Source of the DNA: Escherichia phage vB_EcoM-LTH01
Length of the DNA: 64,000 nucleotides
Strand: one strand, 5' to 3'
Sequence record: PP430345
The first letter of the stretch is position 1; every line of letters starts with the position of its first letter. Below are positions 1 through 64,000 of this stretch, in pieces. The position numbers and the translations under genes were made by a program. The notes under the pieces are model-generated. The model was not told where the DNA came from and made no database searches. It saw only the letters and a list, made by a program, of their open reading frames with translations.

Positions 1-2
1 GA

Positions 3-164
3 TCAACGTCCTACATGAAGGCAGAGCACATTATTCGTATTCTTCCACTCGACCAGTTCGATGAAGAAGAAAAGAAAAAGGATAAACTTGTTTCCGATTA
101 TCGTGAAAAAGAACTTAAATTAAGACTTGACTTGTTGGAACAAGCTGGTGTAGACTATATCTAA
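3..164 (+). CDS. hypothetical protein, 5'-truncated by window edge (ends ...LEQAGVDYI)
   Basis: Open frame 3 from window start to TAA at 162-164; same strand as downstream early genes. Confidence 0.3.
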   Translation, partial: STSYMKAEHIIRILPLDQFDEEEKKKDKLVSDYREKELKLRLDLLEQAGVDYI

Positions 165-187
165 CTTGAAACGAAGAGGATAATATA

Positions 188-454
188 ATGTCAGAAAAAA
201 CTTTAGTTGGTATTGAAAAAGCTTTCATCGAATCTTTTGATGGGTGGGATGAAATTGATTGTGGGGTGATGTATTTTTACGACGTTGTGTTAAAAGAAGA
301 ATATAAGCATCTCGTACCAGAAGGAACTGCCTCTGTAGGTATGGCTGTTAGTTCGACTGAGAGCTATGTCCAATTTAATTTCTTCGACAAGGACGACAAA
401 GCTACAACAAAAGCTTTCGAGATTAATCTTACTTTAGGTAAAGAAAAGTTATAG
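188..454 (+). CDS. hypothetical protein
   Basis: ORF track; GAGGA-type RBS upstream; tight packing with neighbours. Confidence 0.5.
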   Translation: MSEKTLVGIEKAFIESFDGWDEIDCGVMYFYDVVLKEEYKHLVPEGTASVGMAVSSTESYVQFNFFDKDDKATTKAFEINLTLGKEKL

Positions 455-475
455 ACTACCGAGGGGAATAAATAA

Positions 476-733
476 ATGAAATTTTACTCAGCAAAACATA
501 AATTTAGCGGTGAATTTGTTTCATTTTGGCAGACTGCCGACGATGATGGTTTTGTACATACAAAATTAAGTCTTTCTAATAACGAAAGGGACACACCTTT
601 TGTGACCTCGTTAGAACAGGTAGCCAAACTGATCAAAGGTAATCTTAACAATGATTGGTCTATTATTGTATACGATGAGCTTAAGGAAGCTGTTGAAAAT
701 TCAATGCTTGAAATCGTAGTAATTGATATCTGA
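476..733 (+). CDS. hypothetical protein
   Basis: ORF track; GAGGGG upstream; stop overlaps next start (ATCTGATG). Confidence 0.5.
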   Translation: MKFYSAKHKFSGEFVSFWQTADDDGFVHTKLSLSNNERDTPFVTSLEQVAKLIKGNLNNDWSIIVYDELKEAVENSMLEIVVIDI

Positions 734-915
734 TGAAAGTCAAAATCTTAGAATCAAAGACCAAACTGCTTGAGCAACTTAAGTATTACGGTGTCCAAAA
801 AGATTCAATTCTTTTCGTGACAAAAGAAAGCGCGTCTGGTACTATTATTGCGAATAAGGGCAAGGGCTATCAATTTATGCTCTTGAAAGATGAATACGAA
901 ATAGTTGAAGAATAG
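733..915 (+). CDS. hypothetical protein
   Basis: ORF track; start overlaps upstream stop. Confidence 0.4.
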   Translation: MKVKILESKTKLLEQLKYYGVQKDSILFVTKESASGTIIANKGKGYQFMLLKDEYEIVEE

Positions 916-923
916 GAGTCACC

Positions 924-1160
924 ATGTGGCCTTTTAAAAAGAAAGAAACTGAAGAAAACAAACCAAGTTGTAAACATGATTTTGTCATTACTCAATGTAA
1001 TCAAGTTACAAAGGTAATGTCTCGCTTCTACGATACAGAAGAGATCAAGACAACAGTTGTGTCACGTATTTGTCGGCAATGCCTTGTACAAGAGGCTCAC
1101 ACTGTTCCAGGTCACATTGATTATTCTAAAGCTTTAAATATTTTTGGAGGTACTCGATGA
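924..1160 (+). CDS. small Cys-containing protein (possible zinc-binding)
   Basis: ORF track; CxxxxxxC ... CRQC spacing; GGAG RBS. Confidence 0.4.
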   Translation: MWPFKKKETEENKPSCKHDFVITQCNQVTKVMSRFYDTEEIKTTVVSRICRQCLVQEAHTVPGHIDYSKALNIFGGTR

Positions 1161-1543
1161 GTTTATCAAAAAATAGAAAAGAGTTTAATGAATTTATTGA
1201 CAGCTTGGCAGGAAAGCCTTATATTAATGCCATCGTCTCTAAATATCCTTTGGCGCATCTGACCTTTGTTCCAGAAAAGCGATTGTACCAACTGGAAGAG
1301 GATGAAGTATTTTGCTGTACGTGCGGTTGTGGTGAGGTAAAACCTATTATGGTCCCTTACCCAACATTGAGTGTTGTATCACATACCGACGGACTGGAGG
1401 AGGCAGTAATCCACGGTTTTTGGGTATCACCTTGTAAACAAAAAAGTTCTTTTGATGATGAAGGTATTGTTGAATACTATGACATTGAAGTATTCAATGA
1501 TAAAACTGGTGAAATTGTTAAAGTGGAGATCAATTACGAATGA
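1157..1543 (+). CDS. hypothetical protein with CCTCGCG cysteine cluster
   Basis: ORF track; ATGA overlap with upstream stop. Confidence 0.45.
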   Translation: MSLSKNRKEFNEFIDSLAGKPYINAIVSKYPLAHLTFVPEKRLYQLEEDEVFCCTCGCGEVKPIMVPYPTLSVVSHTDGLEEAVIHGFWVSPCKQKSSFDDEGIVEYYDIEVFNDKTGEIVKVEINYE

Positions 1544-1857
1544 AAATTGTATGGGGTTTTACTAAAATAATCTTTATGATCCTGTGCCTTGCTGTACTAA
1601 ACCCACATCGTTTACTGCTGGCCTTGATTCACCTTTTAGCTGCAATATTTAGTTTTATCGCTTGGCGACTAGAAGACCTCGCGGGCTTTATGGGGAAGTG
1701 CGTTAAGAAAGGCATGAAGAAATTCTGGCTTTTTGGTGAGAAGTTATTATCTGAGCCTTTACATAAGGAAATCGAAAAGCTGGATATTATTTTGAAGGCC
1801 GCAGAAAAGAAACTCAATCCGAATAATGTTGACAAGGAAAAGGATGATGGTGTATAA
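1540..1857 (+). CDS. putative membrane protein
   Basis: Two hydrophobic segments in first 45 aa; ATGA overlap. Confidence 0.4.
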   Translation: MKIVWGFTKIIFMILCLAVLNPHRLLLALIHLLAAIFSFIAWRLEDLAGFMGKCVKKGMKKFWLFGEKLLSEPLHKEIEKLDIILKAAEKKLNPNNVDKEKDDGV

Positions 1858-2050
1858 AGTATTCTGCGAATGGGATATTGGTCAAGAAGGTATTGCATTT
1901 GTTTCAGAAAAGGCAGCACTCAATTGGATAGAGGGTCAAAAAGATATTCTTCTGTCTGACATTGATGAGACTATAAAAAGTCTTATGAAGCAACGTCTTT
2001 TAGTTATTGAGCCACTAATTGTTATTGATGAAAAAGGAGAAAGAGTATGA
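1844..2050 (+). CDS. hypothetical protein
   Basis: ORF track 1826-2050; start moved to ATG 1844 after AAGGA RBS to reduce overlap. Confidence 0.35.
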   Translation: MMVYKVFCEWDIGQEGIAFVSEKAALNWIEGQKDILLSDIDETIKSLMKQRLLVIEPLIVIDEKGERV

Positions 2051-2655
2051 TCAAGAAGTTTGTTGCTTGGGTAAAATCGCTGTTTATTCCTCTGGAAGTA
2101 GAAACTGCGGCGATCGACAAGTATATTGCAAAGCAGGCCGAACAGCGTAAGGAGACTGAAAGCGTTAAATTCGGCCCAGTTGAAACACGCGATCTGGAAG
2201 AACCATTAAAAGAAAATGAGGTATTGGTTGGGGTAAACATCAAAGATAAGACGATGAAGGTTGTTGATATCTCTGTTGAACGACCAAAATCACAGGCTAC
2301 GCCGCCGAAACCGTTGGATGAACAACTGAAGGGTGTTGAATTACCGTCCTATGCTCAAGGTAAGAAATTACCACCGAAGGCAAAGCGACAGTATATTGAT
2401 CAGGCCCGTCGGGCAGCACCACGTAAGATGAGCGACTCTCCAAATGGGTATGGAACTAGCCAGGTTGATCCTCAGGTGGCAGCTTTAGGTGGTGTGGCAA
2501 CGTATACTGCTGTAATGTCCTCCAGTGAAGATCGTACAAGTAGTTCAAGTTCTCACTGTTCTTCAAGTCGGTCAAGTTCGTATGATAGCTCATCATCGTA
2601 TGATAGTTATTCTTCTGATAGTAGCAGCAGTAGTTCTTCAAGCAGTTGTGATTGA
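2047..2655 (+). CDS. hypothetical protein with Ser-rich low-complexity C-terminal tail
   Basis: ORF track; last ~45 aa are mostly S/D/Y. Confidence 0.5.
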   Translation: MIKKFVAWVKSLFIPLEVETAAIDKYIAKQAEQRKETESVKFGPVETRDLEEPLKENEVLVGVNIKDKTMKVVDISVERPKSQATPPKPLDEQLKGVELPSYAQGKKLPPKAKRQYIDQARRAAPRKMSDSPNGYGTSQVDPQVAALGGVATYTAVMSSSEDRTSSSSSHCSSSRSSSYDSSSSYDSYSSDSSSSSSSSSCD

Positions 2656-2722
2656 TATTTAAGAGAGGGGCCGAAAGGCTCCTCACATCGGGAGTAAGAG
2701 TTTTAATTAGAGGAGTGATGAA

Positions 2723-3124
2723 ATGCGTAAAGTATACCCTAAGAAGCCAAATGCCACTAAAACCCCACGCTACGGTTCTGAAGAATGTCCGCGAATCACG
2801 GATGAAGAATCTCGTATCGTTAAGGAAAATTTTGCAGAAATATTTTTGTTTGGTCCCACTAATAATGATCCGTACACTCTGTTGGCTGAACGTTTAGGCT
2901 CAGATCGCAATCGAGCAAAAACTGTATACTATGCTTGGGTTTATCGACAGAAAGGTCATTATTTTCGTCATGTTACTCGGGAGCGTCAAGTTCGTTCACG
3001 TTTAGTCTGTCGTATCAAAAAGTACACAGAATTCTTAAACAATCCAGAAACTATCTATCAGATTATGTGTCGTGCAGAAGATGAGGTTGACGAACTGATT
3101 GCTAAGGGGACTATCAAACAATGA
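2723..3124 (+). CDS. hypothetical protein
   Basis: ORF track; GAGGAG RBS upstream. Confidence 0.45.
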   Translation: MRKVYPKKPNATKTPRYGSEECPRITDEESRIVKENFAEIFLFGPTNNDPYTLLAERLGSDRNRAKTVYYAWVYRQKGHYFRHVTRERQVRSRLVCRIKKYTEFLNNPETIYQIMCRAEDEVDELIAKGTIKQ

Positions 3125-3272
3125 TGATTTCTCCAGAGATTTTTGTAACGTTTTTCATTATGGTTTCTCTTGCAGGATCAAGGTTTTTACCTTTCAACGT
3201 ACTAAGTGCGACATGGTTCATACTTGGGACAATATTTGCAGTAGAGACTACAAAATATTTTGGAGGTAGCTA

Positions 3273-3572
3273 TTGAAAAGGTTAATCATTTTATGTATAC
3301 TTCTTCTTGTTGGTTGCGGAGAGGGTGAAGATGAGCAGACAAAGCGATACAAAAATCTACCTTCTCTGATGCCAACAGAGGTTAAGGAGTTACACGAATT
3401 TTGCAAGAAGCAACACAATTATTACAACAGTTATGCGGTTGTTGTTGATGGTGAAGCAAAATCTGTAATTTGCAAGTTCAAAGATAGTGAACGTGAAAAA
3501 GGTATCTCCTCAGGTTATACGTGGGATGCTCAAAGTTTAAGAGATAAAATGAAGGGGGTTAAAAATGAGTAA
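3273..3572 (+). CDS. putative lipoprotein (TTG start)
   Basis: N-terminus MKRLIILCILLLVGCGEGED has signal peptide plus lipobox LVGC; GGAGG RBS at 3262-3266. Confidence 0.5.
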   Translation: MKRLIILCILLLVGCGEGEDEQTKRYKNLPSLMPTEVKELHEFCKKQHNYYNSYAVVVDGEAKSVICKFKDSEREKGISSGYTWDAQSLRDKMKGVKNE

Positions 3573-3753
3573 TGATCTTAGTTCACATGCGGTAATGGGA
3601 CCTGGTGGTGCACTGATCGGGATCGCAATCACAAAAGGTATTGCAAATGAAATTATCATGGAGTTTCAAAAGAAAGGTCGAACGGGTTACTATGCAACCC
3701 CTGTAGAAAGTTGGATGTTAGATTACTTTAAAGACGATACCGAGGAGGCTTAA
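3565..3753 (+). CDS. small Gly-rich membrane protein
   Basis: GPGGALIGIAITKGIA hydrophobic helix; overlaps neighbours by a few nt. Confidence 0.4.
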   Translation: MSNDLSSHAVMGPGGALIGIAITKGIANEIIMEFQKKGRTGYYATPVESWMLDYFKDDTEEA

Positions 3754-4340
3754 TGGAATACATTAGTTGGTTGTTTATCTTATCTGCGTGGGTTATCTTT
3801 GCTATCTGGTTAGCCCCTGTGATCATCGCTTTCCGTCGTAATCACAAGAACAAGGTTGTAATTTTAGCTTTGTCATTCTTTACTTCAATGATCCCTTACC
3901 CGCTTGCATTGTTTGCTTGTTGGATAGTTCTGTTGGCTTGGTCATTGTATAAAGTTTCAGTGGTCAATGATGGCTCAAAGTCTGCATATTTAGATTCTAA
4001 GTATCTTGAGTATGCAAAAGGACCGCAAGGTTTACCTGGTCCAATGGGTCCCCGTGGAGAGTCTGCTTATGAAACATACCTGAGAATTCTTCGTAAAGAA
4101 GATCCTAGCGCTATCCCACTAAATGAGAAGGATTGGCTGGATAGTTTAAAAGGGTTGGATGGTGACAAAGGTGATCGAGGGCCATCTGCATACGATCTGT
4201 ATTGCTTATCTGTATGGTCCAAAGGTGATGGTAAAGTACCTCTGTCTTTAGATGAGTGGCTAGAATCTCTCCGTGGTAAAGATGCAGACGAATTACCTTT
4301 ATCTAAAAAAGGTGTCGTTAGTCCACCAAAACGTCCTTGA
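3753..4340 (+). CDS. membrane protein with short collagen-like Gly-X-Y motifs
   Basis: Two N-terminal TM helices, then GPQGLPGPMGPRGESAYETYL and DGDKGDRGPSAYDLY motifs resembling modules of the collagen-like structural protein. Confidence 0.5.
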   Translation: MEYISWLFILSAWVIFAIWLAPVIIAFRRNHKNKVVILALSFFTSMIPYPLALFACWIVLLAWSLYKVSVVNDGSKSAYLDSKYLEYAKGPQGLPGPMGPRGESAYETYLRILRKEDPSAIPLNEKDWLDSLKGLDGDKGDRGPSAYDLYCLSVWSKGDGKVPLSLDEWLESLRGKDADELPLSKKGVVSPPKRP

Positions 4341-4394
4341 CAGAAAGTTAAGTGTGGGGCATAATGGCCCCACTTAAACAACAGAGGAAAGAAG

Positions 4395-4775
4395 ATGAGT
4401 ATTTTTGACGGTAAAGATTATTTGGTTGCTGATTGGATTCCTATCTCTGCGACACGTAACATTCACATTTACGATGGTGTTAAGAATTTGAATACGACGA
4501 TCATCTACACAAACAGTGAAGAAGACCGTGAAATGCAAATCATGAGTGTCTTCGGTATTGATGATGAGAATAAGATTGAAAAAGGTCGTGCTCGTATTGG
4601 TATCGACATTTTCGACCTGTCTGGTGACCAAAGTGCAGATCCCGTAAACATTGACCGTTCTCGTGTGTTTGCTCACAAAGAAGAACAATTTACGGAAGAA
4701 CTTATTAAAGACTTGCAGATGATCAACACTTTGTTTGATAATGTTCATGAAAAAGTTAAGCGAGTTTATCTCTAA
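4395..4775 (+). CDS. hypothetical protein
   Basis: ORF track; AGGAAAGAAG RBS. Confidence 0.5.
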   Translation: MSIFDGKDYLVADWIPISATRNIHIYDGVKNLNTTIIYTNSEEDREMQIMSVFGIDDENKIEKGRARIGIDIFDLSGDQSADPVNIDRSRVFAHKEEQFTEELIKDLQMINTLFDNVHEKVKRVYL

Positions 4776-4782
4776 AAGTTGT

Positions 4783-4811
4783 TTGCAATTCAAATAAGTT
4801 AGTTGTAATAT
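4783..4811 (+). promoter_or_regulatory. putative sigma70-like promoter (TTGCAA-17-TAATAT)
   Basis: Hexamers read directly upstream of the 4859 gene. Confidence 0.35.
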
Positions 4812-4858
4812 AGTTTCTCGGCCTTAAGTGGTGTGTTCAATAGTTAAAGGAGATTTAA

Positions 4859-6034
4859 ATGTCTGAAGTTAAAGTTATCAATGCTGTATACGATGCTGTT
4901 TCCGATACCACAGTAAACATTGCAGCAGGTACGATTGAACGTATCCTCATTAAACGTATTAATGAAGATGGTAGTCCACGCGTTACCACCTTTAAAGATA
5001 AGAATACAGGTCAGCAAAAAAGCATTAACAATACCCACCGCTATGCAGTTCTTCTGAAAGAAGGTGAAGACCAGGCTTGGATTTCTTTTGGTGAAGGTGA
5101 AGTTAAAAACCTGAAGTATGAGAATCAGTTCCAGATTAAAAATCCTGAAGGTGGTTACACTGATCTTAAAGAAGGTATGAAAATTCGCTTACCTGTTGTT
5201 ATCAAGACCTACACCAAACAAGATGGTAGTCAGGGTTCTTCTACGGAAGGTAAGAAAGCACGTATCAAGATTACTGACGCATCCGGTGCTCGTGAGCCTC
5301 GTCAGCAACAGCAGCAATCAAGTGGTTCCCAACAGCAGCAAAAGCCGTCTGGTGGTGCAGCTAAGAAGATTTATGGTGATATCACATCTATCGAAGGCAA
5401 TAAGGTAGTTGTTAAGCTGGAAGACGGCACAGAAGTTACTGTAAACCTCACTGATGAACAGACGGGTCAGATTACAGAAGGTGGTCGTATTGCAGGTGTT
5501 CGTTCAGATGATGGTACGGTTACAAGCTTTAAAGCTTACGGTCCAAAAGGTGCAAATACTGGAACAGGATCACGTTCAGGTAAAGGTAAAGACGATCTGC
5601 CTATTCGTTTAGGTAATGCACTGTCTATCACAGATGCGATGTTCCCGAATGAAACGATCGCAAATCAGGGTATTGTTGTAGAGCAAGTTCTTGCAGCGAT
5701 GGACTCCATTAAAGCAAAACTTCGCGAAGAGTTTAAATCTATGGATGATTATTCTTTTGGTGCTCGTTTAGGCCAGTGTGGTATTCTTTCTGCCCGTTGG
5801 GGAAGTAATAACATTGAAACGTTTATTGCTAAAACAGAAGAGAATTTCCGATTTATCTGTCAGTTGGAAGATAAGATCCGTAACGGGGCTTCAACCCCTA
5901 AGCAAGAAGAAAAGAAATCTGAGCCGGAACCGCAGTTAACTCCGTCAGCAGAAGATTCACCTACACCTGATATCGAAGGCCATGTGAATATGTCTGTAGA
6001 TGATATGGATTTTGACGACGATATTCCGTTTTGA
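4859..6034 (+). CDS. ssDNA-binding-like protein with E. coli SSB-type acidic C-terminal tip
   Basis: Strong RBS AAAGGAGA; C-terminus MSVDDMDFDDDIPF matches the host SSB tip; internal Q/G/S-rich linker (REPRQQQQQSSGSQQQQKPSGG); N-terminal fold not assignable by eye. Confidence 0.5.
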   Translation: MSEVKVINAVYDAVSDTTVNIAAGTIERILIKRINEDGSPRVTTFKDKNTGQQKSINNTHRYAVLLKEGEDQAWISFGEGEVKNLKYENQFQIKNPEGGYTDLKEGMKIRLPVVIKTYTKQDGSQGSSTEGKKARIKITDASGAREPRQQQQQSSGSQQQQKPSGGAAKKIYGDITSIEGNKVVVKLEDGTEVTVNLTDEQTGQITEGGRIAGVRSDDGTVTSFKAYGPKGANTGTGSRSGKGKDDLPIRLGNALSITDAMFPNETIANQGIVVEQVLAAMDSIKAKLREEFKSMDDYSFGARLGQCGILSARWGSNNIETFIAKTEENFRFICQLEDKIRNGASTPKQEEKKSEPEPQLTPSAEDSPTPDIEGHVNMSVDDMDFDDDIPF

Positions 6035-6054
6035 TCGTAAAATTTAGATAAAAA

Positions 6055-6084
6055 TAAAGGCGCTCATTTGAGCGCCTTTTCTTT
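6055..6084. terminator. bidirectional rho-independent terminator between convergent genes
   Basis: Hairpin AGGCGCTC-ATTT-GAGCGCCT flanked by A-run on one side and T-run on the other. Confidence 0.6.
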
Positions 6085-7318
6085 ATGCTGGAATAACTAT
6101 ACCTTCCAAGTTAAACTTCTGAGCTATCGTATTAGAGGCCGTAAAGTCAGCAGGGTACATAGCCCCTGTGTAACCTCTCCCTGTCCAGTAAAGATTACCA
6201 TTGCCACTAACAATTACTTTAAAAGTGTCAGCCAATGAGCCAGTCATATGGAGAATGCCGCCATCATCTATAATATCTTGATGTATGCTTTCAAAAGATG
6301 TTGCGTTGGTGGTTATAGGAAGATCTCTAAATAAGGAGTATGTGTATCCACCTTGTCCACCTGTCGATTGATAAACTCCATTAACCCTGTCAGAGATGAA
6401 TACTTGCAGTGCTGCCCTAGTGCTCACACTTGCGTTTGTATAACTGATCTGGTTAGTTAGGTAAACTTCAACTCCAGCAGGAATGCTTGCCATAGGTGCT
6501 AAATTAGGACCGAGGACGTTGGTTGAGTTTATCCCTGCTCTTGCTGCCGATCCAACTGCATCCCATGACCCATCTTCCCTCTGTGCAACAATAAGTATAA
6601 TAGATTGAGCACCTGAACCGCCAGCCGTGTTAGCCACTTGACCACGAGCACATTTTGCCCTAATATATCTTACAGAAGGGTCCCCAATAGTTGTCCAAGT
6701 TGATAATATTGTTCCGGCAGAAGTACCTGCTACTTGATCTACACCATTGTCGCCTCGGTATTTTAAAGTCCCATCAACCTCGACACGAATAGCATTATAG
6801 TTTGCAAAATACAGATATTTTGTTTTTTCACCCCAAGCTATTTGGGGTCCGTCTGGAAGAAGTCTATAAACAGTGCCGTCAGGTTGGATCGCATATGATC
6901 TAGCTATTTGTATTGCGGAAGATAAGATATTTACGCCGTCAACAATGTATGCAGATTCAGGCAAGACGTTCCAACTGTTTTGGAGAGTTGTGTCAACAGC
7001 GGGGAAGATTACGGCAGAGATATATTCATAGTGGTTATTATTTTTCTTAACCCATACACCGCCGTACAGTGTACTGTCTGTGCCTGCCTCATAAACTTCT
7101 TCGACACCCGTGTTAGTGAGTGTCCATCCAGAAGTTGCATTATTTGTGGTCCCTGTTTTACCAAGCCCGTTTAAATAATTAGATCCGGTTACATACAGAT
7201 GCCCATTAGTAAGCAAAATAAAAATATTTCCTGTACTGGTGCTTACGGCATATTTGATTGTAACGCCTACAGGCAGCGGAACACCGCCGCCGAAGTTAAT
7301 AATTGGAAAAGGGATCAT
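6083..7318 (-). CDS. putative tail fiber / receptor-binding protein
   Basis: Last gene of tail module, Gly/Thr/Asn-rich; AGGAGG RBS; family not assignable by eye. Confidence 0.45.
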   Translation of the reverse strand: MIPFPIINFGGGVPLPVGVTIKYAVSTSTGNIFILLTNGHLYVTGSNYLNGLGKTGTTNNATSGWTLTNTGVEEVYEAGTDSTLYGGVWVKKNNNHYEYISAVIFPAVDTTLQNSWNVLPESAYIVDGVNILSSAIQIARSYAIQPDGTVYRLLPDGPQIAWGEKTKYLYFANYNAIRVEVDGTLKYRGDNGVDQVAGTSAGTILSTWTTIGDPSVRYIRAKCARGQVANTAGGSGAQSIILIVAQREDGSWDAVGSAARAGINSTNVLGPNLAPMASIPAGVEVYLTNQISYTNASVSTRAALQVFISDRVNGVYQSTGGQGGYTYSLFRDLPITTNATSFESIHQDIIDDGGILHMTGSLADTFKVIVSGNGNLYWTGRGYTGAMYPADFTASNTIAQKFNLEGIVIPA

Positions 7319-7328
7319 TTATCCTCCT

Positions 7329-7353
7329 AAAAAGAAAAGGCCCCGAAGGGCCT
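7329..7353 (-). terminator. intrinsic terminator (GGCCC-CGAA-GGGCC hairpin + U-tract)
   Basis: Hairpin 7338-7353 followed on minus strand by TTTTCTTTT. Confidence 0.5.
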
Positions 7354-7356
7354 CTA

Positions 7357-10300
7357 TTAGCGACGAGTGATGAATACGTCAATCAATGGGCCTTTGCCAC
7401 GATAAACCATGTTAACTACCGATACAGTGTTTGCATCTGTGTTGATGGTTTCAGTACCGTGTACAACAAACTCCGATCCGAATGTTACCGCATGTCCACC
7501 TGTACCATCCTGTTCAAAGAAGAGGAACACTGACTCACCTTTTCCTGAACTCAACAGGCCAATCGGTGCTTTCACTTCAACATCATTTATAACGTTTACG
7601 TTATATATGCTCGTTGAGCCGTCTGGGATATAAGAAGAAGAGGTGGTGCTTACTTCTTTTGGTGTGGTGCTGAACTTGCTTGCGGAAATGGCGTTTTCAG
7701 AACTAAGGGATTGAACATTTAACGGTACAGTCGGGATATTAAACTGACCAGTTACAGTCAGGTCTGTTATGTTCGCCGTCGTTAACGTAGCTGTCGTGGT
7801 AGACAAAGATGCAGGCTCGATCGCCTTTCCAGACAAGTCGATATTGCCAGAGATGTTACCAACAACAGTCAGGTTTCCACCAACTCGAAGGTTCTTGTTG
7901 ATGTTTGCACCGGAAAGAGAAGTTATCCCGTATGTAGGTGCACCTTCATAATCTTCACCGAATGTACCAGATAATCCAGTTACCGATGTACGAGACTCAA
8001 TGGAAAGGGCACTTACTGTTCCCGTTGAGGTCATAGAAGCAACGTTAACGTCTTGAGAGCTAAGGTCAATGTTGCCAGTTACAGTTCCTGTTACGTTAAG
8101 GTCGCCCTGAATCTCACCTGGTCCACGAACTTCAAGAGCAGGATCACTAGACCCGACAGTACGAGTGATAACCGTGTTACCTGAAGTTACTTTACCAGCA
8201 CGGATATCATCGGTGATGACTTGATCAATGTTGCCTATCCCTGAAACCTCTAAGCTTCCTGCCATTACTTGTCCAGTTGAAATCAAAGAACCAACTTCAG
8301 CTTGACCTGTGGCAACAATTGCAGTAGTCTGAATCTCAACTTGAGCGGTTACGCTACGGGGAGAGATATCTTTACCGTTTATGCTTTCCGCTGTCCCTAA
8401 GGCGTTACCATTCGCGTCCAGAAGAGATCCAAATACCTGTACGTCATTGAAGCTTGCTTGACCTTGAACAGATGTGATATTACCAGCGGTGATAGTCAAA
8501 CCATCATTTAAGGTAACAGCACCTTCCAAGAGGCTAGTCTCTTCGACACGTAGCGTTTTAGTTCTCACAGACGTTGCAGACTGCACACTATTTGGAAGAA
8601 TGTCTTGACCAGTGACGTTTGCAAAGAATTGCTCACCATTGGCATTTGTCAGGTTTCCAGTTACCTGAAGATCTACCGTAGTAATCTTTTGATTGTTGGT
8701 TATGTTATTAGCAGTAACCTCGTCAAAAGTTGATCCACGAGTAACCGTCAGGGTATTAACCTGAATGTCCCGCCCAGTGAGGTCTACTTCAAAACCTGTT
8801 ACAGTTCCCGTGATTGTCAGGTTATTTACCTGAGTTTCTCCAGTGGCTGTCAGGTTTGCCGTTGTAACGCTCTCAGAAGCTTCTACAGACGTTGTTTCCA
8901 CAGAGGATGGGAGAATGTCTTGTCCGTCAACATTTCCCGTTACAGTGATTCCTGTGGTGGTTCCTGTGACTACAAGATTGTTAACCGTTGTGGTCGAAGT
9001 TGTTCCTGCGGTAATGTCGCCACTAACTGAGAGGCTCGCACCATCAATTGCAGCAGCCGTTATGTCCCCAGTATCTAAGCTTTGGATACTTAACTCACCG
9101 TCTAGAGTAATATCACCACGAACACGCATGTTGTTACCAACATCGATGTTTCCTGTGGTTGTCACCGAAGAAGGAGAGATTGCTTCACCATCAATAGAGA
9201 CTGTAACTCCCGTCAGGTTTCCAGTGATCTCAAGATCCTTGATCGTTGCCTTGTTAGTCACTGTCAGATCTTGGAATTCAACAGCAGAAGTTCCAAAGTC
9301 GATATCGGCCCTGAGTGTTCCATTAACCGTCAGGTTGTTTACCGTAACATCGCCGGAAGCAGTAGTAGGTCCAGTAATGTTTAAGCTCTCTGCCACAGTA
9401 ACAGATGTTGCACTCACATTACGAGGGGAAATGTCTTTCCCGTCAACACCGATTCCAGCACCCGTGAGAGTACCTTCGATTCTTACATTTTTCAATACTG
9501 TATTGCCAGCAACGGCAAGATCTGCACCGAGAGTTGTATTTCCCTTGACCTCCGCAGTTCTTTCAACCACAATGCTGTTAGGATTAATATCCAGACCTTC
9601 AACGTCAGCCTTCAATCCTTCAATGGTGTTCGTCACACGAAGAGTATTTATTTCCGCAATACCGTCAACGATCAGCTGTGGGCGGTCTTCTGCGTTATTG
9701 GCATTACCCTCTAAGTGAAGATAGTCACCTTGCATGAATCCATCAACATCAAGAGAATTCGTGGAAACAGAGGTATTTCCAACCTTGATCTCTCTCGCAG
9801 TTATATTATCGCTATCAACAACACCAGTGGTGACTTGGAAAGGCTTTATATTTGTTCTTTTGGTTAACCCTGCCTGGGGTGGAACGCCATTTTGTTCAAA
9901 TGCGATTTCTGCGTCTGTGCCTGTCATTCGTAATCTTTTTAAAGATAATTCGGCATCAAGAGCAGCGATCCTGTCGCCAGTGAAGATGGTTTCTCCACTT
10001 ACATAGAGATCTTTCAGACTCGCATCATCTGCAACGATAATGTTTTGGAATTCACCTTTGGACTCTTCAAGAACCTCACCACGTACTTTTTCTATTTCTC
10101 GGCTAACCCAAGCGGTGTTCGCGATAGTAAATGAGCTATCACCTTCAGCAGCAAGAGGTACAGTAGGGTTTCCACGGAAGACAGGGGAAAGGATAGGGGC
10201 GTAAGTTTCTTGAATGTTACCTTTATCGAAGAAAGGTCTGAACTTCCCGTCGTTGATCGGACTGTCTCGCATAACGACAGGGGTACTAGTAGTTGCACCT

Positions 10301-10590
10301 GGGGCATACCACCAAGTTACGTTGCCATTTACATCGGTAAAGGCATACAACTGATTGAATTCAATAACTGAACTTCCATTTCTCCACGGTAACGGTGGAG
10401 TTTTGAAATAAAAGTTATCAATTATTGCTTTACGTACACTCGGGATTAAGCTACCATCTTCTGTAACAGCTTGTTCAGTTGCTGTGCCGTTGACGATCAA
10501 ATGAAGTCTTCGAGAGTCTTCGATGATCTGATCAACAGCAAGGTCTGCTTCGGTGCTTACCAGTGCCAATATATCAGTATTAGACGACAC
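7357..10590 (-). CDS. large tail fiber / tailspike-like protein (1077 aa)
   Basis: Repetitive T/G/N/V-rich segments (recurring ...GxDISPxSV... units); position in tail module. Confidence 0.6.
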   Translation of the reverse strand: MSSNTDILALVSTEADLAVDQIIEDSRRLHLIVNGTATEQAVTEDGSLIPSVRKAIIDNFYFKTPPLPWRNGSSVIEFNQLYAFTDVNGNVTWWYAPGATTSTPVVMRDSPINDGKFRPFFDKGNIQETYAPILSPVFRGNPTVPLAAEGDSSFTIANTAWVSREIEKVRGEVLEESKGEFQNIIVADDASLKDLYVSGETIFTGDRIAALDAELSLKRLRMTGTDAEIAFEQNGVPPQAGLTKRTNIKPFQVTTGVVDSDNITAREIKVGNTSVSTNSLDVDGFMQGDYLHLEGNANNAEDRPQLIVDGIAEINTLRVTNTIEGLKADVEGLDINPNSIVVERTAEVKGNTTLGADLAVAGNTVLKNVRIEGTLTGAGIGVDGKDISPRNVSATSVTVAESLNITGPTTASGDVTVNNLTVNGTLRADIDFGTSAVEFQDLTVTNKATIKDLEITGNLTGVTVSIDGEAISPSSVTTTGNIDVGNNMRVRGDITLDGELSIQSLDTGDITAAAIDGASLSVSGDITAGTTSTTTVNNLVVTGTTTGITVTGNVDGQDILPSSVETTSVEASESVTTANLTATGETQVNNLTITGTVTGFEVDLTGRDIQVNTLTVTRGSTFDEVTANNITNNQKITTVDLQVTGNLTNANGEQFFANVTGQDILPNSVQSATSVRTKTLRVEETSLLEGAVTLNDGLTITAGNITSVQGQASFNDVQVFGSLLDANGNALGTAESINGKDISPRSVTAQVEIQTTAIVATGQAEVGSLISTGQVMAGSLEVSGIGNIDQVITDDIRAGKVTSGNTVITRTVGSSDPALEVRGPGEIQGDLNVTGTVTGNIDLSSQDVNVASMTSTGTVSALSIESRTSVTGLSGTFGEDYEGAPTYGITSLSGANINKNLRVGGNLTVVGNISGNIDLSGKAIEPASLSTTTATLTTANITDLTVTGQFNIPTVPLNVQSLSSENAISASKFSTTPKEVSTTSSSYIPDGSTSIYNVNVINDVEVKAPIGLLSSGKGESVFLFFEQDGTGGHAVTFGSEFVVHGTETINTDANTVSVVNMVYRGKGPLIDVFITRR

Positions 10591-10602
10591 AGTTTTCTCC
10601 TC

Positions 10603-10863
10603 TTACTTGTTTTCGTCGGAAGGGTCTTTATCTTTTTTCAAAGATAATCCCCAACGGAGGTTGATGAGGTCACTCAACAGGTGTGGGGCCACTACCGTAG
10701 GGGCATAAAGCCATACGTACCATTCAGGCAATGTATTGTTGAATCCATACCAGAGAAAGACGGCAGTCATAGCAGCCATACCTACGTTAGACCAAAACTT
10801 CGTATGAGAAGCTTTATCTGGTTCCACCGCAGAGGTCACTAGGTCTTTGAGAAATTTTAACAT
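10603..10863 (-). CDS. small membrane protein (holin-like topology; function unknown)
   Basis: One hydrophobic helix plus charged C-terminus. Confidence 0.35.
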   Translation of the reverse strand: MLKFLKDLVTSAVEPDKASHTKFWSNVGMAAMTAVFLWYGFNNTLPEWYVWLYAPTVVAPHLLSDLINLRWGLSLKKDKDPSDENK

Positions 10864-10885
10864 AGATCACCTTCATTATCAATGT

Positions 10886-11344
10886 TCATACCATGTGGGC
10901 AATGAGCACTAGAAATATCACTACTGCTGTTCTTATCCATTCCGGTACGGTATTATCCTTCCAAGAATAAACGAACACAAAGGTTTCTATGAAATATTTG
11001 TGAGCGTCTCTAAGAGCGAATTCGTAAACCCATAAGGGGAACAATTCTGGATATTGGATTGCAAACACTTGAATAAGCATGAACGGAATACTTAGGCATA
11101 CGATAAGTTTTTGTCGTAATCCTTTCACTGTACAACCCATAGTGAAAAGCAGTATCGAATCCAATGTCCAGACGACATTAAAATAAAGAGTGATATCGAA
11201 ATTGATTTGCGTAGAGAAGAACCAAAGGATCAGGTTCTCCAATACGAGATAGGCCAGGCAAAGCCCAGCCATTATCTTTGTTCCACTCTCTTTTCGAGTA
11301 GCAAGGATTACGAAACAAATGCCATATATTATGGCTGTAATCAT
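10886..11344 (-). CDS. polytopic membrane protein
   Basis: About four hydrophobic segments. Confidence 0.45.
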   Translation of the reverse strand: MITAIIYGICFVILATRKESGTKIMAGLCLAYLVLENLILWFFSTQINFDITLYFNVVWTLDSILLFTMGCTVKGLRQKLIVCLSIPFMLIQVFAIQYPELFPLWVYEFALRDAHKYFIETFVFVYSWKDNTVPEWIRTAVVIFLVLIAHMV

Positions 11345-11673
11345 TTGCGGTTCTCAATAATTTTGTTTAGTAATTCTCGAATATCCTTCTGTAGAGCGTG
11401 GTTTTCTTCTTTTGCTTCCTTTCGCATATCTGTGATATCGGTCCTAATATCTTGGATCGTATCGGTGATATGTTTTATCTTACGGTCAAGAATGGCATCG
11501 ATACTATCCTTAGTAACCGCAGATTCCTTCAAGCGAAGAACATCTTTTTCAAGCTCACTTTGACGTGACTCTAATTTTTTAAAGTCGGTGTAAAAGATCT
11601 TTAATGCACCCAGCAAAATGAATGTTAAAAGACCCCAAAGTGCTTTCAGAACTGCCATTATATCAACAATCAT
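11341..11673 (-). CDS. membrane-anchored coiled-coil protein (start reassigned to internal ATG)
   Basis: ORF-track start 11706 lies inside a GC hairpin (11685-11708); GGAGA RBS precedes ATG at 11673 (MIVDIMAVLK...); N-terminal TM then heptad-rich charged domain. Confidence 0.4.
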   Translation of the reverse strand: MIVDIMAVLKALWGLLTFILLGALKIFYTDFKKLESRQSELEKDVLRLKESAVTKDSIDAILDRKIKHITDTIQDIRTDITDMRKEAKEENHALQKDIRELLNKIIENRK

Positions 11674-11712
11674 AAGTCTCCATAGTCGGGCCGAAGCCCG
11701 ACTCATCTAAGG

Positions 11713-12333
11713 TTAAAAGGTGAACTCTGACCAGTCGATATCACCAGGGGAGGTGCTATCAGGGATACGCATGACTTTAACTCTCATCTTGCGAAGATCG
11801 TTATATCTCTCAAGCTCATCGTCTGTAGCATCTCCCAATTCAACAGCATCCTGAAGCGGAACGATAACAGAACCGATCACTTGCAGAATGCCAGCCTTTC
11901 TTGCAGCGGTGCTAAAAGCAGGGTCATAATCTGCCTTAACTACCTGTTTACCGTTGAATGACCAAACACCGCCTTGCAAAGAAAAATCTTTGGGAAGTGT
12001 ATTAAGATCCACAACAGACAAACCACCTGGGTGAAGACGAGTAACCTCTTCACTCTTTGCCCAGCCACGGACAATACTATGTTCATCAAAGAAAACAACA
12101 TATTTCTTTTTGAACAGTTCGCGAGAGTCGTAGAAATCACGACCTTTATCGTCCTGAAAATACTGAACACCTTCTCCAAAAGCTTTAACTTCCGGTGTAT
12201 AAAGCTTGAAGTTATTCATTCTCATAATTAGCCCTCCACCGTTACCCATACGCCAGACATACGCTTCTGGATTGGTTTGTAATAACCTTGGTTTAATCCA
12301 AGTCCCGCTGAAACAACACCAGTGATTACGCAA
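11713..12333 (-). CDS. tail fiber assembly (chaperone) protein-like
   Basis: Directly downstream of tail fiber gene with overlap; size and acidic C-terminal region typical of Tfa/gpG-type proteins; true start may be an internal ATG. Confidence 0.5.
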   Translation of the reverse strand: MRNHWCCFSGTWIKPRLLQTNPEAYVWRMGNGGGLIMRMNNFKLYTPEVKAFGEGVQYFQDDKGRDFYDSRELFKKKYVVFFDEHSIVRGWAKSEEVTRLHPGGLSVVDLNTLPKDFSLQGGVWSFNGKQVVKADYDPAFSTAARKAGILQVIGSVIVPLQDAVELGDATDDELERYNDLRKMRVKVMRIPDSTSPGDIDWSEFTF

Positions 12334-13862
12334 CCTGCCGGAGCACGTACAGGACTGGTATAGTTGTCCCCATTCATTGTCGTTTGTTGCTCAATACCTA
12401 AACGAACATCTTCGATAGTTTGAACAACTACGGCTGGAATAACTGTAACCTGCCTTGTTGCTTGGATTCCCGTAATAGATCCACGAACAGTAATAACAGC
12501 AGTACCTGGAGCAACACCCGATACATATCCACTTTGTGTAACGACAGCAACGTTAGCATTACTGGTGGAATACACTAGCGGCTCGTTGGAGTTGGCAGGT
12601 GTTCTGTTAACAGGGATCACTTCAGAATCGTTAACTTCCACACTAGGGATGCTGCCGATACTGATCGCTGTCAATGGTGTGTATGAAACTATTTTAACCT
12701 GTGCCGATATACCTGTGGAGATAGAGGCAATGATGTTAGTTTCACCTGGTCCAGTCAATCTTACATTACCAGCGCTATCCACGGTTGCAACATTACCATT
12801 CTGAGAGGTCCAAGTAACAGGATATTGGCTCGCCAAGTTTGCAGGGAGAACTTGAGCAGATATCCCTTGGGTAAAACCTACACGATTTGTAATGCTATCT
12901 GGTGTAGTAACAAGTGCAGTTGGTGACAGACTTCCAGTACCTTGTGCCTGATCAGTCTTGATAATGTACATCACTGCGACGTTCTTAGGTCTGTTTTCCG
13001 GTGCAGTCGGAACTACACGGCTTGCATCGAATCGAACATCACCTGCTGGGTTTTTACGATCGTGGTCAGGACCCGAGTTTGAGTTATATTGCGTATAAAG
13101 CGCACCTTGTTCACGATAACCGTGATCAGTACGGATACTTTCGTAACCCATTACACCCGTAATGTTTCGAATCGCATCACCTTGAATAGAACCTAAAGCA
13201 CGACCAGAGTCAGGGTCGTAAGCTCCAGATCCGTGCGCCCATCCACGAAGGAACAATCCACGATAATCAGGGACTACGTTTCGTCCTAAAACTTGGTACA
13301 GTCGTGGGTTCTGAGATGTACTGAATACTTGCCCGTTACACTCCAAGAATCCCGCCGGAGGAACTTGACCAGCCCAAGTAAGAATTGCACCAATCGGAAC
13401 CAGACGAGGCTCAAGCTCATCAATACGTGCGTTTAATCGGGAAACTGCATTATCTAAGTCTTGAGATAAACGAGTAACACGCTGATCAACCGCAGTGATC
13501 TCACGACGAAGATCTGCAACAGTCTGCTCTACATAAGTTCTTAAAGTTGCAACAGATTGTCTTACGTTCGCAACATCTTCACGAATAACTTCCAGTTGAT
13601 TGTTTACTCGTGTTTCGAGTTCCTGAATCAGTCGCTTGTATTCTTCTTCAACCTCTGGAAACTTCTCTTCTACGATCCAATTAAGCCAAGCACCAGACTG
13701 GTGAAGAATATAGTTGAATTCTTCTGCCGCTGGTTTTTGCCCTTTGTCATAGCCCTTTGCTAAAAGGTCATCAATCGGTTTTGATTTGTTAGGTCTTCCA
13801 GTACCAGGAAGGTTAACATCTTGTGCCGCAAAGACAACAATCGGTGTTGTTGGTCTAGCCAT
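12228..13862 (-). CDS. tail fiber protein with collar-like and Ig-like (Big_2-type) domains
   Basis: LTWAGQVPPAGFLECNGQVFS...PDYRGLFLRGW resembles phage tail-collar domain; TWTSQNGNVATVDSAGNVRLTGPGETNIIAS resembles Big_2 repeats. Confidence 0.65.
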   Translation of the reverse strand: MARPTTPIVVFAAQDVNLPGTGRPNKSKPIDDLLAKGYDKGQKPAAEEFNYILHQSGAWLNWIVEEKFPEVEEEYKRLIQELETRVNNQLEVIREDVANVRQSVATLRTYVEQTVADLRREITAVDQRVTRLSQDLDNAVSRLNARIDELEPRLVPIGAILTWAGQVPPAGFLECNGQVFSTSQNPRLYQVLGRNVVPDYRGLFLRGWAHGSGAYDPDSGRALGSIQGDAIRNITGVMGYESIRTDHGYREQGALYTQYNSNSGPDHDRKNPAGDVRFDASRVVPTAPENRPKNVAVMYIIKTDQAQGTGSLSPTALVTTPDSITNRVGFTQGISAQVLPANLASQYPVTWTSQNGNVATVDSAGNVRLTGPGETNIIASISTGISAQVKIVSYTPLTAISIGSIPSVEVNDSEVIPVNRTPANSNEPLVYSTSNANVAVVTQSGYVSGVAPGTAVITVRGSITGIQATRQVTVIPAVVVQTIEDVRLGIEQQTTMNGDNYTSPVRAPAGCVITGVVSAGLGLNQGYYKPIQKRMSGVWVTVEG

Positions 13863-13874
13863 TAAATTCTCCCA

Positions 13875-14516
13875 TTAAAAGCCCCAAGGGTCTTCGTCGT
13901 CAGATACATAAACTAAAGTTGCAAGTCCACCCGCGCCAGTACGATCAGTGTCGTAGACGGATGCCCACCCAAATGCTTGTTCGTCACCCTCAAATCCAAA
14001 CGGGTATCCCTGATTCTCCACAACTCGCAAGTGAGTCACCAGAGGGAGCATATCAAGTATTTGGTCAAGAATAAGCTCAACTTCCACACAGGTATTGAAG
14101 ATGTTAATATCCATACGGTAATTTCTACCCTTATAGGTAGTCACACCCTCCTCACCGAATAATTGCTTCAGTGTGGATATAATTTCAGATCTTGTTCCAC
14201 TTTTAGATCCAATAGCTGTAAGGATTATAATAACAGCCCTGTACTCAGGATCATTCAATCCGTTACGGAAGATACCGTTTTGTCTGCCTATTTCGTCGAG
14301 AGTGTCGCCCTCTGCATTGATGATTGTTCTCATCTCTGCCAGTTCAACAGCTTTCTGATCTATGAGTTCAAGACGTTTCAAGAAGATCTCAAGGACCTTT
14401 TGGATGTTATCTTTATTCTCAAAGATCTCAGGGGGTAAATAATCAATACCCCCTTTGACGAAATCAGGCAGAGGATGGATGTGGTTAACATCCTTCTTTT
14501 CTGTAACCTCTGCCAT
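13875..14516 (-). CDS. baseplate/tail protein (P2 gpI-like position)
   Basis: Position between baseplate J-like gene and tail fiber; size ~210 aa. Confidence 0.4.
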   Translation of the reverse strand: MAEVTEKKDVNHIHPLPDFVKGGIDYLPPEIFENKDNIQKVLEIFLKRLELIDQKAVELAEMRTIINAEGDTLDEIGRQNGIFRNGLNDPEYRAVIIILTAIGSKSGTRSEIISTLKQLFGEEGVTTYKGRNYRMDINIFNTCVEVELILDQILDMLPLVTHLRVVENQGYPFGFEGDEQAFGWASVYDTDRTGAGGLATLVYVSDDEDPWGF

Positions 14517-14525
14517 TCTTTCTCC

Positions 14526-16010
14526 TTAAACTATCTGACGGAATTCAATATTCTCTGCGGACAGGGCGAATACTTCAGTAACATCGGCAGATACATCTGT
14601 TCCAACATAGGAAGACTCAGGTTCTTCTACGTTCTTAATCTCAACAAAAACTTGAGTGAAACGAGATGATGCCGTTGAACTGATAACTGTACCTACCAAC
14701 TGAACGTTGTACAGAGTTCCGGCTATAATAGTCCCATTTATCGCAGTAATCAAGCTATTTGAGATAGTTGTTTCTTCGACAACAGAAAGAGGTCTTCCAC
14801 GATAGCTGATTCTCATACTCAGGTTACGAGCTTGGGCCTTCGTGTGCCAGATTGTTTCTACTTGGTCATCTTCAGTGGTGATGTTGTAGAAAGTACTCCC
14901 TGACGTATTGTTGGAACCAGCGATAGTGTCGTAAAGTACCTGACTGATTTCAGCAGTGTTACCACCGTAAACAACAGGCATGAAGGAGTAAGGAGGCACA
15001 CCAACAGAGTTTGTCTTGTCGGTATTGTTTGCAAAGATCCTTACCTTCTCTATACCCTCAACTTTGTTCAGCAGTGCAGAAAGGATCGCTGCACGAGTGG
15101 CCTTTCCTGTGTTAACTGCATCAATTGCACGGAGACGGTATTCATTATCTGATTCTACGTCTGACCCTGGGGTGAATGCAATCAGGTTCGTCAAGTCAAG
15201 GAAACCCGCCGGAACCGGACTTATTCCACGAACACTGAAAGCATCACGAGATGTTAAACCAGGCTCCGTAGCTCTAACATCCATTGTGATAGTTCTAGTA
15301 CCTGCCAATGGTTGAGTACGGAAATCGATTCTGCTTGACAAGCCGATAAGGTTCTTGTTACTATCATACCCAATGTGGATAGAGTTGGCTACGGAATCAA
15401 TAATGATTTTATCACGGTTGGACAGGATAGTGTTCTCCACAATGAAATCTTTAATTGCAGAGAAGAATGCGATAACAGGCGCACCAGTGGTGGCTGTCAA
15501 TTGATATGTCATGGTCTTGATCGATTGATCATTGATGTTCTGGATCTGTAATCGGTAACTTCCGACAGAAAGATCCGAACCACGGATGACCTGAGCAAAA
15601 ATGTTTCCTGCAACCTGAACATCGTTAGATAGACGATAATCGTTGTCGATGGTGTATGCAGAGGCAGAGTAAATCATGTTGTAAGGGATAGTGGAATCAA
15701 TGGTCAACTGAACCTGACCTGTGCTTCGAGTCTTCCCGTTACGATAAATACCACGCTTAGATAAAAGGTCGTCAAGGTAAATACCTTCTGCACCTTGCAT
15801 TGTCTGTGCGTAATAAACAGAACCCATCAACAACCAGAGTTGATATTCACGTTCGTTAAAGATAGAAATGAGTTTGTCAGCAACTGAGTTACTTTCGGTA
15901 TTGAAATCTTCACCAAATTCATTCTTGAAAGTTTTCTTCGTTTCCTGAATCAAGTCTTCCATCGGCGGGAGGTTAAATCCACTACCCGTTAGACCGTAAT
16001 TGGACGCCAT
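14526..16010 (-). CDS. baseplate J-like wedge protein
   Basis: Size and position upstream of tail fiber genes in Mu/P2-like order. Confidence 0.55.
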   Translation of the reverse strand: MASNYGLTGSGFNLPPMEDLIQETKKTFKNEFGEDFNTESNSVADKLISIFNEREYQLWLLMGSVYYAQTMQGAEGIYLDDLLSKRGIYRNGKTRSTGQVQLTIDSTIPYNMIYSASAYTIDNDYRLSNDVQVAGNIFAQVIRGSDLSVGSYRLQIQNINDQSIKTMTYQLTATTGAPVIAFFSAIKDFIVENTILSNRDKIIIDSVANSIHIGYDSNKNLIGLSSRIDFRTQPLAGTRTITMDVRATEPGLTSRDAFSVRGISPVPAGFLDLTNLIAFTPGSDVESDNEYRLRAIDAVNTGKATRAAILSALLNKVEGIEKVRIFANNTDKTNSVGVPPYSFMPVVYGGNTAEISQVLYDTIAGSNNTSGSTFYNITTEDDQVETIWHTKAQARNLSMRISYRGRPLSVVEETTISNSLITAINGTIIAGTLYNVQLVGTVISSTASSRFTQVFVEIKNVEEPESSYVGTDVSADVTEVFALSAENIEFRQIV

Positions 16011-16101
16011 TGTTCCTCCTGCTCCAAAATTAGACGATAAGCGTATTTTATCATAATATCCAGAGAATTAAAAGAAAAGGGAGCACGAGGCTCCCTTGAG
16101 G

Positions 16102-16626
16102 TTATTTCCAGGTATTGACCCAAGTAGAGTCACCATATTTCGGTAATCTGAAGTTAATCAGGTAGTAAAGCTTGTTCTTGAATTCAATTAAAGAACCTTC
16201 GTCACCACACAGTTCAACGTTACCTTCCGGCGGTGTTGGATACTCATAAGTATCATCACCTAAGAATGCGAAGTTAATCTCTTCACCCTCTGACGTTACA
16301 ACCGTAAAGAAGCATTTATAACTACGGCTGTAAATCTCTACAGAGGAATTGAAATCTTTTATCGCGATCACATCCGGCTCTTGACGAACCTCTTGCTTTA
16401 TCCTATTATCCAGTACAGTTTTTGATAGTTTCTTGGCAATAAACATTCCGTAAGGGAAGCCTATTGTTTCATCGAAATACCAAGTTCCCTGCCAGATCCC
16501 GAAGCGAAGATAAAGCCTTTGACGTAAACTCATCTGGTTAGAGGTAACAACCTGCAAAGTCCTTGTCGAGAAATCAAGATCCCCTGTTAAGGGATCTAAA
16601 AGGAAGTCTTTAAATACTGTAGCCAT
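16102..16626 (-). CDS. baseplate protein (gp25/W-like position)
   Basis: Gene order only. Confidence 0.35.
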   Translation of the reverse strand: MATVFKDFLLDPLTGDLDFSTRTLQVVTSNQMSLRQRLYLRFGIWQGTWYFDETIGFPYGMFIAKKLSKTVLDNRIKQEVRQEPDVIAIKDFNSSVEIYSRSYKCFFTVVTSEGEEINFAFLGDDTYEYPTPPEGNVELCGDEGSLIEFKNKLYYLINFRLPKYGDSTWVNTWK

Positions 16627-17318
16627 TATACTTTAACCCCACTGGTATCACCACCTCTTTCAACGCCACTATGTCTATGGTTGAGGTAGTCGGCATAAAA
16701 ATCTTCCAGATCAACACCGGAAGCTGTGATCACGTTACCGGAGGTTGTTATGGTGCAACCATTCACCCTTACCATTCCAGACTCCATCACTTCTATGTTG
16801 GCAGGACCATTCGAAAACGTCATCTTACCACTTTGCTCAATCTTTAGATTGGCAGCAGGATTCTGAAACGTCATCGTCCCATCAGGCATCAGTGTCATAA
16901 CACCTTTATCGTTCTCAAGAACAACGTTGTCGGGATGAGCAGCCTTTCCATTACCTTCGGTAAATATCTGCGTCACAGCCCAACCAGGGAATAATTGATG
17001 GGTATTCACATCCTTAAAGTCACCTTCGTTCCTTTCAGAGAAAGCAACACCCACCAAATCTCCGACTTTTATAGGCATAGATAATCTTGCCTTTCCACCT
17101 GCGCCGGAAGGGAAGTTAATCGGAACATCGTAAATAACTGGATAAGCTTCTACTGTTCCGTTATCAAATTCCGTTTGTGCCATAGGTTTAACATCGACAG
17201 AGGGGATGGCGTAATTAACGCCAACCACTGTTCCTCGGATGTTAGTATGCACGTTGTTTCGCAGATATCTTCCGACAAAGACAGATAGTGCTGCATCATA
17301 ACGATCTACGTAAGCCAT
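16626..17318 (-). CDS. baseplate spike / assembly protein (gpV-like position)
   Basis: Gene order; ATGGCTTACGTAG start overlaps upstream stop. Confidence 0.35.
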   Translation of the reverse strand: MAYVDRYDAALSVFVGRYLRNNVHTNIRGTVVGVNYAIPSVDVKPMAQTEFDNGTVEAYPVIYDVPINFPSGAGGKARLSMPIKVGDLVGVAFSERNEGDFKDVNTHQLFPGWAVTQIFTEGNGKAAHPDNVVLENDKGVMTLMPDGTMTFQNPAANLKIEQSGKMTFSNGPANIEVMESGMVRVNGCTITTSGNVITASGVDLEDFYADYLNHRHSGVERGGDTSGVKV

Positions 17319-17321
17319 AAG

Positions 17322-18278
17322 TTATCTTATCAACTCCCCTCGTGTTTCTGCAAGACCTAATTCGGTTACCCAGTCGCCTGTTTCGTAACCGCCCCTGTGT
17401 GTCAACTCAATGACTTTGTAAAAACCCTTAATGTATCGAGTGTTCAGGTATACTGTAGACTCAGGAAGGATCGCACCATTAAGGAGTGTAGTCACTGTCA
17501 AACCAACGTCCTCCTTTACATTCTTCTCCTTCTTCTTTGAAGTCTCTTTTGTATCTTTTTTCTTTTTCTTCTTCGAGATGTTTGGTTGCTTTAACGTTGG
17601 AGTGCCAACCATCCCGCCTTCCTCGGAGATCTCGAACATCACATTTGCAAACCTGGAGCCTTCTTTTGTCCAATAAACAGCACCATCCTGTATGGAAAAG
17701 GTAGATCCAGTATTTTTTGCAAGGTTTTCTAAGTTCTGTGCCGCATTACCAGTAAATGCCATAGAACTCTGCAATGTGTCAGCACTAAAAGGAACAACAC
17801 GCCCTTTGGGTAGCTTAAGATCAGAGATAAGGTCATTAAGAACCTGATTCACAGGCGTTCCCTTTCGGTAAGATCGGGAGGTTGTGGCGGTAGTCAAGTT
17901 TAGCGTTCCATCACCAAAAATAAACTTAGTCTCTCGTGTTTCCTCTGAGAAAGTATCCTCTACAAACTCGATTGTTCCAGAAAAGATAAGTTTTTCGTCA
18001 CCATTGTACCCCGCTTTTAAAAGGACAGCGAGGGATTCTCTTTGGTTTATACTGAGGTAGTTAACAACGTCATCGGAAAGGTTAAATACACTTACGTATC
18101 CCTTGTTAGGTTCCTTTGAGTTGTCTTTCTTTAACTGAAAGGTAATATGAAGATCCTTGATCTCATATGCTTCACCTTGGTTACTGTTACTGGCGTAGCG
18201 CTCAATGTTGACGGGCTTTTCACCAATATAAACAGGTCTTCCGATAACTAAAGTATATGTCCTTTCCAATGCCTTCAT
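17322..18278 (-). CDS. baseplate hub-like protein
   Basis: Gene order; contains Lys-rich tract (KKKKKKD). Confidence 0.35.
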   Translation of the reverse strand: MKALERTYTLVIGRPVYIGEKPVNIERYASNSNQGEAYEIKDLHITFQLKKDNSKEPNKGYVSVFNLSDDVVNYLSINQRESLAVLLKAGYNGDEKLIFSGTIEFVEDTFSEETRETKFIFGDGTLNLTTATTSRSYRKGTPVNQVLNDLISDLKLPKGRVVPFSADTLQSSMAFTGNAAQNLENLAKNTGSTFSIQDGAVYWTKEGSRFANVMFEISEEGGMVGTPTLKQPNISKKKKKKDTKETSKKKEKNVKEDVGLTVTTLLNGAILPESTVYLNTRYIKGFYKVIELTHRGGYETGDWVTELGLAETRGELIR

Positions 18279-18646
18279 TAATTAATCGCCTCCACATCTT
18301 CCTCTCTGGATGCATAAATCATCTGGACACCAGAAAGAGGTCCAACATTATAACGACCCACACGAGTAGCAATATCTCGCAATGGGAATAAATACAGGTT
18401 ACCATCGGGAACATTATCCAAATAACGATAAGGTCCGATAATATCACTATAGCAAGTCAATTTGGTAGTTATCGTAGGAGAAACACCGATATCACCTAAA
18501 GAGAATAACCAAGACTCATCCCTTTCATTCCATGTAAAACGAACCTCGTAAGTTACGGAGTCGAGGACCACACGGAATGTTTCGTCAGGGTATCCAGTCA
18601 ATTCAAAATCGAATGTTCTCACATATTTCTTGTTAAGATCAATCAT
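18278..18646 (-). CDS. tail protein (unknown role)
   Basis: Gene order; translational coupling. Confidence 0.35.
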   Translation of the reverse strand: MIDLNKKYVRTFDFELTGYPDETFRVVLDSVTYEVRFTWNERDESWLFSLGDIGVSPTITTKLTCYSDIIGPYRYLDNVPDGNLYLFPLRDIATRVGRYNVGPLSGVQMIYASREEDVEAIN

Positions 18647-18648
18647 TA

Positions 18649-19524
18649 TTACCTCTTCAAAGATGCTGGATCAAATTCATATTTCTTACCTGCCTCTCCA
18701 GAGAAATCTGTCGTTCCTGTAAGTGCGTTTTCGATTCGCTCTTTTGCAGCAGCATTCTTTCCGAGATACGGTGTTTTACGCTTACCTTGAGCGTTGTCGC
18801 TAACAGAACCATTCTCTGCGGTCTGTTTAGTGCCAGAGTTTACATTCTTAGCTTTCTTAGGATCAGCAGTAGTTCTTGCTAAAACTGTTTTAGAAATATC
18901 ACGGAAACGGAACTCTTCTAGGGTCAAACTAACAGCAATGCTACCTCCCTGACCATTGTCACGAGTAACAGAGAAGTTTGTGATCACATAGTTCGTCAGG
19001 ATATCATCTTCTGTTACCAAGGTAACAAGTTGATGACCATCACCAATTTGCTTAAGGATCTCTACAGCTTTTGCTGGACGCTTGGATTGTAACGGGTTAT
19101 TTTTGTCTGTATCGAAATCAATATAGTTTCTCTCGTTTATAATTAAAGGAGAGTCAGTGATGACTGCCGAAAAACTAAATTTACCATCTTGAGTTACAAC
19201 ATGATCAGATGCTTTAGCTTTTGACTCTACAGCATAGCTGGTCTTGTTATAATCCTTTGTGTAGGTGTGGGTAGTAACAACGTCAAACAGGATAGCAATA
19301 TCGTCTGTTTGGTTCTTGTCGTAAAGAAGTGGTGCTCTACCTGTATTTATACCAGAAGCGAAGAGTGTGTATTGAACATCTTCACGCAACTTGGTATTCT
19401 GTGCCGTCTGTTTTTGACGGGCCTCTTCAGCTTGACCTTGCTGATACGCCTTGTCGATAGCAGCAATCTGCTCAGGTGAATACGTACCCATTTTGTAAGT
19501 GCTAGGTTTTAAATCAGTAGCCAT
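18649..19524 (-). CDS. tail protein downstream of tape measure (Mu gpP-like position)
   Basis: Gene order; AGGAGG RBS. Confidence 0.35.
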   Translation of the reverse strand: MATDLKPSTYKMGTYSPEQIAAIDKAYQQGQAEEARQKQTAQNTKLREDVQYTLFASGINTGRAPLLYDKNQTDDIAILFDVVTTHTYTKDYNKTSYAVESKAKASDHVVTQDGKFSFSAVITDSPLIINERNYIDFDTDKNNPLQSKRPAKAVEILKQIGDGHQLVTLVTEDDILTNYVITNFSVTRDNGQGGSIAVSLTLEEFRFRDISKTVLARTTADPKKAKNVNSGTKQTAENGSVSDNAQGKRKTPYLGKNAAAKERIENALTGTTDFSGEAGKKYEFDPASLKR

Positions 19525-19562
19525 AAGTTTCCTCCTTTCAGTATTTTAACACGAATAAGTAC

Positions 19563-19587
19563 AATAAAAAAGGGGGCCGAAGCCCCC
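19563..19587 (-). terminator. intrinsic terminator (GGGGGC-CGAA-GCCCCC + U-tract)
   Basis: Perfect 6-bp GC stem with CGAA loop, followed on minus strand by TTTTTTATT. Confidence 0.55.
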
Positions 19588-19592
19588 TGTAA

Positions 19593-22016
19593 TTATTGGT
19601 TACCACCCTGAGTGAGCAGGTTGATATTGAATCCGTTCTCTTCATCCACAATTGCACGGATATATTGACGAATCTCTCCACTCTTGATCTCAACGGTGAT
19701 CTTACCTTCAGGTGGTGCTGCTGGAGTTTCCAGAGGAAATCCGCTAGGGCGAATACCAGATGGAGTCGAGATAGTGTTAGGATCTACAGTTATGTCACGA
19801 GAGCCACCAAACAACTCTCTGAACACATCAGTTAACCCGACAGGTTGTGGAGTTACACCATATTGCTGCTGGAAAGCTGTTGCGTCAAGCCCTGCTCCAG
19901 CCAATCGGCTCTCTCCACTTTGGATAAAGCGGTCATTGATTTCTGACCCTGCTGAATAAAGCGTACCAAGGCCAAAAAGATTACCAAGCTTACCAAGTTG
20001 ACTGAATCTTCCAGCTACACTTGTCTTACCTGGGGTAGTTGCGCCACCAGAGGCTGTGGTGTTTGCACCAGTTGTGGTTTTTCCACCCGTAGCTAAATCT
20101 CCACCAAGGGTTCCACGAATCTCCTTAAGTGCACCTTTTAATCCTGCAATCTTAGCTAGGATATTAAACACTTTAGTTAGACCGCCGAGGAACAATCCGA
20201 TACCAAGGAGATAAGAACCCCAATCAAACACTTGACGAAGAGTATCACCTTCAACACCTATTTTCTTGAAGTAATAAGACACCACACGATCCAAAAGGAC
20301 AAGGTTATCATGTATTTCAAGAACCATGTCTGTAAATCCTTCAATTACGTTACCGAAGAATCTACCGATGGTGCTTGCAACGTTACCATTACTTGATAGG
20401 ATTGTAGCTAAGTTATTGAAAACTCTTGTCAGTTGTTCACCAAAGCCACCTTGGAATATTCTGTTTTGAAACTCTGCAAAAGTCTGAGTTAAACGCTGGT
20501 AAGCAACACGGTTACTTTCCAAAGCTTTATCCAGTGCACCACCTTTGTTAGCAGCCTCTGCATAGTATTTACCAACCAAAGGTATGATCTTGGAGGCTTT
20601 CAATTCACCATCTTCCATCAACTTCAACAATTTTGCAATGTCGATAGAGGTGTCGCCGAATGCTTCTTGAGTTGCTTTCAAGAATACCTGTAAAGAACCA
20701 GGAATTGCTTCAGCCAACTGACCCTTTAGTTCTTCAGCCATTACTTGACCTTTACCAAGGATCTGTTGAATTGCTGTAATGCCACGCTGATATCTTACAG
20801 GATCGACCTGAAGTGCGGTGGAATATTCAGAAAATGCACTAAATAATTCGTCTGTTTGAGATTTACTAATAACACCATCAGCAGAGATCGCTAACTGGGT
20901 AAATCCCTGCGATGCAGTTTTCAGATCCAAACCTAAACGGTATGCTTCGTCACGAACAAACTTAACACGCTGACCAGCTTCTTCTGCCGAATCAGAGATC
21001 AACAGAGATGTTGCATTGATTCCTTCGAAGAATTGACCTTGACGAGTTATTGATGCACCTGCTGAGAAAACTCCATATGCGGCAGTAGCACTTACCAAGC
21101 TGGAACGAACATCTTTAAGTGTGGAAGAGAAAGATCCAGCACTTGACTGTGCAGCACGGAATTGTCTTTCTAGCGCCTGTATGCTTTGACGATACTGCCC
21201 AGATGATAACGTACCAGCACGAAATTGTCTATTAAGATCTTCAATCCCACGACCTTCCGAGTCACGACCCAAAGCACCTGCATAACCACGACCATATCGA
21301 GAGGATAGACGAATACGTTGTTGTGCTGTAACATCATCAATACGGGCAGCAGCACGAGCAGCGCGGACACGTTCACGTTCCTGTTCTTGAGTTTGTTGCT
21401 TCTGCATTCTCTCTTTGATACGAGAACTACGTTGCATCGCTCTGTTTTGTGCAGCAATTAAATCAGGGTTGAATCGGCTATTAGGATCTCCAACAATACC
21501 TGACCCTGGCTCTCTGTTACCGCGAGATAATAATTGATTTGCAGCTTCCACACGTTGGATGTTGAAAGGCGGTAAAGGTGTCGCTGTACGGTTTGCAGAT
21601 CTTGCAGCAGCACGGGCAGCTTTCTCCTGTTCCTGATAGAACTTTCTCATCTCAGCAGAACCAGGGGATGCAGCCGTCAGGCTTTTAACCTGTTGTCGTA
21701 TTCTTGCAGCAGAAACCTTCTGAATTGCCTCTTTTGCCTTGGCTTCTTTCTTTGCCAGAGCAATACGATAATCAGTGGCCTTCTTCTCCTCACGCTTCCG
21801 AGTTTCTTCCAGACGTTTACTGACTAGTCTCATTTCACGAGCGGATTGTTTATAAGCCTCAGCAGGAGAATTCTTTCCGGCAGCGGTAGCCTCTGTTGAA
21901 GCCTTTTTCCATTCGTTGGAGAGTTTTCGGATCTCCTCACGAGCTTTTCGATAGGAACCTTTGTCAGTTTCAAATATGACTCGGTTCTTTGTTGTTGCAA
22001 TTACTTCAACAGCCAT
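19593..22016 (-). CDS. tail tape measure protein
   Basis: 807 aa, Ala/Arg/Gln-rich coiled-coil N-terminus, Gly-rich hydrophobic segment, canonical position after chaperone pair. Confidence 0.75.
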   Translation of the reverse strand: MAVEVIATTKNRVIFETDKGSYRKAREEIRKLSNEWKKASTEATAAGKNSPAEAYKQSAREMRLVSKRLEETRKREEKKATDYRIALAKKEAKAKEAIQKVSAARIRQQVKSLTAASPGSAEMRKFYQEQEKAARAAARSANRTATPLPPFNIQRVEAANQLLSRGNREPGSGIVGDPNSRFNPDLIAAQNRAMQRSSRIKERMQKQQTQEQERERVRAARAAARIDDVTAQQRIRLSSRYGRGYAGALGRDSEGRGIEDLNRQFRAGTLSSGQYRQSIQALERQFRAAQSSAGSFSSTLKDVRSSLVSATAAYGVFSAGASITRQGQFFEGINATSLLISDSAEEAGQRVKFVRDEAYRLGLDLKTASQGFTQLAISADGVISKSQTDELFSAFSEYSTALQVDPVRYQRGITAIQQILGKGQVMAEELKGQLAEAIPGSLQVFLKATQEAFGDTSIDIAKLLKLMEDGELKASKIIPLVGKYYAEAANKGGALDKALESNRVAYQRLTQTFAEFQNRIFQGGFGEQLTRVFNNLATILSSNGNVASTIGRFFGNVIEGFTDMVLEIHDNLVLLDRVVSYYFKKIGVEGDTLRQVFDWGSYLLGIGLFLGGLTKVFNILAKIAGLKGALKEIRGTLGGDLATGGKTTTGANTTASGGATTPGKTSVAGRFSQLGKLGNLFGLGTLYSAGSEINDRFIQSGESRLAGAGLDATAFQQQYGVTPQPVGLTDVFRELFGGSRDITVDPNTISTPSGIRPSGFPLETPAAPPEGKITVEIKSGEIRQYIRAIVDEENGFNINLLTQGGNQ

Positions 22017-22073
22017 TTCGACTCCTCATAATAAAAATAAAGGCCAGAGTCTTTCGACTCCAGCCCTATTTAT

Positions 22074-22325
22074 TTACTTTCTCCGTTTTAACTGGGCCTC
22101 TTGTTGTTCCATTCGCTGGCGTTCGTATTCCTTCTCTTTCTCTTGAACACCTTCCAAATATTCTTGAATATCTATATATTCATTTTTCTTAAGAAGGTCT
22201 TCCATGTCCCCACTTTCAATAGAAAGTTCATTAACTCCCTTGAATTTCTCCATGACACGGAAATAAAGATAGTCATACCATTTCAGACTGGAGTTTTTCC
22301 TACAATACTCCAAGGCCCTTTCCAC
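22074..22325 (-). CDS. tail assembly chaperone C-terminal extension frame (likely expressed by -1 frameshift from upstream ORF)
   Basis: Its frame stays open upstream across the stop of 22340-22810 and is in -1 register relative to it. Confidence 0.45.
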   Translation of the reverse strand: MERALEYCRKNSSLKWYDYLYFRVMEKFKGVNELSIESGDMEDLLKKNEYIDIQEYLEGVQEKEKEYERQRMEQQEAQLKRRK

Positions 22326-22339
22326 CGTACTCAGCGGCC

Positions 22340-22810
22340 TCAGGCTTCCGTCTGATCCAGTTGGTCCACCTTGCGAACCAGACCGAACTTCTGAAGGAGA
22401 TTTTCGATTGTCCCGAAACCGCTCTTGCCGAAAAAACAGCCGTAGTTCACCTGTATGATTTCAGCAAGTAACTTGAACAAATCTTCTACGTGACCATCAA
22501 ACACTTCATCGATATCAATCGGGCCGCCCATGTTGTCTACTTCAACGCCTTCCAGTAAAAGGTTGATAATTTCCAGACCACCTTCATCGATACGATCCAG
22601 AATATAAAGAATTGCGGTTGGGACAGCATCTTGAAAATCTTGTCCACCGGAAATAGCAGAGCCTGCCATTGTACCCAAAGGAACAGCTACCAGCTTGCCA
22701 ATTTTAGGCATATTACGGATAACTTGAGTAGGCGACCAATGATAAATCGTGAATCGCTTACCGCCGCAGAGAGTGATCTCTGTAGTCTTTTTAAATTTAA
22801 AACCTTGCAC
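22340..22810 (-). CDS. tail assembly chaperone
   Basis: Position between tail tube and tape measure genes; ends shortly after a U UUU UUC heptamer. Confidence 0.55.
   Translation of the reverse strand: MQGFKFKKTTEITLCGGKRFTIYHWSPTQVIRNMPKIGKLVAVPLGTMAGSAISGGQDFQDAVPTAILYILDRIDEGGLEIINLLLEGVEVDNMGGPIDIDEVFDGHVEDLFKLLAEIIQVNYGCFFGKSGFGTIENLLQKFGLVRKVDQLDQTEA
22430..22436 (-). promoter_or_regulatory. candidate -1 programmed frameshift slippery heptamer (T TTT TTC)
   Basis: Heptamer in the 0 frame of the chaperone ORF (codons TGT TTT TTC); -1 frame open from here to the stop at 22074. Confidence 0.45.
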
Positions 22811-22889
22811 GTTTACACTCCTGTGTCCACTTTGTTAATATAAATATGTCCATAGCGTGAGAAGGGCCTCATCCTTGAGGCTCACGTAA

Positions 22890-23372
22890 TTATTGATCCA
22901 GTCCGAGTATTCCACCGATACCAGCAGCAACGCCTTGAATCTGATCAGCGCTCAACTGTGCATCGACTACGCCAATTTCCCAGTCCATCTGACCTACTTC
23001 AGAACCGTAGGTCAGGTCTGGTTGACGTTGAATCCATCCGAAGGTGTTCAGAGATAGACCCTGAGAACCTTCAATCTGAATCGGGAAGTAAACAAGTCCG
23101 GTAAGACGGGCTTGCAACTGCCATTGAGAGAGATAACCGTTCCATACAGAGGTATTCTGCAAAGAGATGGTCACTACGCCGGAGTTATCACGGACGATAG
23201 CAGAACTCACTTCACCATCTACACCCGACAGCGGAGTAATGTTATCATTGTTACGAGAAACAACGACTTTCGTATCAGCGGCGAATCCAGAAACACGTTG
23301 ACCACCGATAAAGATCAGGACTTTGGCTGGGTCATACGCCTGGAGACTAATTAACTTAGGATTCAGTGCCAT
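22890..23372 (-). CDS. tail tube protein
   Basis: 160 aa directly downstream of sheath gene; canonical sheath-tube order. Confidence 0.65.
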   Translation of the reverse strand: MALNPKLISLQAYDPAKVLIFIGGQRVSGFAADTKVVVSRNNDNITPLSGVDGEVSSAIVRDNSGVVTISLQNTSVWNGYLSQWQLQARLTGLVYFPIQIEGSQGLSLNTFGWIQRQPDLTYGSEVGQMDWEIGVVDAQLSADQIQGVAAGIGGILGLDQ

Positions 23373-23375
23373 CTA

Positions 23376-24791
23376 TTACACCCCTACAGAAGAAGTAGTG
23401 AAAGAAGTCTGAGTGCTTTGGGTCGTAGTTTGAGGACGATCCAGAACAACAGCAGCGCGAATTTTAACGTAGTGCAGGGAGTTGTTGTAAACTACTTCAA
23501 CTTTAACATCACGCAGGATACGGTTAGCCAAGTCGTTGCTTGGAATTTCAGCACGACGAGGAATAGTAATGATTGGATCGTAGCTCACACGGTTCACTGT
23601 ATCATAACCAGTCAGAATACCACCGTTACGAATACCGATGTTGATTGGATTATTGAACAGGATAGAACGCAGAACCGGAAGATCTTCATCACTCATCTTC
23701 ATGGACTGGCCTTGATCAGAACGACGCTTCATGTATCCGAATACAGATTCTTCCATGCGGAATTTCAGCCAATGGGAGAAACGAATAACGTCAACATACT
23801 GACCGCTGGAGGTACGACCTTCGATGTAGCTGTTAGTGCCGTACATTGCACGATAGATGTTTGCGTTACGTCCCCAAGCGTTGCTACGCTGAGTTTCGGA
23901 GATGGTAGAAGGCTTCATGCCAGGCATTGTCTTCAGGTGAATAGAGTCACCGTAAGAAGGATCGTTGGCAGCCATTGCACCGATAACAGAACCTTCGGTG
24001 AATTCTACATCCGCTTCTTTGTCGTAAGTACCCAGAGAGTTGTAACCCAGAGCTTTCAGTGTATCAAACACGGAAGCGCTTTGGTTAGCTGCTGCCAGAG
24101 CATCGCTGTCACTGGAATTATATACGTGCAGTTTATAATTGGCTTGTGCAAATTCAGCCGCTGCAACGATATCTGCATCAGAACGTTGTTCGTGAGACAG
24201 GAAGTACCAGTTGTGGTTTTCAGCAAGTACCTGCGGAAGAACAGTTGCAACAGTTTCAACAGAGGTGTTTACAATCTTGTAATTACCTTCGCCTTTTCCT
24301 ACGCTGATAATTTCTGCGGATTGTACAACAACGACGACACCACCTTCAACAGTTGCAGTAACGCGACCAGCCAAATCCGCATCGTTGTTAATGCCTTCTG
24401 CCAGAGCGGTTGCGATCTGACCAGGGGTGTTTCCAACGTTAACCAAAATGGTGATTGCTTTAACAACCTTATTGATGGTAATATTTACAACAACACGTTC
24501 GGTATTGGTAGTGCCAGTAAAGTCGATTCGAGAACCCGACATAGACATACGACCAATAGCCACCAGTTGCGGAGCAAAAGAACCGCCAAATGCATTGGAT
24601 GCAAACTGATGCGCTGCGGAACCAACTGCAAATCCATCACCAACCAGACTTTCCAAAGACCCGTACAGACGGAGACGTTCAGGGAAGTTGTTGTGTACTG
24701 CTAAGAACATTGGGGTTTCAAACCCTACGGTATCAATAGGTTGAGTGCCAAGAGTTACCTCGACGTCAACTACCTTATCTTCATAAGCCAT
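23376..24791 (-). CDS. contractile tail sheath protein
   Basis: 471 aa; position and size; identifies a myovirus-type tail. Confidence 0.8.
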   Translation of the reverse strand: MAYEDKVVDVEVTLGTQPIDTVGFETPMFLAVHNNFPERLRLYGSLESLVGDGFAVGSAAHQFASNAFGGSFAPQLVAIGRMSMSGSRIDFTGTTNTERVVVNITINKVVKAITILVNVGNTPGQIATALAEGINNDADLAGRVTATVEGGVVVVVQSAEIISVGKGEGNYKIVNTSVETVATVLPQVLAENHNWYFLSHEQRSDADIVAAAEFAQANYKLHVYNSSDSDALAAANQSASVFDTLKALGYNSLGTYDKEADVEFTEGSVIGAMAANDPSYGDSIHLKTMPGMKPSTISETQRSNAWGRNANIYRAMYGTNSYIEGRTSSGQYVDVIRFSHWLKFRMEESVFGYMKRRSDQGQSMKMSDEDLPVLRSILFNNPINIGIRNGGILTGYDTVNRVSYDPIITIPRRAEIPSNDLANRILRDVKVEVVYNNSLHYVKIRAAVVLDRPQTTTQSTQTSFTTSSVGV

Positions 24792-24902
24792 GTTTATCCT
24801 CTGCTTCTAGACGATTATTGACTAGCACCGGAAGTGCCAATTGATTAGGGGCCGAAGCCCCTCATTTGTCACTGATAAGCGTGGGCCTATCAATAACCGG
24901 AT

Positions 24903-25562
24903 TTACTTCTCGTTTACAGTAACGATAGTATCGATGTAAGTGAAAGGAATATCCGGTTCTGGCGGGATACTAGGACCATCACCACCTGGTTTGACGTTGA
25001 TATCGATAAGGGCTTCATTTTCGATCTTGTTTCCAGAGGGATCTGAAACACTAGTGTCGATAATGATGCTTTCGATATTTTCAAACTGACCGAAGTCACT
25101 TTCAACGAATGTAACGTTAAAGGTAATCAGTACCCTTGCCCTGTTTTCGTAATATTGCTCATTAAGGGGAATTCTTAATCTTGCAATAGAAGAAGTGGAC
25201 GAGTAAGCATAAGGTGATCCGACAGGGAAGTATTTATCTCTTATCCATGCAAGGCTCAATGCCTGATGAAAACGAGTCAATGCCCAGTGAGGTTTTCCAC
25301 GATATGCGGTGAGTGTGTATGTTGCAGTGTAGTTGTGAACAGTGTGGGTGATACCATTCTCAACAATCTGATTTGTTTCCCAATCGAGAGGGCTTAAATC
25401 TGATAGGTCTACGAGGATGAATGGTCCCTCAACTTTAGGGATTGTTTCACCAGCTTCAACCACCTTGTAAGTGGTTACGTCTTTCAAGAGACGACCGATA
25501 ACCTTTGTGAGATTGCCCATAATCTCGTCGGAGTTTGTAAACTCATTAGGCAATTGATCCAT
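24903..25562 (-). CDS. neck / tail completion protein (unknown)
   Basis: Gene order between head and sheath genes. Confidence 0.35.
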   Translation of the reverse strand: MDQLPNEFTNSDEIMGNLTKVIGRLLKDVTTYKVVEAGETIPKVEGPFILVDLSDLSPLDWETNQIVENGITHTVHNYTATYTLTAYRGKPHWALTRFHQALSLAWIRDKYFPVGSPYAYSSTSSIARLRIPLNEQYYENRARVLITFNVTFVESDFGQFENIESIIIDTSVSDPSGNKIENEALIDINVKPGGDGPSIPPEPDIPFTYIDTIVTVNEK

Positions 25563-26002
25563 TATAATCCACCCTCTGTTCCAACAGGTACAGCGATCAG
25601 ATAGTAACGATATCTCATGTTGCCTGCACTTGGATAACGGTCAGCTTTCATTACTGTAAACCAACTGTTCTCACCAACAGAATTGGGAAGCCACAATTGA
25701 TCAGAAAGTTTATCCGTTCCTTCTTGTGCACGATACAATACAGTTTCTGAATACACAGTATAGGAGTCGTAATCTTCCTCACCTGCTGTAGTCAGTTGGT
25801 TGTTTTGATCACGAAGCGCTTTGCCTCGGATTGGTTGAATGACACACTCAACAGCCGTGAATGGTGTGTATTCAATTTCCAGACCACCGTTGTCGAATGG
25901 GTCATCCAAATCAACCTTTTTATAAGAACGTCTGCGACCTTCAACCTCGATACGAGGGATAAGCTGGTTGCGACGACTTAACAATAAATAGCCACGAGAC
26001 AT
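25562..26002 (-). CDS. neck / tail terminator-like protein (unknown)
   Basis: Gene order; translational coupling. Confidence 0.35.
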   Translation of the reverse strand: MSRGYLLLSRRNQLIPRIEVEGRRRSYKKVDLDDPFDNGGLEIEYTPFTAVECVIQPIRGKALRDQNNQLTTAGEEDYDSYTVYSETVLYRAQEGTDKLSDQLWLPNSVGENSWFTVMKADRYPSAGNMRYRYYLIAVPVGTEGGL

Positions 26003-26011
26003 TATGCCTCC

Positions 26012-26473
26012 TTAGTCTTTCGTAAGAGGAACAATCTTAAACTTCGCTGCATCTGAAAGATCGCCGTAATGGATCATTGCATCACTGAATCCTTTATAGC
26101 TCGCCCATGCAGTGGATACTCGGTTATTGGAGAACGTACCTTGATCAATTGTAAAACGAATGCTGTCAGCGTAGTCCTTACCGATTTTCTTGAGTGCAGG
26201 GCTATATGACTTACCTTTCAGCAAATCATCATTAAGCCTTTTGAGGTTCTTGATGAGTCCACCGCGATAATGAATCGAAGTAGAAAGCATGAAGTTACGT
26301 TCAGGAAGATTGTTCCATCCTAATTCGTGAATTGCTGCAAGAGTCGCCATATTTAGACCAGAATAGTGAGCCTCATCAAAGAAGCCCACCTCAATCTCTT
26401 TTGTTTCCAATTCAGAGAGTTGGTCGAAATAGTGATCCATGACAGAAAAATCAACTGTTGATGTTTTCTTCAC
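26012..26473 (-). CDS. head-tail joining protein (unknown)
   Basis: Gene order. Confidence 0.35.
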   Translation of the reverse strand: MKKTSTVDFSVMDHYFDQLSELETKEIEVGFFDEAHYSGLNMATLAAIHELGWNNLPERNFMLSTSIHYRGGLIKNLKRLNDDLLKGKSYSPALKKIGKDYADSIRFTIDQGTFSNNRVSTAWASYKGFSDAMIHYGDLSDAAKFKIVPLTKD

Positions 26474-26536
26474 GGTTATTTCTCCATGAAAGTTATTTTA
26501 CCACAATAGATGAGCAAAAGCAACAAAGTCAAAGCT

Positions 26537-27094
26537 TTAGTTGACCATCCAAGGATTACGCTTTCTTACACCAGTTCTTGTACCCACAGCAGGGAAAATA
26601 CCTGGTTCCATGAATCCATTGAAGGAATCCCGATTTCTTTTAACTCTCGCAAATTCACCATTCCTTGTTCCACCGATAATGATCAAACCGAGGCCAGAAC
26701 CTACGGCGTTGTCTTTAAGGCACGGGTCAATATACTCAGGATGCTCAGTCAACCAGTCGAGAAAGTCTTGCCAGTTTCCAGAGTTAGACCCGTATTTCAC
26801 AGATATGGTTTCATCGCCAACTTTTTCGAATCGTTCACGAATTGAAGAAGCACCACTTGAAACTTCCTGAACAATAAGCCAACGTACACAATCAAGAACG
26901 GTATTGTAAAGAATGATGGAGAACTGATCCGGCCTGTTTTCTAGGTCGTAACAAATCTTCCATTTATTATAGAAAAACAGAATCATGCTGTCAGGCATTT
27001 CATCTTCAGTAAGTCCACCTAAAAAGTTACGGACAAGTTGTACTACTTCTTCATCAGTCATGTTATCCTCCAGTGTATTAAAACATATTATCAC
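26537..27094 (-). CDS. hypothetical structural-module protein
   Basis: Gene order. Confidence 0.35.
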   Translation of the reverse strand: MIICFNTLEDNMTDEEVVQLVRNFLGGLTEDEMPDSMILFFYNKWKICYDLENRPDQFSIILYNTVLDCVRWLIVQEVSSGASSIRERFEKVGDETISVKYGSNSGNWQDFLDWLTEHPEYIDPCLKDNAVGSGLGLIIIGGTRNGEFARVKRNRDSFNGFMEPGIFPAVGTRTGVRKRNPWMVN

Positions 27095-27120
27095 AAAATA
27101 AAGAGAAAGTCATTTGTATA

Positions 27121-27146
27121 AAAATAAAGCCACCCGAAGGTGGCCT
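27121..27146 (-). terminator. intrinsic terminator (GCCACC-CGAA-GGTGGC + U-tract)
   Basis: Hairpin 27128-27146 followed on minus strand by TTTATTTT. Confidence 0.5.
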
Positions 27147-27153
27147 TATACAT

Positions 27154-28851
27154 TTAATAGACATTACCGGTTTGAATAGTTTGTGTAGCTCCGTCAAAAA
27201 TACAAATAGAATATATTGACAATCTCCCACCTGTGTCACTTGAAGAAGATTTATTCATCGTTGCTGTTATCCAAACCCTCCAACAACTTCCGTCGTTATT
27301 GTCTGTAACAACAAGGTGCATTGTATCTGGATACCCTACAGTCGCCGACGCATTTTCAACATAAGCAACAGTATTGCTCAATGTTGCATTACTTACCCTC
27401 CCTGTTTTTATTCTATTAATATCCGTGTAGTTAGCCGTCAAGTACCATCCAAAATTTATTTGTCTGGAAGAAGACGATGTTCCTGCGGAGAAACCTACCT
27501 TAACTTGACTAGCCAAACCTGCGGCGTCAATAATAAGCCTTACATTACCATTATTAGTACCGGGTAAAGGTAACCACATTTTTTTAGTCCCAGTAGGTGT
27601 ATTATAAACCCCAGCTAAGGTAGGAGTAGCAGCTGGACCTACATCTCCTTTATCCCCTTTGTCCCCTTTCTCGCCCTTAGGACCTTGAGGGCCTATCATA
27701 CCTGCCGGACCTTGTGGTCCAATAGCACCTGTCTCCCCCTGAGGGCCAGTCGGACCCCTGATACCCTGAGGGCCAGCTATGCCTTGAGTGCCTTGAGGGC
27801 CTGCTGGGCCGATATCTCCTTTATCTCCCTTAGGACCTTGCGGACCCTCTGGGCCAGTTGGTCCTGCATCACCCTTCACTCCCTGGGGACCTTGTGGACC
27901 TTGAGGACCAGTCGGACCTATATTACCTTGAGGGCCAGTTGGACCCGTTGCACCAATTGGACCTTGAGGACCTTCAGGGCCTGCTGGACCTTCAGCGCCT
28001 ATATCCCCTTTAGGTCCTTGTGGTCCCATAGGACCCTGAGGTCCTTCAGCACCTTGATCACCTTTGGGACCAACAGCGCCTGCAATCCCCTGAATACCCT
28101 GGGGACCCTGAGGGCCTGTTGGCCCTTGTTCCCCCCTTGCACCTTGATCACCTTTTGGACCCTGCGGTCCTTGTGGACCTGTTGGCCCTTGAGATCCTTC
28201 TAAGGCTAAGATAACCCAATCTTCATTTGTACCAGGTTCTGAGCCAATACTGGCAGAACTGGCAAAATACGTTGAACCATTGTAAGAAACCGAATCATTT
28301 TCAGAATAAGATTCCTCAGCGTCCCAAGTACCTTTGAAAGTCAAACCAGCAGGGCCAACCTCACCTTTTTCCCCTTTAGGGCCTGTAAGTCCGATCGGTC
28401 CTTGCGGACCTTCTGCTCCAGTCTCACCCTTAGGACCTTCAGGGCCAACAAGTCCCTGAGGACCTTGCTCACCTTTTTGTCCTTGTGGCCCTTGCGGACC
28501 CATAGGTCCTTGAGGGCCAACAATACCAGCTGCCCCCGCTATACCTGCGGGACCTTGTTCTCCTTTATCACCCTTAGGACCTGTAAGGCCACGGACACCT
28601 TCATCTCCTTTGGGACCAATAGGACCTTGCGGTCCAATATCCCCTTTTGGACCCTGAGGGCCAGCAGGTCCAACTGGACCTTGTTCTCCCTGAGGTCCGC
28701 GAGGACCAGTGTTACCAACATCACCTTGTTCTCCGACACGGGAAAACAAATCTTTAAACAAATACCTCTTTCTTGCATTAAGATCGTAAACGGCAGTCCC
28801 GAAATAAACCCCGCTGTGATCTCCCGTAATACCTTTAGCTGTAGAAGGCAT
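27154..28851 (-). CDS. collagen-like triple-helix repeat protein with globular C-terminal domain (565 aa)
   Basis: Long uninterrupted Gly-X-Y tracts ([23 protein letters not shown]...), then ~170-aa non-collagenous C-terminus. Confidence 0.75.
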
Positions 28852-28863
28852 AGATTACTCCTA

Positions 28864-29502
28864 TTAAACAGTGCGGAAAGATTCAGGTACGGAAGGAAGT
28901 TCTTCAATATTTTTTGCAATATTCACTTCTTTAATAAAAGTCCCCATATTATTGTAACTTTCTACATAAACGGAGATTATTTCTTTGATAAGTTCGATTA
29001 CATCTAGACGAAGATGCTCGATCACTTTATTATCATAAGTTAACAGACTAAATAATTGATCGTCTTCAGCCAGTTCTGCAACAGAAAGAATGGAGTGATA
29101 AAGAGACAGTGAATTTGAATCTACAGAATAGAAACTACCATCAACCTCTACGCCGCCCATGTTTTCATTTTCGAAATTAGATTTGGCAGAGTAGATTAAT
29201 TGTTCTTTTTCACGAGTCAAGTTATCAGCTAACTCTTCCTCGGTAAAATCCCTAACGTTCCAAGTTCTGTACCAGAAACCGTCTTCTCGCAATTCTGGAA
29301 GTCCTTCCGTCACAACATCCCCTTGCGGCATCGGTACATCATAAACCGCATGATATCCAACTTCAGCCATACCGACAGCGTAAACAAAGCTACCAATAGA
29401 TACGTTAGGATATTCAGCACGGTAGTCGGCCAGGTATACCGGATAACGCATGTCAGACATGCGGATCATGGGGGTCCAGCCATAAATCTTATCGATCACC
29501 AT
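28864..29502 (-). CDS. hypothetical protein between the two collagen-like genes
   Basis: ORF track; AAAGGAA RBS. Confidence 0.4.
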   Translation of the reverse strand: MVIDKIYGWTPMIRMSDMRYPVYLADYRAEYPNVSIGSFVYAVGMAEVGYHAVYDVPMPQGDVVTEGLPELREDGFWYRTWNVRDFTEEELADNLTREKEQLIYSAKSNFENENMGGVEVDGSFYSVDSNSLSLYHSILSVAELAEDDQLFSLLTYDNKVIEHLRLDVIELIKEIISVYVESYNNMGTFIKEVNIAKNIEELPSVPESFRTV

Positions 29503-29547
29503 ATTAATTCCTTTCTGAAAGAGGGGGCCTAAGCCCCCATTTAAAAA

Positions 29548-32500
29548 TTAACCTATAGTCATTGCTTGAGTACCCGTCAGGAACTCACCATCCCAGAACA
29601 AGGTCAGGATAGTGCGAGTAGCCCCGAGAGTAGGTGCTGTTCCGTTAGACCAAGCGATCTGGCTATCCCAGTTAATCTGACCACCGTTACCAGTGAATCG
29701 TAAGACTATGGTTTTAGCCCTTCCTGCTGGCAATCCGGTGATGACTAAGGATTTGTTGGTAGTCCCATCTAAAGTCCAAGCGTTACCTGTGCTTGCATCA
29801 ATTGCCCCTGTAGAAGCAACAACACGCAAATCGTACTGGTCCAGCTTAACCCATGCGCCGTTTTCACGAACATAGAACCCACCTTCCAGCGGTGCTTCCA
29901 GAACTGGAACCGTCAATGTAGACCAAGCACCATCTTTACGGACGTACTGGTTACCATCACGAGGTGCTTCCAGAACTTCTGCGGTAGGCAGTTCAGTCCA
30001 ATCACCGTCGGTACGGACATACAGCTTTCCGTCCCCTGGTGCGTCATACACGTTACCACCACCTAAGAATCCGAGCAGTGCCCAGTTCGTTGCGGAAGTT
30101 TTACGGTAATATTCCAGAGTGGAAGAGTTCAGGTACAAATCGTTAAGACGACCATCGCTAACCATCGGTGCACGAGGGAAAACAACCCACAATGTACCTT
30201 GATCACCTTTAGCACCTGTCGGACCAGAAGGGCCTTGCGGACCTTGGTTACCCGTTGGACCAACTGGTCCTACTGGACCTTGGATACGTCCTAAGTTTTC
30301 GTATGCTGCACCAGTCCAACCCCAGAAGTCACCTTGGATAAGATAACCTTGACCCAAAGTACCAGTTGAAGGTAATTCATCAGAGGTATCAAATCGACCA
30401 ATGATCTCTACACCAGGACCAATATCTCCCTGAGGACCTTGCTCACCCTGTGGGCCTTGGTCGCCTTGTGGTCCTACTTCACCACGTTCACCCTGAGGAC
30501 CTTGCTCCCCTTGTGGCCCTGTGGCTCCAGTATCACCTTTGTCACCTTTAGCGCCAGTCAATCCCTGAGGGCCCTGAGTACCCTGAGGACCTTGCTCCCC
30601 TTGTGGGCCACGGGCAACCCCAGCCTCTACAAAAGCAGTTCCGTCGAAAGCGTAACCGATCCCAGTGTCGTCTGTGACATAGAAATCACCTACAGCACCA
30701 GTTTGAGGAAGGTCTGCTTGAGATGGTACAGTTCCTTTAGGGATCAGGCCAGAGCCAACATCCCCCTTGTCGCCTTTGTCTCCTTTTGCACCAGTTTCAC
30801 CAGCAGGTCCTTGTGGTCCTTGGTCACCCGTAGAACCTTTCTCACCTTGTGGACCTTGAGGACCAACTTCTCCTTGAGGGCCGACCTCACCCTGCGGTCC
30901 GCGAACGGTTCCGGCAGAAACGAATTCCACGCCATCCCAAGCGTAACCGATCCCAGTGTCTTCAGCTACGTAGAAGTCACCTAATTCAGCAGTAGAAGGA
31001 AGTTCAGCGGAGGTTGCAACCAAACCTTTCAGCTTCAGTGCATCACCTGCGTCGCCTTTGTCTCCTTTGTCTCCTTTCTCACCAGTGTCGCCTTTGTCGC
31101 CCTTCAGACCCTGAGGTCCACGAGTAAGACCAGTCAGTACCCATGCAGTGCCATCCCAAGCATAACCATTACCTTCAGACTCTACAACGTAGAAGTCACC
31201 AGTGGTGGCATCGGCAGGAAGTGCTTCTTGAGTTGCAACAATACCACGAGCAACGATACCAATTCCAGTATCACCCTTATCACCCTTATCGCCCTTGTCA
31301 CCTTTTTCGCCAGTCTCACCCTGTGGACCAATACCACCTTGTGGACCAGTCTCACCTTGGGGGCCAGCAGGACCTTGTGCCCCTGTTGCACCCTGCGGTC
31401 CTTGTGCACCAGTCAGACCAATAGGACCTTGTGGACCTTGTGGTCCTACATCCCCTTGGGGACCTTTGATGTTACCAACGTTAGTCCACTGACCGCCAGT
31501 AAAGATATAAAGATCAGCTTCAATCAGATAAGCATCACCTTCACTAATACCAGTCTGAGGCAATTGGTCTTCGGAAGCTACTGAGCCAAGGATATTCAGA
31601 CCCGCACCAACAGGACCTTGTTCACCTTGTGGACCAGTTAATCCACGAGGGCCAGTTGCACCCACGTCACCTTTTTCACCCTTCAAGGTTGCAAGGTATT
31701 CATTAACTGAACCTTCGAAACCGTTAGCAACCGCGATAGTGTAGTTGTCGTCTCCTTTATCGCCTTTATCGCCTTTGTCCCCTTTATCGCCTTTATCACC
31801 CTTAGCACCAACTGGGCCTTGTGGGCCTTGGAAAGATCCCAAATCTTCCCAGTTACCAGTACCATCAGAAACGAAGACATTAGTTCCGATCAGGTAAGCA
31901 TCACCCGCATCAGCACCTGCTGGCAAACTTGCTTCATCGGCAACAGAACCTAAGATATTAATAGCGTTAGCATTCTTACCGTCAACACCAGGTTCACCCT
32001 GCGGTCCTTGTTCACCAACATCCCCTTTCTCACCCTTCAGCGATTCAAGAAATTCACGTTGAGAACCAACGTTACCGTTAGCCAGCCAGACCTGATAAGC
32101 AGAACGACCTTCAGGGCCAATCTGGCCTACTGGTTGCCATTTATCGGTATCTCCCGTCCAAACATACATCTTTTCTTGAATGATGTAGGCATCACCAGGT
32201 TTGTTCTCTTCTTGAGGAAGATCTTCGATACGCTGGAAAGAACCAAGGAGTTGCAGACCTATACCGTCAGCACCACGAAGGGTAGCCAACCAGTCATCGA
32301 CTGTTCCAACAAAGCCTGCGGTTTCAGCAACTTCAAATGCAGAAAGACCTTCAGGTCCAGCGAAGTTACCTACGTTTCTCCATTGTTTGATACCACCTTC
32401 AGTGATAACGGTAAAGAAACTCTGTCCGATTACGTATGTATCACCATTCGCAAGATCAACAACAGAAGGCAATTGATCTTCAGATGCCAAGGTGTCGAGG

Positions 32501-33348
32501 ATGTTGATACCAATACCAGCAGGGCCACGAGGACCTTCTACACCACGAGGGCCAGTTGCTCCAGTCAGACCGATAGGTCCAGTTGCGCCAGCAGGACCGA
32601 CTTCTCCAGTATCCCCTTTATCCCCTTTTTCACCCTGCGGGCCAACAGGTCCAGTTTCTCCGGCTGGGCCTTGTGGACCTGCTGGTCCTTGTTCACCCTG
32701 ATCGCCTTTGTCACCTTTGATGGTTTCTACAAACAGACCATCTGAACGTTGTTCCAGTTTGTTACCTGCATCTTGAGAAATGTCAGCACCAACTGGAGCC
32801 ACATACAGTGCACCTTCACGAACTTGCAAGCTGTTGTCGATAGCGGGGGAAACTTTAACTGCCAAACCATCAGGGTCTACAGACAAAGCGTTAGTTGAAG
32901 AGGTGGAAACTTTCAGGGATATACGGGAGTTTTTAGCAACCAGAGGATCTGCGGTAATTTCCAGTGCGTCACCAACAGCGGTAGTGGTAGCATGAACTGG
33001 CTCAACCAGAACACCTTCCAAACTGGCATCACCTTGAGCAGCAGCTTCTTCCGCAGTGACGTATTTTGCAACGTTCGCCTGAGAGGTAGATACTTTAGCA
33101 TCTCCAGCGGAAGCAAACAAGCCTTCCTCGTTATCAGTCTGAACCAGAGTCAGGGCGTTACCTGCACGGCGAGATAGCTTAACTTGAGCTTGCAGAGGGG
33201 AAGAGGTAGTACCATTACCAACTAACAGGGTAGATACAGTATCTTCCGTTTCAATACCGTTAAAAATAACTCCACCACCAGTGGTAGTTACGACAGGATC
33301 AGGAGCAGTAACGAATGCTTCCACGACCTTATCATTATATTCAGCCAT
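29548..33348 (-). CDS. giant modular collagen-like fiber protein (1266 aa)
   Basis: At least eight Gly-X-Y blocks alternating with ~40-aa repeated globular modules (GDAYLIG..., [17 protein letters not shown]...), [12 protein letters not shown] runs, three C-terminal repeats (YVR.DG.W). Confidence 0.75.
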
Positions 33349-33400
33349 TTATAAAATTCTCCTAGGGATTTAAGCCCCTGAACAGGGGCATGAGGTGAGA

Positions 33401-33994
33401 TTAAAGTGCAGCAGCTAAATCTTCAAGCATCCCATCAAAGGTTTTACCTTTGCTCAGTGAAATGCCGTATTCCACAGCGAAAGCTTCCAATGCCGCCTTA
33501 GATGCAGACTTTTTGCTGTCGTCACGCAGTTCTTCAGCCTTGGCTAAGATCTGAGATTTTTCTTCTTCAGTACGAGCAGTTAATTCTTCCTTTACTTCAA
33601 CTTCTTTAACTTCTTCAACTTTAGTGTTGACAAGTACAGACTCTTCCATTACCTTAGTTGGAGTATCAGTAACAATGGCTTCTTTGACAGCCTCAATTTT
33701 CTTAACATCCAAACGGAATTTTAAAGGATCTTTAGGCTTCTCTTTAAAGAATACTAGGAAACTTGTACCTTTTTGCACAGAAGCAAGGGTGTCGATACCG
33801 AGAGCGGTCATCTTTTCCATTTGAGTTAGAAAATCATAAAGGCCACGGGCAAGGACTAGTTTTCCGTCGTAGCTGTAAAGGAATGCACCTAAACGTGCAG
33901 AGGTGTTTACATCAAGCTTTTCTAGATATTCACCGAAGAACTTGAGCATGTGATATTCACTTTTAAAAATTTCCAAGTGAGTTTGCTTAGACAT
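33401..33994 (-). CDS. hypothetical structural protein downstream of major capsid gene
   Basis: ORF track; charged coiled-coil-like C-terminal half. Confidence 0.4.
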   Translation of the reverse strand: MSKQTHLEIFKSEYHMLKFFGEYLEKLDVNTSARLGAFLYSYDGKLVLARGLYDFLTQMEKMTALGIDTLASVQKGTSFLVFFKEKPKDPLKFRLDVKKIEAVKEAIVTDTPTKVMEESVLVNTKVEEVKEVEVKEELTARTEEEKSQILAKAEELRDDSKKSASKAALEAFAVEYGISLSKGKTFDGMLEDLAAAL

Positions 33995-34071
33995 TAAATT
34001 ACTCCTTCGTCATTGATTAGATTAATAGCCTATCTTATAATGGTACACTATTTTGCCTAAATTGTACAGGC

Positions 34072-34102
34072 ATAATAAAAAAGGCCACCCGAAGGTGACC
34101 TT
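34072..34102 (-). terminator. intrinsic terminator after major capsid gene
   Basis: GGCCACC-CGAA-GGTGACC hairpin (one mismatch) followed on minus strand by TTTTTTATTATG. Confidence 0.55.
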
Positions 34103-34118
34103 TAATCAGTTATTAAGA

Positions 34119-35114
34119 TTATTCAAACTTACCAACAGACTTAACTACCAGTTCAGGACGGTTGTTAACAGTCAGGAAGGAAGTTTCAGATTCGATCTTC
34201 GCTTCACGCAGGTACTGAGATTCTTTGAAGAATACATACAGTTCCTGAGCTACTTGGTTAGCACCTTCCAGAGTGTCGCTCGGCGCGTAATAGATTTCGA
34301 ACATACGATCGATACCACGAGGGAAGATGTATGCTTCACCAGCAGGGATGTTACCGGAAATGTCTTCGATGAACAGGATGTTCTTGTGTTCGAAGATACG
34401 GTTGTTGGCATTACCGCCCAGACGACGACGCAGGACTTCCTGAGTAGAAGGGTACTGAGAATATGCACCAGTTACCTGCGGGTGAGCGATCAGAGCAGAG
34501 AACCACTGACGGGATGCCATAACGACGATCTCGTAGTTGTCACCTTGGTCACCAGCGTAATCGATGATGTGTGCACGAGCTTCAGCTTCCAGCACTTCAA
34601 TCGGGTCAATAGCCAGAGCGGTGAAGTCAACGTCAGCAGTCTGCTGGGTTACACCCCAAACATCGTAGTAGTCGTAATCACAAACCGGATCGTTAGGGGA
34701 CCAGGAAGTACCTTTCAGAGCAGCGTACATTGCCTTGGATTTCAGAACCGCATGACTACGACGGATACGGGCCAAGTGACGAGCCACTTCAGCTTCAACA
34801 GTTGCCGGAGCGTTGTCAGTACCGAATTCACGGAAGTTCTGAATGTCTGCACGGTCGATAGAACGGTCAAGAGGGAAGAACGGGATGTTCAGGTTTACGA
34901 TCTTTTTACGATCATTACCCAGGTGCTGACGAACGCTACCACGCTGTACAGCATTGATCTGACCAGCACCGTCATCACGACGTTCGATTTTAGCGATAGT
35001 AGTACGACCAAAGTTCTCAGTGAACAGGTTCATGCTTTGAAGCAGGGTATCAACACGCGGCAGAGTAGAGATCAGGCCAGTGTAATCCAGGATTTGAAAA
35101 TCACCATTTTGCAT
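34119..35114 (-). CDS. major capsid protein (lambda gpE-like family)
   Basis: 331 aa; order decoration-like then capsid as in lambda D-E; followed by strong terminator; family by size/order and loose sequence resemblance. Confidence 0.65.
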   Translation of the reverse strand: MQNGDFQILDYTGLISTLPRVDTLLQSMNLFTENFGRTTIAKIERRDDGAGQINAVQRGSVRQHLGNDRKKIVNLNIPFFPLDRSIDRADIQNFREFGTDNAPATVEAEVARHLARIRRSHAVLKSKAMYAALKGTSWSPNDPVCDYDYYDVWGVTQQTADVDFTALAIDPIEVLEAEARAHIIDYAGDQGDNYEIVVMASRQWFSALIAHPQVTGAYSQYPSTQEVLRRRLGGNANNRIFEHKNILFIEDISGNIPAGEAYIFPRGIDRMFEIYYAPSDTLEGANQVAQELYVFFKESQYLREAKIESETSFLTVNNRPELVVKSVGKFE

Positions 35115-35137
35115 TTAAATATTCTCCTTCGAAAAAG

Positions 35138-35569
35138 TTACAGGACAGCGCCGAGGAATTCGGTAGCTACTACACGATCAGTTACTTGGTTACCAGCTTT
35201 AGACAGTGCCAGCTTACCAGCATCGTCAATTGCAGTACCGTCAGCGTAGACCAGTTTGGTTGCGTTCAGGGTCAGACCACGAACAGCGATAGTCATAGGA
35301 AGCTTCTCACCAGCCATCGGGGTAGCGCCGTCATGCTTGGTAACACCAGGCAGAACTTTACGGTCAACCAGAACACCGTAAACGTCAGCAGCGTCTGCAA
35401 CAGCAGCCGGAGTACCATCAGCTTTAACCAGCAGACCTGCGACCAGATCAGCAGTATAATCCATTTCTACTTCTTCAAAGTTCCAACCAGTGTCACCAAA
35501 TGCAACAACACGGCCCAGTACGATATCAGAGTAGTTACCTTCGAGAGTTACAACATGTGCTTTAGCCAT
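35138..35569 (-). CDS. head decoration-like protein
   Basis: 143 aa Ala/Gly/Val-rich, immediately upstream of capsid gene. Confidence 0.4.
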   Translation of the reverse strand: MAKAHVVTLEGNYSDIVLGRVVAFGDTGWNFEEVEMDYTADLVAGLLVKADGTPAAVADAADVYGVLVDRKVLPGVTKHDGATPMAGEKLPMTIAVRGLTLNATKLVYADGTAIDDAGKLALSKAGNQVTDRVVATEFLGAVL

Positions 35570-35589
35570 TCTATTCGTTTCCTCAATAA

Positions 35590-36684
35590 TTAGGCGTTAA
35601 TAAATTCAGCATTGCCGTTAGCAGCCTTAGCGATCTCTGCTGCACGTTCTGCGATTACTCGGTTCAAACGAGCCTGAGCGTCTTCAGAGCCTTTAGCAAC
35701 TTCAGTCAGTTGACCATCAGCACCTACTTCTTTGCCGTCAGCGAAGGATTTTTTGATCTCTTCGATTTCTGCATCTTTAGCGACGAGAGCTTCGTCTTTC
35801 TCTTTAAGAGCAGCAGCAGCTTTTTCCAGCACAGCAACAACAGATGCTTTAGCTGGGTCTTCGATCAGGTCAGCAACAGCTTCACGTTGGTCATCAGCAA
35901 CAAAACCAAAACTTGCAGCTTTGTTCAAGGCAACTTCACGTTTTGCAACAGCCTGAGCTTTAACGATTTCTTGAGCAGCGGTGAAGGTTTCTTTCATACC
36001 TTCAACCTGAGCCATCAACGCTTCATTAGCTTTCATCAGATCAATGAATTGTTGGGACTTGGTTACATCTACTTCTTTTTCCACAGGAGTCTCCTTGATG
36101 GTTGTGGTCGCTCCAGCGGAGCTTACAGGTTCAGGCTTAGTAGCTGATTTAACTACTTCACCAGTTTCTGGTTTGCGTAATTCTGAATTGTCACCAAAGT
36201 CAAGGCCCAATTCTTTACATCCGTCTTCAAACTGCTTGCGAGTCTTAATTAACTCGAAGCGTTCAACGAGAGAAAGGTCAGCACCTTCTTTTGCTTTCTT
36301 GATGATAGTGATTGTTTCAAGCTTCTCATCGAGATATTCTTGATGACGACGGATGTAATCAGCCGTATAAGAATCCAAGTCTTCAGGATCTTTATCAGCA
36401 TATTCGTCTTCGAAGGTAGTTGTGAAGCCCAGCAGCTTAGTAAGTAACTCAGCATCATCATAATACATGTGGAAGAAGCGACGTAAAAACTCTTCCATAC
36501 TGATAGTTACTTGAACTTGCTCAAGGGCTTTGATAACATCAACCGTCAGTTTGCTGGGGTCAATGTCAGATTTAGTGAGAAGGCTTACGTGGCGATTGTT
36601 CGCACTGTAACCTTGATCTCGGTGAGTTAGAGCAATTCCGCGAGATTTAATCTGGCGACCTTTCTCTATAAGGGTCTTAATCAT
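35590..36684 (-). CDS. putative scaffolding protein
   Basis: Ala/Glu/Lys-rich coiled-coil C-terminal half; position between portal side and capsid. Confidence 0.45.
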   Translation of the reverse strand: MIKTLIEKGRQIKSRGIALTHRDQGYSANNRHVSLLTKSDIDPSKLTVDVIKALEQVQVTISMEEFLRRFFHMYYDDAELLTKLLGFTTTFEDEYADKDPEDLDSYTADYIRRHQEYLDEKLETITIIKKAKEGADLSLVERFELIKTRKQFEDGCKELGLDFGDNSELRKPETGEVVKSATKPEPVSSAGATTTIKETPVEKEVDVTKSQQFIDLMKANEALMAQVEGMKETFTAAQEIVKAQAVAKREVALNKAASFGFVADDQREAVADLIEDPAKASVVAVLEKAAAALKEKDEALVAKDAEIEEIKKSFADGKEVGADGQLTEVAKGSEDAQARLNRVIAERAAEIAKAANGNAEFINA

Positions 36685-37301
36685 TATTCTTCCTCTTCCA
36701 ATTCGATACTGAAATCAAGATCGGATAGCTCATTTGTTTCCTCATTCAACATACCACCGCACTGAAGAGATAATCCACCGACGATGCCAGCTTTCTTTAA
36801 CTCCCATGCTTCAGGTGAATATTGAACCTTTGCTACCCATGATCCTGCTTTTATGATTTCTCCTGTTTGTGTGACAGTTACATCAATTTCTGGCTGAATC
36901 CAATGATCTACGATCTTGAATGCTTCGGTATCAACCAAGTGGTACAAGTTCTCAGTTACCGCACCGATTTCTTGAGCTTTCTTGAAATCTTGTTGTGCTT
37001 TAACTAGTGTCTCTTTGCTCATCCATTGTCCATGAGCATCCGGCGTATCAGGTTCGTAAATGATCTCGTAAGAAATCATCTCTTCTTTCTGTGCAGCTTT
37101 TTGGACAAGAACGGAGCCAATGGCTCCAGAAATAGAAGCCTCTTTATTGAAGCCCTGTTTAAGTAGCTCATTGGCCTTTTTCACAGCCCGTCCCTTTTGG
37201 ATTCGGGACAGATAGGTTTGTGAAGGAAGGTCGGAGATAGTAATGTTTTCCATCATTGCTCCCGTGATATTTATTTTAACACTGAACGATTCGTTTTGCA
37301 A
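36684..37301 (-). CDS. head morphogenesis protein (possible prohead protease position)
   Basis: Gene order only; acidic C-terminus EEEE. Confidence 0.3.
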   Translation of the reverse strand: MQNESFSVKINITGAMMENITISDLPSQTYLSRIQKGRAVKKANELLKQGFNKEASISGAIGSVLVQKAAQKEEMISYEIIYEPDTPDAHGQWMSKETLVKAQQDFKKAQEIGAVTENLYHLVDTEAFKIVDHWIQPEIDVTVTQTGEIIKAGSWVAKVQYSPEAWELKKAGIVGGLSLQCGGMLNEETNELSDLDFSIELEEEE

Positions 37302-37322
37302 GAGTCTGATTTAAATCAAAGA

Positions 37323-38855
37323 TCAATTTTCTAAATTAGAAACTGAATTATCTCTTGTTCCGCTAATCTTTGCAGTCCCGTTTCCAGAAGTCCCCTGTGC
37401 AAAGCCATCGCCAGAACGACTGGTATTATCTCCAAGGAGAAGCATAAGTTCTTCTTGCGAAATATCTTCACCAACTTGATAATCGATTCCAAGAACATCA
37501 AGAATGCGATTAATAACTTCCGGTGTCTTAGGCAAGTAGCCGACAGCACCCATACGCTGAACCGCTTTAGAGAAACCTTCCATGTCTGTATCAACGATCT
37601 GACCAAATTTAACGAATGGCATTTCTTTTTCTGCCAGACGAATACCGTTCAGAGCCAGAAGCTGAGGGAGCAGGTTTTCATTCAGTGCTTCAGCGATAAT
37701 TTCATTAACACGTTGTACAAATTGAGTATGGATAGTTTGTTTTGATTCCGACAGGTTGTATGAACCAGAAGCATCATTACCTACGTTCAGGAATCCCGCG
37801 CCCAGACGATCAAGGATTGATTTTTTACGATCACTGATCAGGTCACGAGTACTGTACTGTTTACCCATACCGTCAATGCCCTTCAGAGACATTGAGTACA
37901 GGGGTGAGTTATCTTTAACGTCAGACGGTAACATAAAGAAAGATTGCTCGCCTGAGTGGGCGTTTGCGGCATCCATCATTAGACCTTGAACCATCTCAGC
38001 TTCGTAGCTGGAAGGGTCGATAGCTGCTTTGTTAAGAATAGCAGAAGGAATCTTCAGTTCGATAACACCACCCATGTCTTTCGTAGCACCAACAACTTCA
38101 AGGTTCTCGATAAGAACTTTTTCACGCCAAGGTCGGTAACAAGCAACCAGCGGAGAAACGCCGAGCGCTTGAGAAGAAGAACCGCCAGTCGTCATGATCA
38201 TCAGCTTGTTTGCTGGAATAACAACATCATTCCCTCTACGAGAACCAGTCAGGCCACTCATAGAAGCACCAAGTGGACTATCTGTGTAGTTCTTGAAAGA
38301 ATCAAGTGACTGTTTAACACCAATAACACGAGAACCATCATCGCTGTACACGAGAGGGTTTTTACGACTCAGAGAAGCCTGTGGACGGAATGCAAGGTTT
38401 TTAATCTTAAATCGTCCTGCATATTCACCAGTCTGGATCTGAGTATATACCTTCTCAACTACAGAGATGCCGTATTCGTTAAATGTGGCAGCGTCACGGG
38501 CAAATTGACGCAGGGTTTGACCTTCCATGTTACGAAGGCAGAAGGTAATGAACTCGGCTGCGTCTTGAGACTCTTTAGATTTGCCAGGGATTACTTTGAA
38601 GTCCTTGAATGCTTTCTCTACGAAAGTGTAAAGCATATCAAGACCAGTCGCTACCGTAGCATCTTGTTTCATAGCTTCAACTGTACCGATCAATTGAGGC
38701 CATTTAATTTCTTCAGCTTTCATGCGTTCAGTTTCTACCTGAACCTTAGCTAAAGCAAAAGTACCTTGCTCACTCATTCGTAAACGAGCAACGTTTAATT
38801 CTTCGCTCGTCGCTTTACGAACCTGTGTGTTGCGACCTTTATTCTTCTTCTTCAA
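37323..38855 (-). CDS. portal protein
   Basis: 510 aa immediately downstream of terminase large subunit. Confidence 0.6.
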   Translation of the reverse strand: MKKKNKGRNTQVRKATSEELNVARLRMSEQGTFALAKVQVETERMKAEEIKWPQLIGTVEAMKQDATVATGLDMLYTFVEKAFKDFKVIPGKSKESQDAAEFITFCLRNMEGQTLRQFARDAATFNEYGISVVEKVYTQIQTGEYAGRFKIKNLAFRPQASLSRKNPLVYSDDGSRVIGVKQSLDSFKNYTDSPLGASMSGLTGSRRGNDVVIPANKLMIMTTGGSSSQALGVSPLVACYRPWREKVLIENLEVVGATKDMGGVIELKIPSAILNKAAIDPSSYEAEMVQGLMMDAANAHSGEQSFFMLPSDVKDNSPLYSMSLKGIDGMGKQYSTRDLISDRKKSILDRLGAGFLNVGNDASGSYNLSESKQTIHTQFVQRVNEIIAEALNENLLPQLLALNGIRLAEKEMPFVKFGQIVDTDMEGFSKAVQRMGAVGYLPKTPEVINRILDVLGIDYQVGEDISQEELMLLLGDNTSRSGDGFAQGTSGNGTAKISGTRDNSVSNLEN

Positions 38856-38870
38856 AATAATTCCCCTCAG

Positions 38871-40358
38871 TTATCGTCTATACCTGGAATACATCGTAGG
38901 GGCGTGAGGTCGTGGTATTGGAACAGCACGGACAATTTCTGTTTTCTCCAGATAGTTAATACCCGAAGAGATGGCATCCACCCAGTCGTCCTTACGTGAT
39001 CCAGTTGACCTCTCGCCGTCGAAAGATTCAAGTTCCTTCAATAAAGCTTCTAATGTGTCCACAGGGAAAGATTTCTCAACAATCCGTACAAATCCGTTCT
39101 GTGCTAAGTTAGCGAACGGAGAGAAGCGTACAAGCTTCTTTTTGTTACCTGGTGTTGGGTCTTTCTCAACCATGAACCCTTGATTCAATAACTCACGAGA
39201 AGATGTAGTAAATTCGGATAGACCTGCTTGACCAGGGTCAACAGGGAAGATGATCCTAACGTCATCTCCGTCATGTATTGCCTGTTTAAGAATAATCTTG
39301 TCACGCTCACCTGCTTTTTTGCAGAAGCGTCCGGCTTGTCCAGTGGACCAATCGCCAGTATCAACGAATTCATCACAATAATCACCGAACAGGTAGTAGA
39401 ACCCATCCTGATCTCGCGCTACACCTATACCTGCCGTGAAGTCAGGTGTTTTGTTACCTGTGGAACGCTCTGTACCTGCTTTATCGTAAGATCTAACCTT
39501 GTCGCAATTAAGCGGGAGATGATCTACATTTTTGAGGAAAGAACGTTTAAAATAGTTTGCACCCTGCGGACGAGCATCCCAGTTACCATGAAGAAGTCGT
39601 GCACGGTCAACCTCGTTAAGACCTTCCAACTGAGCAAGGTATTCGGGGTTGTTGATAAGCATTGGCGGGTTGTCATAAATAGTGGAAGATATGAATGTGA
39701 ACGATACGGGCTTACATTTCTTACCATAACGTTTCTTCAACTCCTCTACTGAGTCTCCCCACATGTATTGGTCATCCACACGGACGAAATAACGAATAAC
39801 TCCGTCTTTTTCAGGATTAGGATAGCCATCCTTATCGAGATACCAGTCAACCATCTTACGAAGGTAATGATCAGGATCAGGGTTGCAACTTATTACCATA
39901 CGGGAAGGGTATTTTGAGTTTGAACGCAAACGGGACATCATATATTCCAACTGTTCCCATTCGAACTGTGTTCCTTCGTCAACTCCGATAAAGGTAAACT
40001 CCAATCCCTGAATATCGAATTTATCGCTTACGTGTTGCATAGACTGCCATTTAACGGTAGCCCCGTTAGGAAATGTTGCAGTCATTTCATTTTCTTTAAA
40101 CTTAGGCTTAACTACCGGAGGTAGTTGGTTGTAAATATCCTTAGCTTTGTCGAACAAACCACCTTGTCCACGAATCTGAGGGACGGTACGACGGAACATG
40201 ATACATGCTGTTCTGGGGTCGTTTACAATCAACAAAGGCATCAACTGGAGCAGGTAGGACTTACCTGATCCTGCTGCACCACCTATAACCATTATTTGTG
40301 CGTCAGATTCGAGAACCATTTGTTGCTTTCGACTCGCTGGTGCGAATGTAGCAGACAT
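38871..40358 (-). CDS. terminase large subunit
   Basis: Walker A GGAAGSGKS near N-terminus, Walker B-like FIGVDEGTQF, C-terminal nuclease-sized domain; first gene of head module. Confidence 0.85.
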   Translation of the reverse strand: MSATFAPASRKQQMVLESDAQIMVIGGAAGSGKSYLLQLMPLLIVNDPRTACIMFRRTVPQIRGQGGLFDKAKDIYNQLPPVVKPKFKENEMTATFPNGATVKWQSMQHVSDKFDIQGLEFTFIGVDEGTQFEWEQLEYMMSRLRSNSKYPSRMVISCNPDPDHYLRKMVDWYLDKDGYPNPEKDGVIRYFVRVDDQYMWGDSVEELKKRYGKKCKPVSFTFISSTIYDNPPMLINNPEYLAQLEGLNEVDRARLLHGNWDARPQGANYFKRSFLKNVDHLPLNCDKVRSYDKAGTERSTGNKTPDFTAGIGVARDQDGFYYLFGDYCDEFVDTGDWSTGQAGRFCKKAGERDKIILKQAIHDGDDVRIIFPVDPGQAGLSEFTTSSRELLNQGFMVEKDPTPGNKKKLVRFSPFANLAQNGFVRIVEKSFPVDTLEALLKELESFDGERSTGSRKDDWVDAISSGINYLEKTEIVRAVPIPRPHAPTMYSRYRR

Positions 40359-40458
40359 AATTCTCCTTTAGTTCTTGACTTGAACTGATAAAAGGTATAT
40401 TACCATAAAAAGGATAAAAAATAAAGGCCAATGCATAAAAGCACTGACCTTGTCAACA

Positions 40459-40758
40459 TTATTTGCAGAACTCTGGTGGATTTTCTTTAAAAATATTACA
40501 AACGTAGGTCTGTAATCCTTCAGCACGTCTTTCTATTCTTGCAGCACGAAGATTGTTATGACTAAGAACGTCAGCAACAGTTGTCTTTGCAGAGCGTTTT
40601 TCCATAACCAGCTTAGGACCTTCTTTCTTCATAAGTTCAAGATCCGGCTTTTCGATCAGCTTTTCTATCTTAACTTCTTCAGTAGGACCACAAATTTCTT
40701 TACTCTGACAACCAACAAGACCAAAACAAAGGATAATTCCGGCGATAATCTTCTTCAT
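40459..40758 (-). CDS. outer-membrane lipoprotein, o-spanin-like
   Basis: MKKIIAGIILCFGLVGC has signal peptide plus lipobox; several Cys; start overlaps stop of upstream TM/coiled-coil gene. Confidence 0.45.
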   Translation of the reverse strand: MKKIIAGIILCFGLVGCQSKEICGPTEEVKIEKLIEKPDLELMKKEGPKLVMEKRSAKTTVADVLSHNNLRAARIERRAEGLQTYVCNIFKENPPEFCK

Positions 40759-41117
40759 TATTCCCCCAGTGATTTGTTATAGATATCAACTATCTCATCA
40801 TCCATAAATATTTCTTGTCCCTTTTTAGATTTTGCATAGTCGATTCTCATTGCCTCTACTTCATCACGTAATTTTTCCTCAGCGATGATCCGTTTTGCAT
40901 TTGCATAAGAAAGTTCTTCATTCAATCTCTTATTCTCTTCCAATGTAGAGTCAAGCTTTCCTTTGTACTCAGTAGCTTTCTTTATCCAAGCCGTGTTTGC
41001 AGCATCGTAGCCTTTGTCATATCCCACAGACTCAACGTGTCCGAGATACAGTTTTCCAGAAGTAAATAACGCAACGCCGATCATTGCGTAAATGAAATAT
41101 TTTTTAGCGGGTAACAT
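40758..41117 (-). CDS. inner-membrane coiled-coil protein, i-spanin-like (start at internal ATG 41117)
   Basis: AAGGAGGA RBS 7 nt before ATG (MLPAKKYFIY...); N-terminal TM then coiled-coil; upstream ATG 41174 would fall inside a terminator. Confidence 0.45.
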   Translation of the reverse strand: MLPAKKYFIYAMIGVALFTSGKLYLGHVESVGYDKGYDAANTAWIKKATEYKGKLDSTLEENKRLNEELSYANAKRIIAEEKLRDEVEAMRIDYAKSKKGQEIFMDDEIVDIYNKSLGE

Positions 41118-41154
41118 ATAAATCCTCCTTTTGGATATTTTATCACCGAAATCA

Positions 41155-41186
41155 CAAATAAAAAAGCCTCCCAAATGAGGGAGGCT
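41155..41186 (-). terminator. intrinsic terminator ending the tRNA operon
   Basis: Hairpin GCCTCCC-TCATTT-GGGAGGC followed on minus strand by TTTTTTATTTG. Confidence 0.6.
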
Positions 41187-41234
41187 GAGGCGAAGGAGAG
41201 GAGATTATATTATTGTTATTATATGAGGGTAAAT

Positions 41235-41309
41235 TGGCTGGGGATACTGGACTCGAACCAGTGAATGTTGGAATCAAAATCCAATGCCTTACCGCTTGGC
41301 TAATCCCCA
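41235..41309 (-). tRNA. tRNA-Gln (anticodon TTG)
   Basis: Manual cloverleaf: 7-bp acceptor, anticodon arm TTGGA-TTTTGAT-TCCAA, T-arm ACTGG-TTCGAGT-CCAGT, encoded CCA; close to E. coli tRNA-Gln. Confidence 0.8.
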
Positions 41310-41317
41310 TTTTTGTT

Positions 41318-41393
41318 TGGAGCGGATAACGAGACTCGAACTCGTGACATTCTGATTGGAAATCAGAAGCTCTACCAACTGAGCTATACCCGC
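41318..41393 (-). tRNA. tRNA-Gly (anticodon TCC)
   Basis: D-arm GCTCAGTTGGTAGAGC, anticodon arm TCTGA-TTTCCAA-TCAGA, T-arm ACGAG-TTCGAGT-CTCGT, CCA encoded. Confidence 0.8.
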
Positions 41394-41398
41394 ATATT

Positions 41399-41475
41399 TG
41401 GTCGGTGTACGAGGATTTGAACCTCGAACCTAATGCTCCCAAAGCATTCGCGCTACCAAGTTGCGCTATACACCG
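41399..41475 (-). tRNA. tRNA-Pro (anticodon TGG)
   Basis: Anticodon arm AATGC-TTTGGGA-GCATT, T-arm CGAGG-TTCAAAT-CCTCG, CCA encoded. Confidence 0.8.
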
Positions 41476-41479
41476 TATT

Positions 41480-41560
41480 TGGCGTGAAGGTGAAGAGTCG
41501 AACTCCTTACGACTGGTTTTGGAGGCCAGCTTGCCACCGTGACAATTATGTTACCCGCAC
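41480..41560 (-). tRNA. tRNA-Trp-like (anticodon CCA), atypical 5' half
   Basis: Anticodon loop CTCCAAA and T-arm GGAGTTCGA resemble tRNA-Trp, but acceptor pairing needs a mismatch and the D-arm region is ~5 nt too long. Confidence 0.4.
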
Positions 41561-41569
41561 ATTAATTTG

Positions 41570-41642
41570 GTTTCCGTACTGGATTCGAACCAGTATCACA
41601 ACGAGACGTTGCGGGAATCTTATCCTATAAGCCTAACGGAAA
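41570..41642 (-). tRNA. tRNA-like element, possibly non-functional
   Basis: Perfect acceptor (TTTCCGT/ACGGAAA), U8-A9 and T-arm ACTGG-TTCGAAT-CCAGT, but anticodon-position hairpin has a 3-nt TCT loop on a 7-bp stem. Confidence 0.3.
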
Positions 41643-41645
41643 ATT

Positions 41646-41732
41646 TGGTGCATTGTGATGGAGTCGAACCACCCGAGTTCTATGAACAGCAGATTTACAG
41701 TCTGCCCCGCTACCCCTACGGTCTAACAATGC
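41646..41732 (-). tRNA. tRNA-Tyr (anticodon GTA), long variable arm
   Basis: Anticodon arm GCAGA-CTGTAAA-TCTGC identical to E. coli tRNA-Tyr; variable arm GTTC-ATA-GAAC; perfect 7-bp acceptor; CCA encoded. Confidence 0.8.
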
Positions 41733-42040
41733 CTTATCCTACGGTCACACAAGTCTGACCATCTATCTCTGAGCAAGGGATTTCAAAATGTCTCCCGTCC
41801 CCAAATACATCTCGCCACATAGTCTATTCGGAAGCGGGAGTCTATGCACACCCCTTGCGGTAAGTGACCTCACTTTGAGATCAGCATCTTCCTTATTCGA
41901 CGAGTTAAATTCTCTTTAAGGTAGCCAGTGTTCGCAGCACTAACTATGAGGTATCCGTAAGATGATTTCAGTCATCTACCGAAAAATTACACCAAGCAAC
42001 TACCTTAAAGAGAACTTCTTAGTAAAGGCCCTTGCGAGCC

Positions 42041-42415
42041 TTAATCTTCACCTTCTGCCATTTTATACTCACGAATCTGAGTAGTTAATGGAATAGCATC
42101 TTTAAATGCATCAGAAGGGCCTTGATGAGTTTCTGAATTTGCAGAAGTAGTTCCTCCTGCCAGATCCTCTTCATTATCTTCCATTGTGTACAGATTGTTT
42201 GCCTTTTCAGCTTGCTCAAGAATATACTTCGCAGTAGTTTCTTTAACTTTCTCTGTACCGGAAGTCAGTAGACCTTCCAGAGTTTTAATTGCTTGAGGAG
42301 TAAGTCTTGCAAACTCGGAACGAGCATGAAGAATTGCTCTCTCAGTATTGATTGCAATGCTTTCCTCTGTAGTAGGCCGACCGCGTTTTCGAGTAACGAT
42401 TTCAGCTTTAGCCAT
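42041..42415 (-). CDS. hypothetical early protein (basic N-terminus RKRGRPTTEE, acidic C-terminus)
   Basis: ORF track 42041-42421; ATG 42415 preferred (GAGG + 5-nt spacer); promoter-like hexamers just upstream. Confidence 0.45.
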   Translation of the reverse strand: MAKAEIVTRKRGRPTTEESIAINTERAILHARSEFARLTPQAIKTLEGLLTSGTEKVKETTAKYILEQAEKANNLYTMEDNEEDLAGGTTSANSETHQGPSDAFKDAIPLTTQIREYKMAEGED

Positions 42416-42442
42416 AAACACCTCAATTCAGTCGATATAACT

Positions 42443-42471
42443 ATATTAGCAGTATAATAGGATTATGTCAA
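42443..42471 (-). promoter_or_regulatory. putative sigma70-like promoter (TTGACA-17-TAATAT)
   Basis: Consensus -35 and 4/6 -10 read on minus strand upstream of the 42415 start. Confidence 0.4.
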
Positions 42472-42607
42472 GAACTTATTGAAATGTATTAAGAAATGAA
42501 ATGGGGGTGCGCCGTTTCTGCTGTAATCTACGTCGTTATCGTTGAGGGAACTCGTAGTCAGGGAACATCAGTCCGACGACTTATCGGGAGCGACCCGACT
42601 TCTTATG

Positions 42608-42682
42608 TGGTGGCCCTGGGTGGAATCGAACCACCGTCTGGCGATTATGAGTCGCTTGCTTGAACCGTCCAGCTACAGGGCC
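42608..42682 (-). tRNA. tRNA-Met (anticodon CAT; initiator vs elongator vs tRNA-Ile2 not resolved)
   Basis: Perfect acceptor GGCCCTG/CAGGGCC, anticodon loop CTCATAA, T-arm GGTGG-TTCGATT-CCACC, discriminator A, CCA encoded. Confidence 0.75.
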
Positions 42683-42701
42683 TGTATTTAAAAGAACTTA
42701 G

Positions 42702-42780
42702 CGCGGGAGGAAGGACTCGAACCTTCATACTCCAATTACTCGATTAACGACGGTTTAGAAGACCGTTGAGATACACCCGC
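42702..42780 (-). tRNA. tRNA-Arg(TCT)-like element with non-canonical architecture
   Basis: T-arm GAAGG-TTCGAGT-CCTTC and perfect hairpin ACGGT-CTTCTAA-ACCGT, but the hairpin sits at the D-arm position; no canonical cloverleaf found. Confidence 0.3.
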
Positions 42781-43093
42781 GCTAAATTCTCTTGTGGGTG
42801 GTGACAGGTTTTGGATATTTAACGACAGGATAACCTTAAACCTCGTCATCATGACAAGGGGTACACCGTAAAAGATTGTCGTGGTATTAAAACTATAATG
42901 ATCCGTGGATCACTAATCAGACGATCTTCGACGGCTCCCCGATATACACAGGGATGGACTGGGCATCCCATTTAGTCGCAGTCAACCAAAAGCGTAAATC
43001 GCGGCGGTGGTATATTGGTTCCAACATATATTTATCCACCCAGCCTTCAAGATGACTAATCTCTCAGGCAACAAAATAATCTTACATATTTAA

Positions 43094-43276
43094 TCAGCTA
43101 TTGTCAACAGGTTTTTTACCATTAATGCAGAGATTACACATCACTGATCTCTTTGGTCCTAAAAACCTGTAACCGCAAACAAAACACTGACAAGTGTAGC
43201 CTTTTTGTTTTTCATGGTTGCGAGGATCATCGAAACTTAGAGATTCAAAGGTCTGGTCTTTCATCATACATCCCAA
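43094..43276 (-). CDS. small zinc-ribbon-like protein (CQCFVCG ... CNLC)
   Basis: ORF track; two Cys pairs. Confidence 0.4.
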   Translation of the reverse strand: MGCMMKDQTFESLSFDDPRNHEKQKGYTCQCFVCGYRFLGPKRSVMCNLCINGKKPVDNS

Positions 43277-43371
43277 TTCTCCTCGTTAATAATTCCTTCT
43301 CCGAATCCTACGAAACCATCAAATTCGTCTTTCATTAACCTTCTCCGTATCCAATCATGTATCTTCTCCTA

Positions 43372-43590
43372 TTACAGTTTAACAACACTAACGCTAAAGC
43401 CAGGTATGGTTTTACACTCAGCTTCCATAGATTCAAGAGTCCCTTCAACAAGTTCTTTTTCTACAGCTTCGAAAATCTCTTCGATGCTCAAGCCGGACTT
43501 TTCCATCTTAGCTTTTAACATCTCTTCCATATCTTCGTTAGTGTAGTCAATTTCATAAGTAACCTTGAGTTCTACAACCTGTTTAGTCAT
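43372..43590 (-). CDS. small acidic protein (paralog A)
   Basis: 72 aa, E/D-rich; shares pattern with adjacent 74-aa ORF. Confidence 0.45.
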   Translation of the reverse strand: MTKQVVELKVTYEIDYTNEDMEEMLKAKMEKSGLSIEEIFEAVEKELVEGTLESMEAECKTIPGFSVSVVKL

Positions 43591-43807
43591 TGGCGATCTC
43601 CGAAACGGTAACTTCAGTAGTTAACCCAGGGAATTCTGAATCATCATTAGGGAACTGTTCTACAAACCCCTCAAGAAATTGCTGCGGGAATGTCTTGTAG
43701 AGTTCTTCAACTGTAATACCTTGACGCTCAGAAGCTTCTTTCATTTCTTTGCTAAGAGCTTCATTAGTCTTATCTACGGTAAAGTTCAATGTAATGCTAA
43801 ATTTCAT
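43583..43807 (-). CDS. small acidic protein (paralog B)
   Basis: 74 aa, E/D-rich; overlaps neighbour by 8 nt. Confidence 0.45.
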   Translation of the reverse strand: MKFSITLNFTVDKTNEALSKEMKEASERQGITVEELYKTFPQQFLEGFVEQFPNDDSEFPGLTTEVTVSEIAND

Positions 43808-44052
43808 TTTGCCTCCATAAAAGTCATCTTGTAACGAGAAGTTAAGTCACCCTCGTTGGGGTAGAAGAAGTATATTCGATTTCCTTTCCCAAAGTCAATC
43901 TTTTTCCAACACTCCAGAGAAAACCCTGTAGTCTCAAAAGCAATGTCGTTACCCTCATCGAAAGCTTCATCATAGCTGTTAAAGGTATCGATATACTCTT
44001 CCGTTACGTATCCAGCAGCACCGTATTCCAGTGCAAGTTTAAAGTTTTTCAT
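43804..44052 (-). CDS. small acidic protein
   Basis: 82 aa, acidic/aromatic; translationally coupled. Confidence 0.45.
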   Translation of the reverse strand: MKNFKLALEYGAAGYVTEEYIDTFNSYDEAFDEGNDIAFETTGFSLECWKKIDFGKGNRIYFFYPNEGDLTSRYKMTFMEAK

Positions 44053-44110
44053 ATTAGTTAACCAGTCAAATAAAAGTATACCTCCATTTTACTGGCATAA
44101 CCAATGATAG

Positions 44111-44356
44111 TCAATGTAACTCAAGCGATTGAAGAAGTCCAGAAATTTCTTCTTCAAGTTTAGACTCTATTTGAATCTCCTTACATGGAATCATAAACTC
44201 TGGAACCATATCGGCATAAACTCTCTCAGAAACGATTTGAGCGTTCATTGCACTCCAGTCAAGAAAAGACATGACTTCATCTGTTTCTTTCATGAGAGAG
44301 CTTCCTATTGCGTTTAAACGGCATTCTGAAACCTGATTCACGATTACCTCCATCAA
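44111..44356 (-). CDS. hypothetical protein
   Basis: ORF track; overlaps upstream stop. Confidence 0.4.
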   Translation of the reverse strand: MMEVIVNQVSECRLNAIGSSLMKETDEVMSFLDWSAMNAQIVSERVYADMVPEFMIPCKEIQIESKLEEEISGLLQSLELH

Positions 44357-44739
44357 TATCCGTACTTCTCTTTAAGTATTGGGTCGTTAACCACAATGTA
44401 ATGACGTGGTTTCGACTTCCCGTTGATTATCACCTTATCTCTGTAAATCCTGATGTAACCGCCAGTCTCCATCTTCTTAAGGAATGCACTTACCTTGGCT
44501 TGACTGGTCGGTGACATTTGAAACAACTCACACAATGCCACCTGTGATTCATAGAAACACGTTTCCACTGATTCGCCCTGTCGAGAAGCAAACTCCGCAA
44601 AGAATGAAAATCTCCACCTCAAAAGTATCATCCTCTTTAAATCCTCGCCGGACATTTCAGTAACCCAACGAAGAGGAAGCATGGCGAACGCATCGTCTTC
44701 AAAAGTCTTCTTCCCAACAGAGGTGTTTATCTCAAACAT
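44353..44739 (-). CDS. putative winged-helix DNA-binding protein (first gene of leftward early operon)
   Basis: C-terminal SQAKVSAFLKKMETGGYIRIYRDKV resembles a wHTH recognition helix plus wing; AAGAGGAGG RBS; adjacent to repeat-rich control region. Confidence 0.4.
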   Translation of the reverse strand: MFEINTSVGKKTFEDDAFAMLPLRWVTEMSGEDLKRMILLRWRFSFFAEFASRQGESVETCFYESQVALCELFQMSPTSQAKVSAFLKKMETGGYIRIYRDKVIINGKSKPRHYIVVNDPILKEKYGY

Positions 44740-44767
44740 AGACCCTCCTCTTAATCTTACCTTCGCT

Positions 44768-44795
44768 ATCTTACATGACTATCCCAACATGTCAA
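44768..44795 (-). promoter_or_regulatory. putative leftward early promoter (TTGACA-16-TAAGAT)
   Basis: Read on minus strand upstream of the 44739 start. Confidence 0.35.
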
Positions 44796-44879
44796 ACCCT
44801 TTATGCCCGTTTAGGCATACAATACTATATTAGATTTCCCTGGCTCGAAGCCTCTCGCCAAACCCTTTATCATTATAAT

Positions 44880-44929
44880 TTATTCATTTCATTCATAAAT
44901 TATATAATAATTATTCATTTCATTCATAA
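44880..44929. repeat. two copies of 19-bp direct repeat TTATTCATTTCATTCATAA separated by 12 bp
   Basis: Exact copies at 44880-44898 and 44911-44929 in AT-rich intergenic DNA. Confidence 0.7.
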
Positions 44930-44953
44930 TTATTATTAAAAACAATAAAAACA

Positions 44954-45022
44954 AGATCTTTTATAAGATCTTTTTATATATATGATCTATAGATCTACAG
45001 ATCTTAAAGGATCTTTTATAGA
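44954..45022. repeat. GATC-dense repeat block (6 GATC in 60 bp; AGATCTTTTATA-like unit x3)
   Basis: AGATCT at 44954, 44966, 44991, 44999; GATC also at 44984 and 45010. Confidence 0.7.
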
Positions 45023-45052
45023 TTTTATACTAAATTTTTTAAATTTAAAGTC

Positions 45053-45081
45053 TTGACATGGAGTTTTTACATAGGTATAGT
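45053..45081 (+). promoter_or_regulatory. putative rightward early promoter (TTGACA-17-TATAGT)
   Basis: Hexamers read upstream of the 45117 gene. Confidence 0.45.
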
Positions 45082-45116
45082 GACTCTACTTTAACAAACA
45101 ACAGGTTATCTTTATA

Positions 45117-45398
45117 ATGATTTTGAATAATAAATGTAAAAAGTTATCAGAGAATGAATTAAGTCATCTTCAAGCTATGAGAGAAGCTTGGCATTCAGCA
45201 AAAGCTGGACTGAAAGTATGTGTTGTGACTGTTTACGAATGTGACTGGTACACCATTTTGGGGAACTATTACGGAGTAATGAATCAGTATGTGGAAAAAG
45301 GCTTGATTTATCATCGTGTGGAAGATAGTATGAATCCTGACTTACAGCTTGTGGCTGAAGATTTGGATAATGTACTAATAACTTTGGAGATGATCTAA
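45117..45398 (+). CDS. hypothetical early protein
   Basis: ORF track; first gene after divergent promoter. Confidence 0.45.
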   Translation: MILNNKCKKLSENELSHLQAMREAWHSAKAGLKVCVVTVYECDWYTILGNYYGVMNQYVEKGLIYHRVEDSMNPDLQLVAEDLDNVLITLEMI

Positions 45399-45537
45399 TG
45401 AAAGAGTGTAACGATATTGTTGCGTTTGGATTGAACATCGTGGAGTTTGGAACAGTGTGGTTTCTGATGCTAATAGCATTTGGTGTCAGTTTGGTTAAGT
45501 ATCTTAACAAAGGTATTGGAGAGAGGAAAAGTAAATC

Positions 45538-45837
45538 ATGAAATTGATCTTTAGTGATGAATTAAGCGAGCAGTTGGAAAACATCTTTCGTGCACAGGAA
45601 AAGCCTCGGTTCTACTTGTGGTGTACAGAACTGAATGACCAGTTTAAATACCTCGAAGAAATCCTCGAAGGGAGGGGTGTAGAACTCACTGTGGCGAAAG
45701 TAAGACAGAACTGTGACAACTTATGCCTCTCTGTGATTGGTGACGCTGACGAGGTTGCTTGGATGGATATGGCCCTATTGGTCTATTCACATAATCATCG
45801 TTATAAGCACCTTCTTGTTTTGGAGCATATGGAATGA
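45538..45837 (+). CDS. hypothetical protein
   Basis: ORF track; GAGAGGAAA RBS. Confidence 0.45.
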   Translation: MKLIFSDELSEQLENIFRAQEKPRFYLWCTELNDQFKYLEEILEGRGVELTVAKVRQNCDNLCLSVIGDADEVAWMDMALLVYSHNHRYKHLLVLEHME

Positions 45838-46172
45838 AAAAGTCTATTGTGGCGTACAAGTTGTTTAGAGTCAGGAAAGACGGTACAATAGGCCCCCTAT
45901 TTATCAATAGATCTTTAGTCGTAGAAAAGAATAAGTGGATGGAAGCTGAAAATCATCCTACTCGGGGATTTTCTGTACGACCAGGTTGGCATTGTACACT
46001 TAAACCTGAAGCTCCTCATCTGAAGATAAACCTTAAATCGGGAGAGATCCGTAAATGGTTCAAGGTTGAAGTTCAAGGCACTGTTAATTTTCAAAGACCT
46101 GAATCTCAAGGCGGCACTTGGATATTGGCAGAAAGATTACGCGTTCTGGAGGAGGTATCTGGCAGTGTGTGA
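45834..46172 (+). CDS. hypothetical protein
   Basis: ORF track; ATGA overlap. Confidence 0.45.
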   Translation: MKKSIVAYKLFRVRKDGTIGPLFINRSLVVEKNKWMEAENHPTRGFSVRPGWHCTLKPEAPHLKINLKSGEIRKWFKVEVQGTVNFQRPESQGGTWILAERLRVLEEVSGSV

Positions 46173-46404
46173 ATGTGATAATTGTAAGCTTGGGAAAAGG
46201 ATCGGGGATGTTCGAGAATACCTGAAAGATCGCCCTGATCTTGTTGACACTCTTGATGAACTGTATAGTGAATACATTCATGTAAGTACGGATCTTGAGT
46301 GGCTTGAGAACGTTGTAAATAAAAGGTGGCCTAATTACCAGGGGTGTATGAAGGCTTATGGTTGGGTAGAGGACAAAAAGGAGACTAATGATGAAAGTTG
46401 TTGA
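46165..46404 (+). CDS. hypothetical Cys-containing protein (GTG start)
   Basis: ORF-track frame 46066-46404 overlaps previous gene by 107 nt; GTG 46165 after GGAGG (46150-54) gives an 8-nt overlap. Confidence 0.35.
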   Translation: MCECDNCKLGKRIGDVREYLKDRPDLVDTLDELYSEYIHVSTDLEWLENVVNKRWPNYQGCMKAYGWVEDKKETNDESC

Positions 46405-46582
46405 TATAGAGATCAGTGAGAACATTGCTGGTGGGTATTCTCTTCTGGTATGTAATCGTGAAGGTGGTGAGATTGTTCACGGCTATAAGGTTGGTGGGAT
46501 GGACACTGTAGAGTCATTCACTGTTCCTTTGGACGTATTACTGGAAGCAATCAAGAATAACACCTACGATACTGAAGAGTGA
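46388..46582 (+). CDS. hypothetical protein
   Basis: ORF track; AGGAG RBS. Confidence 0.4.
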   Translation: MMKVVDIEISENIAGGYSLLVCNREGGEIVHGYKVGGMDTVESFTVPLDVLLEAIKNNTYDTEE

Positions 46583-46586
46583 TGCT

Positions 46587-46958
46587 ATGACGACAGAGAA
46601 GAAGCCTTTTGACAAGACGGCCTTTGTTTTTAATACGCCAGTTGAAAAACTTGAAGAATGTTTGTTGACATGCAATGAAGAGTTGAGTAGACTGCTCACT
46701 ATTCCGAAACCGGACCCTTGGGTACAGGATCGTATCGACGATCTGTCTTATTGGTTGGGTATTTGGGAGCTACAGCTTCCTGACGCTAAGAGACGGAAGA
46801 TGACAACCGTTCCTATGAGTGCGATAGAAAGAGTCGTGCTTGGGCTGTATGAGAAGCCAGAGGAGCCTAAAAAGGCTTGGACCAAACCGAAAAAGAAAGC
46901 ACCACCAAAGGTGGAAAAGGAGAAGAAACGTGTCACAAAAAAGAAAAAGTCTGTCTGA
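46587..46958 (+). CDS. hypothetical protein with Lys-rich C-terminus
   Basis: ORF track. Confidence 0.45.
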   Translation: MTTEKKPFDKTAFVFNTPVEKLEECLLTCNEELSRLLTIPKPDPWVQDRIDDLSYWLGIWELQLPDAKRRKMTTVPMSAIERVVLGLYEKPEEPKKAWTKPKKKAPPKVEKEKKRVTKKKKSV

Positions 46959-46977
46959 GAAATGGCTTAGTAACGGA

Positions 46978-47331
46978 ATGTCAAACCAGTGGATTGATTC
47001 TGGATTGGCAACCTGCTTGAAAAAGCCAAACAAGACGCTCATCGAAGAAGAACCAAAAGATGAAGTTTTCGAATCTCCGAATGGAAGTGTTTGGATTGTG
47101 GCTGTCGATTACAGTGGACGGGTAACCGTCCTTAAAGCACCAAATATTCATCCTGCATTGCTTGACGAGGGTCCTGAAGCGGAGTATATTGGTCTTCCAC
47201 CTGATTCAGATTCTGGCCCTGGTGTTTACCGTTGGACGTGTAGTTATCATGAAAGTAAGGATCGAGAATCTAATCTTGTGGACGGTTTTGAGTTTCATGT
47301 GGAGAAAGAAGAGGTTCTTTTCTCTGTTTAG
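46978..47331 (+). CDS. hypothetical protein
   Basis: ORF-track frame 46840-47331 trimmed to first ATG past upstream stop. Confidence 0.35.
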   Translation: MSNQWIDSGLATCLKKPNKTLIEEEPKDEVFESPNGSVWIVAVDYSGRVTVLKAPNIHPALLDEGPEAEYIGLPPDSDSGPGVYRWTCSYHESKDRESNLVDGFEFHVEKEEVLFSV

Positions 47332-47340
47332 GAGGAAACA

Positions 47341-47562
47341 ATGAGGATAAGTAAGAAGACTCATCCGTTTTATTTCACCAATGTCTATATGGGTGGGGAA
47401 CTGAAGAAATCCAGCTTTGATGCTTGGTATCGAGGGATCAAAGCATTCGCATTTCTCCGTCGGAACATTGGTGGCATCATTAAAAAGAATGATCAGTTCT
47501 TTAAAGAGAATCCTGATTATGTTGAAGGTGCTCTTTGTGGAAAACTAAAGGAGACTAAATGA
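47341..47562 (+). CDS. hypothetical protein
   Basis: ORF track; GGAGG RBS. Confidence 0.45.
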   Translation: MRISKKTHPFYFTNVYMGGELKKSSFDAWYRGIKAFAFLRRNIGGIIKKNDQFFKENPDYVEGALCGKLKETK

Positions 47563-47894
47563 AATATCGGTTCAATGGCTACAAAACTAAATTTACCTCT
47601 CTTAAGTTTGTTGTTGGTAAGGTATATGATTTCAAAGATCGAGTTTTTGAAGTTGCTAATGAAGATGGGATCATGCTATCGGGTAGCGACGAGAATGGTA
47701 CAACCGGAGTGATCGTATTTTTTAAGGACTATGATTTCGAAGTTGTTGGGGAGGGAAGTCCTGAGATACGGTATATTGTTAGTGGCAAGAATGTAACTAA
47801 AGAGGTCTTTGAAGAGGTTAAAAAATCCCTAGAAGATCTTGACAAGATTGGGTTTGGTCTGGCAAAATACACATTAGAAATCAAAGCAAACTAA
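47559..47894 (+). CDS. hypothetical protein
   Basis: ORF track; ATGA overlap. Confidence 0.45.
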   Translation: MKYRFNGYKTKFTSLKFVVGKVYDFKDRVFEVANEDGIMLSGSDENGTTGVIVFFKDYDFEVVGEGSPEIRYIVSGKNVTKEVFEEVKKSLEDLDKIGFGLAKYTLEIKAN

Positions 47895-47900
47895 GGAGAA

Positions 47901-49271
47901 GTGATGAGCGTAACTAAGATTATCGAACAACTGGCAGCAACCGGATCAACAAAAGAAAAAGAAGCGATCTTACGTAGTCATGCGGATAACGATGGCCTGC
48001 GTGAAGTATTTCGGGTAGCATATAGCAAAGAGTTAAACTTCTTTGTTCGCAGTTTTAAGGTTGATCCTGCAACTTTCCACCAAGGAAGCCGTAATCTGCA
48101 AGAGAGTATTGATCTTATCGTCAACGATGTTGCAAGCCGTATGTACACTGGGCATGAAGCTCGTGATGTTCTCACGAATGCCGTTCAACTGTGTGAAGAA
48201 CCCGAAACCCTGATAAAGATCATCAACCGCGATCTTGAGTGTGGTATCCAGACAACTCTGACCAACAAGGTTTGGAAGGACCTGATTACAGAGCCTCCTT
48301 ACCAGAGCTATACTCTTTTCAAAGAGGATCTCCTTCGTAATTTCAACTATGAGGGTGCTTTCTCCGACGAGAAGATGGACGGACTTTATGCAGACATTAT
48401 GGTTTGGCCTGAGCAGGTCATTTATCGTTCACGATCAGGGAAAGAGCTTAATTTCCGGTGTATTACTTCACTTGAGCAAAACCTGAAAGAAAAAGCCAAT
48501 TCTGATGGTCCTTTTGTTATGCACGGGGAAGGTTTAGTTATTGACCTGTCATACCCGCACGGGGTTCAACCACGAGAGATCGGTAACGGATATCTTAACC
48601 AAGATCCTGAAAACATTGATCCTAATCTGGTACGTTTGGTTGTTTGGGATGTTGTTTCTATGGACGAGTATATCGCACGTAAATCCAAGAAAAAATATAA
48701 AGACCGTCGTAAGCAGGTTGAAAATATTGTCAACTATGTTGATGAGTCTTCTCATTTCCAGATGATCCGTGGTCGTCAGATAGGCAGTCTTAAAGAGGCT
48801 ATTGACCACTTTATCGAAATGCGTTTGCAGAAGAAAGAGGGTACGGTTCTTAAAGAAGCGAATATGCCTTGGGGAGATAACAAGACTAAGAAAGGGATCA
48901 AACTTAAAAATGAGTTCGATGTTGATCTTGAGGTTGTGGCGACAACGCCTCACAAGAAGAAGCCTGGGCTTATTGGATCTCTGGTCTGCCGGACTCGTGA
49001 TGGACTTCTTGAAGTTGGTGCTGGGTCTGGACTTACTGATGCGCTTCGTAAAAAGCCGAGTGAGTATTTCATTGGGCAGATTATTACGATCAAGGCTAAT
49101 GACATTACTGATGCGGAGAATAAAGATCTGAAATCGCTGTTTTTGCCACGTTTAAATTATAAGTTTGTTGAACTTCGCTTTGATAAGAGCGTAGCCAACA
49201 GCCTGGAAGAAGTGATCGAAGCATCGAACTCTCTTCTGGATCTTCTTCGTAAAATTGCAGAGGAGGTTTAA
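47901..49271 (+). CDS. ATP-dependent DNA ligase
   Basis: Adenylation motif I KxDG present as EKMDGLYADI; 456 aa; AAGGAGAAG RBS. Confidence 0.65.
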   Translation: MMSVTKIIEQLAATGSTKEKEAILRSHADNDGLREVFRVAYSKELNFFVRSFKVDPATFHQGSRNLQESIDLIVNDVASRMYTGHEARDVLTNAVQLCEEPETLIKIINRDLECGIQTTLTNKVWKDLITEPPYQSYTLFKEDLLRNFNYEGAFSDEKMDGLYADIMVWPEQVIYRSRSGKELNFRCITSLEQNLKEKANSDGPFVMHGEGLVIDLSYPHGVQPREIGNGYLNQDPENIDPNLVRLVVWDVVSMDEYIARKSKKKYKDRRKQVENIVNYVDESSHFQMIRGRQIGSLKEAIDHFIEMRLQKKEGTVLKEANMPWGDNKTKKGIKLKNEFDVDLEVVATTPHKKKPGLIGSLVCRTRDGLLEVGAGSGLTDALRKKPSEYFIGQIITIKANDITDAENKDLKSLFLPRLNYKFVELRFDKSVANSLEEVIEASNSLLDLLRKIAEEV

Positions 49272-49273
49272 TA

Positions 49274-49735
49274 GTGGAAGCTTTAATTATCGCTGTTGTG
49301 GGGATTACACTTTACCTTTCCGTAATTTTGGGCGTTCCCGTGTTGCTTACTCGTAAGCCAGCAGGTAAGATCTTGAAGTTGATTCGTGAAGGATCTTCTC
49401 GGTTTGAGGTACATTCTGGAGTTTTTGTTCCTGAGGGCCATGAAGATCCTTGTGAGGATAATGATGATCTTTGGTATGTTGATTATACAATTGTTGATAC
49501 GGTCACAGGTAAGGTTACTTACATTGAAAAGGTTTGTGGTATTATCTCCGATAGCCTTTTCGTAAATGGCGATCTGTTCTGGATGAATGATTATGAAGGT
49601 ACACGACTTTACCACACCTGTCGTCGAATCGTTAAGCGACGTAATAAGGCTTCAAAAAAGGACAAACGATCTAAGTTCGAGATCGAAAAGGATGAAGCAC
49701 GTAAAGTTGCACTAGAAACTTATAAAGACTGTTGA
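49274..49735 (+). CDS. membrane-anchored hypothetical protein
   Basis: N-terminal hydrophobic helix; basic C-terminus. Confidence 0.4.
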   Translation: MEALIIAVVGITLYLSVILGVPVLLTRKPAGKILKLIREGSSRFEVHSGVFVPEGHEDPCEDNDDLWYVDYTIVDTVTGKVTYIEKVCGIISDSLFVNGDLFWMNDYEGTRLYHTCRRIVKRRNKASKKDKRSKFEIEKDEARKVALETYKDC

Positions 49736-49788
49736 CAATGATAAGGGGCCATTATACATGACCCCAAGTTAAACGAAAGGAGATTAAA

Positions 49789-50526
49789 TTGAAATACAAT
49801 GAATTGAGTACTGATCAAAAAACCTTTATTTCCGAGATGATTGATGTTAAGGGCAATAGCTTCTTTCGGGAAGCAGCAGAGCGAGTAAAAAATTGGAATT
49901 TTGTTGCTCGTGGTTTTCATGACTTCTCTGAAGATGTTTCAAAATTCCAAAAAACTCTTGTTATGGAAGAGTACAATGAACTTTATGATCTTGGTTTAAC
50001 TAAAAAGAATCGTAAGGAAATCATAGATGCACTTTGCGACTTGTTTGTAGTTGGATCATATTACAACTTCTTGAAAGGTGGTTCTGAAAACATCTGTCCT
50101 GCTGACAATGTTGGTACGTATAATCTGACTTCGCTTTATCGAACTCTTGATCAATTTATCGAGAGTGACAATACAAACGGGATCGTTATGGCGGTTGTTG
50201 CAATCATGCAGAACTCCAACTTTAATGCTCATCGTGCTTTAAATGAGGTTTTGGATTCAAATGATTCCAAGATCCCAACCGTGAAAGAATTTACAGAAGG
50301 TTTCTACAAGACGTATTACTTTTTTGCAGAAGCTGATTTTGATCTTGATGCCATGATGCGTTTGGAAGCAGAACAGATTGAACTGCGTAACCGTAACCGT
50401 TATCATGGTGTGAAGGGAAGTATCGTAAAAGGTGGTGATGGTATGGATCGAGTAGTATTTAAAGATAAGAACGGCAAGATCATGAAGCCGATCACTTATT
50501 TTGAAGCAAACCTAGAGGGAATGTAA
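49789..50526 (+). CDS. hypothetical protein, possibly MazG-like NTP pyrophosphohydrolase
   Basis: EEYNELYD and EIIDALCDLFVV resemble the EExxE..D motif pair of all-alpha NTP-PPases; weak. Confidence 0.3.
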   Translation: MKYNELSTDQKTFISEMIDVKGNSFFREAAERVKNWNFVARGFHDFSEDVSKFQKTLVMEEYNELYDLGLTKKNRKEIIDALCDLFVVGSYYNFLKGGSENICPADNVGTYNLTSLYRTLDQFIESDNTNGIVMAVVAIMQNSNFNAHRALNEVLDSNDSKIPTVKEFTEGFYKTYYFFAEADFDLDAMMRLEAEQIELRNRNRYHGVKGSIVKGGDGMDRVVFKDKNGKIMKPITYFEANLEGM

Positions 50527-50529
50527 TTA

Positions 50530-50706
50530 ATGCCGTTGTATTCTTACAAATGTGAAAAATGTGGTGAAGTTTTCGATCAAAATAGAAAGATCGCAGAACG
50601 TGAAAATGCTCCTTGCAAGTGTGGAGAGATTGCAGTAAAATGTTTGTCTGCTCCACGAGGAATTAAAAACGGTTATTGTGACCAGGGTAAAATGTTTGTA
50701 CGATAG
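50530..50706 (+). CDS. small zinc-ribbon protein (FmdB-like), 58 aa, absent from ORF track
   Basis: MPLYSYKCEKCGEVF...APCKCGE: two CxxC pairs with typical N-terminus; reading frame checked to TAG at 50704-50706. Confidence 0.5.
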   Translation: MPLYSYKCEKCGEVFDQNRKIAERENAPCKCGEIAVKCLSAPRGIKNGYCDQGKMFVR

Positions 50707-50714
50707 GGGGAATT

Positions 50715-51059
50715 ATGAATCAAGAAAAAGATGTTGAAAAACCTGGCTTACCTGTGTATGATGGTTCTCAGACTAAAATTTCTTTTGATGGTTTAGTTAT
50801 TACGGGTCTTGCAAGTGGTAAAAAATATGCTCGTCGTCCAAACGGTTATCATGAGATCTATGTCAGTGCATTAAGTCCTTTTGTCCGTCAGTTCCAAATT
50901 GGACTAAAAGGTAATTTAACCTTGAAGATCCATACGGGTTATGAAACATTTGCAACGTGTACTTTACCTTGTGAAACTGTAGCTCTGCTTGTGTCAGAGA
51001 TCAGTGATGAAATCCCAGTCTTTCAGGTTGTTTTTAAAGAACTTAAAAATCCTGCTTGA
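50715..51059 (+). CDS. hypothetical protein
   Basis: ORF track; GGGGGA RBS. Confidence 0.45.
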   Translation: MNQEKDVEKPGLPVYDGSQTKISFDGLVITGLASGKKYARRPNGYHEIYVSALSPFVRQFQIGLKGNLTLKIHTGYETFATCTLPCETVALLVSEISDEIPVFQVVFKELKNPA

Positions 51060-51144
51060 CATAAGATATTGAATGGGGTATTCTTACCCCATCGAAGCAA
51101 AGAAGTTAACTTACTATTTAAACATTAAAGAGGAGAAATACAAA

Positions 51145-51456
51145 ATGGCTAAATCTAAAACTGACCTGATCACTACCCTGCCTTCTGACCTGGAAGTTCG
51201 TAAGCGTCTGGCTAACATTGTTCAGGAAGGTGTTGAAGCTGTTCGTCGTCAGAAAGATGCTGCTGAAGATCTGAAAAGCATCCTGGCGATCACTAAAGAA
51301 GACCTGAACATCGACCCTAAATTCCTACGTACCCTGATCAACGGTGAATATGATAAGCAAGATGCAGCAGAGAAGAAACGTGCAGCGCTTGAAAGCCAGA
51401 TTGAACAACTGAACGAACTTGATATCTTGATGGGCCGTGAAGTTGGTGAAGAATAA
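51145..51456 (+). CDS. hypothetical protein (probably highly expressed)
   Basis: ORF-track frame from 51073; ATG 51145 preferred because of strong RBS AAAGAGGAG. Confidence 0.45.
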   Translation: MAKSKTDLITTLPSDLEVRKRLANIVQEGVEAVRRQKDAAEDLKSILAITKEDLNIDPKFLRTLINGEYDKQDAAEKKRAALESQIEQLNELDILMGREVGEE

Positions 51457-51496
51457 TATAAAGTTAATATCTTAAACTTCTATAAGGAGAAATTCT

Positions 51497-51718
51497 GTGA
51501 ATATCAAAGAAGTTAATCCAGGGCAGACAGTTAAGTTCAACCCACTGGGTAATTATGAGGATCGCTATAATTTGTACGGTGTTCAAGTTGGTGATACAGG
51601 TGTTGTTGAATTCGTTGATGAAGAATGTGAATATGTCACTGTTGCATTCACACGTCAGGACGGTGTTATCGTTGATGGTTTCTACGCAGAAGCTGAAGAT
51701 TTAGAACTCGTAGCTTAA
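51497..51718 (+). CDS. hypothetical protein
   Basis: ORF track; AAGGAGA RBS; followed by terminator. Confidence 0.45.
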   Translation: MNIKEVNPGQTVKFNPLGNYEDRYNLYGVQVGDTGVVEFVDEECEYVTVAFTRQDGVIVDGFYAEAEDLELVA

Positions 51719-51726
51719 GTAACGAT

Positions 51727-51750
51727 CGGGCCACATTAGTGTGGCCCTTA
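51727..51750 (+). terminator. intrinsic terminator-like hairpin (GGGCCACA-TTAG-TGTGGCCC)
   Basis: Perfect 8-bp stem followed by TTATAAT. Confidence 0.45.
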
Positions 51751-51781
51751 TAATGAAAAATACAAAAAAGGAGATACAAAT

Positions 51782-52024
51782 ATGAATATTAATTTTAACG
51801 ACGCAACTTACGAAAAACTGAAATACCTGGCTACTCTGGAAGGTCGATCAGTTGCAGCGTATATCTCCCAAAAGATGGATGAGCTTACAGGTCAACTGGT
51901 AAATGTTGAATATTCACTGAATGATATTCCAGAAGGTACGCCTCTTGCTCATATGGATCTAACTCCAAAGCCACGAATCGTAGATCGTGACACTGATGAA
52001 CAAGATGGTTACGCAAATTGGTAA
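51782..52024 (+). CDS. possible ribbon-helix-helix DNA-binding protein
   Basis: N-terminal NDATYEKLKYLATLEGRSVAAYISQKM resembles RHH strand-helix-helix pattern; AAGGAGA RBS. Confidence 0.35.
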   Translation: MNINFNDATYEKLKYLATLEGRSVAAYISQKMDELTGQLVNVEYSLNDIPEGTPLAHMDLTPKPRIVDRDTDEQDGYANW

Positions 52025-52033
52025 AAATTTTTA

Positions 52034-52060
52034 AGCCGCCCTTCGGGGCGGTTTTTCTTT
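52034..52060 (+). terminator. rho-independent terminator (CCGCCC-TTCG-GGGCGG + T-tract)
   Basis: GC stem with TTCG tetraloop followed by TTTTTCTTT. Confidence 0.7.
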
Positions 52061-52069
52061 ATCTATCTC

Positions 52070-52097
52070 TTGACACCTGCCTCCAGTTCTGTATAAT
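52070..52097 (+). promoter_or_regulatory. strong sigma70-consensus promoter (TTGACA-16-TATAAT)
   Basis: Perfect -35 at 52070-52075 and perfect -10 at 52092-52097, directly after terminator. Confidence 0.6.
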
Positions 52098-52126
52098 ACC
52101 TATATCAACCAACAACAGGAGATAAA

Positions 52127-52315
52127 ATGAATATTAAACTTACAAAAGAAATGATTGCCGTGTTTATGCAAATTTCGTCAGTTCGTGATGGGATGAGTAA
52201 AGAATCTAAGAGTATTAAGTTACCTGAAGTTGACTCTCTCGTAACACTTCTTGAAAATGTTGGAGCACTTATTCTTCGTGAAATGACCAAGCAAGATTCT
52301 ACTACAGAGGGGTGA
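52127..52315 (+). CDS. hypothetical protein
   Basis: ORF track; AGGAGA RBS. Confidence 0.45.
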
Positions 52316-52319
52316 TCAA

Positions 52320-52784
52320 TTGAAAACTTTTAAAGAACGTATGGAATTGTTAGATAAAGCTTTGTCTCGTGAAACTCCAGAGAGTTTGTTTGAAAAACTA
52401 CAGTCATACGGAAATGCTGATTACTCTTTCGAAGATATGATGGATGAGATTCCTGAGATCTGTTGGCAAACATGTTATTGGAATAACGATCAAAAAGTTC
52501 AACGTACTATTGTATGTGCAGCTAATCGGTTTAAATTGAAAGATGGTGGAACTCTGATTATCCCTGGATCTCGTCATTACTCTAAGGATATGGCAGAAGT
52601 GCTTGATGTGGTGGGGCCACAATTAGTATCTCAGCAAGTTTGTGGAGACGATCAAGGCTTTATCGACCAATACGGTAATTATTGGAATCGTGAAGAAGCA
52701 ATGATTATTGCAACTTATGCCGGACAGGTACGTATCGAACGTGGTGGAAGTGAGAAAGAACTTTACTCGGAGGACCTTTACTGA
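52320..52784 (+). CDS. hypothetical protein (TTG start)
   Basis: ORF track; GAGGGG RBS. Confidence 0.4.
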
Positions 52785-53056
52785 TGAACACTAAACAGCT
52801 TACTATTGAAGCTTTGCAGCTTAAGATAAAACAAATCGAGTATCTTAACCAGATGATGAAAGAGGGTTGGGGTACGTATACTAATCAGCCTGCCTGGGAG
52901 GCTTTAGGTCATCCATACCTGAACGATGCTTGTAATGGTAATATTCCTCGTGATGGGTTGAAACCTTTCTTACGGGATATGTACATTAAGGTTAACGAAG
53001 AGATCATTGATTCCCTTTACTATCAGATCAGGAAACTCGAAAATGAGAGTAATTGA
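52784..53056 (+). CDS. hypothetical protein
   Basis: ORF track; ATG overlaps upstream stop. Confidence 0.45.
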   Translation: MNTKQLTIEALQLKIKQIEYLNQMMKEGWGTYTNQPAWEALGHPYLNDACNGNIPRDGLKPFLRDMYIKVNEEIIDSLYYQIRKLENESN

Positions 53057-53243
53057 TTCTAAAAGTGATTATTTCAATTCTTTAAATGATAAGGACAAGA
53101 CTAAGATTCGTCACTTCATCGTAGAGATGGGATACACCAACTCTGAAGATTTGAAAGAGCATATTCTCGAATGTTACGTAGCTAAGAAATTTTCTTTGAC
53201 AAGTAAGTGTTTAAATGAGATTATACAGCACTACACGGCTTAA
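53043..53243 (+). CDS. hypothetical protein
   Basis: ORF-track frame 53007-53243 trimmed to ATG 53043. Confidence 0.35.
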   Translation: MRVIDSKSDYFNSLNDKDKTKIRHFIVEMGYTNSEDLKEHILECYVAKKFSLTSKCLNEIIQHYTA

Positions 53244-53256
53244 GGGGGATAGTTGA

Positions 53257-53589
53257 ATGGGTAAATTAGTTGTTTTGGAAGTTCGGGCAGCAGACTTAGC
53301 AAAGGCAGTTGGTTTCTTTAAATTTGAAGATTCTGAATTTCGTGAGCGATGGGGACTTAACTTACCATCCAAAATCTGTGGTCTTTTTAAGGCAAGTCAG
53401 ATCGAAGACCTGATTATTAAAAAGATTGTTAATCTTGATGGTGTGGAATTTAATAATATTGTCGTTTTCGACGAAGACTTTGATTGGTCTGCCTATTGCA
53501 GCCTTTCAGATTGGATTGCTAAATTCCCGATGGCAGAAAACTGTTCTGTTTCAATTCCTGGATCTTTACTGGAGATTGTGAATGTATAA
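53257..53589 (+). CDS. hypothetical protein
   Basis: ORF track; GGGGGA RBS. Confidence 0.45.
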   Translation: MGKLVVLEVRAADLAKAVGFFKFEDSEFRERWGLNLPSKICGLFKASQIEDLIIKKIVNLDGVEFNNIVVFDEDFDWSAYCSLSDWIAKFPMAENCSVSIPGSLLEIVNV

Positions 53590-53818
53590 TCAAGATATCG
53601 AAACGATTAAAGAAAGGCTTAAGTTGATGACAGCTTCGCCCAATGTAACGACTAAGGATGTTGATCTTATTCGTCAAACACTTCATGTAATAAATTCATT
53701 AGAAGAGGAGATCAAGTCTCTCAATGTTGATGTAGGTTGTTACAAACATGCTTATGTTGCGTTTGCTGACATTACGAAGATTATGGCTCGGGAGTTAGAA
53801 AAATCGAAACATTCTTAG
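53582..53818 (+). CDS. hypothetical protein
   Basis: ORF track; overlaps upstream by 8 nt. Confidence 0.4.
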   Translation: MYNQDIETIKERLKLMTASPNVTTKDVDLIRQTLHVINSLEEEIKSLNVDVGCYKHAYVAFADITKIMARELEKSKHS

Positions 53819-53954
53819 GGGTTATCGTTTTAATACTGGCATTCTACCTCTTCACAAGAGCGTGCTGGATTGGATTTTTCAGTACGCCTGACGGATTACT
53901 TTCGGTAGTGCTATTCTTGATTTCAATATCTGCATTGGATCTATAGGAGTTTTT

Positions 53955-54506
53955 ATGCGAGTCACTGATAAACATGTGTTCTTTTATTCTTATCGCGATG
54001 TTTTTAGTAATCATTACCAGGAGATCTCTCCATTCTCAAACTTCGACCAGAAGATGAAGGGGGTTTATTTCCACACTGGTGAGCATTACATGATGTATGA
54101 AAAGGCTATGCTTTTCGGTGACAAAGCTTCAGCGGAAAGGATCATTAAGGCCGTAACGCCGCAAGGTGCTAAAACGCTCGGTCGTAAGGTAAAGAATTTT
54201 GATCAGGCAGTTTGGGATGAAAATAAATTTAACATTGTGACCCGTTTAGTGTATAGTCGTATGTGTGATAATGGTAATCTCCGTGAACTTGCGGTAGGTT
54301 ACCGTAAAAAGGGTTTGAAGTTTGTAGAAGCCTCGCCGAGAGATCGTATATGGGGGATCGGTATGGACGAGAATCATCCTATGGTAGATGATGAAAGTTT
54401 CTGGTATGGAGAGAATCTTTTGGGGAAAGCCTGGGACGAAGCAACGGATATGATTATCGATGTTTCGGAAGCTATGAATATGATTGGTAAATGTGAGGCA
54501 TACTAA
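53955..54506 (+). CDS. NADAR-family (YbiA-like) hydrolase; candidate DNA ADP-ribosylation reversal enzyme
   Basis: N-terminal FFYSYRDVFSNHY, HYMMYEKAMLFGD, GRKVKNFDQAVWDE and ASPRDRIWGIGMDE match the conserved blocks of NADAR/DUF1768 as I recall them. Confidence 0.65.
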   Translation: MRVTDKHVFFYSYRDVFSNHYQEISPFSNFDQKMKGVYFHTGEHYMMYEKAMLFGDKASAERIIKAVTPQGAKTLGRKVKNFDQAVWDENKFNIVTRLVYSRMCDNGNLRELAVGYRKKGLKFVEASPRDRIWGIGMDENHPMVDDESFWYGENLLGKAWDEATDMIIDVSEAMNMIGKCEAY

Positions 54507-55010
54507 ATGAAATTAACTATCGAATTAATCCCAAGCACAGCTTGGGACAACAACCTTCGGTCTTACCTTACCCAATCTGGTTGGGACAAAGTTCGTCGAA
54601 AGTGCTATCAAGAAGCAAACTACCACTGTGAGGTTTGTGGAGGTCAAGGTGGAAATGGACGTAAGCATCCATGTGAAGCTCACGAGGTATGGGACTTTGT
54701 TGATGGGGAAGTTGTGTTAAGGGGTGTGATCGCTTTATGTCCTCCTTGCCACGAAGTAAAACATATCGGTCGTGCTCAAGCGACTGGTAACATGACTCGT
54801 GCAATACGACACTTTATGAAAGTTAACGGTGTTGACAAGAAGGCTGCTGAAGAATACATTAGGCAAGCTGCGGCATTGTGGCGAGAAAGAAGTAAGCAAG
54901 AGTGGTCTTTGAATATCGATTATCTGTATGAATACATGGGTAAAGATTTCAAATTCAAGCGACCAGTAAAAGAAGTTAAAGAAGACGAAGATTACGGCGA
55001 AGCATTTTAA
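54507..55010 (+). CDS. HNH-family endonuclease-like protein (possible free-standing homing endonuclease)
   Basis: CEVCG...H...AHEVWDF...CPPCHEVKH has the Cys-pair/His spacing of HNH nucleases; ATGA overlap with NADAR gene. Confidence 0.45.
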   Translation: MKLTIELIPSTAWDNNLRSYLTQSGWDKVRRKCYQEANYHCEVCGGQGGNGRKHPCEAHEVWDFVDGEVVLRGVIALCPPCHEVKHIGRAQATGNMTRAIRHFMKVNGVDKKAAEEYIRQAAALWRERSKQEWSLNIDYLYEYMGKDFKFKRPVKEVKEDEDYGEAF

Positions 55011-55023
55011 TAAGGAGAGGTCT

Positions 55024-56133
55024 ATGGGTTATCCGGTAATTGAAGATTGGTCAGGTATTATCGAAGACAACGTGGTTGTTGCACTTGATCTCGATCAAAC
55101 TTGCTATGTTGCTGCGGCTGGTGCAGAAAAAAGAACGATCATCGCTCGACACAAGGAGACTGGAAGGGAAAAAGAATTTCGCAACAAAACAGAGTTTTGG
55201 GGTCGCCAAAAGAATGTTGTTGGTGGATGGTTAAAAGACCAAAACATTAATATGGAAGCAAAAGCGGTTGCTCGCGGAAAAGAATTTACTCCGTGGACCC
55301 GTGATGATTTCGAGATCATTGAAAAGCAAACTCCAGAACCAGTGGAGAACTGTCTTCACTTATTGAAGATTAAGATCAATGCTATTCTTGAACACGTAGG
55401 ATCAGCAAACGGGCTTGGTGTTTTAGGTGGGAGTGGTAACTTCCGTCTTGCACTCCCGACCCCTGAGATCTATAAGGGTAACCGTGAAGATACTTTACGT
55501 CCTCTGTTGCTTGGGGAGACTCGTCGATATGTTCAGCAGAAGTATGGTGCGATCATTGTGGATGGTATTGAGGCAGATGATTATTTATCGATCCTTGGTT
55601 ACAAAGGTTATTTAAATTATCGAAAGACTGGAAAGTTCAGTCATATTGTGGCATCCTTTGATAAGGATCAGGTTCAGGTTCCTTCTCTGTTGTTTAACAC
55701 GATGCGTGATTCAACAGAGCGTACTTGGAAACATCCTGAACTCTGGTTGATTGATGATTCTATGGGTGAGATCTGGATGGAGTCTGGAAAGGTAAAAGGC
55801 TGGGGTAAGAAATTCTTCGGTTACCAAATGCTATTTGGTGATGCAGCGGATAACGTTAAACCATATCAAACCTTCGAGGGTCTTCGCTTTGGTGAAACAT
55901 CGGCTTTCCAGGTCATCTCCCCTTGTGCAGACGAGAAGAGTATGTGGTTAGCTATTATTGATCAGTATAAGAAGTGGTTTCCTGAGGGTGTTGAATATAC
56001 AGACCACTTAGGGAATCATCGTAAGTTTTCAGCGGGTCAGTGGGCTTCTGTCATTTTCCAGTGTGTTTATATGAAGCGCACAGAAAATGATAAGACAACA
56101 TTATCCTCAACTTTAAAACGGGTAGGTATTTAA
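55024..56133 (+). CDS. putative nuclease (5'-3' exonuclease/FEN-like motif)
   Basis: GAIIVDGIEADDYLSILGY resembles the GxEADD motif of 5' nucleases; N-terminal VVVALDLDQT acidic cluster; weak. Confidence 0.3.
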   Translation: MGYPVIEDWSGIIEDNVVVALDLDQTCYVAAAGAEKRTIIARHKETGREKEFRNKTEFWGRQKNVVGGWLKDQNINMEAKAVARGKEFTPWTRDDFEIIEKQTPEPVENCLHLLKIKINAILEHVGSANGLGVLGGSGNFRLALPTPEIYKGNREDTLRPLLLGETRRYVQQKYGAIIVDGIEADDYLSILGYKGYLNYRKTGKFSHIVASFDKDQVQVPSLLFNTMRDSTERTWKHPELWLIDDSMGEIWMESGKVKGWGKKFFGYQMLFGDAADNVKPYQTFEGLRFGETSAFQVISPCADEKSMWLAIIDQYKKWFPEGVEYTDHLGNHRKFSAGQWASVIFQCVYMKRTENDKTTLSSTLKRVGI

Positions 56134-56444
56134 TGTCAGGCTTTTCTGAGAGTTTTGATGATGTTATGATCGCTGACGAAATTCGTGCAGCACTCGTTCC
56201 TGGCGCAAAGCGCCAGGTCTACAAGATTGAAGAACCTTGGACTATGCTGGAGGAGCCTTGGAGAATTCAATGGTTTGACAAGCGTGTTGATTCTATCTGT
56301 CAGGTCTATGTTGTTGGTGATCCGTTCTACGATGAGAAATATGTAACTTTTATGGTTTACATGGACGGAGAAGTAAAGAACTATGTGTTCTTAATCGACC
56401 AATATCATTATCTTGATAATACCGAAGAAGGGGAATCAGCGTGA
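56133..56444 (+). CDS. hypothetical protein
   Basis: ORF track; translationally coupled. Confidence 0.45.
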   Translation: MSGFSESFDDVMIADEIRAALVPGAKRQVYKIEEPWTMLEEPWRIQWFDKRVDSICQVYVVGDPFYDEKYVTFMVYMDGEVKNYVFLIDQYHYLDNTEEGESA

Positions 56445-57019
56445 AAATTTTATCCATCGATCAGAGTATGGCTTCTTGTGCATGTGTAGTTTTTGACGGT
56501 AATGAACCGATCTTTAAAGAAGTATTGAAAACAACAGGATCTGCAAATGCCAAAGACTGGCAGATTCGTTTTGATAATCCTGTTGAGCAGATGGCATACA
56601 TTTCTCGACACATTGCGGATATTTGTGAGTCTTTCCAGGTCGAGAAGATCGTGCTGGAGTCTTTGAGCTTTGGATCTGCTGGTAATGCCACAAGGGATCT
56701 TGCAGGATTATTTTTCTGTATTCAGTTGACACTACTTCGAGATGGATATAGTATGGACAACATACACACCATTGCACCAACATCTGTTAAATCTTGGGCG
56801 CGAGGTAAATTACCTGGTGAGGAACAAGAGGTGATGAATGCAAAAGGTACGAAGATGGAAAAAATTAAAATGGATAAAGATCAAATGATGAAGGTTTGCG
56901 AGTTGATGGAACCTGGGTTTTTAGCTGGATATTCAAAGACAGGTAAGAACGGCGGGGCTACAGATCTTGCAGATGCCTACTTAATTGGGAGATGCTACCT
57001 TGAACGAAACGGTTATTGA
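56441..57019 (+). CDS. RuvC-like Holliday junction resolvase
   Basis: N-terminal KILSIDQS and C-terminal ATDLADAYLIGRCY resemble RuvC catalytic blocks. Confidence 0.5.
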   Translation: MKILSIDQSMASCACVVFDGNEPIFKEVLKTTGSANAKDWQIRFDNPVEQMAYISRHIADICESFQVEKIVLESLSFGSAGNATRDLAGLFFCIQLTLLRDGYSMDNIHTIAPTSVKSWARGKLPGEEQEVMNAKGTKMEKIKMDKDQMMKVCELMEPGFLAGYSKTGKNGGATDLADAYLIGRCYLERNGY

Positions 57020-57653
57020 ACGCTACGAATCTGAAGAGTTTTACCAGAGTAAGAAATTAGTGATCTGTTGGAATACCCTCGAAAGGGGGGATTTCATTGC
57101 TAAACTAAAGCACACTGCAAATAAGTTGGGGTTTGGTTCTTATCAGAAGGATCGTAGTGGTTACGATATAAACCTGTTTAATGAGCGATCTAAGCTGAAC
57201 ATGCACATTCAGACGATCAGTTCTGCACAGTGGTCTTTTTGGCAAAAAGTCAGAGGTATGTGTTTTGACGAAATCATCATCAGTGGGTATTCTTTTAAGT
57301 CTGTTTCTGATAAAGCTTCACTGAAAGAATTACTTTATTTGACGAAGCAAAAAGGTAATCCGATTTTTGATAATGCTTTAAGGGTTTTTATAAACTCAAG
57401 TCGATCTGAATTCTTTAAGGATTTTGATTCGAACGTTCCATCAGAGTTTAAAAATAATGTTGACAACAGTCTGTTTAGTAATATAAACTTTCCAATGTCA
57501 CTTTATCGCTTCGGAATGGAAGAGTATTTTGAAAACCCTGTTGCACCTACACACGGTGAGTTCTTAATGGCTTTGGCCTTGGAGGGAGTACATGCGAGTA
57601 CCGAGAGTGAGGAAGCGGCGGTCAAAGAGGCCACTATTCACAGCGAAGGATAA
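56985..57653 (+). CDS. hypothetical protein
   Basis: ORF track; 35-nt overlap with upstream gene, start uncertain. Confidence 0.4.
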   Translation: MGDATLNETVIERYESEEFYQSKKLVICWNTLERGDFIAKLKHTANKLGFGSYQKDRSGYDINLFNERSKLNMHIQTISSAQWSFWQKVRGMCFDEIIISGYSFKSVSDKASLKELLYLTKQKGNPIFDNALRVFINSSRSEFFKDFDSNVPSEFKNNVDNSLFSNINFPMSLYRFGMEEYFENPVAPTHGEFLMALALEGVHASTESEEAAVKEATIHSEG

Positions 57654-57696
57654 GGCAACTACACCTATCCGTGTTAAATTGAATAAGGATCTTTGG

Positions 57697-58170
57697 GTGA
57701 GTGGGTCGAAGGAAATAGCAAAATATCGTGATGAAATATTGCTTGACCAACAGGGAGTTTGTGCTATACTAGGTGAAGTTATGGAGAAGCCTTGTTTAGA
57801 CCATGATCACTTTGATGGAAAGGTTAGGGGTGTTATTGGAAGCACCCTGAACCTTTTCGAAGGTGGTGTACAAAAACTTTGGTCTAAACACATGGAAGAT
57901 AAAACAGACTTGACAATGAGTGAAGTTCTACGTAGAATGGCTGACTATCTCGAAAGGGATTACTCTTCAAGAAAGTTTCATGGTGAGATTGTTGCTGACC
58001 TGAAAAAATATTTGAAGAGATTAAAGAAAGAAACAATTGCAATGAACGCTTTATTGAGGTACAATGTAGTTATCGATGATAGTTTGGATAAAGGTGAAAT
58101 GATAACTCTTTATGTGAAAGCGTTTATCGATAAACTTGAGGAGGGTTATCTGTATGAGTCAAGAAGTTGA
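57697..58170 (+). CDS. endonuclease VII-like resolvase (GTG start, 157 aa)
   Basis: CAILGEVMEKPCLDHDHFDGKVRGVIGSTLN matches the EndoVII zinc/HN block; ORF-track start 57592 overlaps previous gene by 62 nt; GTG 57697 follows AAGGA with 7-nt spacer. Confidence 0.6.
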   Translation: MSGSKEIAKYRDEILLDQQGVCAILGEVMEKPCLDHDHFDGKVRGVIGSTLNLFEGGVQKLWSKHMEDKTDLTMSEVLRRMADYLERDYSSRKFHGEIVADLKKYLKRLKKETIAMNALLRYNVVIDDSLDKGEMITLYVKAFIDKLEEGYLYESRS

Positions 58171-58381
58171 CAATAACACCTACGGTTTACCAACCCTGCG
58201 GTTTTATTATCGCAATTGGAAAGGTGATTGTGGTTATCGTACTGTAACTGGTACGCCAGTGATGTGGTATGGTGAATCGCCGTATCATCGTGGCGAACAG
58301 TGGTTTATGAAAGCGTATGATGTAGATAAACAAGATATCCGTGACTTTGCTGTTGCCGATGTAATCGAATTTTTTAAATAA
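58154..58381 (+). CDS. hypothetical protein
   Basis: ORF-track frame from 58136; ATG 58154 after GAGG preferred. Confidence 0.4.
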   Translation: MSQEVDNNTYGLPTLRFYYRNWKGDCGYRTVTGTPVMWYGESPYHRGEQWFMKAYDVDKQDIRDFAVADVIEFFK

Positions 58382-58391
58382 GGAGTTTTTA

Positions 58392-59486
58392 GTGACTAAT
58401 AAAGTAACTTTTACTGTTGAACAAGTTCTGCAACTGATGAAACACGGTTTGTCTCAGCGCGAAGTAGCTCGCCAATTGGGTAAAGAGTCTCAGGAATCTA
58501 CGGTTCGTAATATGATCCGTCGTGAAATTCAAAAGAATGATGTTTCAAGTGTTAAGGAACTCCTTGAAATCACCCCAGCTTATGAAGATTACGAAAACTA
58601 TGCAGAATATATGCAGCAGAAAGAGTCAGGTGGGGAGTCTGTCGCTAAGATTGAAAAAGATTTCATTGAAAAGATCAAAGAGCAGAACCCAGGTGCTAAA
58701 GTTTTCCTTGGTGACATTGAAACATCTCCTTCTATAGCATATTCGTTTGGACGATTTAAACAGTTCATTGCACCGAAGCAGGTAATTATGGAACCGTACA
58801 TGCTGACATTCGCTGGTAAGTGGCTGCACAACCCATCGATCTTCAGCCGGAAGCTGACTGACTATCCAGAAGAGTTTGCACGAGATCACCAGTCAGATCG
58901 CAAGTTGATCGAAGACCTGTGGAAAGTTCTGGACGAATGTGATATCTTTATCGCACATAATGCTCGCTTTGACCGTGGTTGGGCAAATCAGCGTTTCGCA
59001 TATTACGGTATGCAACCGCCAAGCCCCTACATCACGATCGATACATTGGCTGCACTGAAAGAAGCTTTCTCTCTTCCTTCAAATGCACTTGAAGCAGCAT
59101 GTAACTATTTTGAACTTGATAGTCGTAAGCTGTCGCATGAAGGTTTCAGTCTGTGGCGACGTTGTGTTGAAGGTGACCCAACCGCATTTGAAGAGATGGA
59201 AGAATATAACATTGGTGATATTCCAACGCTGGAAGAACTGTATCTGACTGTACGACCTTTCATGCGGAAACATCCGAACATTGCATTGTTCCACAAAGAT
59301 CAATCAACTATGCGTTGTGTTCGTTGTGGTAGTGACGACTTAGTTATTGAGGAAGGTAAGTCAGCAGTAACGTTCTTGTCTAAGTTCAAGGTGTATCGTT
59401 GCCAGGAATGTGGTTCTTGTGCACGAGATCGTCAGAATGTTCGCGAGAAGGCAGCGATGAAGAAAACGCTGGCAAACATTCTGTAA
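58392..59486 (+). CDS. DEDD-type 3'-5' exonuclease with N-terminal HTH-like region
   Basis: Exo I-like FLGDIETSP and Exo III-like HNARFDRGW; C-terminal CVRCG...CQECG zinc-ribbon-like. Confidence 0.55.
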   Translation: MTNKVTFTVEQVLQLMKHGLSQREVARQLGKESQESTVRNMIRREIQKNDVSSVKELLEITPAYEDYENYAEYMQQKESGGESVAKIEKDFIEKIKEQNPGAKVFLGDIETSPSIAYSFGRFKQFIAPKQVIMEPYMLTFAGKWLHNPSIFSRKLTDYPEEFARDHQSDRKLIEDLWKVLDECDIFIAHNARFDRGWANQRFAYYGMQPPSPYITIDTLAALKEAFSLPSNALEAACNYFELDSRKLSHEGFSLWRRCVEGDPTAFEEMEEYNIGDIPTLEELYLTVRPFMRKHPNIALFHKDQSTMRCVRCGSDDLVIEEGKSAVTFLSKFKVYRCQECGSCARDRQNVREKAAMKKTLANIL

Positions 59487-59495
59487 TTTTATTTA

Positions 59496-59521
59496 ACCGC
59501 CCTTCGGGGCGGTTTTTTTTA
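59496..59521 (+). terminator. rho-independent terminator (near-copy of the 52034 terminator)
   Basis: ACCGCCC-TTCG-GGGCGGT followed by TTTTTTTTATT. Confidence 0.7.
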
Positions 59522-59545
59522 TTGTGAAAATGAGAGGAGATTAGT

Positions 59546-60184
59546 ATGAAATTCATTAATTTAAATGGTCCTGCTTTTTCTGGTAAAGATGCTCTTGCTA
59601 AAGAGATTGCAGAGTTAGTTACGGTAGATAATAACGTAGGTATTCATGTTGAGTTTAAAGGTTCCCTTATCGATCTAGCTATTCGTATTGCAGGTATTAA
59701 TCGTGAACTGTGGGATGCACTTTACCACCGCGATTATAAAGAAGTACCTCAACCATATTTTAATGTTGCAGGTAAACAAGTGTCCCCACGTAACTGGCTG
59801 ATCCATATCTCTGAGAATGTTGCGAAGCCTCTCTTCGGAGAAGAATACTTTGGTGTTGCTCTTGCCAAGCGTGTTAAAGATATTGCGAAAGGTATGGAAA
59901 TGAATGGTTATACCTGTACGTTTATTAGCTCTGATGGTGGATTTGTTCATGAAAGTGTTCCGGTAGTGAAGGCGGTAAATGGCGATTACACATTGATCCG
60001 TCTGCACCGTACTGATCCACGAACTGGTAATAAATTAACTTTTGAAGGCGATTCTCGTAATTATATTTACTCTGAGAATTTTCCTGAAAGTGCACGACCT
60101 AGAGATTTCGACGTTGAAAACGTTAATGGTAAGCTAACTGAAACTGCAAAATTAATTATCAAACTCTCAGAGGGGAAAGAGTAA
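59546..60184 (+). CDS. P-loop kinase, deoxynucleoside monophosphate kinase-like
   Basis: N-terminus MKFINLNGPAFSGKDALAKEI (P-loop) resembles T4 dNMP kinase N-terminus as I recall it; GAGAGGAGA RBS. Confidence 0.45.
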   Translation: MKFINLNGPAFSGKDALAKEIAELVTVDNNVGIHVEFKGSLIDLAIRIAGINRELWDALYHRDYKEVPQPYFNVAGKQVSPRNWLIHISENVAKPLFGEEYFGVALAKRVKDIAKGMEMNGYTCTFISSDGGFVHESVPVVKAVNGDYTLIRLHRTDPRTGNKLTFEGDSRNYIYSENFPESARPRDFDVENVNGKLTETAKLIIKLSEGKE

Positions 60185-60790
60185 ATGAAAAAAGCGATCA
60201 TTGTGGATGTTGACTTAACTATCGTTGATTCTGGATGGCCTTGGTTGCACTGGATGGAAAGCATCTATAATATGGAGGCTGATTCTGACCTTATGGAAAA
60301 GGACATTAGCGAGAATGGGTATTTTGATTACAATCTTTCTCGGTACTTTCCTGATCGCTGTAAGAAGGCTATCCCTCCATATGATTATTGGGAAGACCCT
60401 TTCTTGTATGATAAGATGTTCCCTATTGCGGGAGCAGTAGAGGCAATCAATAAGTTACATGCCGCAGGATTCCCTATTCGGTTTGTGTCTTATTGCAAGA
60501 AAGGTCATTTTAGTAGTAAAGTTCGTTTCTTGAAGCGACACTTCCCTAACCTGGATCTTGAAAATGGAACAGACGGGTGTGGTTTTTATGCTACAAAGTA
60601 CAAGGCTGGAGTTTCGGGTGATTACATCATTGATGATCGTAATAAATTTTTGAATCAATTTAGTGACAAGGTAGTAAAAATCAAGTATGATACACCCTTC
60701 AGTCAAGACGAAGAAGAGATCGGGTGTTACGACTTGGTAACTAGCGATTGGGCATCAATTGCTGAATTTATTTTGGAGAGAGAATCTTGA
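60185..60790 (+). CDS. HAD-superfamily hydrolase, likely 5'(3')-deoxyribonucleotidase
   Basis: HAD motif I in AIIVDVDLTIVDS; start overlaps stop of kinase gene. Confidence 0.45.
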   Translation: MKKAIIVDVDLTIVDSGWPWLHWMESIYNMEADSDLMEKDISENGYFDYNLSRYFPDRCKKAIPPYDYWEDPFLYDKMFPIAGAVEAINKLHAAGFPIRFVSYCKKGHFSSKVRFLKRHFPNLDLENGTDGCGFYATKYKAGVSGDYIIDDRNKFLNQFSDKVVKIKYDTPFSQDEEEIGCYDLVTSDWASIAEFILERES

Positions 60791-60972
60791 GATGTGGTAA
60801 AGGAAGATGGGTAGTTAGGGAAGGTGATTATGTAGAGATCCTTTCTAAAGAAAAGGGAAGCCTTTTGGCTTCCTTCAAAGTAAAAAGCGACATGTGCAAA
60901 GAAATGTTTGACATGTATCTTCACATTATGTACGATATTAGCGTTGATTACAAAATCAGGAAAATAAAATGA
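60787..60972 (+). CDS. hypothetical protein
   Basis: ORF track. Confidence 0.35.
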   Translation: MRCGKGRWVVREGDYVEILSKEKGSLLASFKVKSDMCKEMFDMYLHIMYDISVDYKIRKIK

Positions 60973-61175
60973 ATATAGTATTTTTCGAAGGTGAAGATTG
61001 GGAAGGTATTTATGTTGACGGTAAGTTAGTGTTAGAAGGCCACAGGGTAGACATTAAGGAATTTATTTCTTACTTGGCAAAGAAAAGACTTGCTAACTTA
61101 GAGATTGTAAGGGAAAATGATTTGAGTAGTCCAATTGAAGATTACTTGCCACAATTTGTTGAAGATTTAAATTAA
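60969..61175 (+). CDS. hypothetical protein
   Basis: ORF track. Confidence 0.4.
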   Translation: MNIVFFEGEDWEGIYVDGKLVLEGHRVDIKEFISYLAKKRLANLEIVRENDLSSPIEDYLPQFVEDLN

Positions 61176-61191
61176 TAGAGAGGAGATTTGA

Positions 61192-62220
61192 ATGTCCATG
61201 ATTGAAGCCCGTATTATTGCAGATTCTGTTGGCTATCGTAGTAAAGCTCGTATCACCACGTTTGAATTGACCTATCCTCGATTCATTCACTCAGAACTTA
61301 TGACACACCGACTGTTTAGTAGAAATGCAATGTCTTCTCGTGCAGTGCCGATCAAGACAATGGTTAAACTGATCCGTGAAAATATGGCAATGCCTGTTCG
61401 ATTTGGTGCTAACCAACCTGGTATGCAGGATAAAGGAACAGAACATGATGGTAAAGTATGGTATGATTGGGTGGAAGATACAAGTGGCGTGTGTCATGAA
61501 CTGTACTGTACCGGACGAGAAGCTTGGGCGAAGGCTGCGGAAAATGCCTGTGAATGGGCAGAACGTTTCGAGGCAGCGGGGTTCCATAAGCAGATTGCTA
61601 ACCGATTGATCGAGCCGTTCCAGATGATGAAGACTATCGTTACAGCAACAGAATTTGAAAACTTCTTCTGGTTACGTGTTGATGCAGACGCAGACCCAAC
61701 GATCGAAGTATTGGCTAAGAAAATGCACGAAGCTTATAAAGCTTCTACTCCAGAATGGTTACAACCTGGTGTGTGGCATACGCCTTACGTAGACCATTGT
61801 TTCGACTCTGGACCTTTGGGTGATGGGCATATTTTTGCAGGGTATTGTGTACAGGATGAAGATGGAAATCACATTATGCTGTCCGAAGAAGAGGCTTTGT
61901 CTATCTCTTCCTCTTGTTGTGGACAGGTAAGTTATCGTCGTCTTAACAATACGAAAGATAAGGCTTTGGATATTTATGCCAAGCTCGTATCCGGTAAAAA
62001 GGTCCACGCTTCTCCGTTCGAGCATCAGGCGAAGGAGATAGAAGAGACATTTGAACCCGATGAAGTACAAGACGGTTACAATATGGTAAATGTCCCTTGG
62101 TGTTCAGCATCTTGGGAAGAGGGTATTACTCACGTAGATCGTGACGGTAACTTCTGGAGTGGAAACCTGAAAGGGTTTGTTCAACATCGTCAGTTAATTC
62201 CTGGTCATGTTGCAAAATAA
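61192..62220 (+). CDS. ThyX-like (flavin-dependent thymidylate synthase fold) protein, divergent, with C-terminal extension
   Basis: FELTYPRFIHSELMTHRLFSRNAMSSR aligns with the ThyX block F..K.PIFV.RQ..RHR.......S, but first Arg of RHR is Thr; 342 aa is ~100 aa longer than typical ThyX. Confidence 0.45.
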   Translation: MSMIEARIIADSVGYRSKARITTFELTYPRFIHSELMTHRLFSRNAMSSRAVPIKTMVKLIRENMAMPVRFGANQPGMQDKGTEHDGKVWYDWVEDTSGVCHELYCTGREAWAKAAENACEWAERFEAAGFHKQIANRLIEPFQMMKTIVTATEFENFFWLRVDADADPTIEVLAKKMHEAYKASTPEWLQPGVWHTPYVDHCFDSGPLGDGHIFAGYCVQDEDGNHIMLSEEEALSISSSCCGQVSYRRLNNTKDKALDIYAKLVSGKKVHASPFEHQAKEIEETFEPDEVQDGYNMVNVPWCSASWEEGITHVDRDGNFWSGNLKGFVQHRQLIPGHVAK

Positions 62221-62287
62221 GTGTTGACATTGGTTAGTTAATTTTATATTATTATCGGCGCTGGGGCATATTGCCCCTCTTTTTAAA

Positions 62288-62782
62288 ATGTTGTACGAGG
62301 AGATTAAAATGGGTTTTAAGAAAGAAGTTAAATACGGTGCAGTAACTCTGGATTTCATTTTGGAATGTGCAAAAATCATGAACTTCGACCCGAAGGATGA
62401 CAAAACTCTTCGTAAAGTCCTTCACCTGATCGGTTTCCAAGTTTCAATTCTGAATGAAGAGACTGGTGAGTATAAACCTTGCCAGATTGACCGAATTAAC
62501 CGAGTGAATGTGCGTTGTATTGATAAACCGTACCTTTGCCGTGAAACAACAGTGTTTTCTGGACGTTTACGTGACAAATCAGAATTCCCACTGGTAGATA
62601 TCTACGAAAAGATGGATATCTTAGATGTTAGCAGTTCTAAAGCAACAGCTTTTGTTAATTCTTTGGATTTTGATATTCCGGTTGTTGAAAAAGTGAATAC
62701 CCGTAAATACACACGAAAAGAAGATCGTTCTGAAACAATCGTTATGGATCTTCCTGAGTTTTCTGAGACACTGATTAAATAA
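62288..62782 (+). CDS. hypothetical protein
   Basis: ORF track; GAGGAGA RBS. Confidence 0.45.
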   Translation: MLYEEIKMGFKKEVKYGAVTLDFILECAKIMNFDPKDDKTLRKVLHLIGFQVSILNEETGEYKPCQIDRINRVNVRCIDKPYLCRETTVFSGRLRDKSEFPLVDIYEKMDILDVSSSKATAFVNSLDFDIPVVEKVNTRKYTRKEDRSETIVMDLPEFSETLIK

Positions 62783-62796
62783 TAAGGAGAAATTTT

Positions 62797-63045
62797 ATGG
62801 GTAAAGCTAAATTAACAGTTCCGGTTGAGCAGACTAAGTGGTTCCAACGTGGTTTTGCAAGCAAGCATGAATACTTGGGTTGGTTGCAGTTTAATGATCT
62901 GGTTGATGATTCGTTTGGTTATGACGACACTTACCACGATCAGTACTCTGGATTAACTGTTCGATTAGGTGAACCGACATTTGAAAATGTCGATAAATAT
63001 GATACACTGATCAACAAGTCTGCAACTAAAACTGAAACTAAATAA
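62797..63045 (+). CDS. hypothetical protein
   Basis: ORF track; AAGGAGAAA RBS. Confidence 0.45.
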   Translation: MGKAKLTVPVEQTKWFQRGFASKHEYLGWLQFNDLVDDSFGYDDTYHDQYSGLTVRLGEPTFENVDKYDTLINKSATKTETK

Positions 63046-63057
63046 GGAGAAATAAAT

Positions 63058-64000
63058 TGGGTATTACTGTTCGTAAGCGTAATGGTTCTGTAGAGAAATT
63101 CGAAGCTGAGAAGATCAACCGTGTTGTAGTTTGGTCTTGTGAAGGGGTTAATGATGTAAGTCCTTCTGATATCCTGATGAAATCTCAGATTCAGATGTAT
63201 GATGGTGTAGAAACCGACGCGATTCACGATACCCTGATCAAGTCCGCAGCGGACCTAATTAGTGTAGAAAGTCCAAACTATCAGTATCCAGCAGCACGTC
63301 TGCTTCTGTTTAAACTGCGTAAGCAGGCTTATGGTGGTTTTGAACCTCGTCCACTGTACGCTCACATTCTTATGACTGTAGCTCGCGGTAAATACGATGA
63401 ACATCTGATTTCAGATTACACGAAAGAAGAGATTGAATTTTTAGATACAGTTATCGATCATGACCGTGATTTTGATTACACTTACGCAGCTATGCGTCAG
63501 TACGAAGATAAATATCTGGTCAAGGATCGTGTAACAGGTGAAATCTTTGAATCTCCTCAGACAGCACTGATGCTGATCGCAATGTGCTTGATGAGTAAAG
63601 AAGATCCTAAGAAGCGTCTACAAAAAGTGATTGATCTGTACAACATGGTTTCTACCATGAAGGTTTCTCTGCCTACTCCGATTATGGGTGGTGTACGAAC
63701 TCCGACTCGCCAATTCAGTTCTTGTGTTCTGATTGAATCAGGTGATGATATTAACCAGATCTTTGCAGCAGTTGAAGCACAAGGTAAGTATGCAGCACAG
63801 CGAGCAGGCATTGGTTTGAACTTTGGCGCTATTCGTGGACAGGACGCTCCTATTCGCGGTGGGGAAGTTAAACATGCAGGTACGGTCGGCATTGTTCGAA
63901 TGTATCAAGAATCTTTAGGTTGGGCATCTCAAGGTGGTCTGCGTAAAGCTTCAGCTAACTACTTTTATCCGATTTGGCACTGGGACTTTGAAAACCTGAT
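63058..64000 (+). CDS. nrdA: ribonucleotide reductase class I large subunit (NrdA), N-terminal ATP-cone; TTG start; 3'-truncated by window edge
   Basis: Translation from TTG 63058 (RBS AAGGAGAAA) gives LGITVRKRNGSVEKFEAEKINRVV (ATP-cone) and later LPTPIMGGVRTPTRQFSSCVLIE; open to window end; absent from ORF track. Confidence 0.8.

Follow-up and report, generated by a model that had tools for sequence, protein, structure and literature searches.

Three conserved membrane-protein genes among the tail-fibre genes of an rV5-like phage: a possible lysis-control module

Three genes between two tail-fibre genes

In the window, the 64,000-nucleotide stretch of phage DNA that was analysed, three consecutive minus-strand ORFs are tightly packed between the gene of a tail-fibre assembly chaperone (11713-12225, minus strand; Pfam Caudo_TAP at 5.3e-11 and phrog_136 at 2e-39) and that of a 1077-aa long tail fibre (7357-10590, minus strand; phrog_4549 at 2.3e-249), exactly where an earlier note on this DNA had placed them. 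Running from the chaperone gene towards the fibre gene, all on the minus strand, they encode a 110-aa protein (gene 1, 11341-11673), a 152-aa polytopic membrane protein (gene 2, 10886-11344), and an 86-aa protein (gene 3, 10603-10863) that belongs to PHROG 1322 and is our candidate holin. The start of the 152-aa gene overlaps the stop of the 110-aa gene (ATGA), and the 1077-aa fibre gene starts 12 nt past the 86-aa gene and is followed on its 3' side by a strong terminator (7355-7336, terminator scan). The phiTE homologue at the position of the 1077-aa fibre is a fibre in a cryo-EM study (PMC11972413), and we infer that this position corresponds to the long tail fibre described there. Judging by the strong match of each to a phage protein family, all three ORFs are real genes. 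Homologues of the three proteins are present in 106-376 phage records, and between the 110-aa gene and that of the closest relative, phage A7_1 (~145 kb), the codon changes are 9 synonymous and 0 non-synonymous.

The maximal ORF of gene 1 extends to 11706 and would give a 121-aa protein, but the start is most likely the ATG at 11673 (110 aa), which has GGAG 7 nt upstream and is annotated as the start in relatives including UPEC06 and A7_1. No Shine-Dalgarno sequence was found at the 11706 start, which is followed after 2 nt by a UUCG hairpin with an 8-bp stem. This stem-loop, AGUCGGGC-UUCG-GCCCGACU (11684-11703, minus strand), occupies the 39-nt spacer between the stop of the assembly gene and the 110-aa gene and is part of the minimum-energy fold (-17.7 kcal/mol) of a 66-nt segment covering the spacer. 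It has no U-tract and was not called by the terminator scan; possible roles are in mRNA processing or stability, or as a read-through attenuator. At the same junction phiTE carries a different hairpin, GGCCGGG-uauuuu-CCCGGCC.

The same three genes fill the same slot in phiTE, CB7, PVP-SE1, and the Aeromonas Plateaulakevirus, and two of the three are present in rV5 and in the phi92-like and phAPEC8-like phages. The gene for the 110-aa protein, a transmembrane (TM) and coiled-coil protein, comes immediately after the tail-fibre assembly gene in all lineages examined. The 152-aa gene is absent from rV5, where its slot is taken by the tail-fibre paralogue gp30, and was not found in the phi92-like loci. 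In the phi92-like and phAPEC8-like phages the homologue of the 86-aa gene has been relocated and abuts a baseplate wedge gene on the upstream side of the latter. Some phAPEC8-like records label the 86-aa homologues "structural protein", and in an Aeromonas phage record a membrane ORF is left unannotated. The earlier note had the genes inserted into the fibre locus as a moron-like element. With the slot conserved across several genera and in the Aeromonas Plateaulakevirus, we regard them instead as an old, conserved part of the rV5-like phage and not as a recent insertion. The terminator scan found no terminator-like site between the three genes and the fibre genes, nor any flanking the cluster. 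Because no such site separates them and neighbouring genes overlap or leave only short gaps, they are very probably transcribed late with the fibre genes, in line with what had been anticipated.

The earlier expectation that polytopic membrane proteins would not be virion components agrees with data from close relatives. Mass spectrometry of CB7 virions detected the flanking fibre proteins CB7_31, 36, and 37 and not CB7_32-35, bearing in mind that small hydrophobic proteins are easily missed by this method (PMC7344957). The near-complete cryo-EM models of phiTE (PMC11972413) and phi92 (PMC13450770) also contain no such proteins. These virion data support the view that the three membrane proteins are not parts of the particle.

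Features of the three membrane proteins

The 86-aa protein matches phrog_1322 ("membrane protein") at 1.3e-29, its residues 1-83 aligning to positions 3-84 of the 87-position profile, and the rV5, phi92-like, and Aeromonas homologues match the same profile. Its N-terminus is a conserved stretch of 22 residues with the motif KASHTKFWSN, seen as SHTKxWSN in alignments. In place of the single TM segment described earlier there are two hydrophobic helices, predicted at residues 20-41 and 47-71 and joined by a short loop; they are taken from the secondary structure of an AF2 model, which is all that was used of it since its pLDDT of 57 is too low for a fold search. Both helices are weakly hydrophobic (Kyte-Doolittle 19-residue maximum 1.1), and the tail (residues 72-86), with R70 just before it, contains 4 K/R and 4 D/E and is predicted to be disordered. 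In its small size, its predicted TM helices, and its charged hydrophilic C-terminus, the protein has the general build expected of a holin. It is also more conserved than its neighbours, with an identity between genera of 60-82% as against 31-70%.

A profile search with the 86-aa family found 95 cluster representatives. DUF2644 (PF10841) gave weak matches in 10 of the 84 relatives scanned (best E 6.3e-5) and is assigned to some relatives in precomputed Pfam tables, but the 86-aa protein itself has no match to it at E <= 1, so that the relationship appears to be one of remote homology and not of membership. Neither PHROG 1322 nor DUF2644 carries a function, the public names seen for remote members are all "hypothetical protein", and our literature searches found no papers on DUF2644. 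NCBIfam contained nothing for any of the three proteins. Mu gp24 was considered as a prototype of DUF2644 and rejected, given an hhalign probability of 0.1% and the lack of a DUF2644 match in Mu gp24 itself. No named holin family was matched, the E value of 0.17 for one family member against Pfam Phage_holin_9 being noise.

The 152-aa protein matches phrog_7451 at 1.2e-60 and has homologues in 106 phage records at 31-98% identity. Its AF2 model (pLDDT 81.7) has six predicted helices (residues 2-15, 20-44, 51-72, 76-97, 104-127, and 133-151), which replaces the previous estimate of about four TM segments. Fold searches returned only generic helix-bundle matches. The homologues carry the label PF26221 in precomputed tables, and no papers on PF26221 were found in literature searches.

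The 110-aa protein (phrog_5345, 1.6e-35) has an N-terminal TM helix at about residues 5-28 followed by a charged coiled coil of about 80 residues, as the earlier note had correctly read it. Its homologues in jackhmmer searches are phiTE gp238, PVP-SE1 gp44, rV5 gp31, a 106-aa Aeromonas protein, and a phi92/phAPEC8 "lipoprotein", which in the phi92 group has no lipobox. All have acidic residues before the helix and K/R after it, and by the positive-inside rule the protein is predicted to be N-out/C-in with the coiled coil in the cytoplasm. This predicted architecture resembles that of the Mu releasin gp25, an N-out/C-in protein of about 100 aa whose N-terminal TM helix likewise leaves hardly anything in the periplasm and is followed by a basic membrane-cytoplasm junction and a cytoplasmic helical domain of about 80 residues (PMC9239132). 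However, DUF2730, the family of gp25, is on record from transposable phages alone, no more than five genes downstream of the endolysin gene (PMC9239132), whereas the 110-aa gene comes after the gene for tail-fibre assembly in a large myophage of the rV5 type.

Homology to Mu gp25 was rejected. Neither the 110-aa protein nor its rV5, PVP-SE1, phi92-like, and Aeromonas homologues matched DUF2730 (PF10805) at E <= 1, while Mu gp25 itself, as positive control, matched at 2.5e-13. An hhalign comparison of the 110-aa family with Mu gp25 gave a probability of 0.5%, the jackhmmer families do not merge, and Pfam gave coiled-coil noise only; the sole link is a match of PVP-SE1 gp44 to phrog_736, the PHROG of Mu gp25 (E 0.0099). 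Homology to the Bise92 TM-coiled-coil family was rejected likewise, as those jackhmmer families do not merge either. In these comparisons with Mu gp25/DUF2730 and Bise92, hhalign aligned the TM region only (80% probability, 37 columns) or nothing, and we retain for the 110-aa protein and Mu gp25 a resemblance in architecture only. A match of its coiled coil to that of the short tail fibre in a late jackhmmer iteration was judged to be coiled-coil bias; a clean profile of the 110-aa family against the fibre coiled coil gave E ~1e-3 for phiTE, in a tiny database, and no match in this window. Rz-type i-spanins also combine an N-terminal TM helix with a coiled coil, and the 110-aa protein has weak matches to PHROG Rz-like spanin families (E 0.002-0.02). 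Nevertheless, this assignment was rejected because the window has a genuine Rz/Rz1 pair at 40459-41117. No ORF with a lipobox that might encode a partner lipoprotein lies in or beside 11341-11673, and the charge distribution of the 110-aa protein predicts the opposite topology, with a cytoplasmic coiled coil.

Lysis genes of the phage and relatives of the 86-aa protein

The two-component spanin pair (40459-41117, minus strand) lies beside the large terminase gene and consists of an i-spanin (40758-41117) and an o-spanin lipoprotein (40459-40758, minus strand; lipobox LVGC). It is unlinked to the three membrane genes, being 30 kb away, and has homologues in A7_1 (A71_101 and A71_102). The same spanin arrangement is found in CB7, rV5, and PVP-SE1 (PMC7344957). 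No homologue of SleB or of T4 lysozyme was found within the window. A holin is needed here. A7_1 encodes a soluble 127-aa M15-type hydrolase with homology (E 1e-9 to 1e-6) to endolysins encoded upstream of PHROG 1322 members in small phages, and this hydrolase is of the class that is paired with the PHROG 1322 family elsewhere. Analyses of rV5 and of Certrevirus found no convincing holin (PMC3606486; PMC7344957). In the CB7 study, CB7_82 was put forward as a class II holin (PMC7344957), and this second candidate (CB7_82/A71_183; 65-70 aa, two TM segments) is encoded beside a SleB-like gene, which in A7_1 has a signal peptide.

It is the genomic company of the PHROG 1322 family in other phages that points towards lysis. 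Ten distant relatives from small phages match PHROG 1322 at 1e-15 to 1e-28. The gene order is GH108 endolysin, PHROG 1322 member, and i-spanin at one locus (L009); at a second (L015) it is Hydrolase_2, two intervening genes, the member, and an i-spanin; and at a third (L013) the member is followed by an i-spanin and a lipobox o-spanin, all upstream of a Mu-type portal gene that is directly preceded by a 509-aa ORF, probably the large terminase. In the Mu-like Pseudomonas phage Bise the first genes are Mor, a soluble M15 peptidase, and the PHROG 1322 member, followed by an i-spanin with an embedded o-spanin, a TM-coiled-coil protein, and the small terminase, and the PHROG 1322 member is the only multi-helix membrane protein of this cassette.

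Our family survey covered 43 non-redundant IMG/VR loci other than those of rV5-like phages. At least 20 of the 36 immediate upstream ORFs encode peptidoglycan hydrolases (VanY 11, Peptidase_M15_4 7, Amidase_2 6, Peptidase_M15_3 4, and GH108, CHAP, and GH19 1 each among the domains matched). The 37 immediate downstream ORFs mostly belong to PHROG "Rz-like spanin" families, the largest of which was matched by 13. A strict pattern, in which an endolysin-sized ORF is followed by the member and then by a 127-224-aa protein with an N-terminal TM helix, was found at 18 of the 43 loci. TM-coiled-coil proteins recur in these lysis cassettes, a Bise92-like family being present in 16 loci, and about eight of the small-phage cassettes have another small TM protein beside the PHROG 1322 member. 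Since the members have a peptidoglycan hydrolase gene immediately ahead of them and Rz-like spanin genes immediately behind, the relatives of the 86-aa protein in unrelated small phages and prophages appear to occupy the holin position.

The comparison with class II holins, such as the S68 pinholin of phage 21, is consistent with this. The 86-aa protein shares with them its small size, two helices with a short loop that is predicted to be periplasmic, a charged C-terminal tail, and a weakly hydrophobic first helix rich in Gly, Ala, Ser, Thr, and Met, and its relatives fill the slot between endolysin and spanin genes. It differs from holins in having no dual-start motif, in being much more conserved than is usual, and in the lack of linkage to endolysin and spanin genes in this phage. 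For such a separation there is a precedent in T4, where the holin gene t comes after gene 38, late and at the end of the fibre and chaperone block, and is unlinked to the endolysin gene. If the 86-aa protein has the role proposed for it, both phages encode a lysis-timing membrane protein in the fibre gene block and away from the endolysin gene. The two are not related in sequence, however, T4 T being a 218-aa protein with one TM helix and a large periplasmic domain, and in the present phage it is three membrane genes that lie between two fibre genes. The rV5 authors also noted a T4-like separation of holin and lysin (PMC3606486). A further parallel is phage CSP1, in which a tail-fibre gene product and an adjacent single-TM protein, which is membrane-anchored and binds the holin, act as antiholin, and in which these genes are far from those of the holin and endolysin (PMC13577005). 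We liken CSP1_020-022 to our locus by arrangement, with membrane-protein genes adjoining a tail-fibre gene. CSP1 is, however, another type of phage with a 60-kb genome, the protein sizes differ (the CSP1_021 gene is 708 bp), and its genes are dispensable and spontaneously lost whereas the rV5-like genes are conserved across the subfamily.

A proposed role in lysis and its alternatives

We put forward the proposal that the three genes form a conserved, non-structural membrane module of the late tail operon whose core function is the control of lysis, with the 86-aa protein as a holin or holin-like protein, and we consider the chances of this being correct to be about even. With its two weakly hydrophobic helices the 86-aa protein would form a hairpin (N-in/C-in), build up in the inner membrane during the late phase of infection, and finally permeabilize it. 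Permeabilization would give the soluble M15-type peptidoglycan hydrolase access to the wall, and/or the collapse of the proton-motive force would activate the Sec-exported SleB-like hydrolase, after which the spanin pair encoded beside the terminase gene would break the outer membrane. The 110-aa protein, as a membrane-tethered cytoplasmic coiled coil, would most likely act as an antiholin-like or releasin-like modulator, and the 152-aa six-helix protein would be a lineage-specific accessory; the three proteins may interact. Among the options that the earlier note had offered, family context favours "lysis components" for the 86-aa protein, and nothing was found in support of receptor-modifying proteins.

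The functional case is one of guilt by association at the level of the family, and the function of the 86-aa protein in the rV5-like lineage may differ from that of the family. Arguing against a holin are the lack of endolysin and spanin linkage here, the weak hydrophobicity of the helices, the unusual conservation, and the second candidate beside the SleB-like gene. A regulatory role of the 110-aa protein has against it that no homology to DUF2730 or Bise92 is detectable, and its invariant position after the assembly gene could point to a role in fibre assembly instead.

This last point leads to the alternative that the three are membrane-anchored morphogenesis factors, which help to assemble or attach fibres or baseplate at the inner membrane, for instance as tethers for the assembly chaperone or for nascent fibres, without becoming part of the virion. 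The constant place of the TM-coiled-coil gene agrees with it, the relocated 86-aa homologue abuts a baseplate wedge gene, the predicted cytoplasmic coiled coil would sit where fibres assemble, and high sequence conservation suits protein-protein contacts. However, the 86-aa family is found in the lysis cassettes of small phages, far from tail genes, the 110-aa profile has no meaningful similarity to the fibre coiled coil, and we know of no tail-fibre chaperone that is a membrane protein. We judge this alternative unlikely, if by no means negligible.

Alternatively, the 86-aa protein could be an antiholin or lysis-timing partner, with the true holin of the CB7_82/A71_183 type. The second small TM protein in about eight small-phage cassettes suggests that PHROG 1322 members could have such a function, and CB7_82, the class II holin candidate of the CB7 authors (PMC7344957), has a conserved counterpart beside the SleB-like gene of A7_1. 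On the other hand, CB7_82/83 belong to a group of replication genes, with a helicase gene as neighbour, and not to a late operon, and in Bise the PHROG 1322 member is the only multi-helix membrane protein beside a soluble endolysin; the 18 strict-pattern loci, taken as a pattern in bulk, suggest the same. We therefore think this partner role improbable, while giving it some weight.

Small inner-membrane proteins encoded next to receptor-binding protein genes might also serve superinfection exclusion or immunity by blocking DNA entry or receptor use by related phages. Models are T4 Imm and Sp, T5 Llp, and Cor; Llp and Cor are encoded beside receptor-binding genes and Imm is a small two-helix membrane protein, and PHROG places phrog_1322 in the category "moron, auxiliary metabolic gene and host takeover". 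Yet the proteins are conserved in phages of Escherichia, Salmonella, Klebsiella, Cronobacter, Pectobacterium, Erwinia, and Aeromonas with differing fibres and receptors, exclusion proteins are early-acting and these genes belong to a late operon, the family lies between endolysin and spanin genes elsewhere, and profile and family searches connected none of the three in sequence with Imm, Sp, Cor, or Llp, which together make exclusion a poor candidate.

Sporadic presence, a promoter and terminator of its own, and atypical composition, the marks of a moron, are not seen here, and a recently acquired, independently expressed cassette giving a host-related trait is very improbable. The two promoter-like matches inside the cluster and the lower G+C of the three genes (0.393, against 0.448 for the flanking fibre genes) would fit one, but the surrounding 8.8 kb has 14 promoter-like sites where shuffles give 16.1 +/- 3.4, the G+C is within the window range of 0.36-0.52 and low G+C is expected for membrane proteins rich in Phe, Ile, and Leu, the position is the same in all subfamily genera examined and beyond, and the genes, with no flanking terminators, overlap or adjoin their neighbours closely enough to look translationally coupled to them.

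A bolder form of the lysis-control proposal, which is speculative and which we hold to be rather improbable, is that PHROG 1322 and its DUF2644-like relatives are a widespread and so far unrecognized holin family and that the rV5 holin has been relocated to the tail operon, where it would form a lysis clock of a new kind with the membrane-tethered coiled-coil protein encoded after the fibre chaperone and, in some lineages, the six-helix partner. The cytoplasmic parts of these proteins could sense the completion of tail or fibre assembly and so provide an assembly checkpoint for lysis.

Collections for phage therapy and biocontrol often contain rV5-like phages (Vequintavirinae) and their phi92/phAPEC8-like relatives, yet no firm identification of the holin of these phages has been published, with genome papers guessing from topology or reporting none. 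The link between the 86-aa protein and a family in the holin position provides a concrete candidate holin that is cheap to test. If the candidate is correct, it would give a function to a PHROG and a DUF family that are now labelled only "membrane protein", and if the 110-aa and 152-aa proteins regulate lysis, this would be the second case after CSP1 of lysis control residing among tail-fibre genes.

The three genes and their surroundings

Three consecutive minus-strand ORFs, found where the earlier note had placed them, encode a 110-aa TM-coiled-coil protein (11341-11673), a 152-aa polytopic protein (10886-11344) and an 86-aa protein (10603-10863). Each matches a phage family at high significance (phrog_5345, phrog_7451, and phrog_1322), and comparison with A7_1, the closest relative, where the 110-aa gene differs by nine synonymous and no non-synonymous changes, indicates purifying selection; all three are real genes. 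ATG 11673 is the most likely start of the 110-aa gene, since GGAG lies 7 nt upstream and the same start is annotated in relatives, whereas ATG 11706 lacks a ribosome-binding site and lies 2 nt upstream of an 8-bp UUCG hairpin (11684-11703). The helix counts of the earlier note were too low: two hydrophobic helices, not one, are present in the 86-aa protein, and six, not about four, are predicted for the 152-aa protein (pLDDT 81.7, pTM 0.70).

The late structural genes of the window occupy the minus strand from ~6 to 45 kb. Upstream of the three genes on that strand lie first a tail-fibre assembly protein with a Caudo_TAP match (11713-12225) and then a short tail fibre with collar/Ig domains (12228-13862), and downstream a 1077-aa fibre (7357-10590) with a strong terminator directly after it (7355-7336). 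Bases 6000-14600 share 94-95% identity with Escherichia phages W70, A73, UPEC06, A7_1, and A5-4, unclassified Vequintavirinae with genomes of ~137-145 kb, and over a baseplate/fibre segment they are ~72% identical to the Pectobacterium phage phiTE and to CB7, genus Certrevirus. The stable hairpin with its UUCG tetraloop lies on the minus strand, within the few bases that separate the assembly gene from the 110-aa gene. A differently sequenced hairpin occupies the matching junction in phiTE (~4757-4790 of the locus examined); neither has a U-tract, and PVP-SE1 has no hairpin there because its genes abut. The 411-aa protein after the long fibre (6083-7318, minus) matches phrog_15692 and, over its first ~100 residues, a family labelled ‘regulator of chromosome condensation’; its positional CB7 counterpart, CB7_37, is a virion protein by mass spectrometry, and the 411-aa protein may itself form part of a distal fibre or an adhesin. 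A bidirectional terminator with a perfect 10-bp stem (6056-6079) marks where the plus-strand block (ending at 6034) meets the minus-strand late block (ending at 6083).

Lysis-gene company of the 86-aa family

We propose the 86-aa protein as a specific candidate for the holin of rV5-like phages, a proposal that rests on the genes its family accompanies elsewhere. A profile of close homologues retrieved 95 cluster representatives out of 1.8 billion proteins, all of them small and with a G-x-x-SHTKxWSN motif preceding the first helix; 10 of 84 scanned representatives weakly matched Pfam DUF2644. Ten distant members all match phrog_1322 (1e-15 to 1e-28) and therefore belong to one family. Loci looked up for distant members proved to be canonical lysis cassettes: in one, a GH108 endolysin is followed by the member and an i-spanin; in another, the member, an i-spanin and an o-spanin with a lipobox precede a Mu-type portal gene, the 509-aa ORF next to that gene on the same side being probably the large terminase; and in a third the order is a Hydrolase_2 protein, two intervening genes, the member and an i-spanin. 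An IMG/VR pattern search gave 157 confirmed loci; 80 were retained, and 43 were left once rV5-like contigs and near-duplicates had been taken out. By Pfam, the ORFs ending just before the member (n=36) matched VanY (11), Peptidase_M15_4 (7), Amidase_2 (6), Peptidase_M15_3 (4), and GH108, CHAP and GH19 (one each), so that at least 20 are peptidoglycan hydrolases when M15-clan overlap is allowed for, and the majority of those starting just after it (n=37) matched PHROG ‘Rz-like spanin’ families, the largest family accounting for 13. The strict pattern of an endolysin-sized ORF, a member and a spanin-sized TM ORF was present at 18 of the 43 loci. In Bise, a cultured Mu-like Pseudomonas phage, the order is Mor, a soluble M15 peptidase, the member, an i-spanin with embedded o-spanin, a 92-aa TM-coiled-coil protein and the small terminase, and the member is the sole multi-helix membrane protein of the locus. 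A soluble endolysin requires a hole-forming partner. The lysis role raised in the earlier note is thus plausible, given that relatives of the 86-aa protein lie between endolysin and spanin genes.

No source names the remote members ‘holin’; they appear as ‘hypothetical protein’, ‘membrane protein’ or DUF. The one exception seen is the record of phage BME3, which calls its phi92-type homologue ‘membrane protein-holin’, a label with topology as its sole basis (PMC12210895). Longer versions (100-118 aa), extended at the C-terminus by acidic or basic stretches, occur in other large uncultured phages (IMG/VR contigs L087, L090, L092, and L095, of 120-124 kb, and L072, L079, and L082), and their neighbours show no homology to the tail genes of the window.

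For rV5 an endolysin was identified but ‘no homolog to a holin’, and gp129 was guessed by topology (PMC3606486). CB7 has a spanin pair adjoining the terminase gene and no classic lysis cassette, and a 65-aa two-TM protein, CB7_82, beside a signal-peptide SleB-like hydrolase was proposed as its candidate holin (PMC7344957). The window likewise carries an i-spanin with an N-terminal TM helix (40758-41117, minus) and an o-spanin with lipobox LVGC (40459-40758, minus), their genes meeting at 40758 and directly preceding the large terminase gene (38871-40358), and within the window there is no SleB or T4-lysozyme homologue. The complete genome of A7_1 also has the spanin pair, together with a soluble 127-aa M15-type ‘peptidoglycan hydrolase’ (A71_42) that is homologous to the M15 endolysins upstream of family members (E 1e-9 to 1e-6). 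The terminase ORF of the window is uninterrupted (495 aa), in contrast to those of rV5 and CB7, which are reported as intron-split. A five-tRNA cluster (41235-42682, minus; Gln-ttg, Gly-tcc, Pro-tgg, Tyr-gta, Met-cat) closely precedes the spanin genes, and a 96-aa ‘ORF’ (41152-41442) was rejected as translated tRNA genes.

Other readings and the conservation of the slot

The earlier note was right, in our judgement, to describe non-structural membrane proteins. Mass spectrometry of CB7 virions found CB7_31, CB7_36, and CB7_37, the fibre proteins on either side, and none of CB7_32-35, small hydrophobic proteins being poorly detected (PMC7344957); the near-complete cryo-EM structure of phiTE has a short, a long and a third fibre, with no small membrane proteins described (PMC11972413); and the phi92 model includes gp143, gp145-147, and others, while the small protein that positionally would be gp144 is not listed (PMC13450770). 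These absences are supportive of non-virion proteins, not conclusive. The ESCO5 and ESCO9 records label 86-aa homologues ‘structural protein’; supporting data were not found. A role in morphogenesis, for which the high conservation of the 86-aa family and the way the 110-aa gene always follows that of the chaperone both speak, we consider unlikely. In A7_1 the SleB-like A71_184, which carries a Sec-type signal peptide, adjoins a 70-aa two-TM protein (A71_183), and this pair is the competing endolysin/holin candidate for the group; that the 86-aa protein is the antiholin partner of such a CB7_82-type protein seems rather improbable. The pair (7440-8164 of A7_1, outside the window) is conserved and lies beside a helicase gene among replication genes, an odd placement for lysis genes. 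Superinfection exclusion is without positive support and very doubtful.

Across four groups the common order is chaperone, TM-coiled-coil protein (~104-112 aa), polytopic protein (~150 aa), two-helix protein (~86 aa) and fibre. It is kept in phiTE (gp238-240), CB7 (CB7_33-35, assigned by position), PVP-SE1 (gp44-42), and Aeromonas phage 2L372D, whose polytopic ORF is present though left out of the annotation, and IMG/VR contigs of PVP-SE1-like phages have identical gene order. rV5 retains the TM-coiled-coil (gp31) and two-helix (gp29) proteins, with the polytopic slot filled by a tail-fibre paralogue, gp30; in phi92-like and phAPEC8-like phages the TM-coiled-coil gene again directly follows the chaperone gene, and the two-helix gene is directly upstream of a baseplate wedge gene. 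By tblastn the 110-aa, 152-aa and 86-aa proteins were found in 227, 106, and 376 phage records. Because the order is conserved, occurrence is wide, promoter-like sites around the genes are not enriched and their base composition falls inside the range of the window, the moron-like insertion put forward earlier, a recently acquired cassette, is contradicted and almost certainly wrong. The ORF in 2L372D (NC_048769, ~5511-5951; ~146 aa) encodes a membrane protein that is polytopic, lies between the 106-aa and 86-aa genes of the annotation, closing the gap there, and matches the 152-aa protein in position.

Companion proteins and a proposed mechanism

All homologues of the 110-aa protein have acidic residues before the TM helix and Lys/Arg after it, and the positive-inside rule therefore predicts an N-out/C-in protein with a cytoplasmic coiled coil, a topology opposite to that of an i-spanin and the same as that of the Mu releasin gp25 (PMC9239132). 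A test for membership in DUF2730 by sequence was negative, the lone hint being PVP-SE1 gp44 against the PHROG of Mu gp25 (E 0.0099). TM-coiled-coil proteins of another family, that of the 92-aa Bise protein, lie ~0.7-1 kb downstream of family members at 16 loci, so the pairing recurs at the level of architecture. The phi92/phAPEC8-type ‘lipoprotein’ (phrog_15210) after the assembly gene is homologous to the TM-coiled-coil protein of the window (jackhmmer) and in BME3 (9933-10274) and Schickermooser (9938-10273) lacks the lipobox cysteine; the annotation looks wrong. The 152-aa protein is a six-helix bundle in the predicted model, and basic loops (16-23 and 73-79) suggest N-out/C-out; fold searches gave generic matches alone, and it was not found in the rV5 and phi92-like loci examined. 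All its close homologues (P0087-P0124) carry the precomputed Pfam label PF26221.

In our proposed mechanism, of which gene order and family context are the observed parts, the three genes would be transcribed late in infection, together with those for the baseplate and fibres; the earlier note is very probably right that they ride on late transcription. The 86-aa protein would form an N-in/C-in hairpin, build up in the inner membrane and trigger at a set time, freeing the soluble M15 hydrolase and/or activating the exported SleB-like enzyme, after which the spanins would disrupt the outer membrane. Triggering may be tuned, on the cytoplasmic face or inside the membrane, by the 110-aa protein and, in phages that have it, by the 152-aa protein. 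Lysis control within a tail-fibre operon has two precedents. One is T4 gene t, located after gene 38. The other is phage CSP1, in which a tail-fibre gene and an adjacent single-TM protein suppress lysis through holin binding (PMC13577005). The functional case is one of association at the level of the family, which in rV5-like phages may have taken on another role. The outcome is a testable holin candidate for a therapeutically important phage group and a proposed function for a protein family that lacks annotation (PHROG 1322).

Follow-up and report, generated by a model that had tools for sequence, protein, structure and literature searches.

We note that the tail assembly chaperone locus of Escherichia phage vB_EcoM-LTH01 very probably makes two products from one start, a short chaperone of 156 aa and, by a -1 ribosomal frameshift at the minus-strand heptamer at 22436-22430, a long chaperone of 245 aa. 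The stretch analysed, here called the window, is 64,000 nt of sequence record PP430345. Frameshifts of this kind are already known, and what is new here is a member with a canonical heptamer in the rV5-like and phi92-like lineages. At the level of sequence the locus has every feature of a lambda G/GT-type chaperone frameshift, and as judged from its relatives the heptamer and the two-frame layout around it are conserved beyond what the protein requires, as is expected of that type. A preliminary description of this DNA had proposed a programmed -1 frameshift in the chaperone pair, and the invariance of the heptamer and its codons, the open -1 frame, the startless downstream ORF and purifying selection lend that proposal support.

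In the mechanism we propose, most ribosomes would read straight through the heptamer and produce the short chaperone, in which a folded core (residues 8-127) is followed by a flexible tail of 29 aa. A minority would slip back one base on U_UUU_UUC, with tRNA-Phe in both the P site (on UUU) and the A site (on UUC), and would then go on in the -1 frame reading CGG CAA GAG and onward. The resulting long form would comprise the core, a disordered linker of ~30 aa, a helical domain of 85 aa and a basic C-terminal end. If the two forms act as lambda gpG/gpGT do, the tape measure protein would be held by the long form and coated by the short one until the tube subunits polymerise, and neither form would stay in the virion. 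We infer the ribosomal nature of the slip, and likewise how efficient it is, what the two forms do and what stimulates it.

Two reading frames in the chaperone locus

The window DNA is 99.7% identical to that of Escherichia phage UPEC06 and 92-93% identical to that of the 'Septuagintavirus' phages A7_1, A5-4, A73 and W70 (Vequintavirinae). Its contractile-tail module lies on the minus strand in the order sheath, tube, chaperone, small -1 ORF and tape measure (Table 1), and the chaperone pair is placed between the tube and tape measure genes, as pairs of the G/GT type are. Nearly all the relatives examined share this gene order, though a few have extra ORFs inserted or a wider spacing from the -1 ORF to the tape measure gene. 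An AGGAG at 22822-18 precedes the GTG start of the chaperone at 22810. The 156-aa ORF (G) matches Pfam PF21822, Phage_TAC_15, from residue 16 to 133 against profile positions 1-127 of 127, with 78.6 bits (E 7.9e-22) where the gathering cut-off is 22 bits, and it also matches phrog_3840, 'tail assembly chaperone' (E 2.9e-63). In the record of phage Murica, a terminator is annotated at the place matching the window's hairpin at 22040-22067.

Table 1. Features of the tail module and of the proposed frameshift site, in window coordinates
Feature	Position	Strand	Remarks
Sheath gene	23376-24791	minus	phrog_205
Tail tube gene, 5' neighbour of the chaperone	22890-23372	minus	PF11681, phrog_280
Short chaperone gene (G / TAC-N), 156 aa	22340-22810	minus	GTG start, TGA stop 22342-22340
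-1 frame part (T / C-terminal part of TAC-NC)	22074-22430	minus	118 codons + TAA
Tape measure gene, 3' neighbour	19593-22016	minus	PF20155 TMP_3; phrog_5255, E 1e-290
Slippery heptamer T_TTT_TTC	22430-22436	minus	TGT TTT TTC, Cys125-Phe126-Phe127
Zone with zero and -1 frames both open	22340-22460	minus	
Candidate helix, 5' arm AGCGGUUUCGGG	22412-22423	minus	contains dual-coding CGGUUUCG box
Candidate helix, 3' arm CCUGAGGCCGCU	22333-22344	minus	contains G stop codon UGA
Shine-Dalgarno-like AGGUGA	22447-22452	minus	possible second stimulator
Terminator-like hairpin, 12-bp stem + T run	22040-22067	minus	between -1 ORF end and tape measure start

The zero frame reads GGC TGT TTT TTC GGC across the minus-strand TTTTTTC, which gives the X_XXY_YYZ phase of a slippery heptamer; the presence of such a heptamer in the chaperone ORF, claimed in the preliminary description, was borne out when the phase was checked by hand and by script. 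From the start of the heptamer to the TGA stop there are 94 nt, where about 90 had been estimated. The -1 frame, said to be open from the heptamer to 22074, is indeed so: it opens at 22460, 24 nt 5' of the heptamer, and ends with a TAA at 22076-22074, and the +1 frame in the window closes 13 codons beyond the G stop. The predicted slip product has 127 + 118 = 245 aa and a mass of 28.07 kDa, and the earlier figures for the fusion (about 125 + about 118 aa, about 27 kDa) were essentially right; the short form, of 156 aa, has a mass of 17.15 kDa. T_TTT_TTC is the only in-phase heptamer of the overlap. TTTTTTC is rarer in the window than expected (10 copies; expectation 28.2 +/- 5.5), and among these copies only that at 22430-22436 is in slippery phase within a long ORF. 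The predicted tryptic peptide across the junction of the -1 fusion is LLAEIIQVNYGCFFR, and the corresponding zero-frame peptide of the short chaperone is LLAEIIQVNYGCFFGK.

The downstream ORF might also be a gene of its own, translated from GTG 22325 or ATG 22253, with the heptamer incidental. The GenBank and RefSeq records, which call a separate ORF of 44-83 aa, would agree with such an arrangement, as would the window's GTG at -1 codon 36, which has weak Shine-Dalgarno complementarity (-5.6 kcal/mol). The start codon positions of the -1 ORF, however, are not conserved among relatives: Hena1 and KpS8 have no ATG, GTG or TTG within the first 75 -1 codons, in CR3 the first -1 frame start comes at codon 64, which already lies within the conserved domain, and in some relatives the only starts lie inside that domain. 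The products that gene callers give for the -1 ORF run from 44 to 138 aa, and the called homologues are of arbitrary length (59-138 aa); phrog_10409 and phrog_8811 match residues 40-119 of the -1 part.

Selection was assessed over the -1 codons that lie upstream of any start, 27 codons for the window against CR3 and 40 for Hena1 against KpS8, stretches in which the other two frames carry stops. The synonymous to nonsynonymous codon differences are 15:2 and 19:6, respectively; these counts show purifying selection acting on the -1 frame ahead of any start codon, and they support its decoding from the heptamer onward. Selection that acts upstream of every start and directly after the heptamer argues against two separate genes, which we consider very unlikely, and for the frameshift. 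Elsewhere in the overlap, conservation is greater in the zero frame, and the -1 frame encodes a Gly/Ser/Pro-rich stretch whose length varies. Such a division of labour between frames is usual in overlapping genes.

A search with the fused 245-aa sequence returned 45 matches, and all 45 were of 153-161 aa and covered the G part only, with no natural G-T fusion among them. Likewise, the T part searched against 1.84 billion representatives gave 11 matches of 59-138 aa, none of them fused.

Modelled with AlphaFold, the short form (mean pLDDT 67.8) is folded over residues 8-127, its core, and of low confidence over the 29 aa of its tail (128-156); because the modelled core ends at residue 127, the slip site at Phe126-Phe127 would be a domain boundary. 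In the AF2 model of the -1 part, residues 1-30 have pLDDT <=50, helices span 35-117 and the tail is basic; residues 1-30 look disordered in this model and would form a Gly/Ser/Pro-rich linker of ~30 aa. Searches of PDB sequences with the G profile and the T part gave nothing below E = 0.1, and a Foldseek search of the T-part model against viral structures gave nothing significant.

Virion proteomes of two related phages fit a chaperone role. For phage W70, which is 92% identical to the window phage, the mass spectrometry of the virion lists the tape measure protein W70_120, the tube W70_123 and the sheath W70_124, and W70_121 and W70_122 are absent from that list (PMC11370258); the latter two, which lie between the genes for tape measure and tube, are taken on that ground to be the chaperone ORFs. 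The record of CB7 gives the sheath, tube and tape measure proteins as 'MS/MS confirmed', and its two chaperone ORFs are without that mark.

Conservation and codon choice at the proposed slip site

The locus was compared across 17 GenBank phages taken down the tblastn ranking, 43 IMG/VR contigs and 8 metagenome contigs, the last being those that encode the matches of a protein search. The non-redundant set holds 44 relatives, namely 36 (from 61 sequences) and the 8 metagenome contigs. One of the two peptide patterns of the IMG/VR scan contained 'FF', which is a bias towards the residues and not towards codon choice; the GenBank and metagenome sets are free of this bias. Among the relatives are Vequintavirinae (Septuagintavirus-like phages, Certrevirus, Seunavirus, Mydovirus, Henunavirus and Vequintavirus), Stephanstirmvirinae (phi92, ESCO5), Aeromonas Plateaulakevirus, a Pseudomonas phage and unclassified contigs.

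The in-phase T_TTT_TTC is kept in 44/44 non-redundant relatives, at protein identities down to 23%. The point at which the -1 frame opens lies 3-69 nt upstream of the heptamer in all 44; wherever the sequence is long enough to include its end, the frame continues for 82-97 codons beyond the G stop, and the +1 frame is closed in each of the 18 sequences tested. Homopolymer runs are error-prone, and a sequencing or assembly indel in the run might conceivably have split one real ORF; yet T6-C, the G stop and the two-frame layout recur in over 40 genomes and metagenome contigs that were sequenced independently, and the tail found only in G is conserved as zero-frame sequence, which leaves such an artefact with a negligible chance.

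Part of the conservation of the heptamer comes from the protein, its two Phe residues being conserved, and both are in fact invariant at the protein level. The choice of codons is likewise fixed, with TTT in 36/36 and TTC in 36/36 of the relatives for which codons were tabulated; at two other conserved Phe columns both codons occur (TTC/TTT 20/13 and 26/9). The codon before the heptamer is always NNT (TGT, CCT, AGT or GCT) though it encodes Cys, Pro, Ser or Ala, and position 7 is C throughout, whether the -1 codon starting there is one for Arg, His or Gln. Measurements in E. coli rank the A-site tetramers A_AAG >> U_UUC > U_UUU (PMC4066793), and the apparent preference for C at position 7 fits this order.

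A homopolymer run might alternatively be a site of transcriptional slippage, in which RNA polymerase would add one U at T6 and the U7 mRNAs would encode the identical 245-aa fusion (...CFFRQER...), phase and Phe-Phe being fixed by the protein anyway. Efficient slippage of bacterial RNA polymerase needs ~8-9 or more homopolymer bases. The run here, however, is only T6 and falls below this length, the C at position 7 is present in 44/44 though a synonymous TTT TTT would lengthen the run, and the homologous site of KPP10 has only T5. In addition, a candidate helix at the canonical 6-nt spacing and a Shine-Dalgarno-like element 10 nt upstream fit a ribosomal mechanism. We regard slippage of the polymerase as unlikely and retain ribosomal frameshifting as the explanation.

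After the heptamer, zero-frame GGT (35/35) and TTC (32/32) are invariant at synonymous sites, because the -1 frame R-F-R motif that overlaps them appears to be under selection. This conserved motif starts 3-4 codons after the heptamer, and its first Arg is CGG or AGG, where the overlapping zero-frame residue varies (S/D/G/R). In the phi92-like clade the only variation in the R-F-R region (CGA/CGC) is synonymous in both frames.

The synonymous invariance of GGT TTC might also be taken to mean that the -1 frameshift occurs elsewhere, at the in-phase U_UUC tetramer of the conserved GGU_UUC, 15 nt downstream (22418-22415), and U_UUC tetramers can shift with a strong stimulator (PMC4066793). At that position, however, the P-site Gly tRNA would be unable to re-pair on CGG, and the tetramer lies within the predicted helix, not 5-9 nt upstream of it. 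A slip at 22436-22430 better explains both the invariant full heptamer and the -1 Arg codon conserved ahead of the tetramer, and we give a shift at the tetramer very little credence.

Candidate stimulators

The 5' arm AGCGGUUUCGGG begins 6 nt after the heptamer and could form a 12-bp pairing with CCUGAGGCCGCU. The candidate helix is long-range, with an enclosed loop of ~68 nt in the window. Folding of the RNA downstream of the heptamer, suggested in the preliminary description as a check on the site, gave a divided answer: the helix appears in the window's minimum-energy folds, but the downstream RNA (127 nt from the heptamer) folds no better than shuffled sequence (z = -1.16). Duplex energies of the 5' arm are mostly not significant against shuffles, and folding energy alone gives no support for a stimulator. 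A scan of 21900-22900 against Rfam gave no match.

RNAalifold, run apart on the window's clade and on the Seunavirus/Mydovirus clade, found the outermost helix de novo in each, and in both clades the helices join one common column to the stop-codon region. With the sequences aligned on the heptamer and the stop codon as anchors, the six outer helix pairs are formed in 80% of cells, as compared to 24-50% with the partner slid by 1-3 columns, two outer pairs change on both sides between clades (AG/CU, GA/UC, GG/CC), and the observed covariation score was reached by 0 of 500 shuffles, for a helix that was derived from the very sequences used to score it, has both arms in coding sequence and owes its covariation largely to one clade split. 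In rV5 and L064/65 the helix is degraded, and in the phi92-like clade it is absent, with only a weak local hairpin starting from the corresponding column.

The AGGUGA (22452-22447), 10 nt upstream of the heptamer, would pair with the 16S 3' end at -8.4 kcal/mol, in the top 5% of windows at the locus. The element is stronger in the whole phi92-like clade (GAGGUGA, -11.5 kcal/mol); several relatives lack it, and a conserved Glu-Val is encoded across it. We regard the long-range helix, which begins 6 nt past the heptamer, as a plausible and modestly supported stimulator, and the Shine-Dalgarno-like AGGUGA as a plausible second one.

As a tentative and rather doubtful idea, we speculate that the helix tunes the frameshift. 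Its 5' arm would be the dual-coding CGGUUUCG and its 3' arm the stop codon ~85 nt downstream; terminating ribosomes would melt the helix and the G:GT ratio would follow ribosome traffic, the phi92-like clade using its strong Shine-Dalgarno-like element instead. A helix that sequesters the stop codon would, if true, be a small addition to the known bacterial frameshift stimulators.

Known systems and the place of this site among them

In lambda, gpG and gpGT come from overlapping ORFs between the major tail and tape measure genes, the second in the -1 frame and without its own start, and the products are absent from virions. The window likewise has an overlapping -1 ORF pair between its tube and tape measure genes, with a downstream ORF that lacks a conserved start. 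It differs from lambda in its heptamer, U_UUU_UUC as compared to G_GGA_AAG, and in belonging to a contractile-tailed phage of ~140 kb with no detectable similarity of sequence to lambda G, and its fusion is a predicted one. Contractile-tail modules with a sheath, a tube, a frameshifted chaperone pair and a tape measure are found in P2 (E/E+E') and the Mu type, and the P2 chaperone site is presumably a T-rich slippery run, as in the window.

The dnaX gene of E. coli has A_AAA_AAG with an upstream Shine-Dalgarno-like element and a downstream hairpin. As in dnaX, both tRNAs at the window's heptamer would re-pair cognately, with the Shine-Dalgarno-like element ~10 nt upstream and the helix ~6 nt downstream. 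Unlike those of dnaX, the stimulators proposed here are predicted, the helix is long-range and not a compact hairpin, and some members of the family lack the Shine-Dalgarno-like element.

For tailed phages, a conserved frameshift in the tail chaperone genes goes back to Xu, Hendrix & Duda 2004, as cited in PMC8785237. More recently, a TAC-N/TAC-NC -1 frameshift with an invariant GTTTTT was proposed for the Vandenendeviridae (Pakpunavirus, phage Adele) and the Andersonviridae (PMC12846349, Dec 2025). The frameshift test of that study was carried out on these two families; Vequintavirinae and Stephanstirmvirinae were treated as relatives, their chaperone locus lying outside the test (PMC12846349). 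Its frameshift claim came from comparative genomics only, and the claim made here is alike in this respect.

ORF13 of KPP10 matches PF21822 (E 9e-25) and, by hhalign, the window's family with 95.8% probability. The KPP10 G_GTT_TTT aligns to the same columns as T_TTT_TTC of the window, and in both phages the slip site is followed by a CGGTTTCG box and the -1 frame R-F-R. Unlike the KPP10 site, that of the window is a full canonical heptamer with a T run one base longer. The two slip sites appear homologous, and the site would therefore be ancient and shared.

The window's chaperone was found by tblastn in 372 public phage records, including those of rV5-like, phi92-like, Certrevirus and Klebsiella Mydovirus phages. 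None of the 19 related public records examined joins the two ORFs, and all 19 have a truncated or arbitrary 'hypothetical protein' in place of the C-terminal half of the long chaperone. For instance, the UPEC06 record starts the chaperone at an internal ATG (a mis-start), that of ECML-10 calls the overlapping -1 ORF from a CTG at the slip site with no join, and that of K23PH08C2 has pseudogene fragments under the chaperone match. The rV5 paper, the phiTE cryo-EM paper and the Septuagintavirus paper make no mention of a frameshift or of the chaperone, and full-text literature searches returned no frameshift report for rV5-like or phi92-like phages.

The invariant NNT TTT TTC together with the CGGTTTCG box that follows it offers a simple test by which annotations could be corrected. 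Several of the phages behind the 372 records are candidate therapeutic or biocontrol phages, for which the gain would mainly be one of annotation. With the present locus, a site that had been proposed for two sister families would be extended to two further lineages, implying a signal that is old and shared.

The slippery site and its sequence context

TTTTTTC is strongly under-represented in the window (10 copies on both strands, as compared to an expected 28 +/- 5.5), and the copy in the chaperone gene is the only one that lies in slippery phase within a long ORF, a distribution consistent with the avoidance of shifty heptamers in this DNA. In the Pakpunavirus-type phage KPP10 the G_GTT_TTT site is followed on its 3' side by the same CGGTTTCG box (R-F-R in the -1 frame) that is found in the window lineage, with a strong GGGGGGUG...CACCCCC hairpin located ~40 nt further downstream. 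The CGGTTTCG box is kept across families whose chaperones share only ~25% identity.

In some relatives (Hena1 and the chaperone loci L033, L062 and L066) the Gly codon ahead of TGT is GGA, which creates a -1-frame ATG directly adjoining the heptamer (GGATGTTTTTTC), and gene callers then report a 96-aa "MFF..." ORF (protein P0051). This ATG is not conserved among relatives and has no Shine-Dalgarno sequence.

Chaperone annotation in public records

The chaperone of the window comprises 156 aa from a GTG start with AGGAG, whereas in the near-identical UPEC06 it is begun at an internal ATG and comprises 123 aa; that record also calls an ORF of 31 aa that overlaps the tube gene at its end, and both calls look like annotation errors. 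The chaperone tblastn hit list further includes 23 GenBank records titled "Campylobacter phage" (MG0656xx), whose match statistics are exactly those of the rV5-like phages of E. coli (41.4% identity, with genomes ~135-140 kb long), and these records look like Vequintavirus genomes under a different host's name.

The interval ahead of the tape measure gene

Relatives differ in the interval that separates the -1 ORF from the tape measure gene (see table): two additional ORFs are present in CB7 and likewise in phiTE, and an endonuclease is annotated there in 4L372XY. This interval may represent a landing site for homing endonucleases.

Coordinates of features, each in its own record
Feature	Record	Position	Strand
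Terminator-like hairpin (12-bp stem, T run), -1 ORF end to tape measure start	window	22040-22067	minus
Chaperone gene	window	22340-22810	minus
Interval with two additional ORFs	CB7 (L005)	2321-3391	
Interval with annotated endonuclease	4L372XY (L013)	2343-3405	
226-nt gap	CR9 (L004)	2241-2466	
Interval with 37-40-aa ORF	metagenome contigs L063, L068	~1520-1670	
GGA codon and -1-frame ATG adjoining the heptamer	Hena1 (L008)	1857-1866	
31-aa ORF and chaperone calls	UPEC06 (L001, MW250786)	3471-3566 and 3690-4061	
Stretch with CGGTTTCG box	KPP10 (L069, NC_015272)	8010-8050	

The same interval holds a terminator-like hairpin in the window, and in the Murica record terminators are annotated both here and 3' of the tube gene. 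Together, these suggest that the ratios of tube to chaperone to tape measure are set by transcriptional attenuation.

Follow-up and report, generated by a model that had tools for sequence, protein, structure and literature searches.

The window analysed here is a 64,000-nucleotide stretch from a Septuagintavirus-like (Vequintavirinae) E. coli myophage, Escherichia phage vB_EcoM-LTH01 (record PP430345). Two collagen-like proteins, hereafter A and B, are encoded on the minus strand, and their open reading frames of 565 and 1266 aa were found exactly where an earlier note had placed them. That note missed the M gene between the two, the foldon identity of the terminal repeats of B and the CBM5/12-like knob in A. 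The genes and boundary features of the locus are as follows.

6083-13862: distal tail-fibre locus, separate from the cassette
23376-24791: sheath gene
26537-27094 and onward: adaptor/neck genes, flanking the cassette
27124..27149, minus strand: downstream intrinsic-terminator-like hairpin, directly past the A stop codon; downstream boundary of the cassette
27154-28851, minus strand: protein A gene, 565 aa, collagen-like
28864..29502, minus strand: M gene (phrog_4998), 212 aa, between the A and B open reading frames
29548-33348, minus strand: protein B gene, 1266 aa, collagen-like
33401..33994, minus strand: 'pre' gene, 197 aa, phrog_3259 / Phage_Inh_N-like; first in the transcription unit
34080..34103, minus strand: upstream intrinsic-terminator-like hairpin, directly past the MCP stop codon; upstream boundary of the cassette
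34119-35114: MCP gene, flanking the cassette on the other side

The genes pre, B, M and A form a terminator-bracketed cassette, which is newly described here. The upstream hairpin has a 10-bp stem with the core CACCTTCGGGTGGC followed by a T-run, and the downstream hairpin has an 11-bp stem with the same core. A terminator is annotated at the position equivalent to the upstream hairpin in phiTE and rV5, and another one past gene 217 of phiTE is comparable with the downstream hairpin. The cassette lies between the MCP and sheath genes and outside the distal tail-fibre locus, as had been noted, and the STF and LTF orthologues of the phage are present separately from A and B. The pre protein gave a weak match to the Inh family, and its orthologues carry a precomputed PF26097 Phage_Inh_N match. 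It is probably not a virion component; MS of W70 and CB7 virions did not detect its orthologues W70_132 and CB7_9. The portable B+M unit excludes pre, and two jumbo phages, EL and Ea35-70, have it at sites apart from capsid genes.

In protein B, an evolvable spacer lies between conserved ends, an organisation recognised here for the first time. Its parts, all on the minus strand, are listed below.

32716..33348, minus strand: N-terminal non-collagen domain, residues 1-211; presumed virion-attachment end
30190..32715, minus strand: modular spacer, residues 212-1053; nine Gly-X-Y tracts, knots and helix modules
29842..30045, minus strand: tandem foldon-like beta-hairpin units (n=3), residues 1102-1169; putative trimerisation and registration nucleus
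29551..29841, minus strand: C-terminal beta-sandwich, residues 1170-1266; conserved, presumed docking platform for M

The N-terminal domain opens with the conserved sequence MAEYNDKVV, after which come beta-fibrous 'GN.L...GL.V' repeats. Its identity across Certrevirus-type phages is 50%, its first 66 aa are kept in Seunavirus, and it weakly matched (E = 0.004) the baseplate long tail fibre gp015 of phage 7-7-1. The nine Gly-X-Y tracts of the spacer (7-23 triplets each) total 129 triplets, with a Pfam Collagen match far past chance (E = 1.3e-44). Both proteins had been described as dominated by Gly-X-Y triplets. The tracts account for 57% of A; B is modular rather than collagen-dominated because they make up 31% of it. 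The repeated globular units of ~40 aa reported earlier were recovered, and all four quoted strings fall within a family of eight type-1 knots of ~45 aa with the invariant L-P..G..Y..G..G.GP.G. Three helix-type (type-2) modules of ~24 aa are located at residues 336-359, 416-439 and 535-556.

The three terminal YVR.DG.W repeats were confirmed at residues 1102-1120, 1127-1145 and 1151-1169, the third reading YVRENGAW, and are homologous to the T4 foldon. Pfam Fibritin_C scored 39.7 bits (cutoff 21), a phmmer search of PDB foldon chains gave E = 4.7e-8 to a tandem-foldon construct, 11-14 of the 19 core residues are those of the T4 foldon, and the structure model of the region contains three beta-hairpins. 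Foldon-like units occur in many fibre proteins. Conservation of the C-terminal domain extends across hosts and to phage EL; in its model, the tip is similar to docking hubs known from branched adsorption machines, such as the CBA120 TSP4 XD domains, gp34 and gp9.

Protein A consists of the following parts.

28735..28851, minus strand: N-terminal anchor, residues 1-39; conserved
28339..28734, minus strand: collagen tract 1, residues 40-171; 44 triplets (44 or 51 in relatives)
28198..28338, minus strand: CBM5/12-like knob (PF02839) breaking the collagen, residues 172-218
27631..28197, minus strand: collagen tract 2, residues 219-407; 63 triplets (48, 49, 54 or 63 in relatives)
27157..27630, minus strand: beta-rich tip, residues 408-565; exchangeable, presumed ligand- or receptor-binding end

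The two Gly-X-Y tracts are unbroken (Pfam Collagen E = 4e-50), and the anchor carries the motif M..(R/K)G(I/M)TG...GV(Y/F)(F/Y)G.A.YDL....FKD. The knob was matched by PF02839 in all four A-type proteins (E = 1.9e-5 to 1.9e-3), in each case under the gathering score. In close relatives, the A-type anchor bears at least five unrelated tip types, and the tip in the window is 41-44% identical to those of CR3-type Certreviruses and of gp169 of the T-even phage IME08. One or two A-type paralogues occur per phage. Judged by its sequence, A appears to be an exchangeable fibre resembling a receptor-binding protein, which has not been described before. Given the collagen tracts and the three foldon units, A and B are almost certainly trimeric fibres, in agreement with the earlier note.

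The structure model of M (pLDDT 92) has two domains and matches DUF4376/chaperone folds with Foldseek E values down to 5e-17, which establishes its fold class; a weak match to the virion-retained chaperone of Pam3 was also obtained. A DUF4376 sequence match was found in 4 of 17 M homologues, below the Pfam threshold. The family comprises 820 clusters. DUF4376 chaperones are encoded directly downstream of their fibre, as M is (PMC10579305). M is read here, for the first time, as a DUF4376-like fibre chaperone or adaptor, and it is retained in virions. In most of the lineages compared (the window, CR3, CB7, PVP-SE1, EL and L017), the gene after M encodes a structural protein, and a beta-propeller gene lies between B and M in EL and L017. 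M can do without a downstream partner, since the related locus L016 carries B and M and lacks the tip gene.

Length variation through the repeated DNA, another earlier suggestion, was observed in part. The tracts of A vary by whole triplets among relatives, and the B proteins of a Seunavirus congener pair differ by an in-frame block of ~594 aa with its junction in KGDQG repeats. In six close relatives, however, B measures 1262-1266 aa and has indels of just 3 or 6 aa, whole triplets within collagen tracts. The mini-B proteins of GEC_vB_MG and P0021 miss the entire spacer block. At the DNA level, the repeats share no more than 60-75% identity, the longest being 161 nt at 70%.

All three proteins are present in virions of close relatives, as was expected for A and B. 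In phage W70 (~91% nucleotide identity), 2032 spectra were reported for W70_131 (B), the top count in the virion, 114 for W70_130 (M) and 728 for W70_129 (A), and the orthologues of the cassette fibres were labelled 'unknown function' (PMC11370258). CB7_10, CB7_11 and CB7_12 were all confirmed by MS (PMC7344957). Per kDa, the W70 spectra amount to 15.8 for B, 13.7 for A and 4.8 for M, a ratio of ~3:3:1 that is just suggestive because spectral counts are strongly compressed (the portal, with 12 copies, scores 8.3). On this scale, M resembles proteins of 6-12 copies (adaptor 5.0, head-completion protein 3.6), and B and A reach ~1.5 times the two tail fibres and exceed the tube and sheath proteins. 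TEM of W70 and CB7 described just 'a bundle of thin flexible tail fibres', with neither 250-nm filaments nor head fibres.

The mosaic pattern of the cassette was compared across six loci. The N-terminal half of M co-varies with the B tip (r = 0.97) and the C-terminal half with the anchor of the next gene (r = 0.80), but not with the A tip (r = -0.09); these values derive from 15 non-independent pairs, and genomic adjacency alone could explain them. A recombination breakpoint sits exactly at the inter-domain helix of M.

From these observations we propose a jointed accessory adhesion fibre, B3-M-A3, whose serial assembly and adhesive function we regard as evenly balanced between true and false. 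The cassette would be an insertion that separates the major capsid gene from the gene for the head-tail adaptor. The B trimer would serve as a stalk, attached to the particle by its N-terminal beta-fibrous domain and extended by a length-adjustable collagen triple helix of ~111 nm in nine segments split by knots, which probably re-register the three chains. Near the C-terminus, the foldon hairpins would start trimerisation and set the register of the chains. Collagen folds by zipping from the C-terminal side, and protein engineers exploit the T4 foldon likewise. The terminal beta-sandwich may act as a docking platform rather than a host-specific tip. M would be a DUF4376-type chaperone or cap left on the finished particle, its conserved N-domain binding the B tip and its variable C-domain binding the N-terminal anchor of whatever tip protein comes next. 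A would then be the second collagen fibre, likewise trimeric and ~92 nm long; it would bear a small, carbohydrate-binding-like knob, and its exchangeable C-terminal domain would contact a variable host-surface ligand. The resulting filament, ~250 nm long and ~1.5 nm thick with a swappable tip, may let the particle make a first, reversible contact from a distance with the surface or appendages of the host cell, supplementing the conventional baseplate-borne tail fibres, short and long.

A less probable but serious contender is that B and A are two independent fibres, each anchored by its own N-terminus, and that M is a plain chaperone folding or capping B only. The M-A link would then reflect genetic linkage rather than contact; the 3' half of M adjoins the 5' end of A, and adjacent DNA tends to be co-inherited. 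The substrate of a DUF4376 chaperone is the fibre whose gene directly precedes its own (PMC10579305, PMC7289586), the N-termini of both B and A are conserved in the manner typical of directly anchored fibres, some phages have two A-type genes with one M, and L016 dispenses with the tip gene. However, it is the C-domain of M, the DUF4376 part, that tracks the anchor of the next gene and not the near-invariant B tip, and the breakpoint position, the persistence of M in virions and the structural gene following M in most lineages also argue against this reading.

For the attachment site of the fibre, a six-fold, tail-associated position ranks first, at slightly under an even chance. Cryo-EM of phiTE contains an unmodelled 'third putative fiber' near the baseplate (PMC11972413). 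RefSeq gives tail-fibre names in phiTE to genes 215, 236 and 241 only, and by elimination this fibre would be the B homologue.

Attachment of B, A or both to the capsid surface, for example as trimers at hexamer centres in the manner of SPP1 gp12 or at the Hoc position, is possible but unlikely; such a collagenous 'hairy' capsid would capture hosts or flagella, or adhere to mucus or other surfaces. In three genera, the cassette comes directly after the MCP gene and the Inh_N-like gene, although EL and Ea35-70 carry B+M apart from capsid genes. In phiTE, the hexamer centres carry an unmodelled 'Pagoda' density that breaks the symmetry and has been provisionally attributed to pTE217 (PMC11972413), the third gene product of the phiTE cassette, whose CR3 orthologue has a 12-triplet collagen tract; but that assignment was based on MS abundance alone, and the similarity of the A anchor to the pTE217-type N-terminus was not significant (p = 0.05-0.18 against shuffles). 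The pTE217-type and A-type proteins are distinct families, because CR3 holds genes of both. In SPP1, a collagen-like trimer, gp12, occupies the hexamer centres, and its gene adjoins the MCP gene (PMC7602432), yet the A anchor has no significant similarity to gp12. In the T-even phage IME08, the A-type gene has the gp24 vertex genes on one side and hoc/inh on the other, and capsid fibres encoded by genes yet to be assigned serve the flagellotropic phage 7-7-1 (PMC12796354). The leading spectral count of B and the high values of B and A per kDa would suit a capsid location, whereas 6-12 copies would account for the value for M better than 120 would. M has the fold class of tail-fibre chaperones, and the TEM reports of W70 and CB7 contain no head fibres.

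The neck placement favoured by the earlier note, with six B trimers as collar whiskers comparable to T4 fibritin and foldon ends that hold or assemble the long tail fibres, is quite improbable. The foldon motifs of B do recall T4 wac, the genes adjoin adaptor and neck genes, and the abundance data fit a six-fold site. With a predicted length of at least 130 nm against a tail of ~102-120 nm, neck-anchored B could reach the baseplate region, near which the long tail fibre of phiTE is proposed to bend capsid-ward and touch the third fibre. However, the ~3 Å phiTE connector disfavours whiskers: at 3.1-3.3 Å, only portal, adaptor, head-completion and terminator proteins were found (PMC11972413), and no collar or whisker anchor was reported in this phage, which has B and M homologues. 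B shares only the foldon with fibritin, a unit common to many fibre proteins; it lacks a coiled-coil shaft, and its foldons stop short of the C-terminal end. The known whiskers of E. coli myophages (Bas63, Sf14) are unrelated Ig-collar systems (PMC12609058), and the synteny argument is weak because B+M also occurs away from capsid genes.

Compared with known systems, the cassette has direct orthologues in identical gene order in W70, A73, A5-4, A7_1 and UPEC06 (PMC11370258). In these Septuagintaviruses, B is ~95% identical to that of the window and equally long (1266 aa), M is 60-66% identical and the architecture of A is shared, whereas window A differs in its tip domain and tract lengths (565 aa against 527-532 aa in the W70 group). 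The report on the W70 group does not mention collagen, foldons, a chaperone-like fold or the cassette logic (PMC11370258). In Certrevirus, a terminator-bracketed cassette occupies the equivalent slot (phiTE pTE215-217, CB7_10-12 and CR3 gp008-011; PMC11972413, PMC7344957), with M ~40% identical to that of the window and the N-terminal domain of B at the 50% given above. CR3 gp011 has the A architecture of the window, with a tip 43% identical. The Certrevirus B has two foldon units rather than three, and the third gene encodes a small protein absent from the window (164 aa in phiTE and CB7, a 103-aa mini-collagen in CR3). None of pTE215-217 is modelled in the phiTE structure.

The T4 long tail fibre, gp34-gp35-gp36-gp37 (PMC5537660), has no sequence homology to the cassette proteins; the cassette has collagen shafts instead of beta-structure, its genes adjoin the capsid gene, and its baseplate attachment is only putative. 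T4 fibritin (wac) shares with B the foldon motif, at 11-14 of 19 core residues, and the plan of a trimeric fibre with a C-proximal nucleus. B differs in having three tandem foldons, a further 97-aa domain and a shaft of collagen and beta-knots instead of an alpha-helical coiled coil, and has nothing similar to the N-terminal part with which fibritin binds the neck. M belongs by fold class with the DUF4376 chaperones or 'transient caps' of the Alteromonas phages V22 and A5 and with Pam3 7ypx (PMC10579305, PMC7289586), and shares with them a gene directly downstream of the fibre gene and an association with the distal end of the fibre. Unlike them, M carries an additional, conserved beta-domain at its N-terminus, belongs to the virion in stoichiometric amounts and has a variable domain that tracks the next gene rather than the fibre upstream; its sequence-level membership is sub-threshold.

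SPP1 gp12 resembles the cassette proteins as a collagen-like trimer encoded beside the MCP gene and provides a precedent for a hexamer-centre collagen spike; however, it has 64 aa and 8 triplets against 565 and 1266 aa, the similarity is confined to Gly-X-Y, and capsid binding by A or B is putative. The EPclA-D proteins of E. coli O157 prophages (PMC3368898) carry, by description, coiled-coil and other phage-fibre domains and are encoded in the lambdoid prophage tail-fibre locus. In these and other collagen-like phage fibres, as in the cassette described here, non-collagen trimerisation domains flank the Gly-X-Y tracts.

The collagen-like genes of Escherichia phage vB_EcoM-LTH01 belong to a four-gene cassette, which is of the type encoding phage collagen-like fibres together with a chaperone. 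These genes are already known as unexplained virion proteins; what is new is the logic of the cassette, the tandem foldons, a DUF4376-like adaptor, the exchangeable tips of protein A and documented length polymorphism. Both open reading frames described in the earlier note were recovered with exactly the same ends, and the collagen-like character of their products was confirmed by the Pfam Collagen family (E = 4e-50 for A and 1.3e-44 for B). The features of the region are as follows.

34119-35114, minus strand: MCP
34103-34080, minus strand: terminator-like hairpin directly after the MCP stop, core CACCTTCGGGTGGC plus T-run
33401-33994, minus strand: 'pre' (Inh_N-like), the gene ahead of B
29548-33348, minus strand: B, collagen-like protein of 1266 aa
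28864-29502, minus strand: M, 212 aa, phrog_4998
27154-28851, minus strand: A, collagen-like protein of 565 aa
27149-27124, minus strand: terminator-like hairpin directly after the A stop, core CACCTTCGGGTGGC plus T-run
26537-27094, minus strand: adaptor

The phage is a Vequintavirinae myophage whose nearest relative is Escherichia phage UPEC06 (92% nucleotide identity), followed by the 'Septuagintavirus' phages A73, W70, A5-4 and A7_1 (approximately 91%). On the minus strand, TerL, portal, protease, a phiTE_211-like protein, decoration protein and MCP precede 'pre', B, M and A, and the adaptor, Neck1, head-completion protein, terminator protein, sheath, tube, chaperone and TMP follow. The two strong, near-identical terminator-like hairpins with their common core bracket pre-B-M-A, and terminators are annotated at both equivalent places in the Certrevirus-type phage phiTE. 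The cassette is absent from rV5, where the slot holds only genes for 74 and 193 aa, and from phi92, where it holds only gp125. A separate, conventional distal fibre locus in the window encodes a phiTE STF-type protein of 544 aa bearing coiled-coil, Collar and Ig domains, a Tfa-like chaperone, a phiTE LTF-type fibre of 1077 aa and a protein of 411 aa; since this locus is present, the collagen proteins constitute extra fibres. Membership of 'pre' in a portable module was rejected, the upstream gene in phage Ea35-70 being unrelated to it (E = 2.5).

On the plus strand opposite the collagen genes, ORFs of 172-245 aa occur at 32008-32745, 28402-29007, 30439-30984 and 27685-28203; such ORFs are expected from stop-poor GGN/CCN repeats, and these are very likely not genes. 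The GC skew, compared over 1-6000, 6000-46000 and 46000-64000, switches sign at approximately 6 kb and 46 kb, where the gene blocks also change their direction of transcription. A tRNA cluster (41235-42682, minus strand) comprising Gln(UUG), Gly(UCC), Pro(UGG), Tyr(GUA) and Met(CAU) lies a short way upstream of the structural module. Enrichment in the two collagen genes is highest for Gly, Pro and Gln (2.5-, 2.2- and 1.6-fold), and these genes carry 34%, 32% and 25% of the respective codons among 28 structural genes. A role of the adjacent tRNA-Gln, tRNA-Gly and tRNA-Pro in serving these genes was rejected, as the codon match is weak, GGT accounting for 55% of Gly and CCT for 51% of Pro codons. 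The phiTE_211-like protein (364 aa; 35590-36684, minus strand) sits where a scaffold gene is expected, and its orthologue W70_135 ranks third per kDa among W70 virion proteins (913 spectra).

The cassette products are abundant virion components in relatives. In purified W70 virions analysed by ESI-MS/MS, W70_131 (B, phrog_3904, 129 kDa) gave 2032 spectra, the highest count of all proteins, compared with 1596 for the MCP, 728 for W70_129 (A, phrog_5073, 53 kDa) and 114 for W70_130 (M, 24 kDa); the 'pre' orthologue was undetected in the same virions (PMC11370258). Similarly, CB7_10, CB7_11 and CB7_12 were confirmed by mass spectrometry in phage CB7, and CB7_9 was undetected (PMC7344957). Spectra per kDa in W70 stood at 15.8 : 13.7 : 4.8 for B : A : M, with values of 8.9 and 11.2 for the two tail fibres, 5.0 for the adaptor and 8.3 for the portal. 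On this compressed scale, the level of M resembles that of proteins present in 6-12 copies, and B and A match or slightly exceed the 18-copy fibres. Derivation of copy numbers from these counts was rejected as too compressed, the 12-copy portal reaching only 8.3 per kDa. Among the other virion proteins, the 411-aa protein (6083-7318, minus strand) encoded after the LTF gene has a weakly RCC1-like N-terminus, and W70 virions contain three RCC1-like proteins.

Protein B contains nine Gly-X-Y tracts of 7-23 triplets each (129 in total, 31% of residues), which are interrupted by repeated globular units. The earlier note had quoted four such units; eight modules of approximately 45 aa with the invariant pattern L-P..G..Y..G..G.GP.G were found, together with three modules of approximately 24 aa (S.Y..W...G..GS..EFL.SLKG). 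The three C-terminal repeats that it had reported are also present, as EAP.DG..YVR.(D/N)G.W units at residues 1102-1169, and stand C-terminal to the last collagen tract as a flanking non-collagen trimerisation domain. These repeats match Pfam Fibritin_C at 39.7 bits (cutoff 21), and a phmmer search of the PDB with B returned T4 fibritin and foldon chains (E = 4.7e-8 to 1e-3), the top match of the foldon region being an engineered tandem-foldon construct (E = 4.7e-8). Within the 19-residue core of the T4 foldon, each unit agrees at 11-14 positions. Judged by these sequence matches, the three repeats are true foldon homologues. The model of the C-terminal 213 aa of B, of low confidence (pLDDT 58; terminal sandwich 66-80), places three beta-hairpins at the foldon units.

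The two ends of B are conserved. The N-terminal 211 aa are 50% identical in the Certrevirus type, and in Seunavirus conservation covers the first 66 aa; the only PDB match of the N-terminus is 7-7-1 gp015 (E = 0.004), within a generic beta-fibre motif. The third foldon unit is followed by a domain of approximately 97 aa whose conservation extends from phages of E. coli, Pectobacterium, Cronobacter and Salmonella to gp156 of the jumbo Pseudomonas phage EL; this spread across hosts fits a docking domain and not a host-specific tip. The middle of B is its evolvable part. Orthologues measure 1266, 1262, 1215, 1099, 1093, 1067, 1046 and 918 aa, and indels among six close relatives comprise 3 or 6 aa inside collagen tracts. 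In EL gp156, the knots are kept and the collagen is almost gone. Two short versions of B, of 324 aa in Salmonella phage GEC_vB_MG and of 321 aa in a second protein (P0021), correspond to residues 1-132 plus 727-918 of gp69 from the congener PVP-SE1 (L004 12828-15584; 90-92% identity), thereby lacking its whole collagen and knot spacer of approximately 594 aa, with the junction inside KGDQG repeats. The earlier suggestion that the repeated DNA would permit length variation is partly right. A repeat search and TRF revealed only degenerate collagen-codon families of 60-75% identity and short arrays of 9-36 nt, and high-identity repeats as recombination substrates were rejected; within this genome, the DNA of the collagen genes is a poor substrate for homologous recombination.

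Protein A begins with a conserved N-terminal anchor of 39 aa. Behind it come collagen tracts 1 and 2, separated by a CBM5/12-like knob, and lastly a C-terminal domain of 137-158 aa, a beta-domain that is a putative trimerisation domain. The two uninterrupted Gly-X-Y tracts (44 and 63 triplets) constitute 57% of residues, and all four A-type knobs match PF02839 (E = 1.9e-5 to 1.9e-3) at 18.6-25 bits, below the cutoff of 26.2. When the window was compared with UPEC06, A73 and four loci from metagenomes, the triplet count was 44 or 51 in tract 1 and 48, 49, 54 or 63 in tract 2, the tips comprised at least five unrelated domains, and either one or two A-type genes occupied the slot. A homologue search with the A tip gave no match; the same tip type was found at the same position in CR3-type Certreviruses (41-44% identity) and in gp169 of the T-even phage IME08 (41-44%), which also possesses the whole distal architecture. 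Exchangeable tips, variable tracts, one or two gene copies and tip recurrence together form the signature of an exchangeable ligand-binding fibre. Given the collagen tracts, the three foldon units and the virion data, A and B are almost certainly trimeric virion fibres, as the earlier note had proposed.

Other arrangements of the A slot were also observed. Two A-type genes with different tips follow M in L010 (7668-11155) and L011 (7770-11298), and the slot is empty of an A-type gene in L016 (10001-10738). In L009 (7649-9289), the A-type gene is broken inside collagen tract 1 into ORFs of 78 and 430 aa, which could mean that it is a pseudogene, or reflect a frameshift or misassembly of the repetitive DNA. 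The IME08 gp169 gene (L006 5066-6462) lies inside the head-gene cluster, between gp24 and the hoc/inh genes, and is preceded by a 68-aa ORF in the same frame with a single stop codon between them, which suggests a mis-annotated start, read-through or a sequencing error. Kinship of this ORF with the A anchor was rejected, its score being reached by 18% of shuffles. Beta-propeller genes of the RCC1, WD40 or Kelch type occur inside B-M cassettes in L017 (8868-9983) and in EL (L005; gp153 and gp155), and such propellers may serve this fibre system as alternative tips.

Protein M was modelled with AlphaFold from 17 homologues at a pLDDT of 92, revealing a long helix (88-115) that joins a beta N-domain (1-87) to an alpha/beta C-domain. 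Foldseek comparison of the model with BFVD returned dozens of matches to DUF4376 proteins and 'tail assembly chaperones', the best being a DUF4376 protein of phage Noxifer (E = 4.9e-17, TM 0.91); in its predicted structure, M has the DUF4376 fold. At the sequence level, PF14301 (DUF4376) matched 4 of the 17 homologues below threshold (best E = 0.0074) and did not match M of the window, and a search of PDB sequences with M gave no match. Proteins of the DUF4376 type act as chaperones or 'transient caps' of tail fibres, and their genes directly follow the fibre gene (PMC10579305, PMC7289586). M directly follows B in the window, UPEC06, A73, CB7, CR3, PVP-SE1, the comparison loci L008-L011 and L016, and Ea35-70; a beta-propeller gene separates the two in EL and L017. 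The M family comprises 820 clusters at E <= 1e-3, nearly all of 205-245 aa, and is large and uncharacterised.

Pairwise identities over six loci were used to analyse co-variation within the cassette. The N-terminal half of M co-varies with the C-terminal 110 aa of B (r = 0.97) and its C-terminal half with the N-terminal anchor of the next gene product (r = 0.80), compared with r = -0.09 between the C-half and the A tip and approximately 0.3 between the C-half and B. This pattern defines the mosaic blocks [B...M-N], [M-C...A-anchor] and [A tip], the breakpoint falling at the inter-domain helix of M. M may therefore be envisaged as a two-faced adaptor, whose N-domain would sit on the B tip and whose C-domain would hold the anchor of the next protein in a B3-M-A3 assembly, with a logic analogous to T4 gp34-gp35-gp36/37. 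Gene adjacency alone could also produce such co-variation; further caveats are the occurrence of B and M without a tip gene in L016 and the intervening propeller genes of EL and L017. B, M and A likely form one modular fibre. Collagen rises 0.286 nm per residue, giving approximately 111 nm for the collagen parts of B alone and 92 nm for those of A; a serial fibre would, on this model, extend approximately 250 nm, twice the tail length.

The attachment site of this fibre was considered in light of phiTE, which carries pTE215 (B), pTE216 (M) and pTE217, the product of its third cassette gene. A tail-associated site is our leading, tentative choice, with a chance somewhat short of even. A putative third fibre of phiTE was left out of the model, and contact between it and the long tail fibre has been proposed (PMC11972413). 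Genes 215, 236 and 241 are the only named tail fibres in RefSeq NC_020201, so by elimination the B homologue is the third-fibre candidate. A six-fold tail-associated site fits the fold class of M, the receptor-binding-like behaviour of A, the weak similarity to 7-7-1 gp015 and the low abundance of M. Attachment to the capsid is rather unlikely. It would accommodate the hexamer-centred, unmodelled 'Pagoda' density of phiTE, assigned by abundance to pTE217, as well as the collagen tract in the CR3 orthologue of pTE217, the position of the IME08 homologue among head genes, the great abundance of B and A, and the precedent of SPP1 gp12, a collagen-like trimer at hexamer centres. However, the A anchor shows no significant resemblance to N-termini of the pTE217 type, and in EL and Ea35-70 the portable B and M unit is found at a distance from the capsid genes. 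Homology of the anchor to the N-termini of CB7_12, CR3 gp010 and PVP-SE1 gp67 was rejected (HMM 0-1 bit; p = 0.05-0.18 against shuffles), and SPP1 gp12 showed no similarity outside Gly-X-Y. Neck whiskers, the other part of the earlier proposal, are unsupported and a neck site is improbable, because the phiTE connector at 3.1-3.3 Å consists only of portal, adaptor, head-completion and terminator proteins, without a collar (PMC11972413), and Bas63 and Sf14 have whiskers of an unrelated kind.

Cassette proteins are among the most abundant virion components in Septuagintavirus, Certrevirus and Seunavirus, with related cassettes in jumbo phages, yet no structural model contains them, the 'global' cryo-EM atlas of phiTE included. 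Probably forming a single modular B-M-A fibre, they are candidates for unassigned densities and provide a testable route to the primary receptor step; the interest is moderate and stems mainly from naming candidates for mass that a recently 'completed' virion atlas leaves unplaced. Use in biocontrol or therapy is under consideration for several of these phages, and exchangeable A tips on a constant anchor offer a handle for host-range change. Tandem foldons and knots are probably a natural way to register very long, interrupted collagen helices, which is relevant to the design of collagen-like materials. A bolder and quite unlikely reading is that the cassette forms a head-proximal 'fishing line', a jointed B3-M-A3 filament of approximately 250 nm attached to the capsid or its portal-proximal edge instead of the baseplate, tunable and with exchangeable tips. 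If so, its length would be set by triplet and module indels, it would be the organelle behind both the 'third fibre' and the 'Pagoda' densities of phiTE, and it would underlie the step in which phages of Certrevirus and Septuagintavirus capture a flagellum or surface. The natural collagen-foldon design would then be older than the engineered one, and the 820-cluster M family would represent a widespread, unrecognised class of fibre-to-fibre adaptors.

Among known systems, the T4 long tail fibre has a gene order (proximal trimer, monomeric joint, distal trimer) that fits B-M-A, and the W70 spectra per kDa are approximately 3:1:3 for B:M:A, though on a compressed scale; the cassette proteins have no sequence or structural homology to T4 gp34-gp37. 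T4 fibritin (wac) shares with B the beta-hairpin propeller motif of the foldon. Its shaft is an alpha-helical coiled coil, whereas that of B consists of collagen and beta-modules with no coiled-coil family match, and its foldon occupies the extreme C-terminus, whereas in B the third foldon unit is followed by the conserved 97-aa domain.
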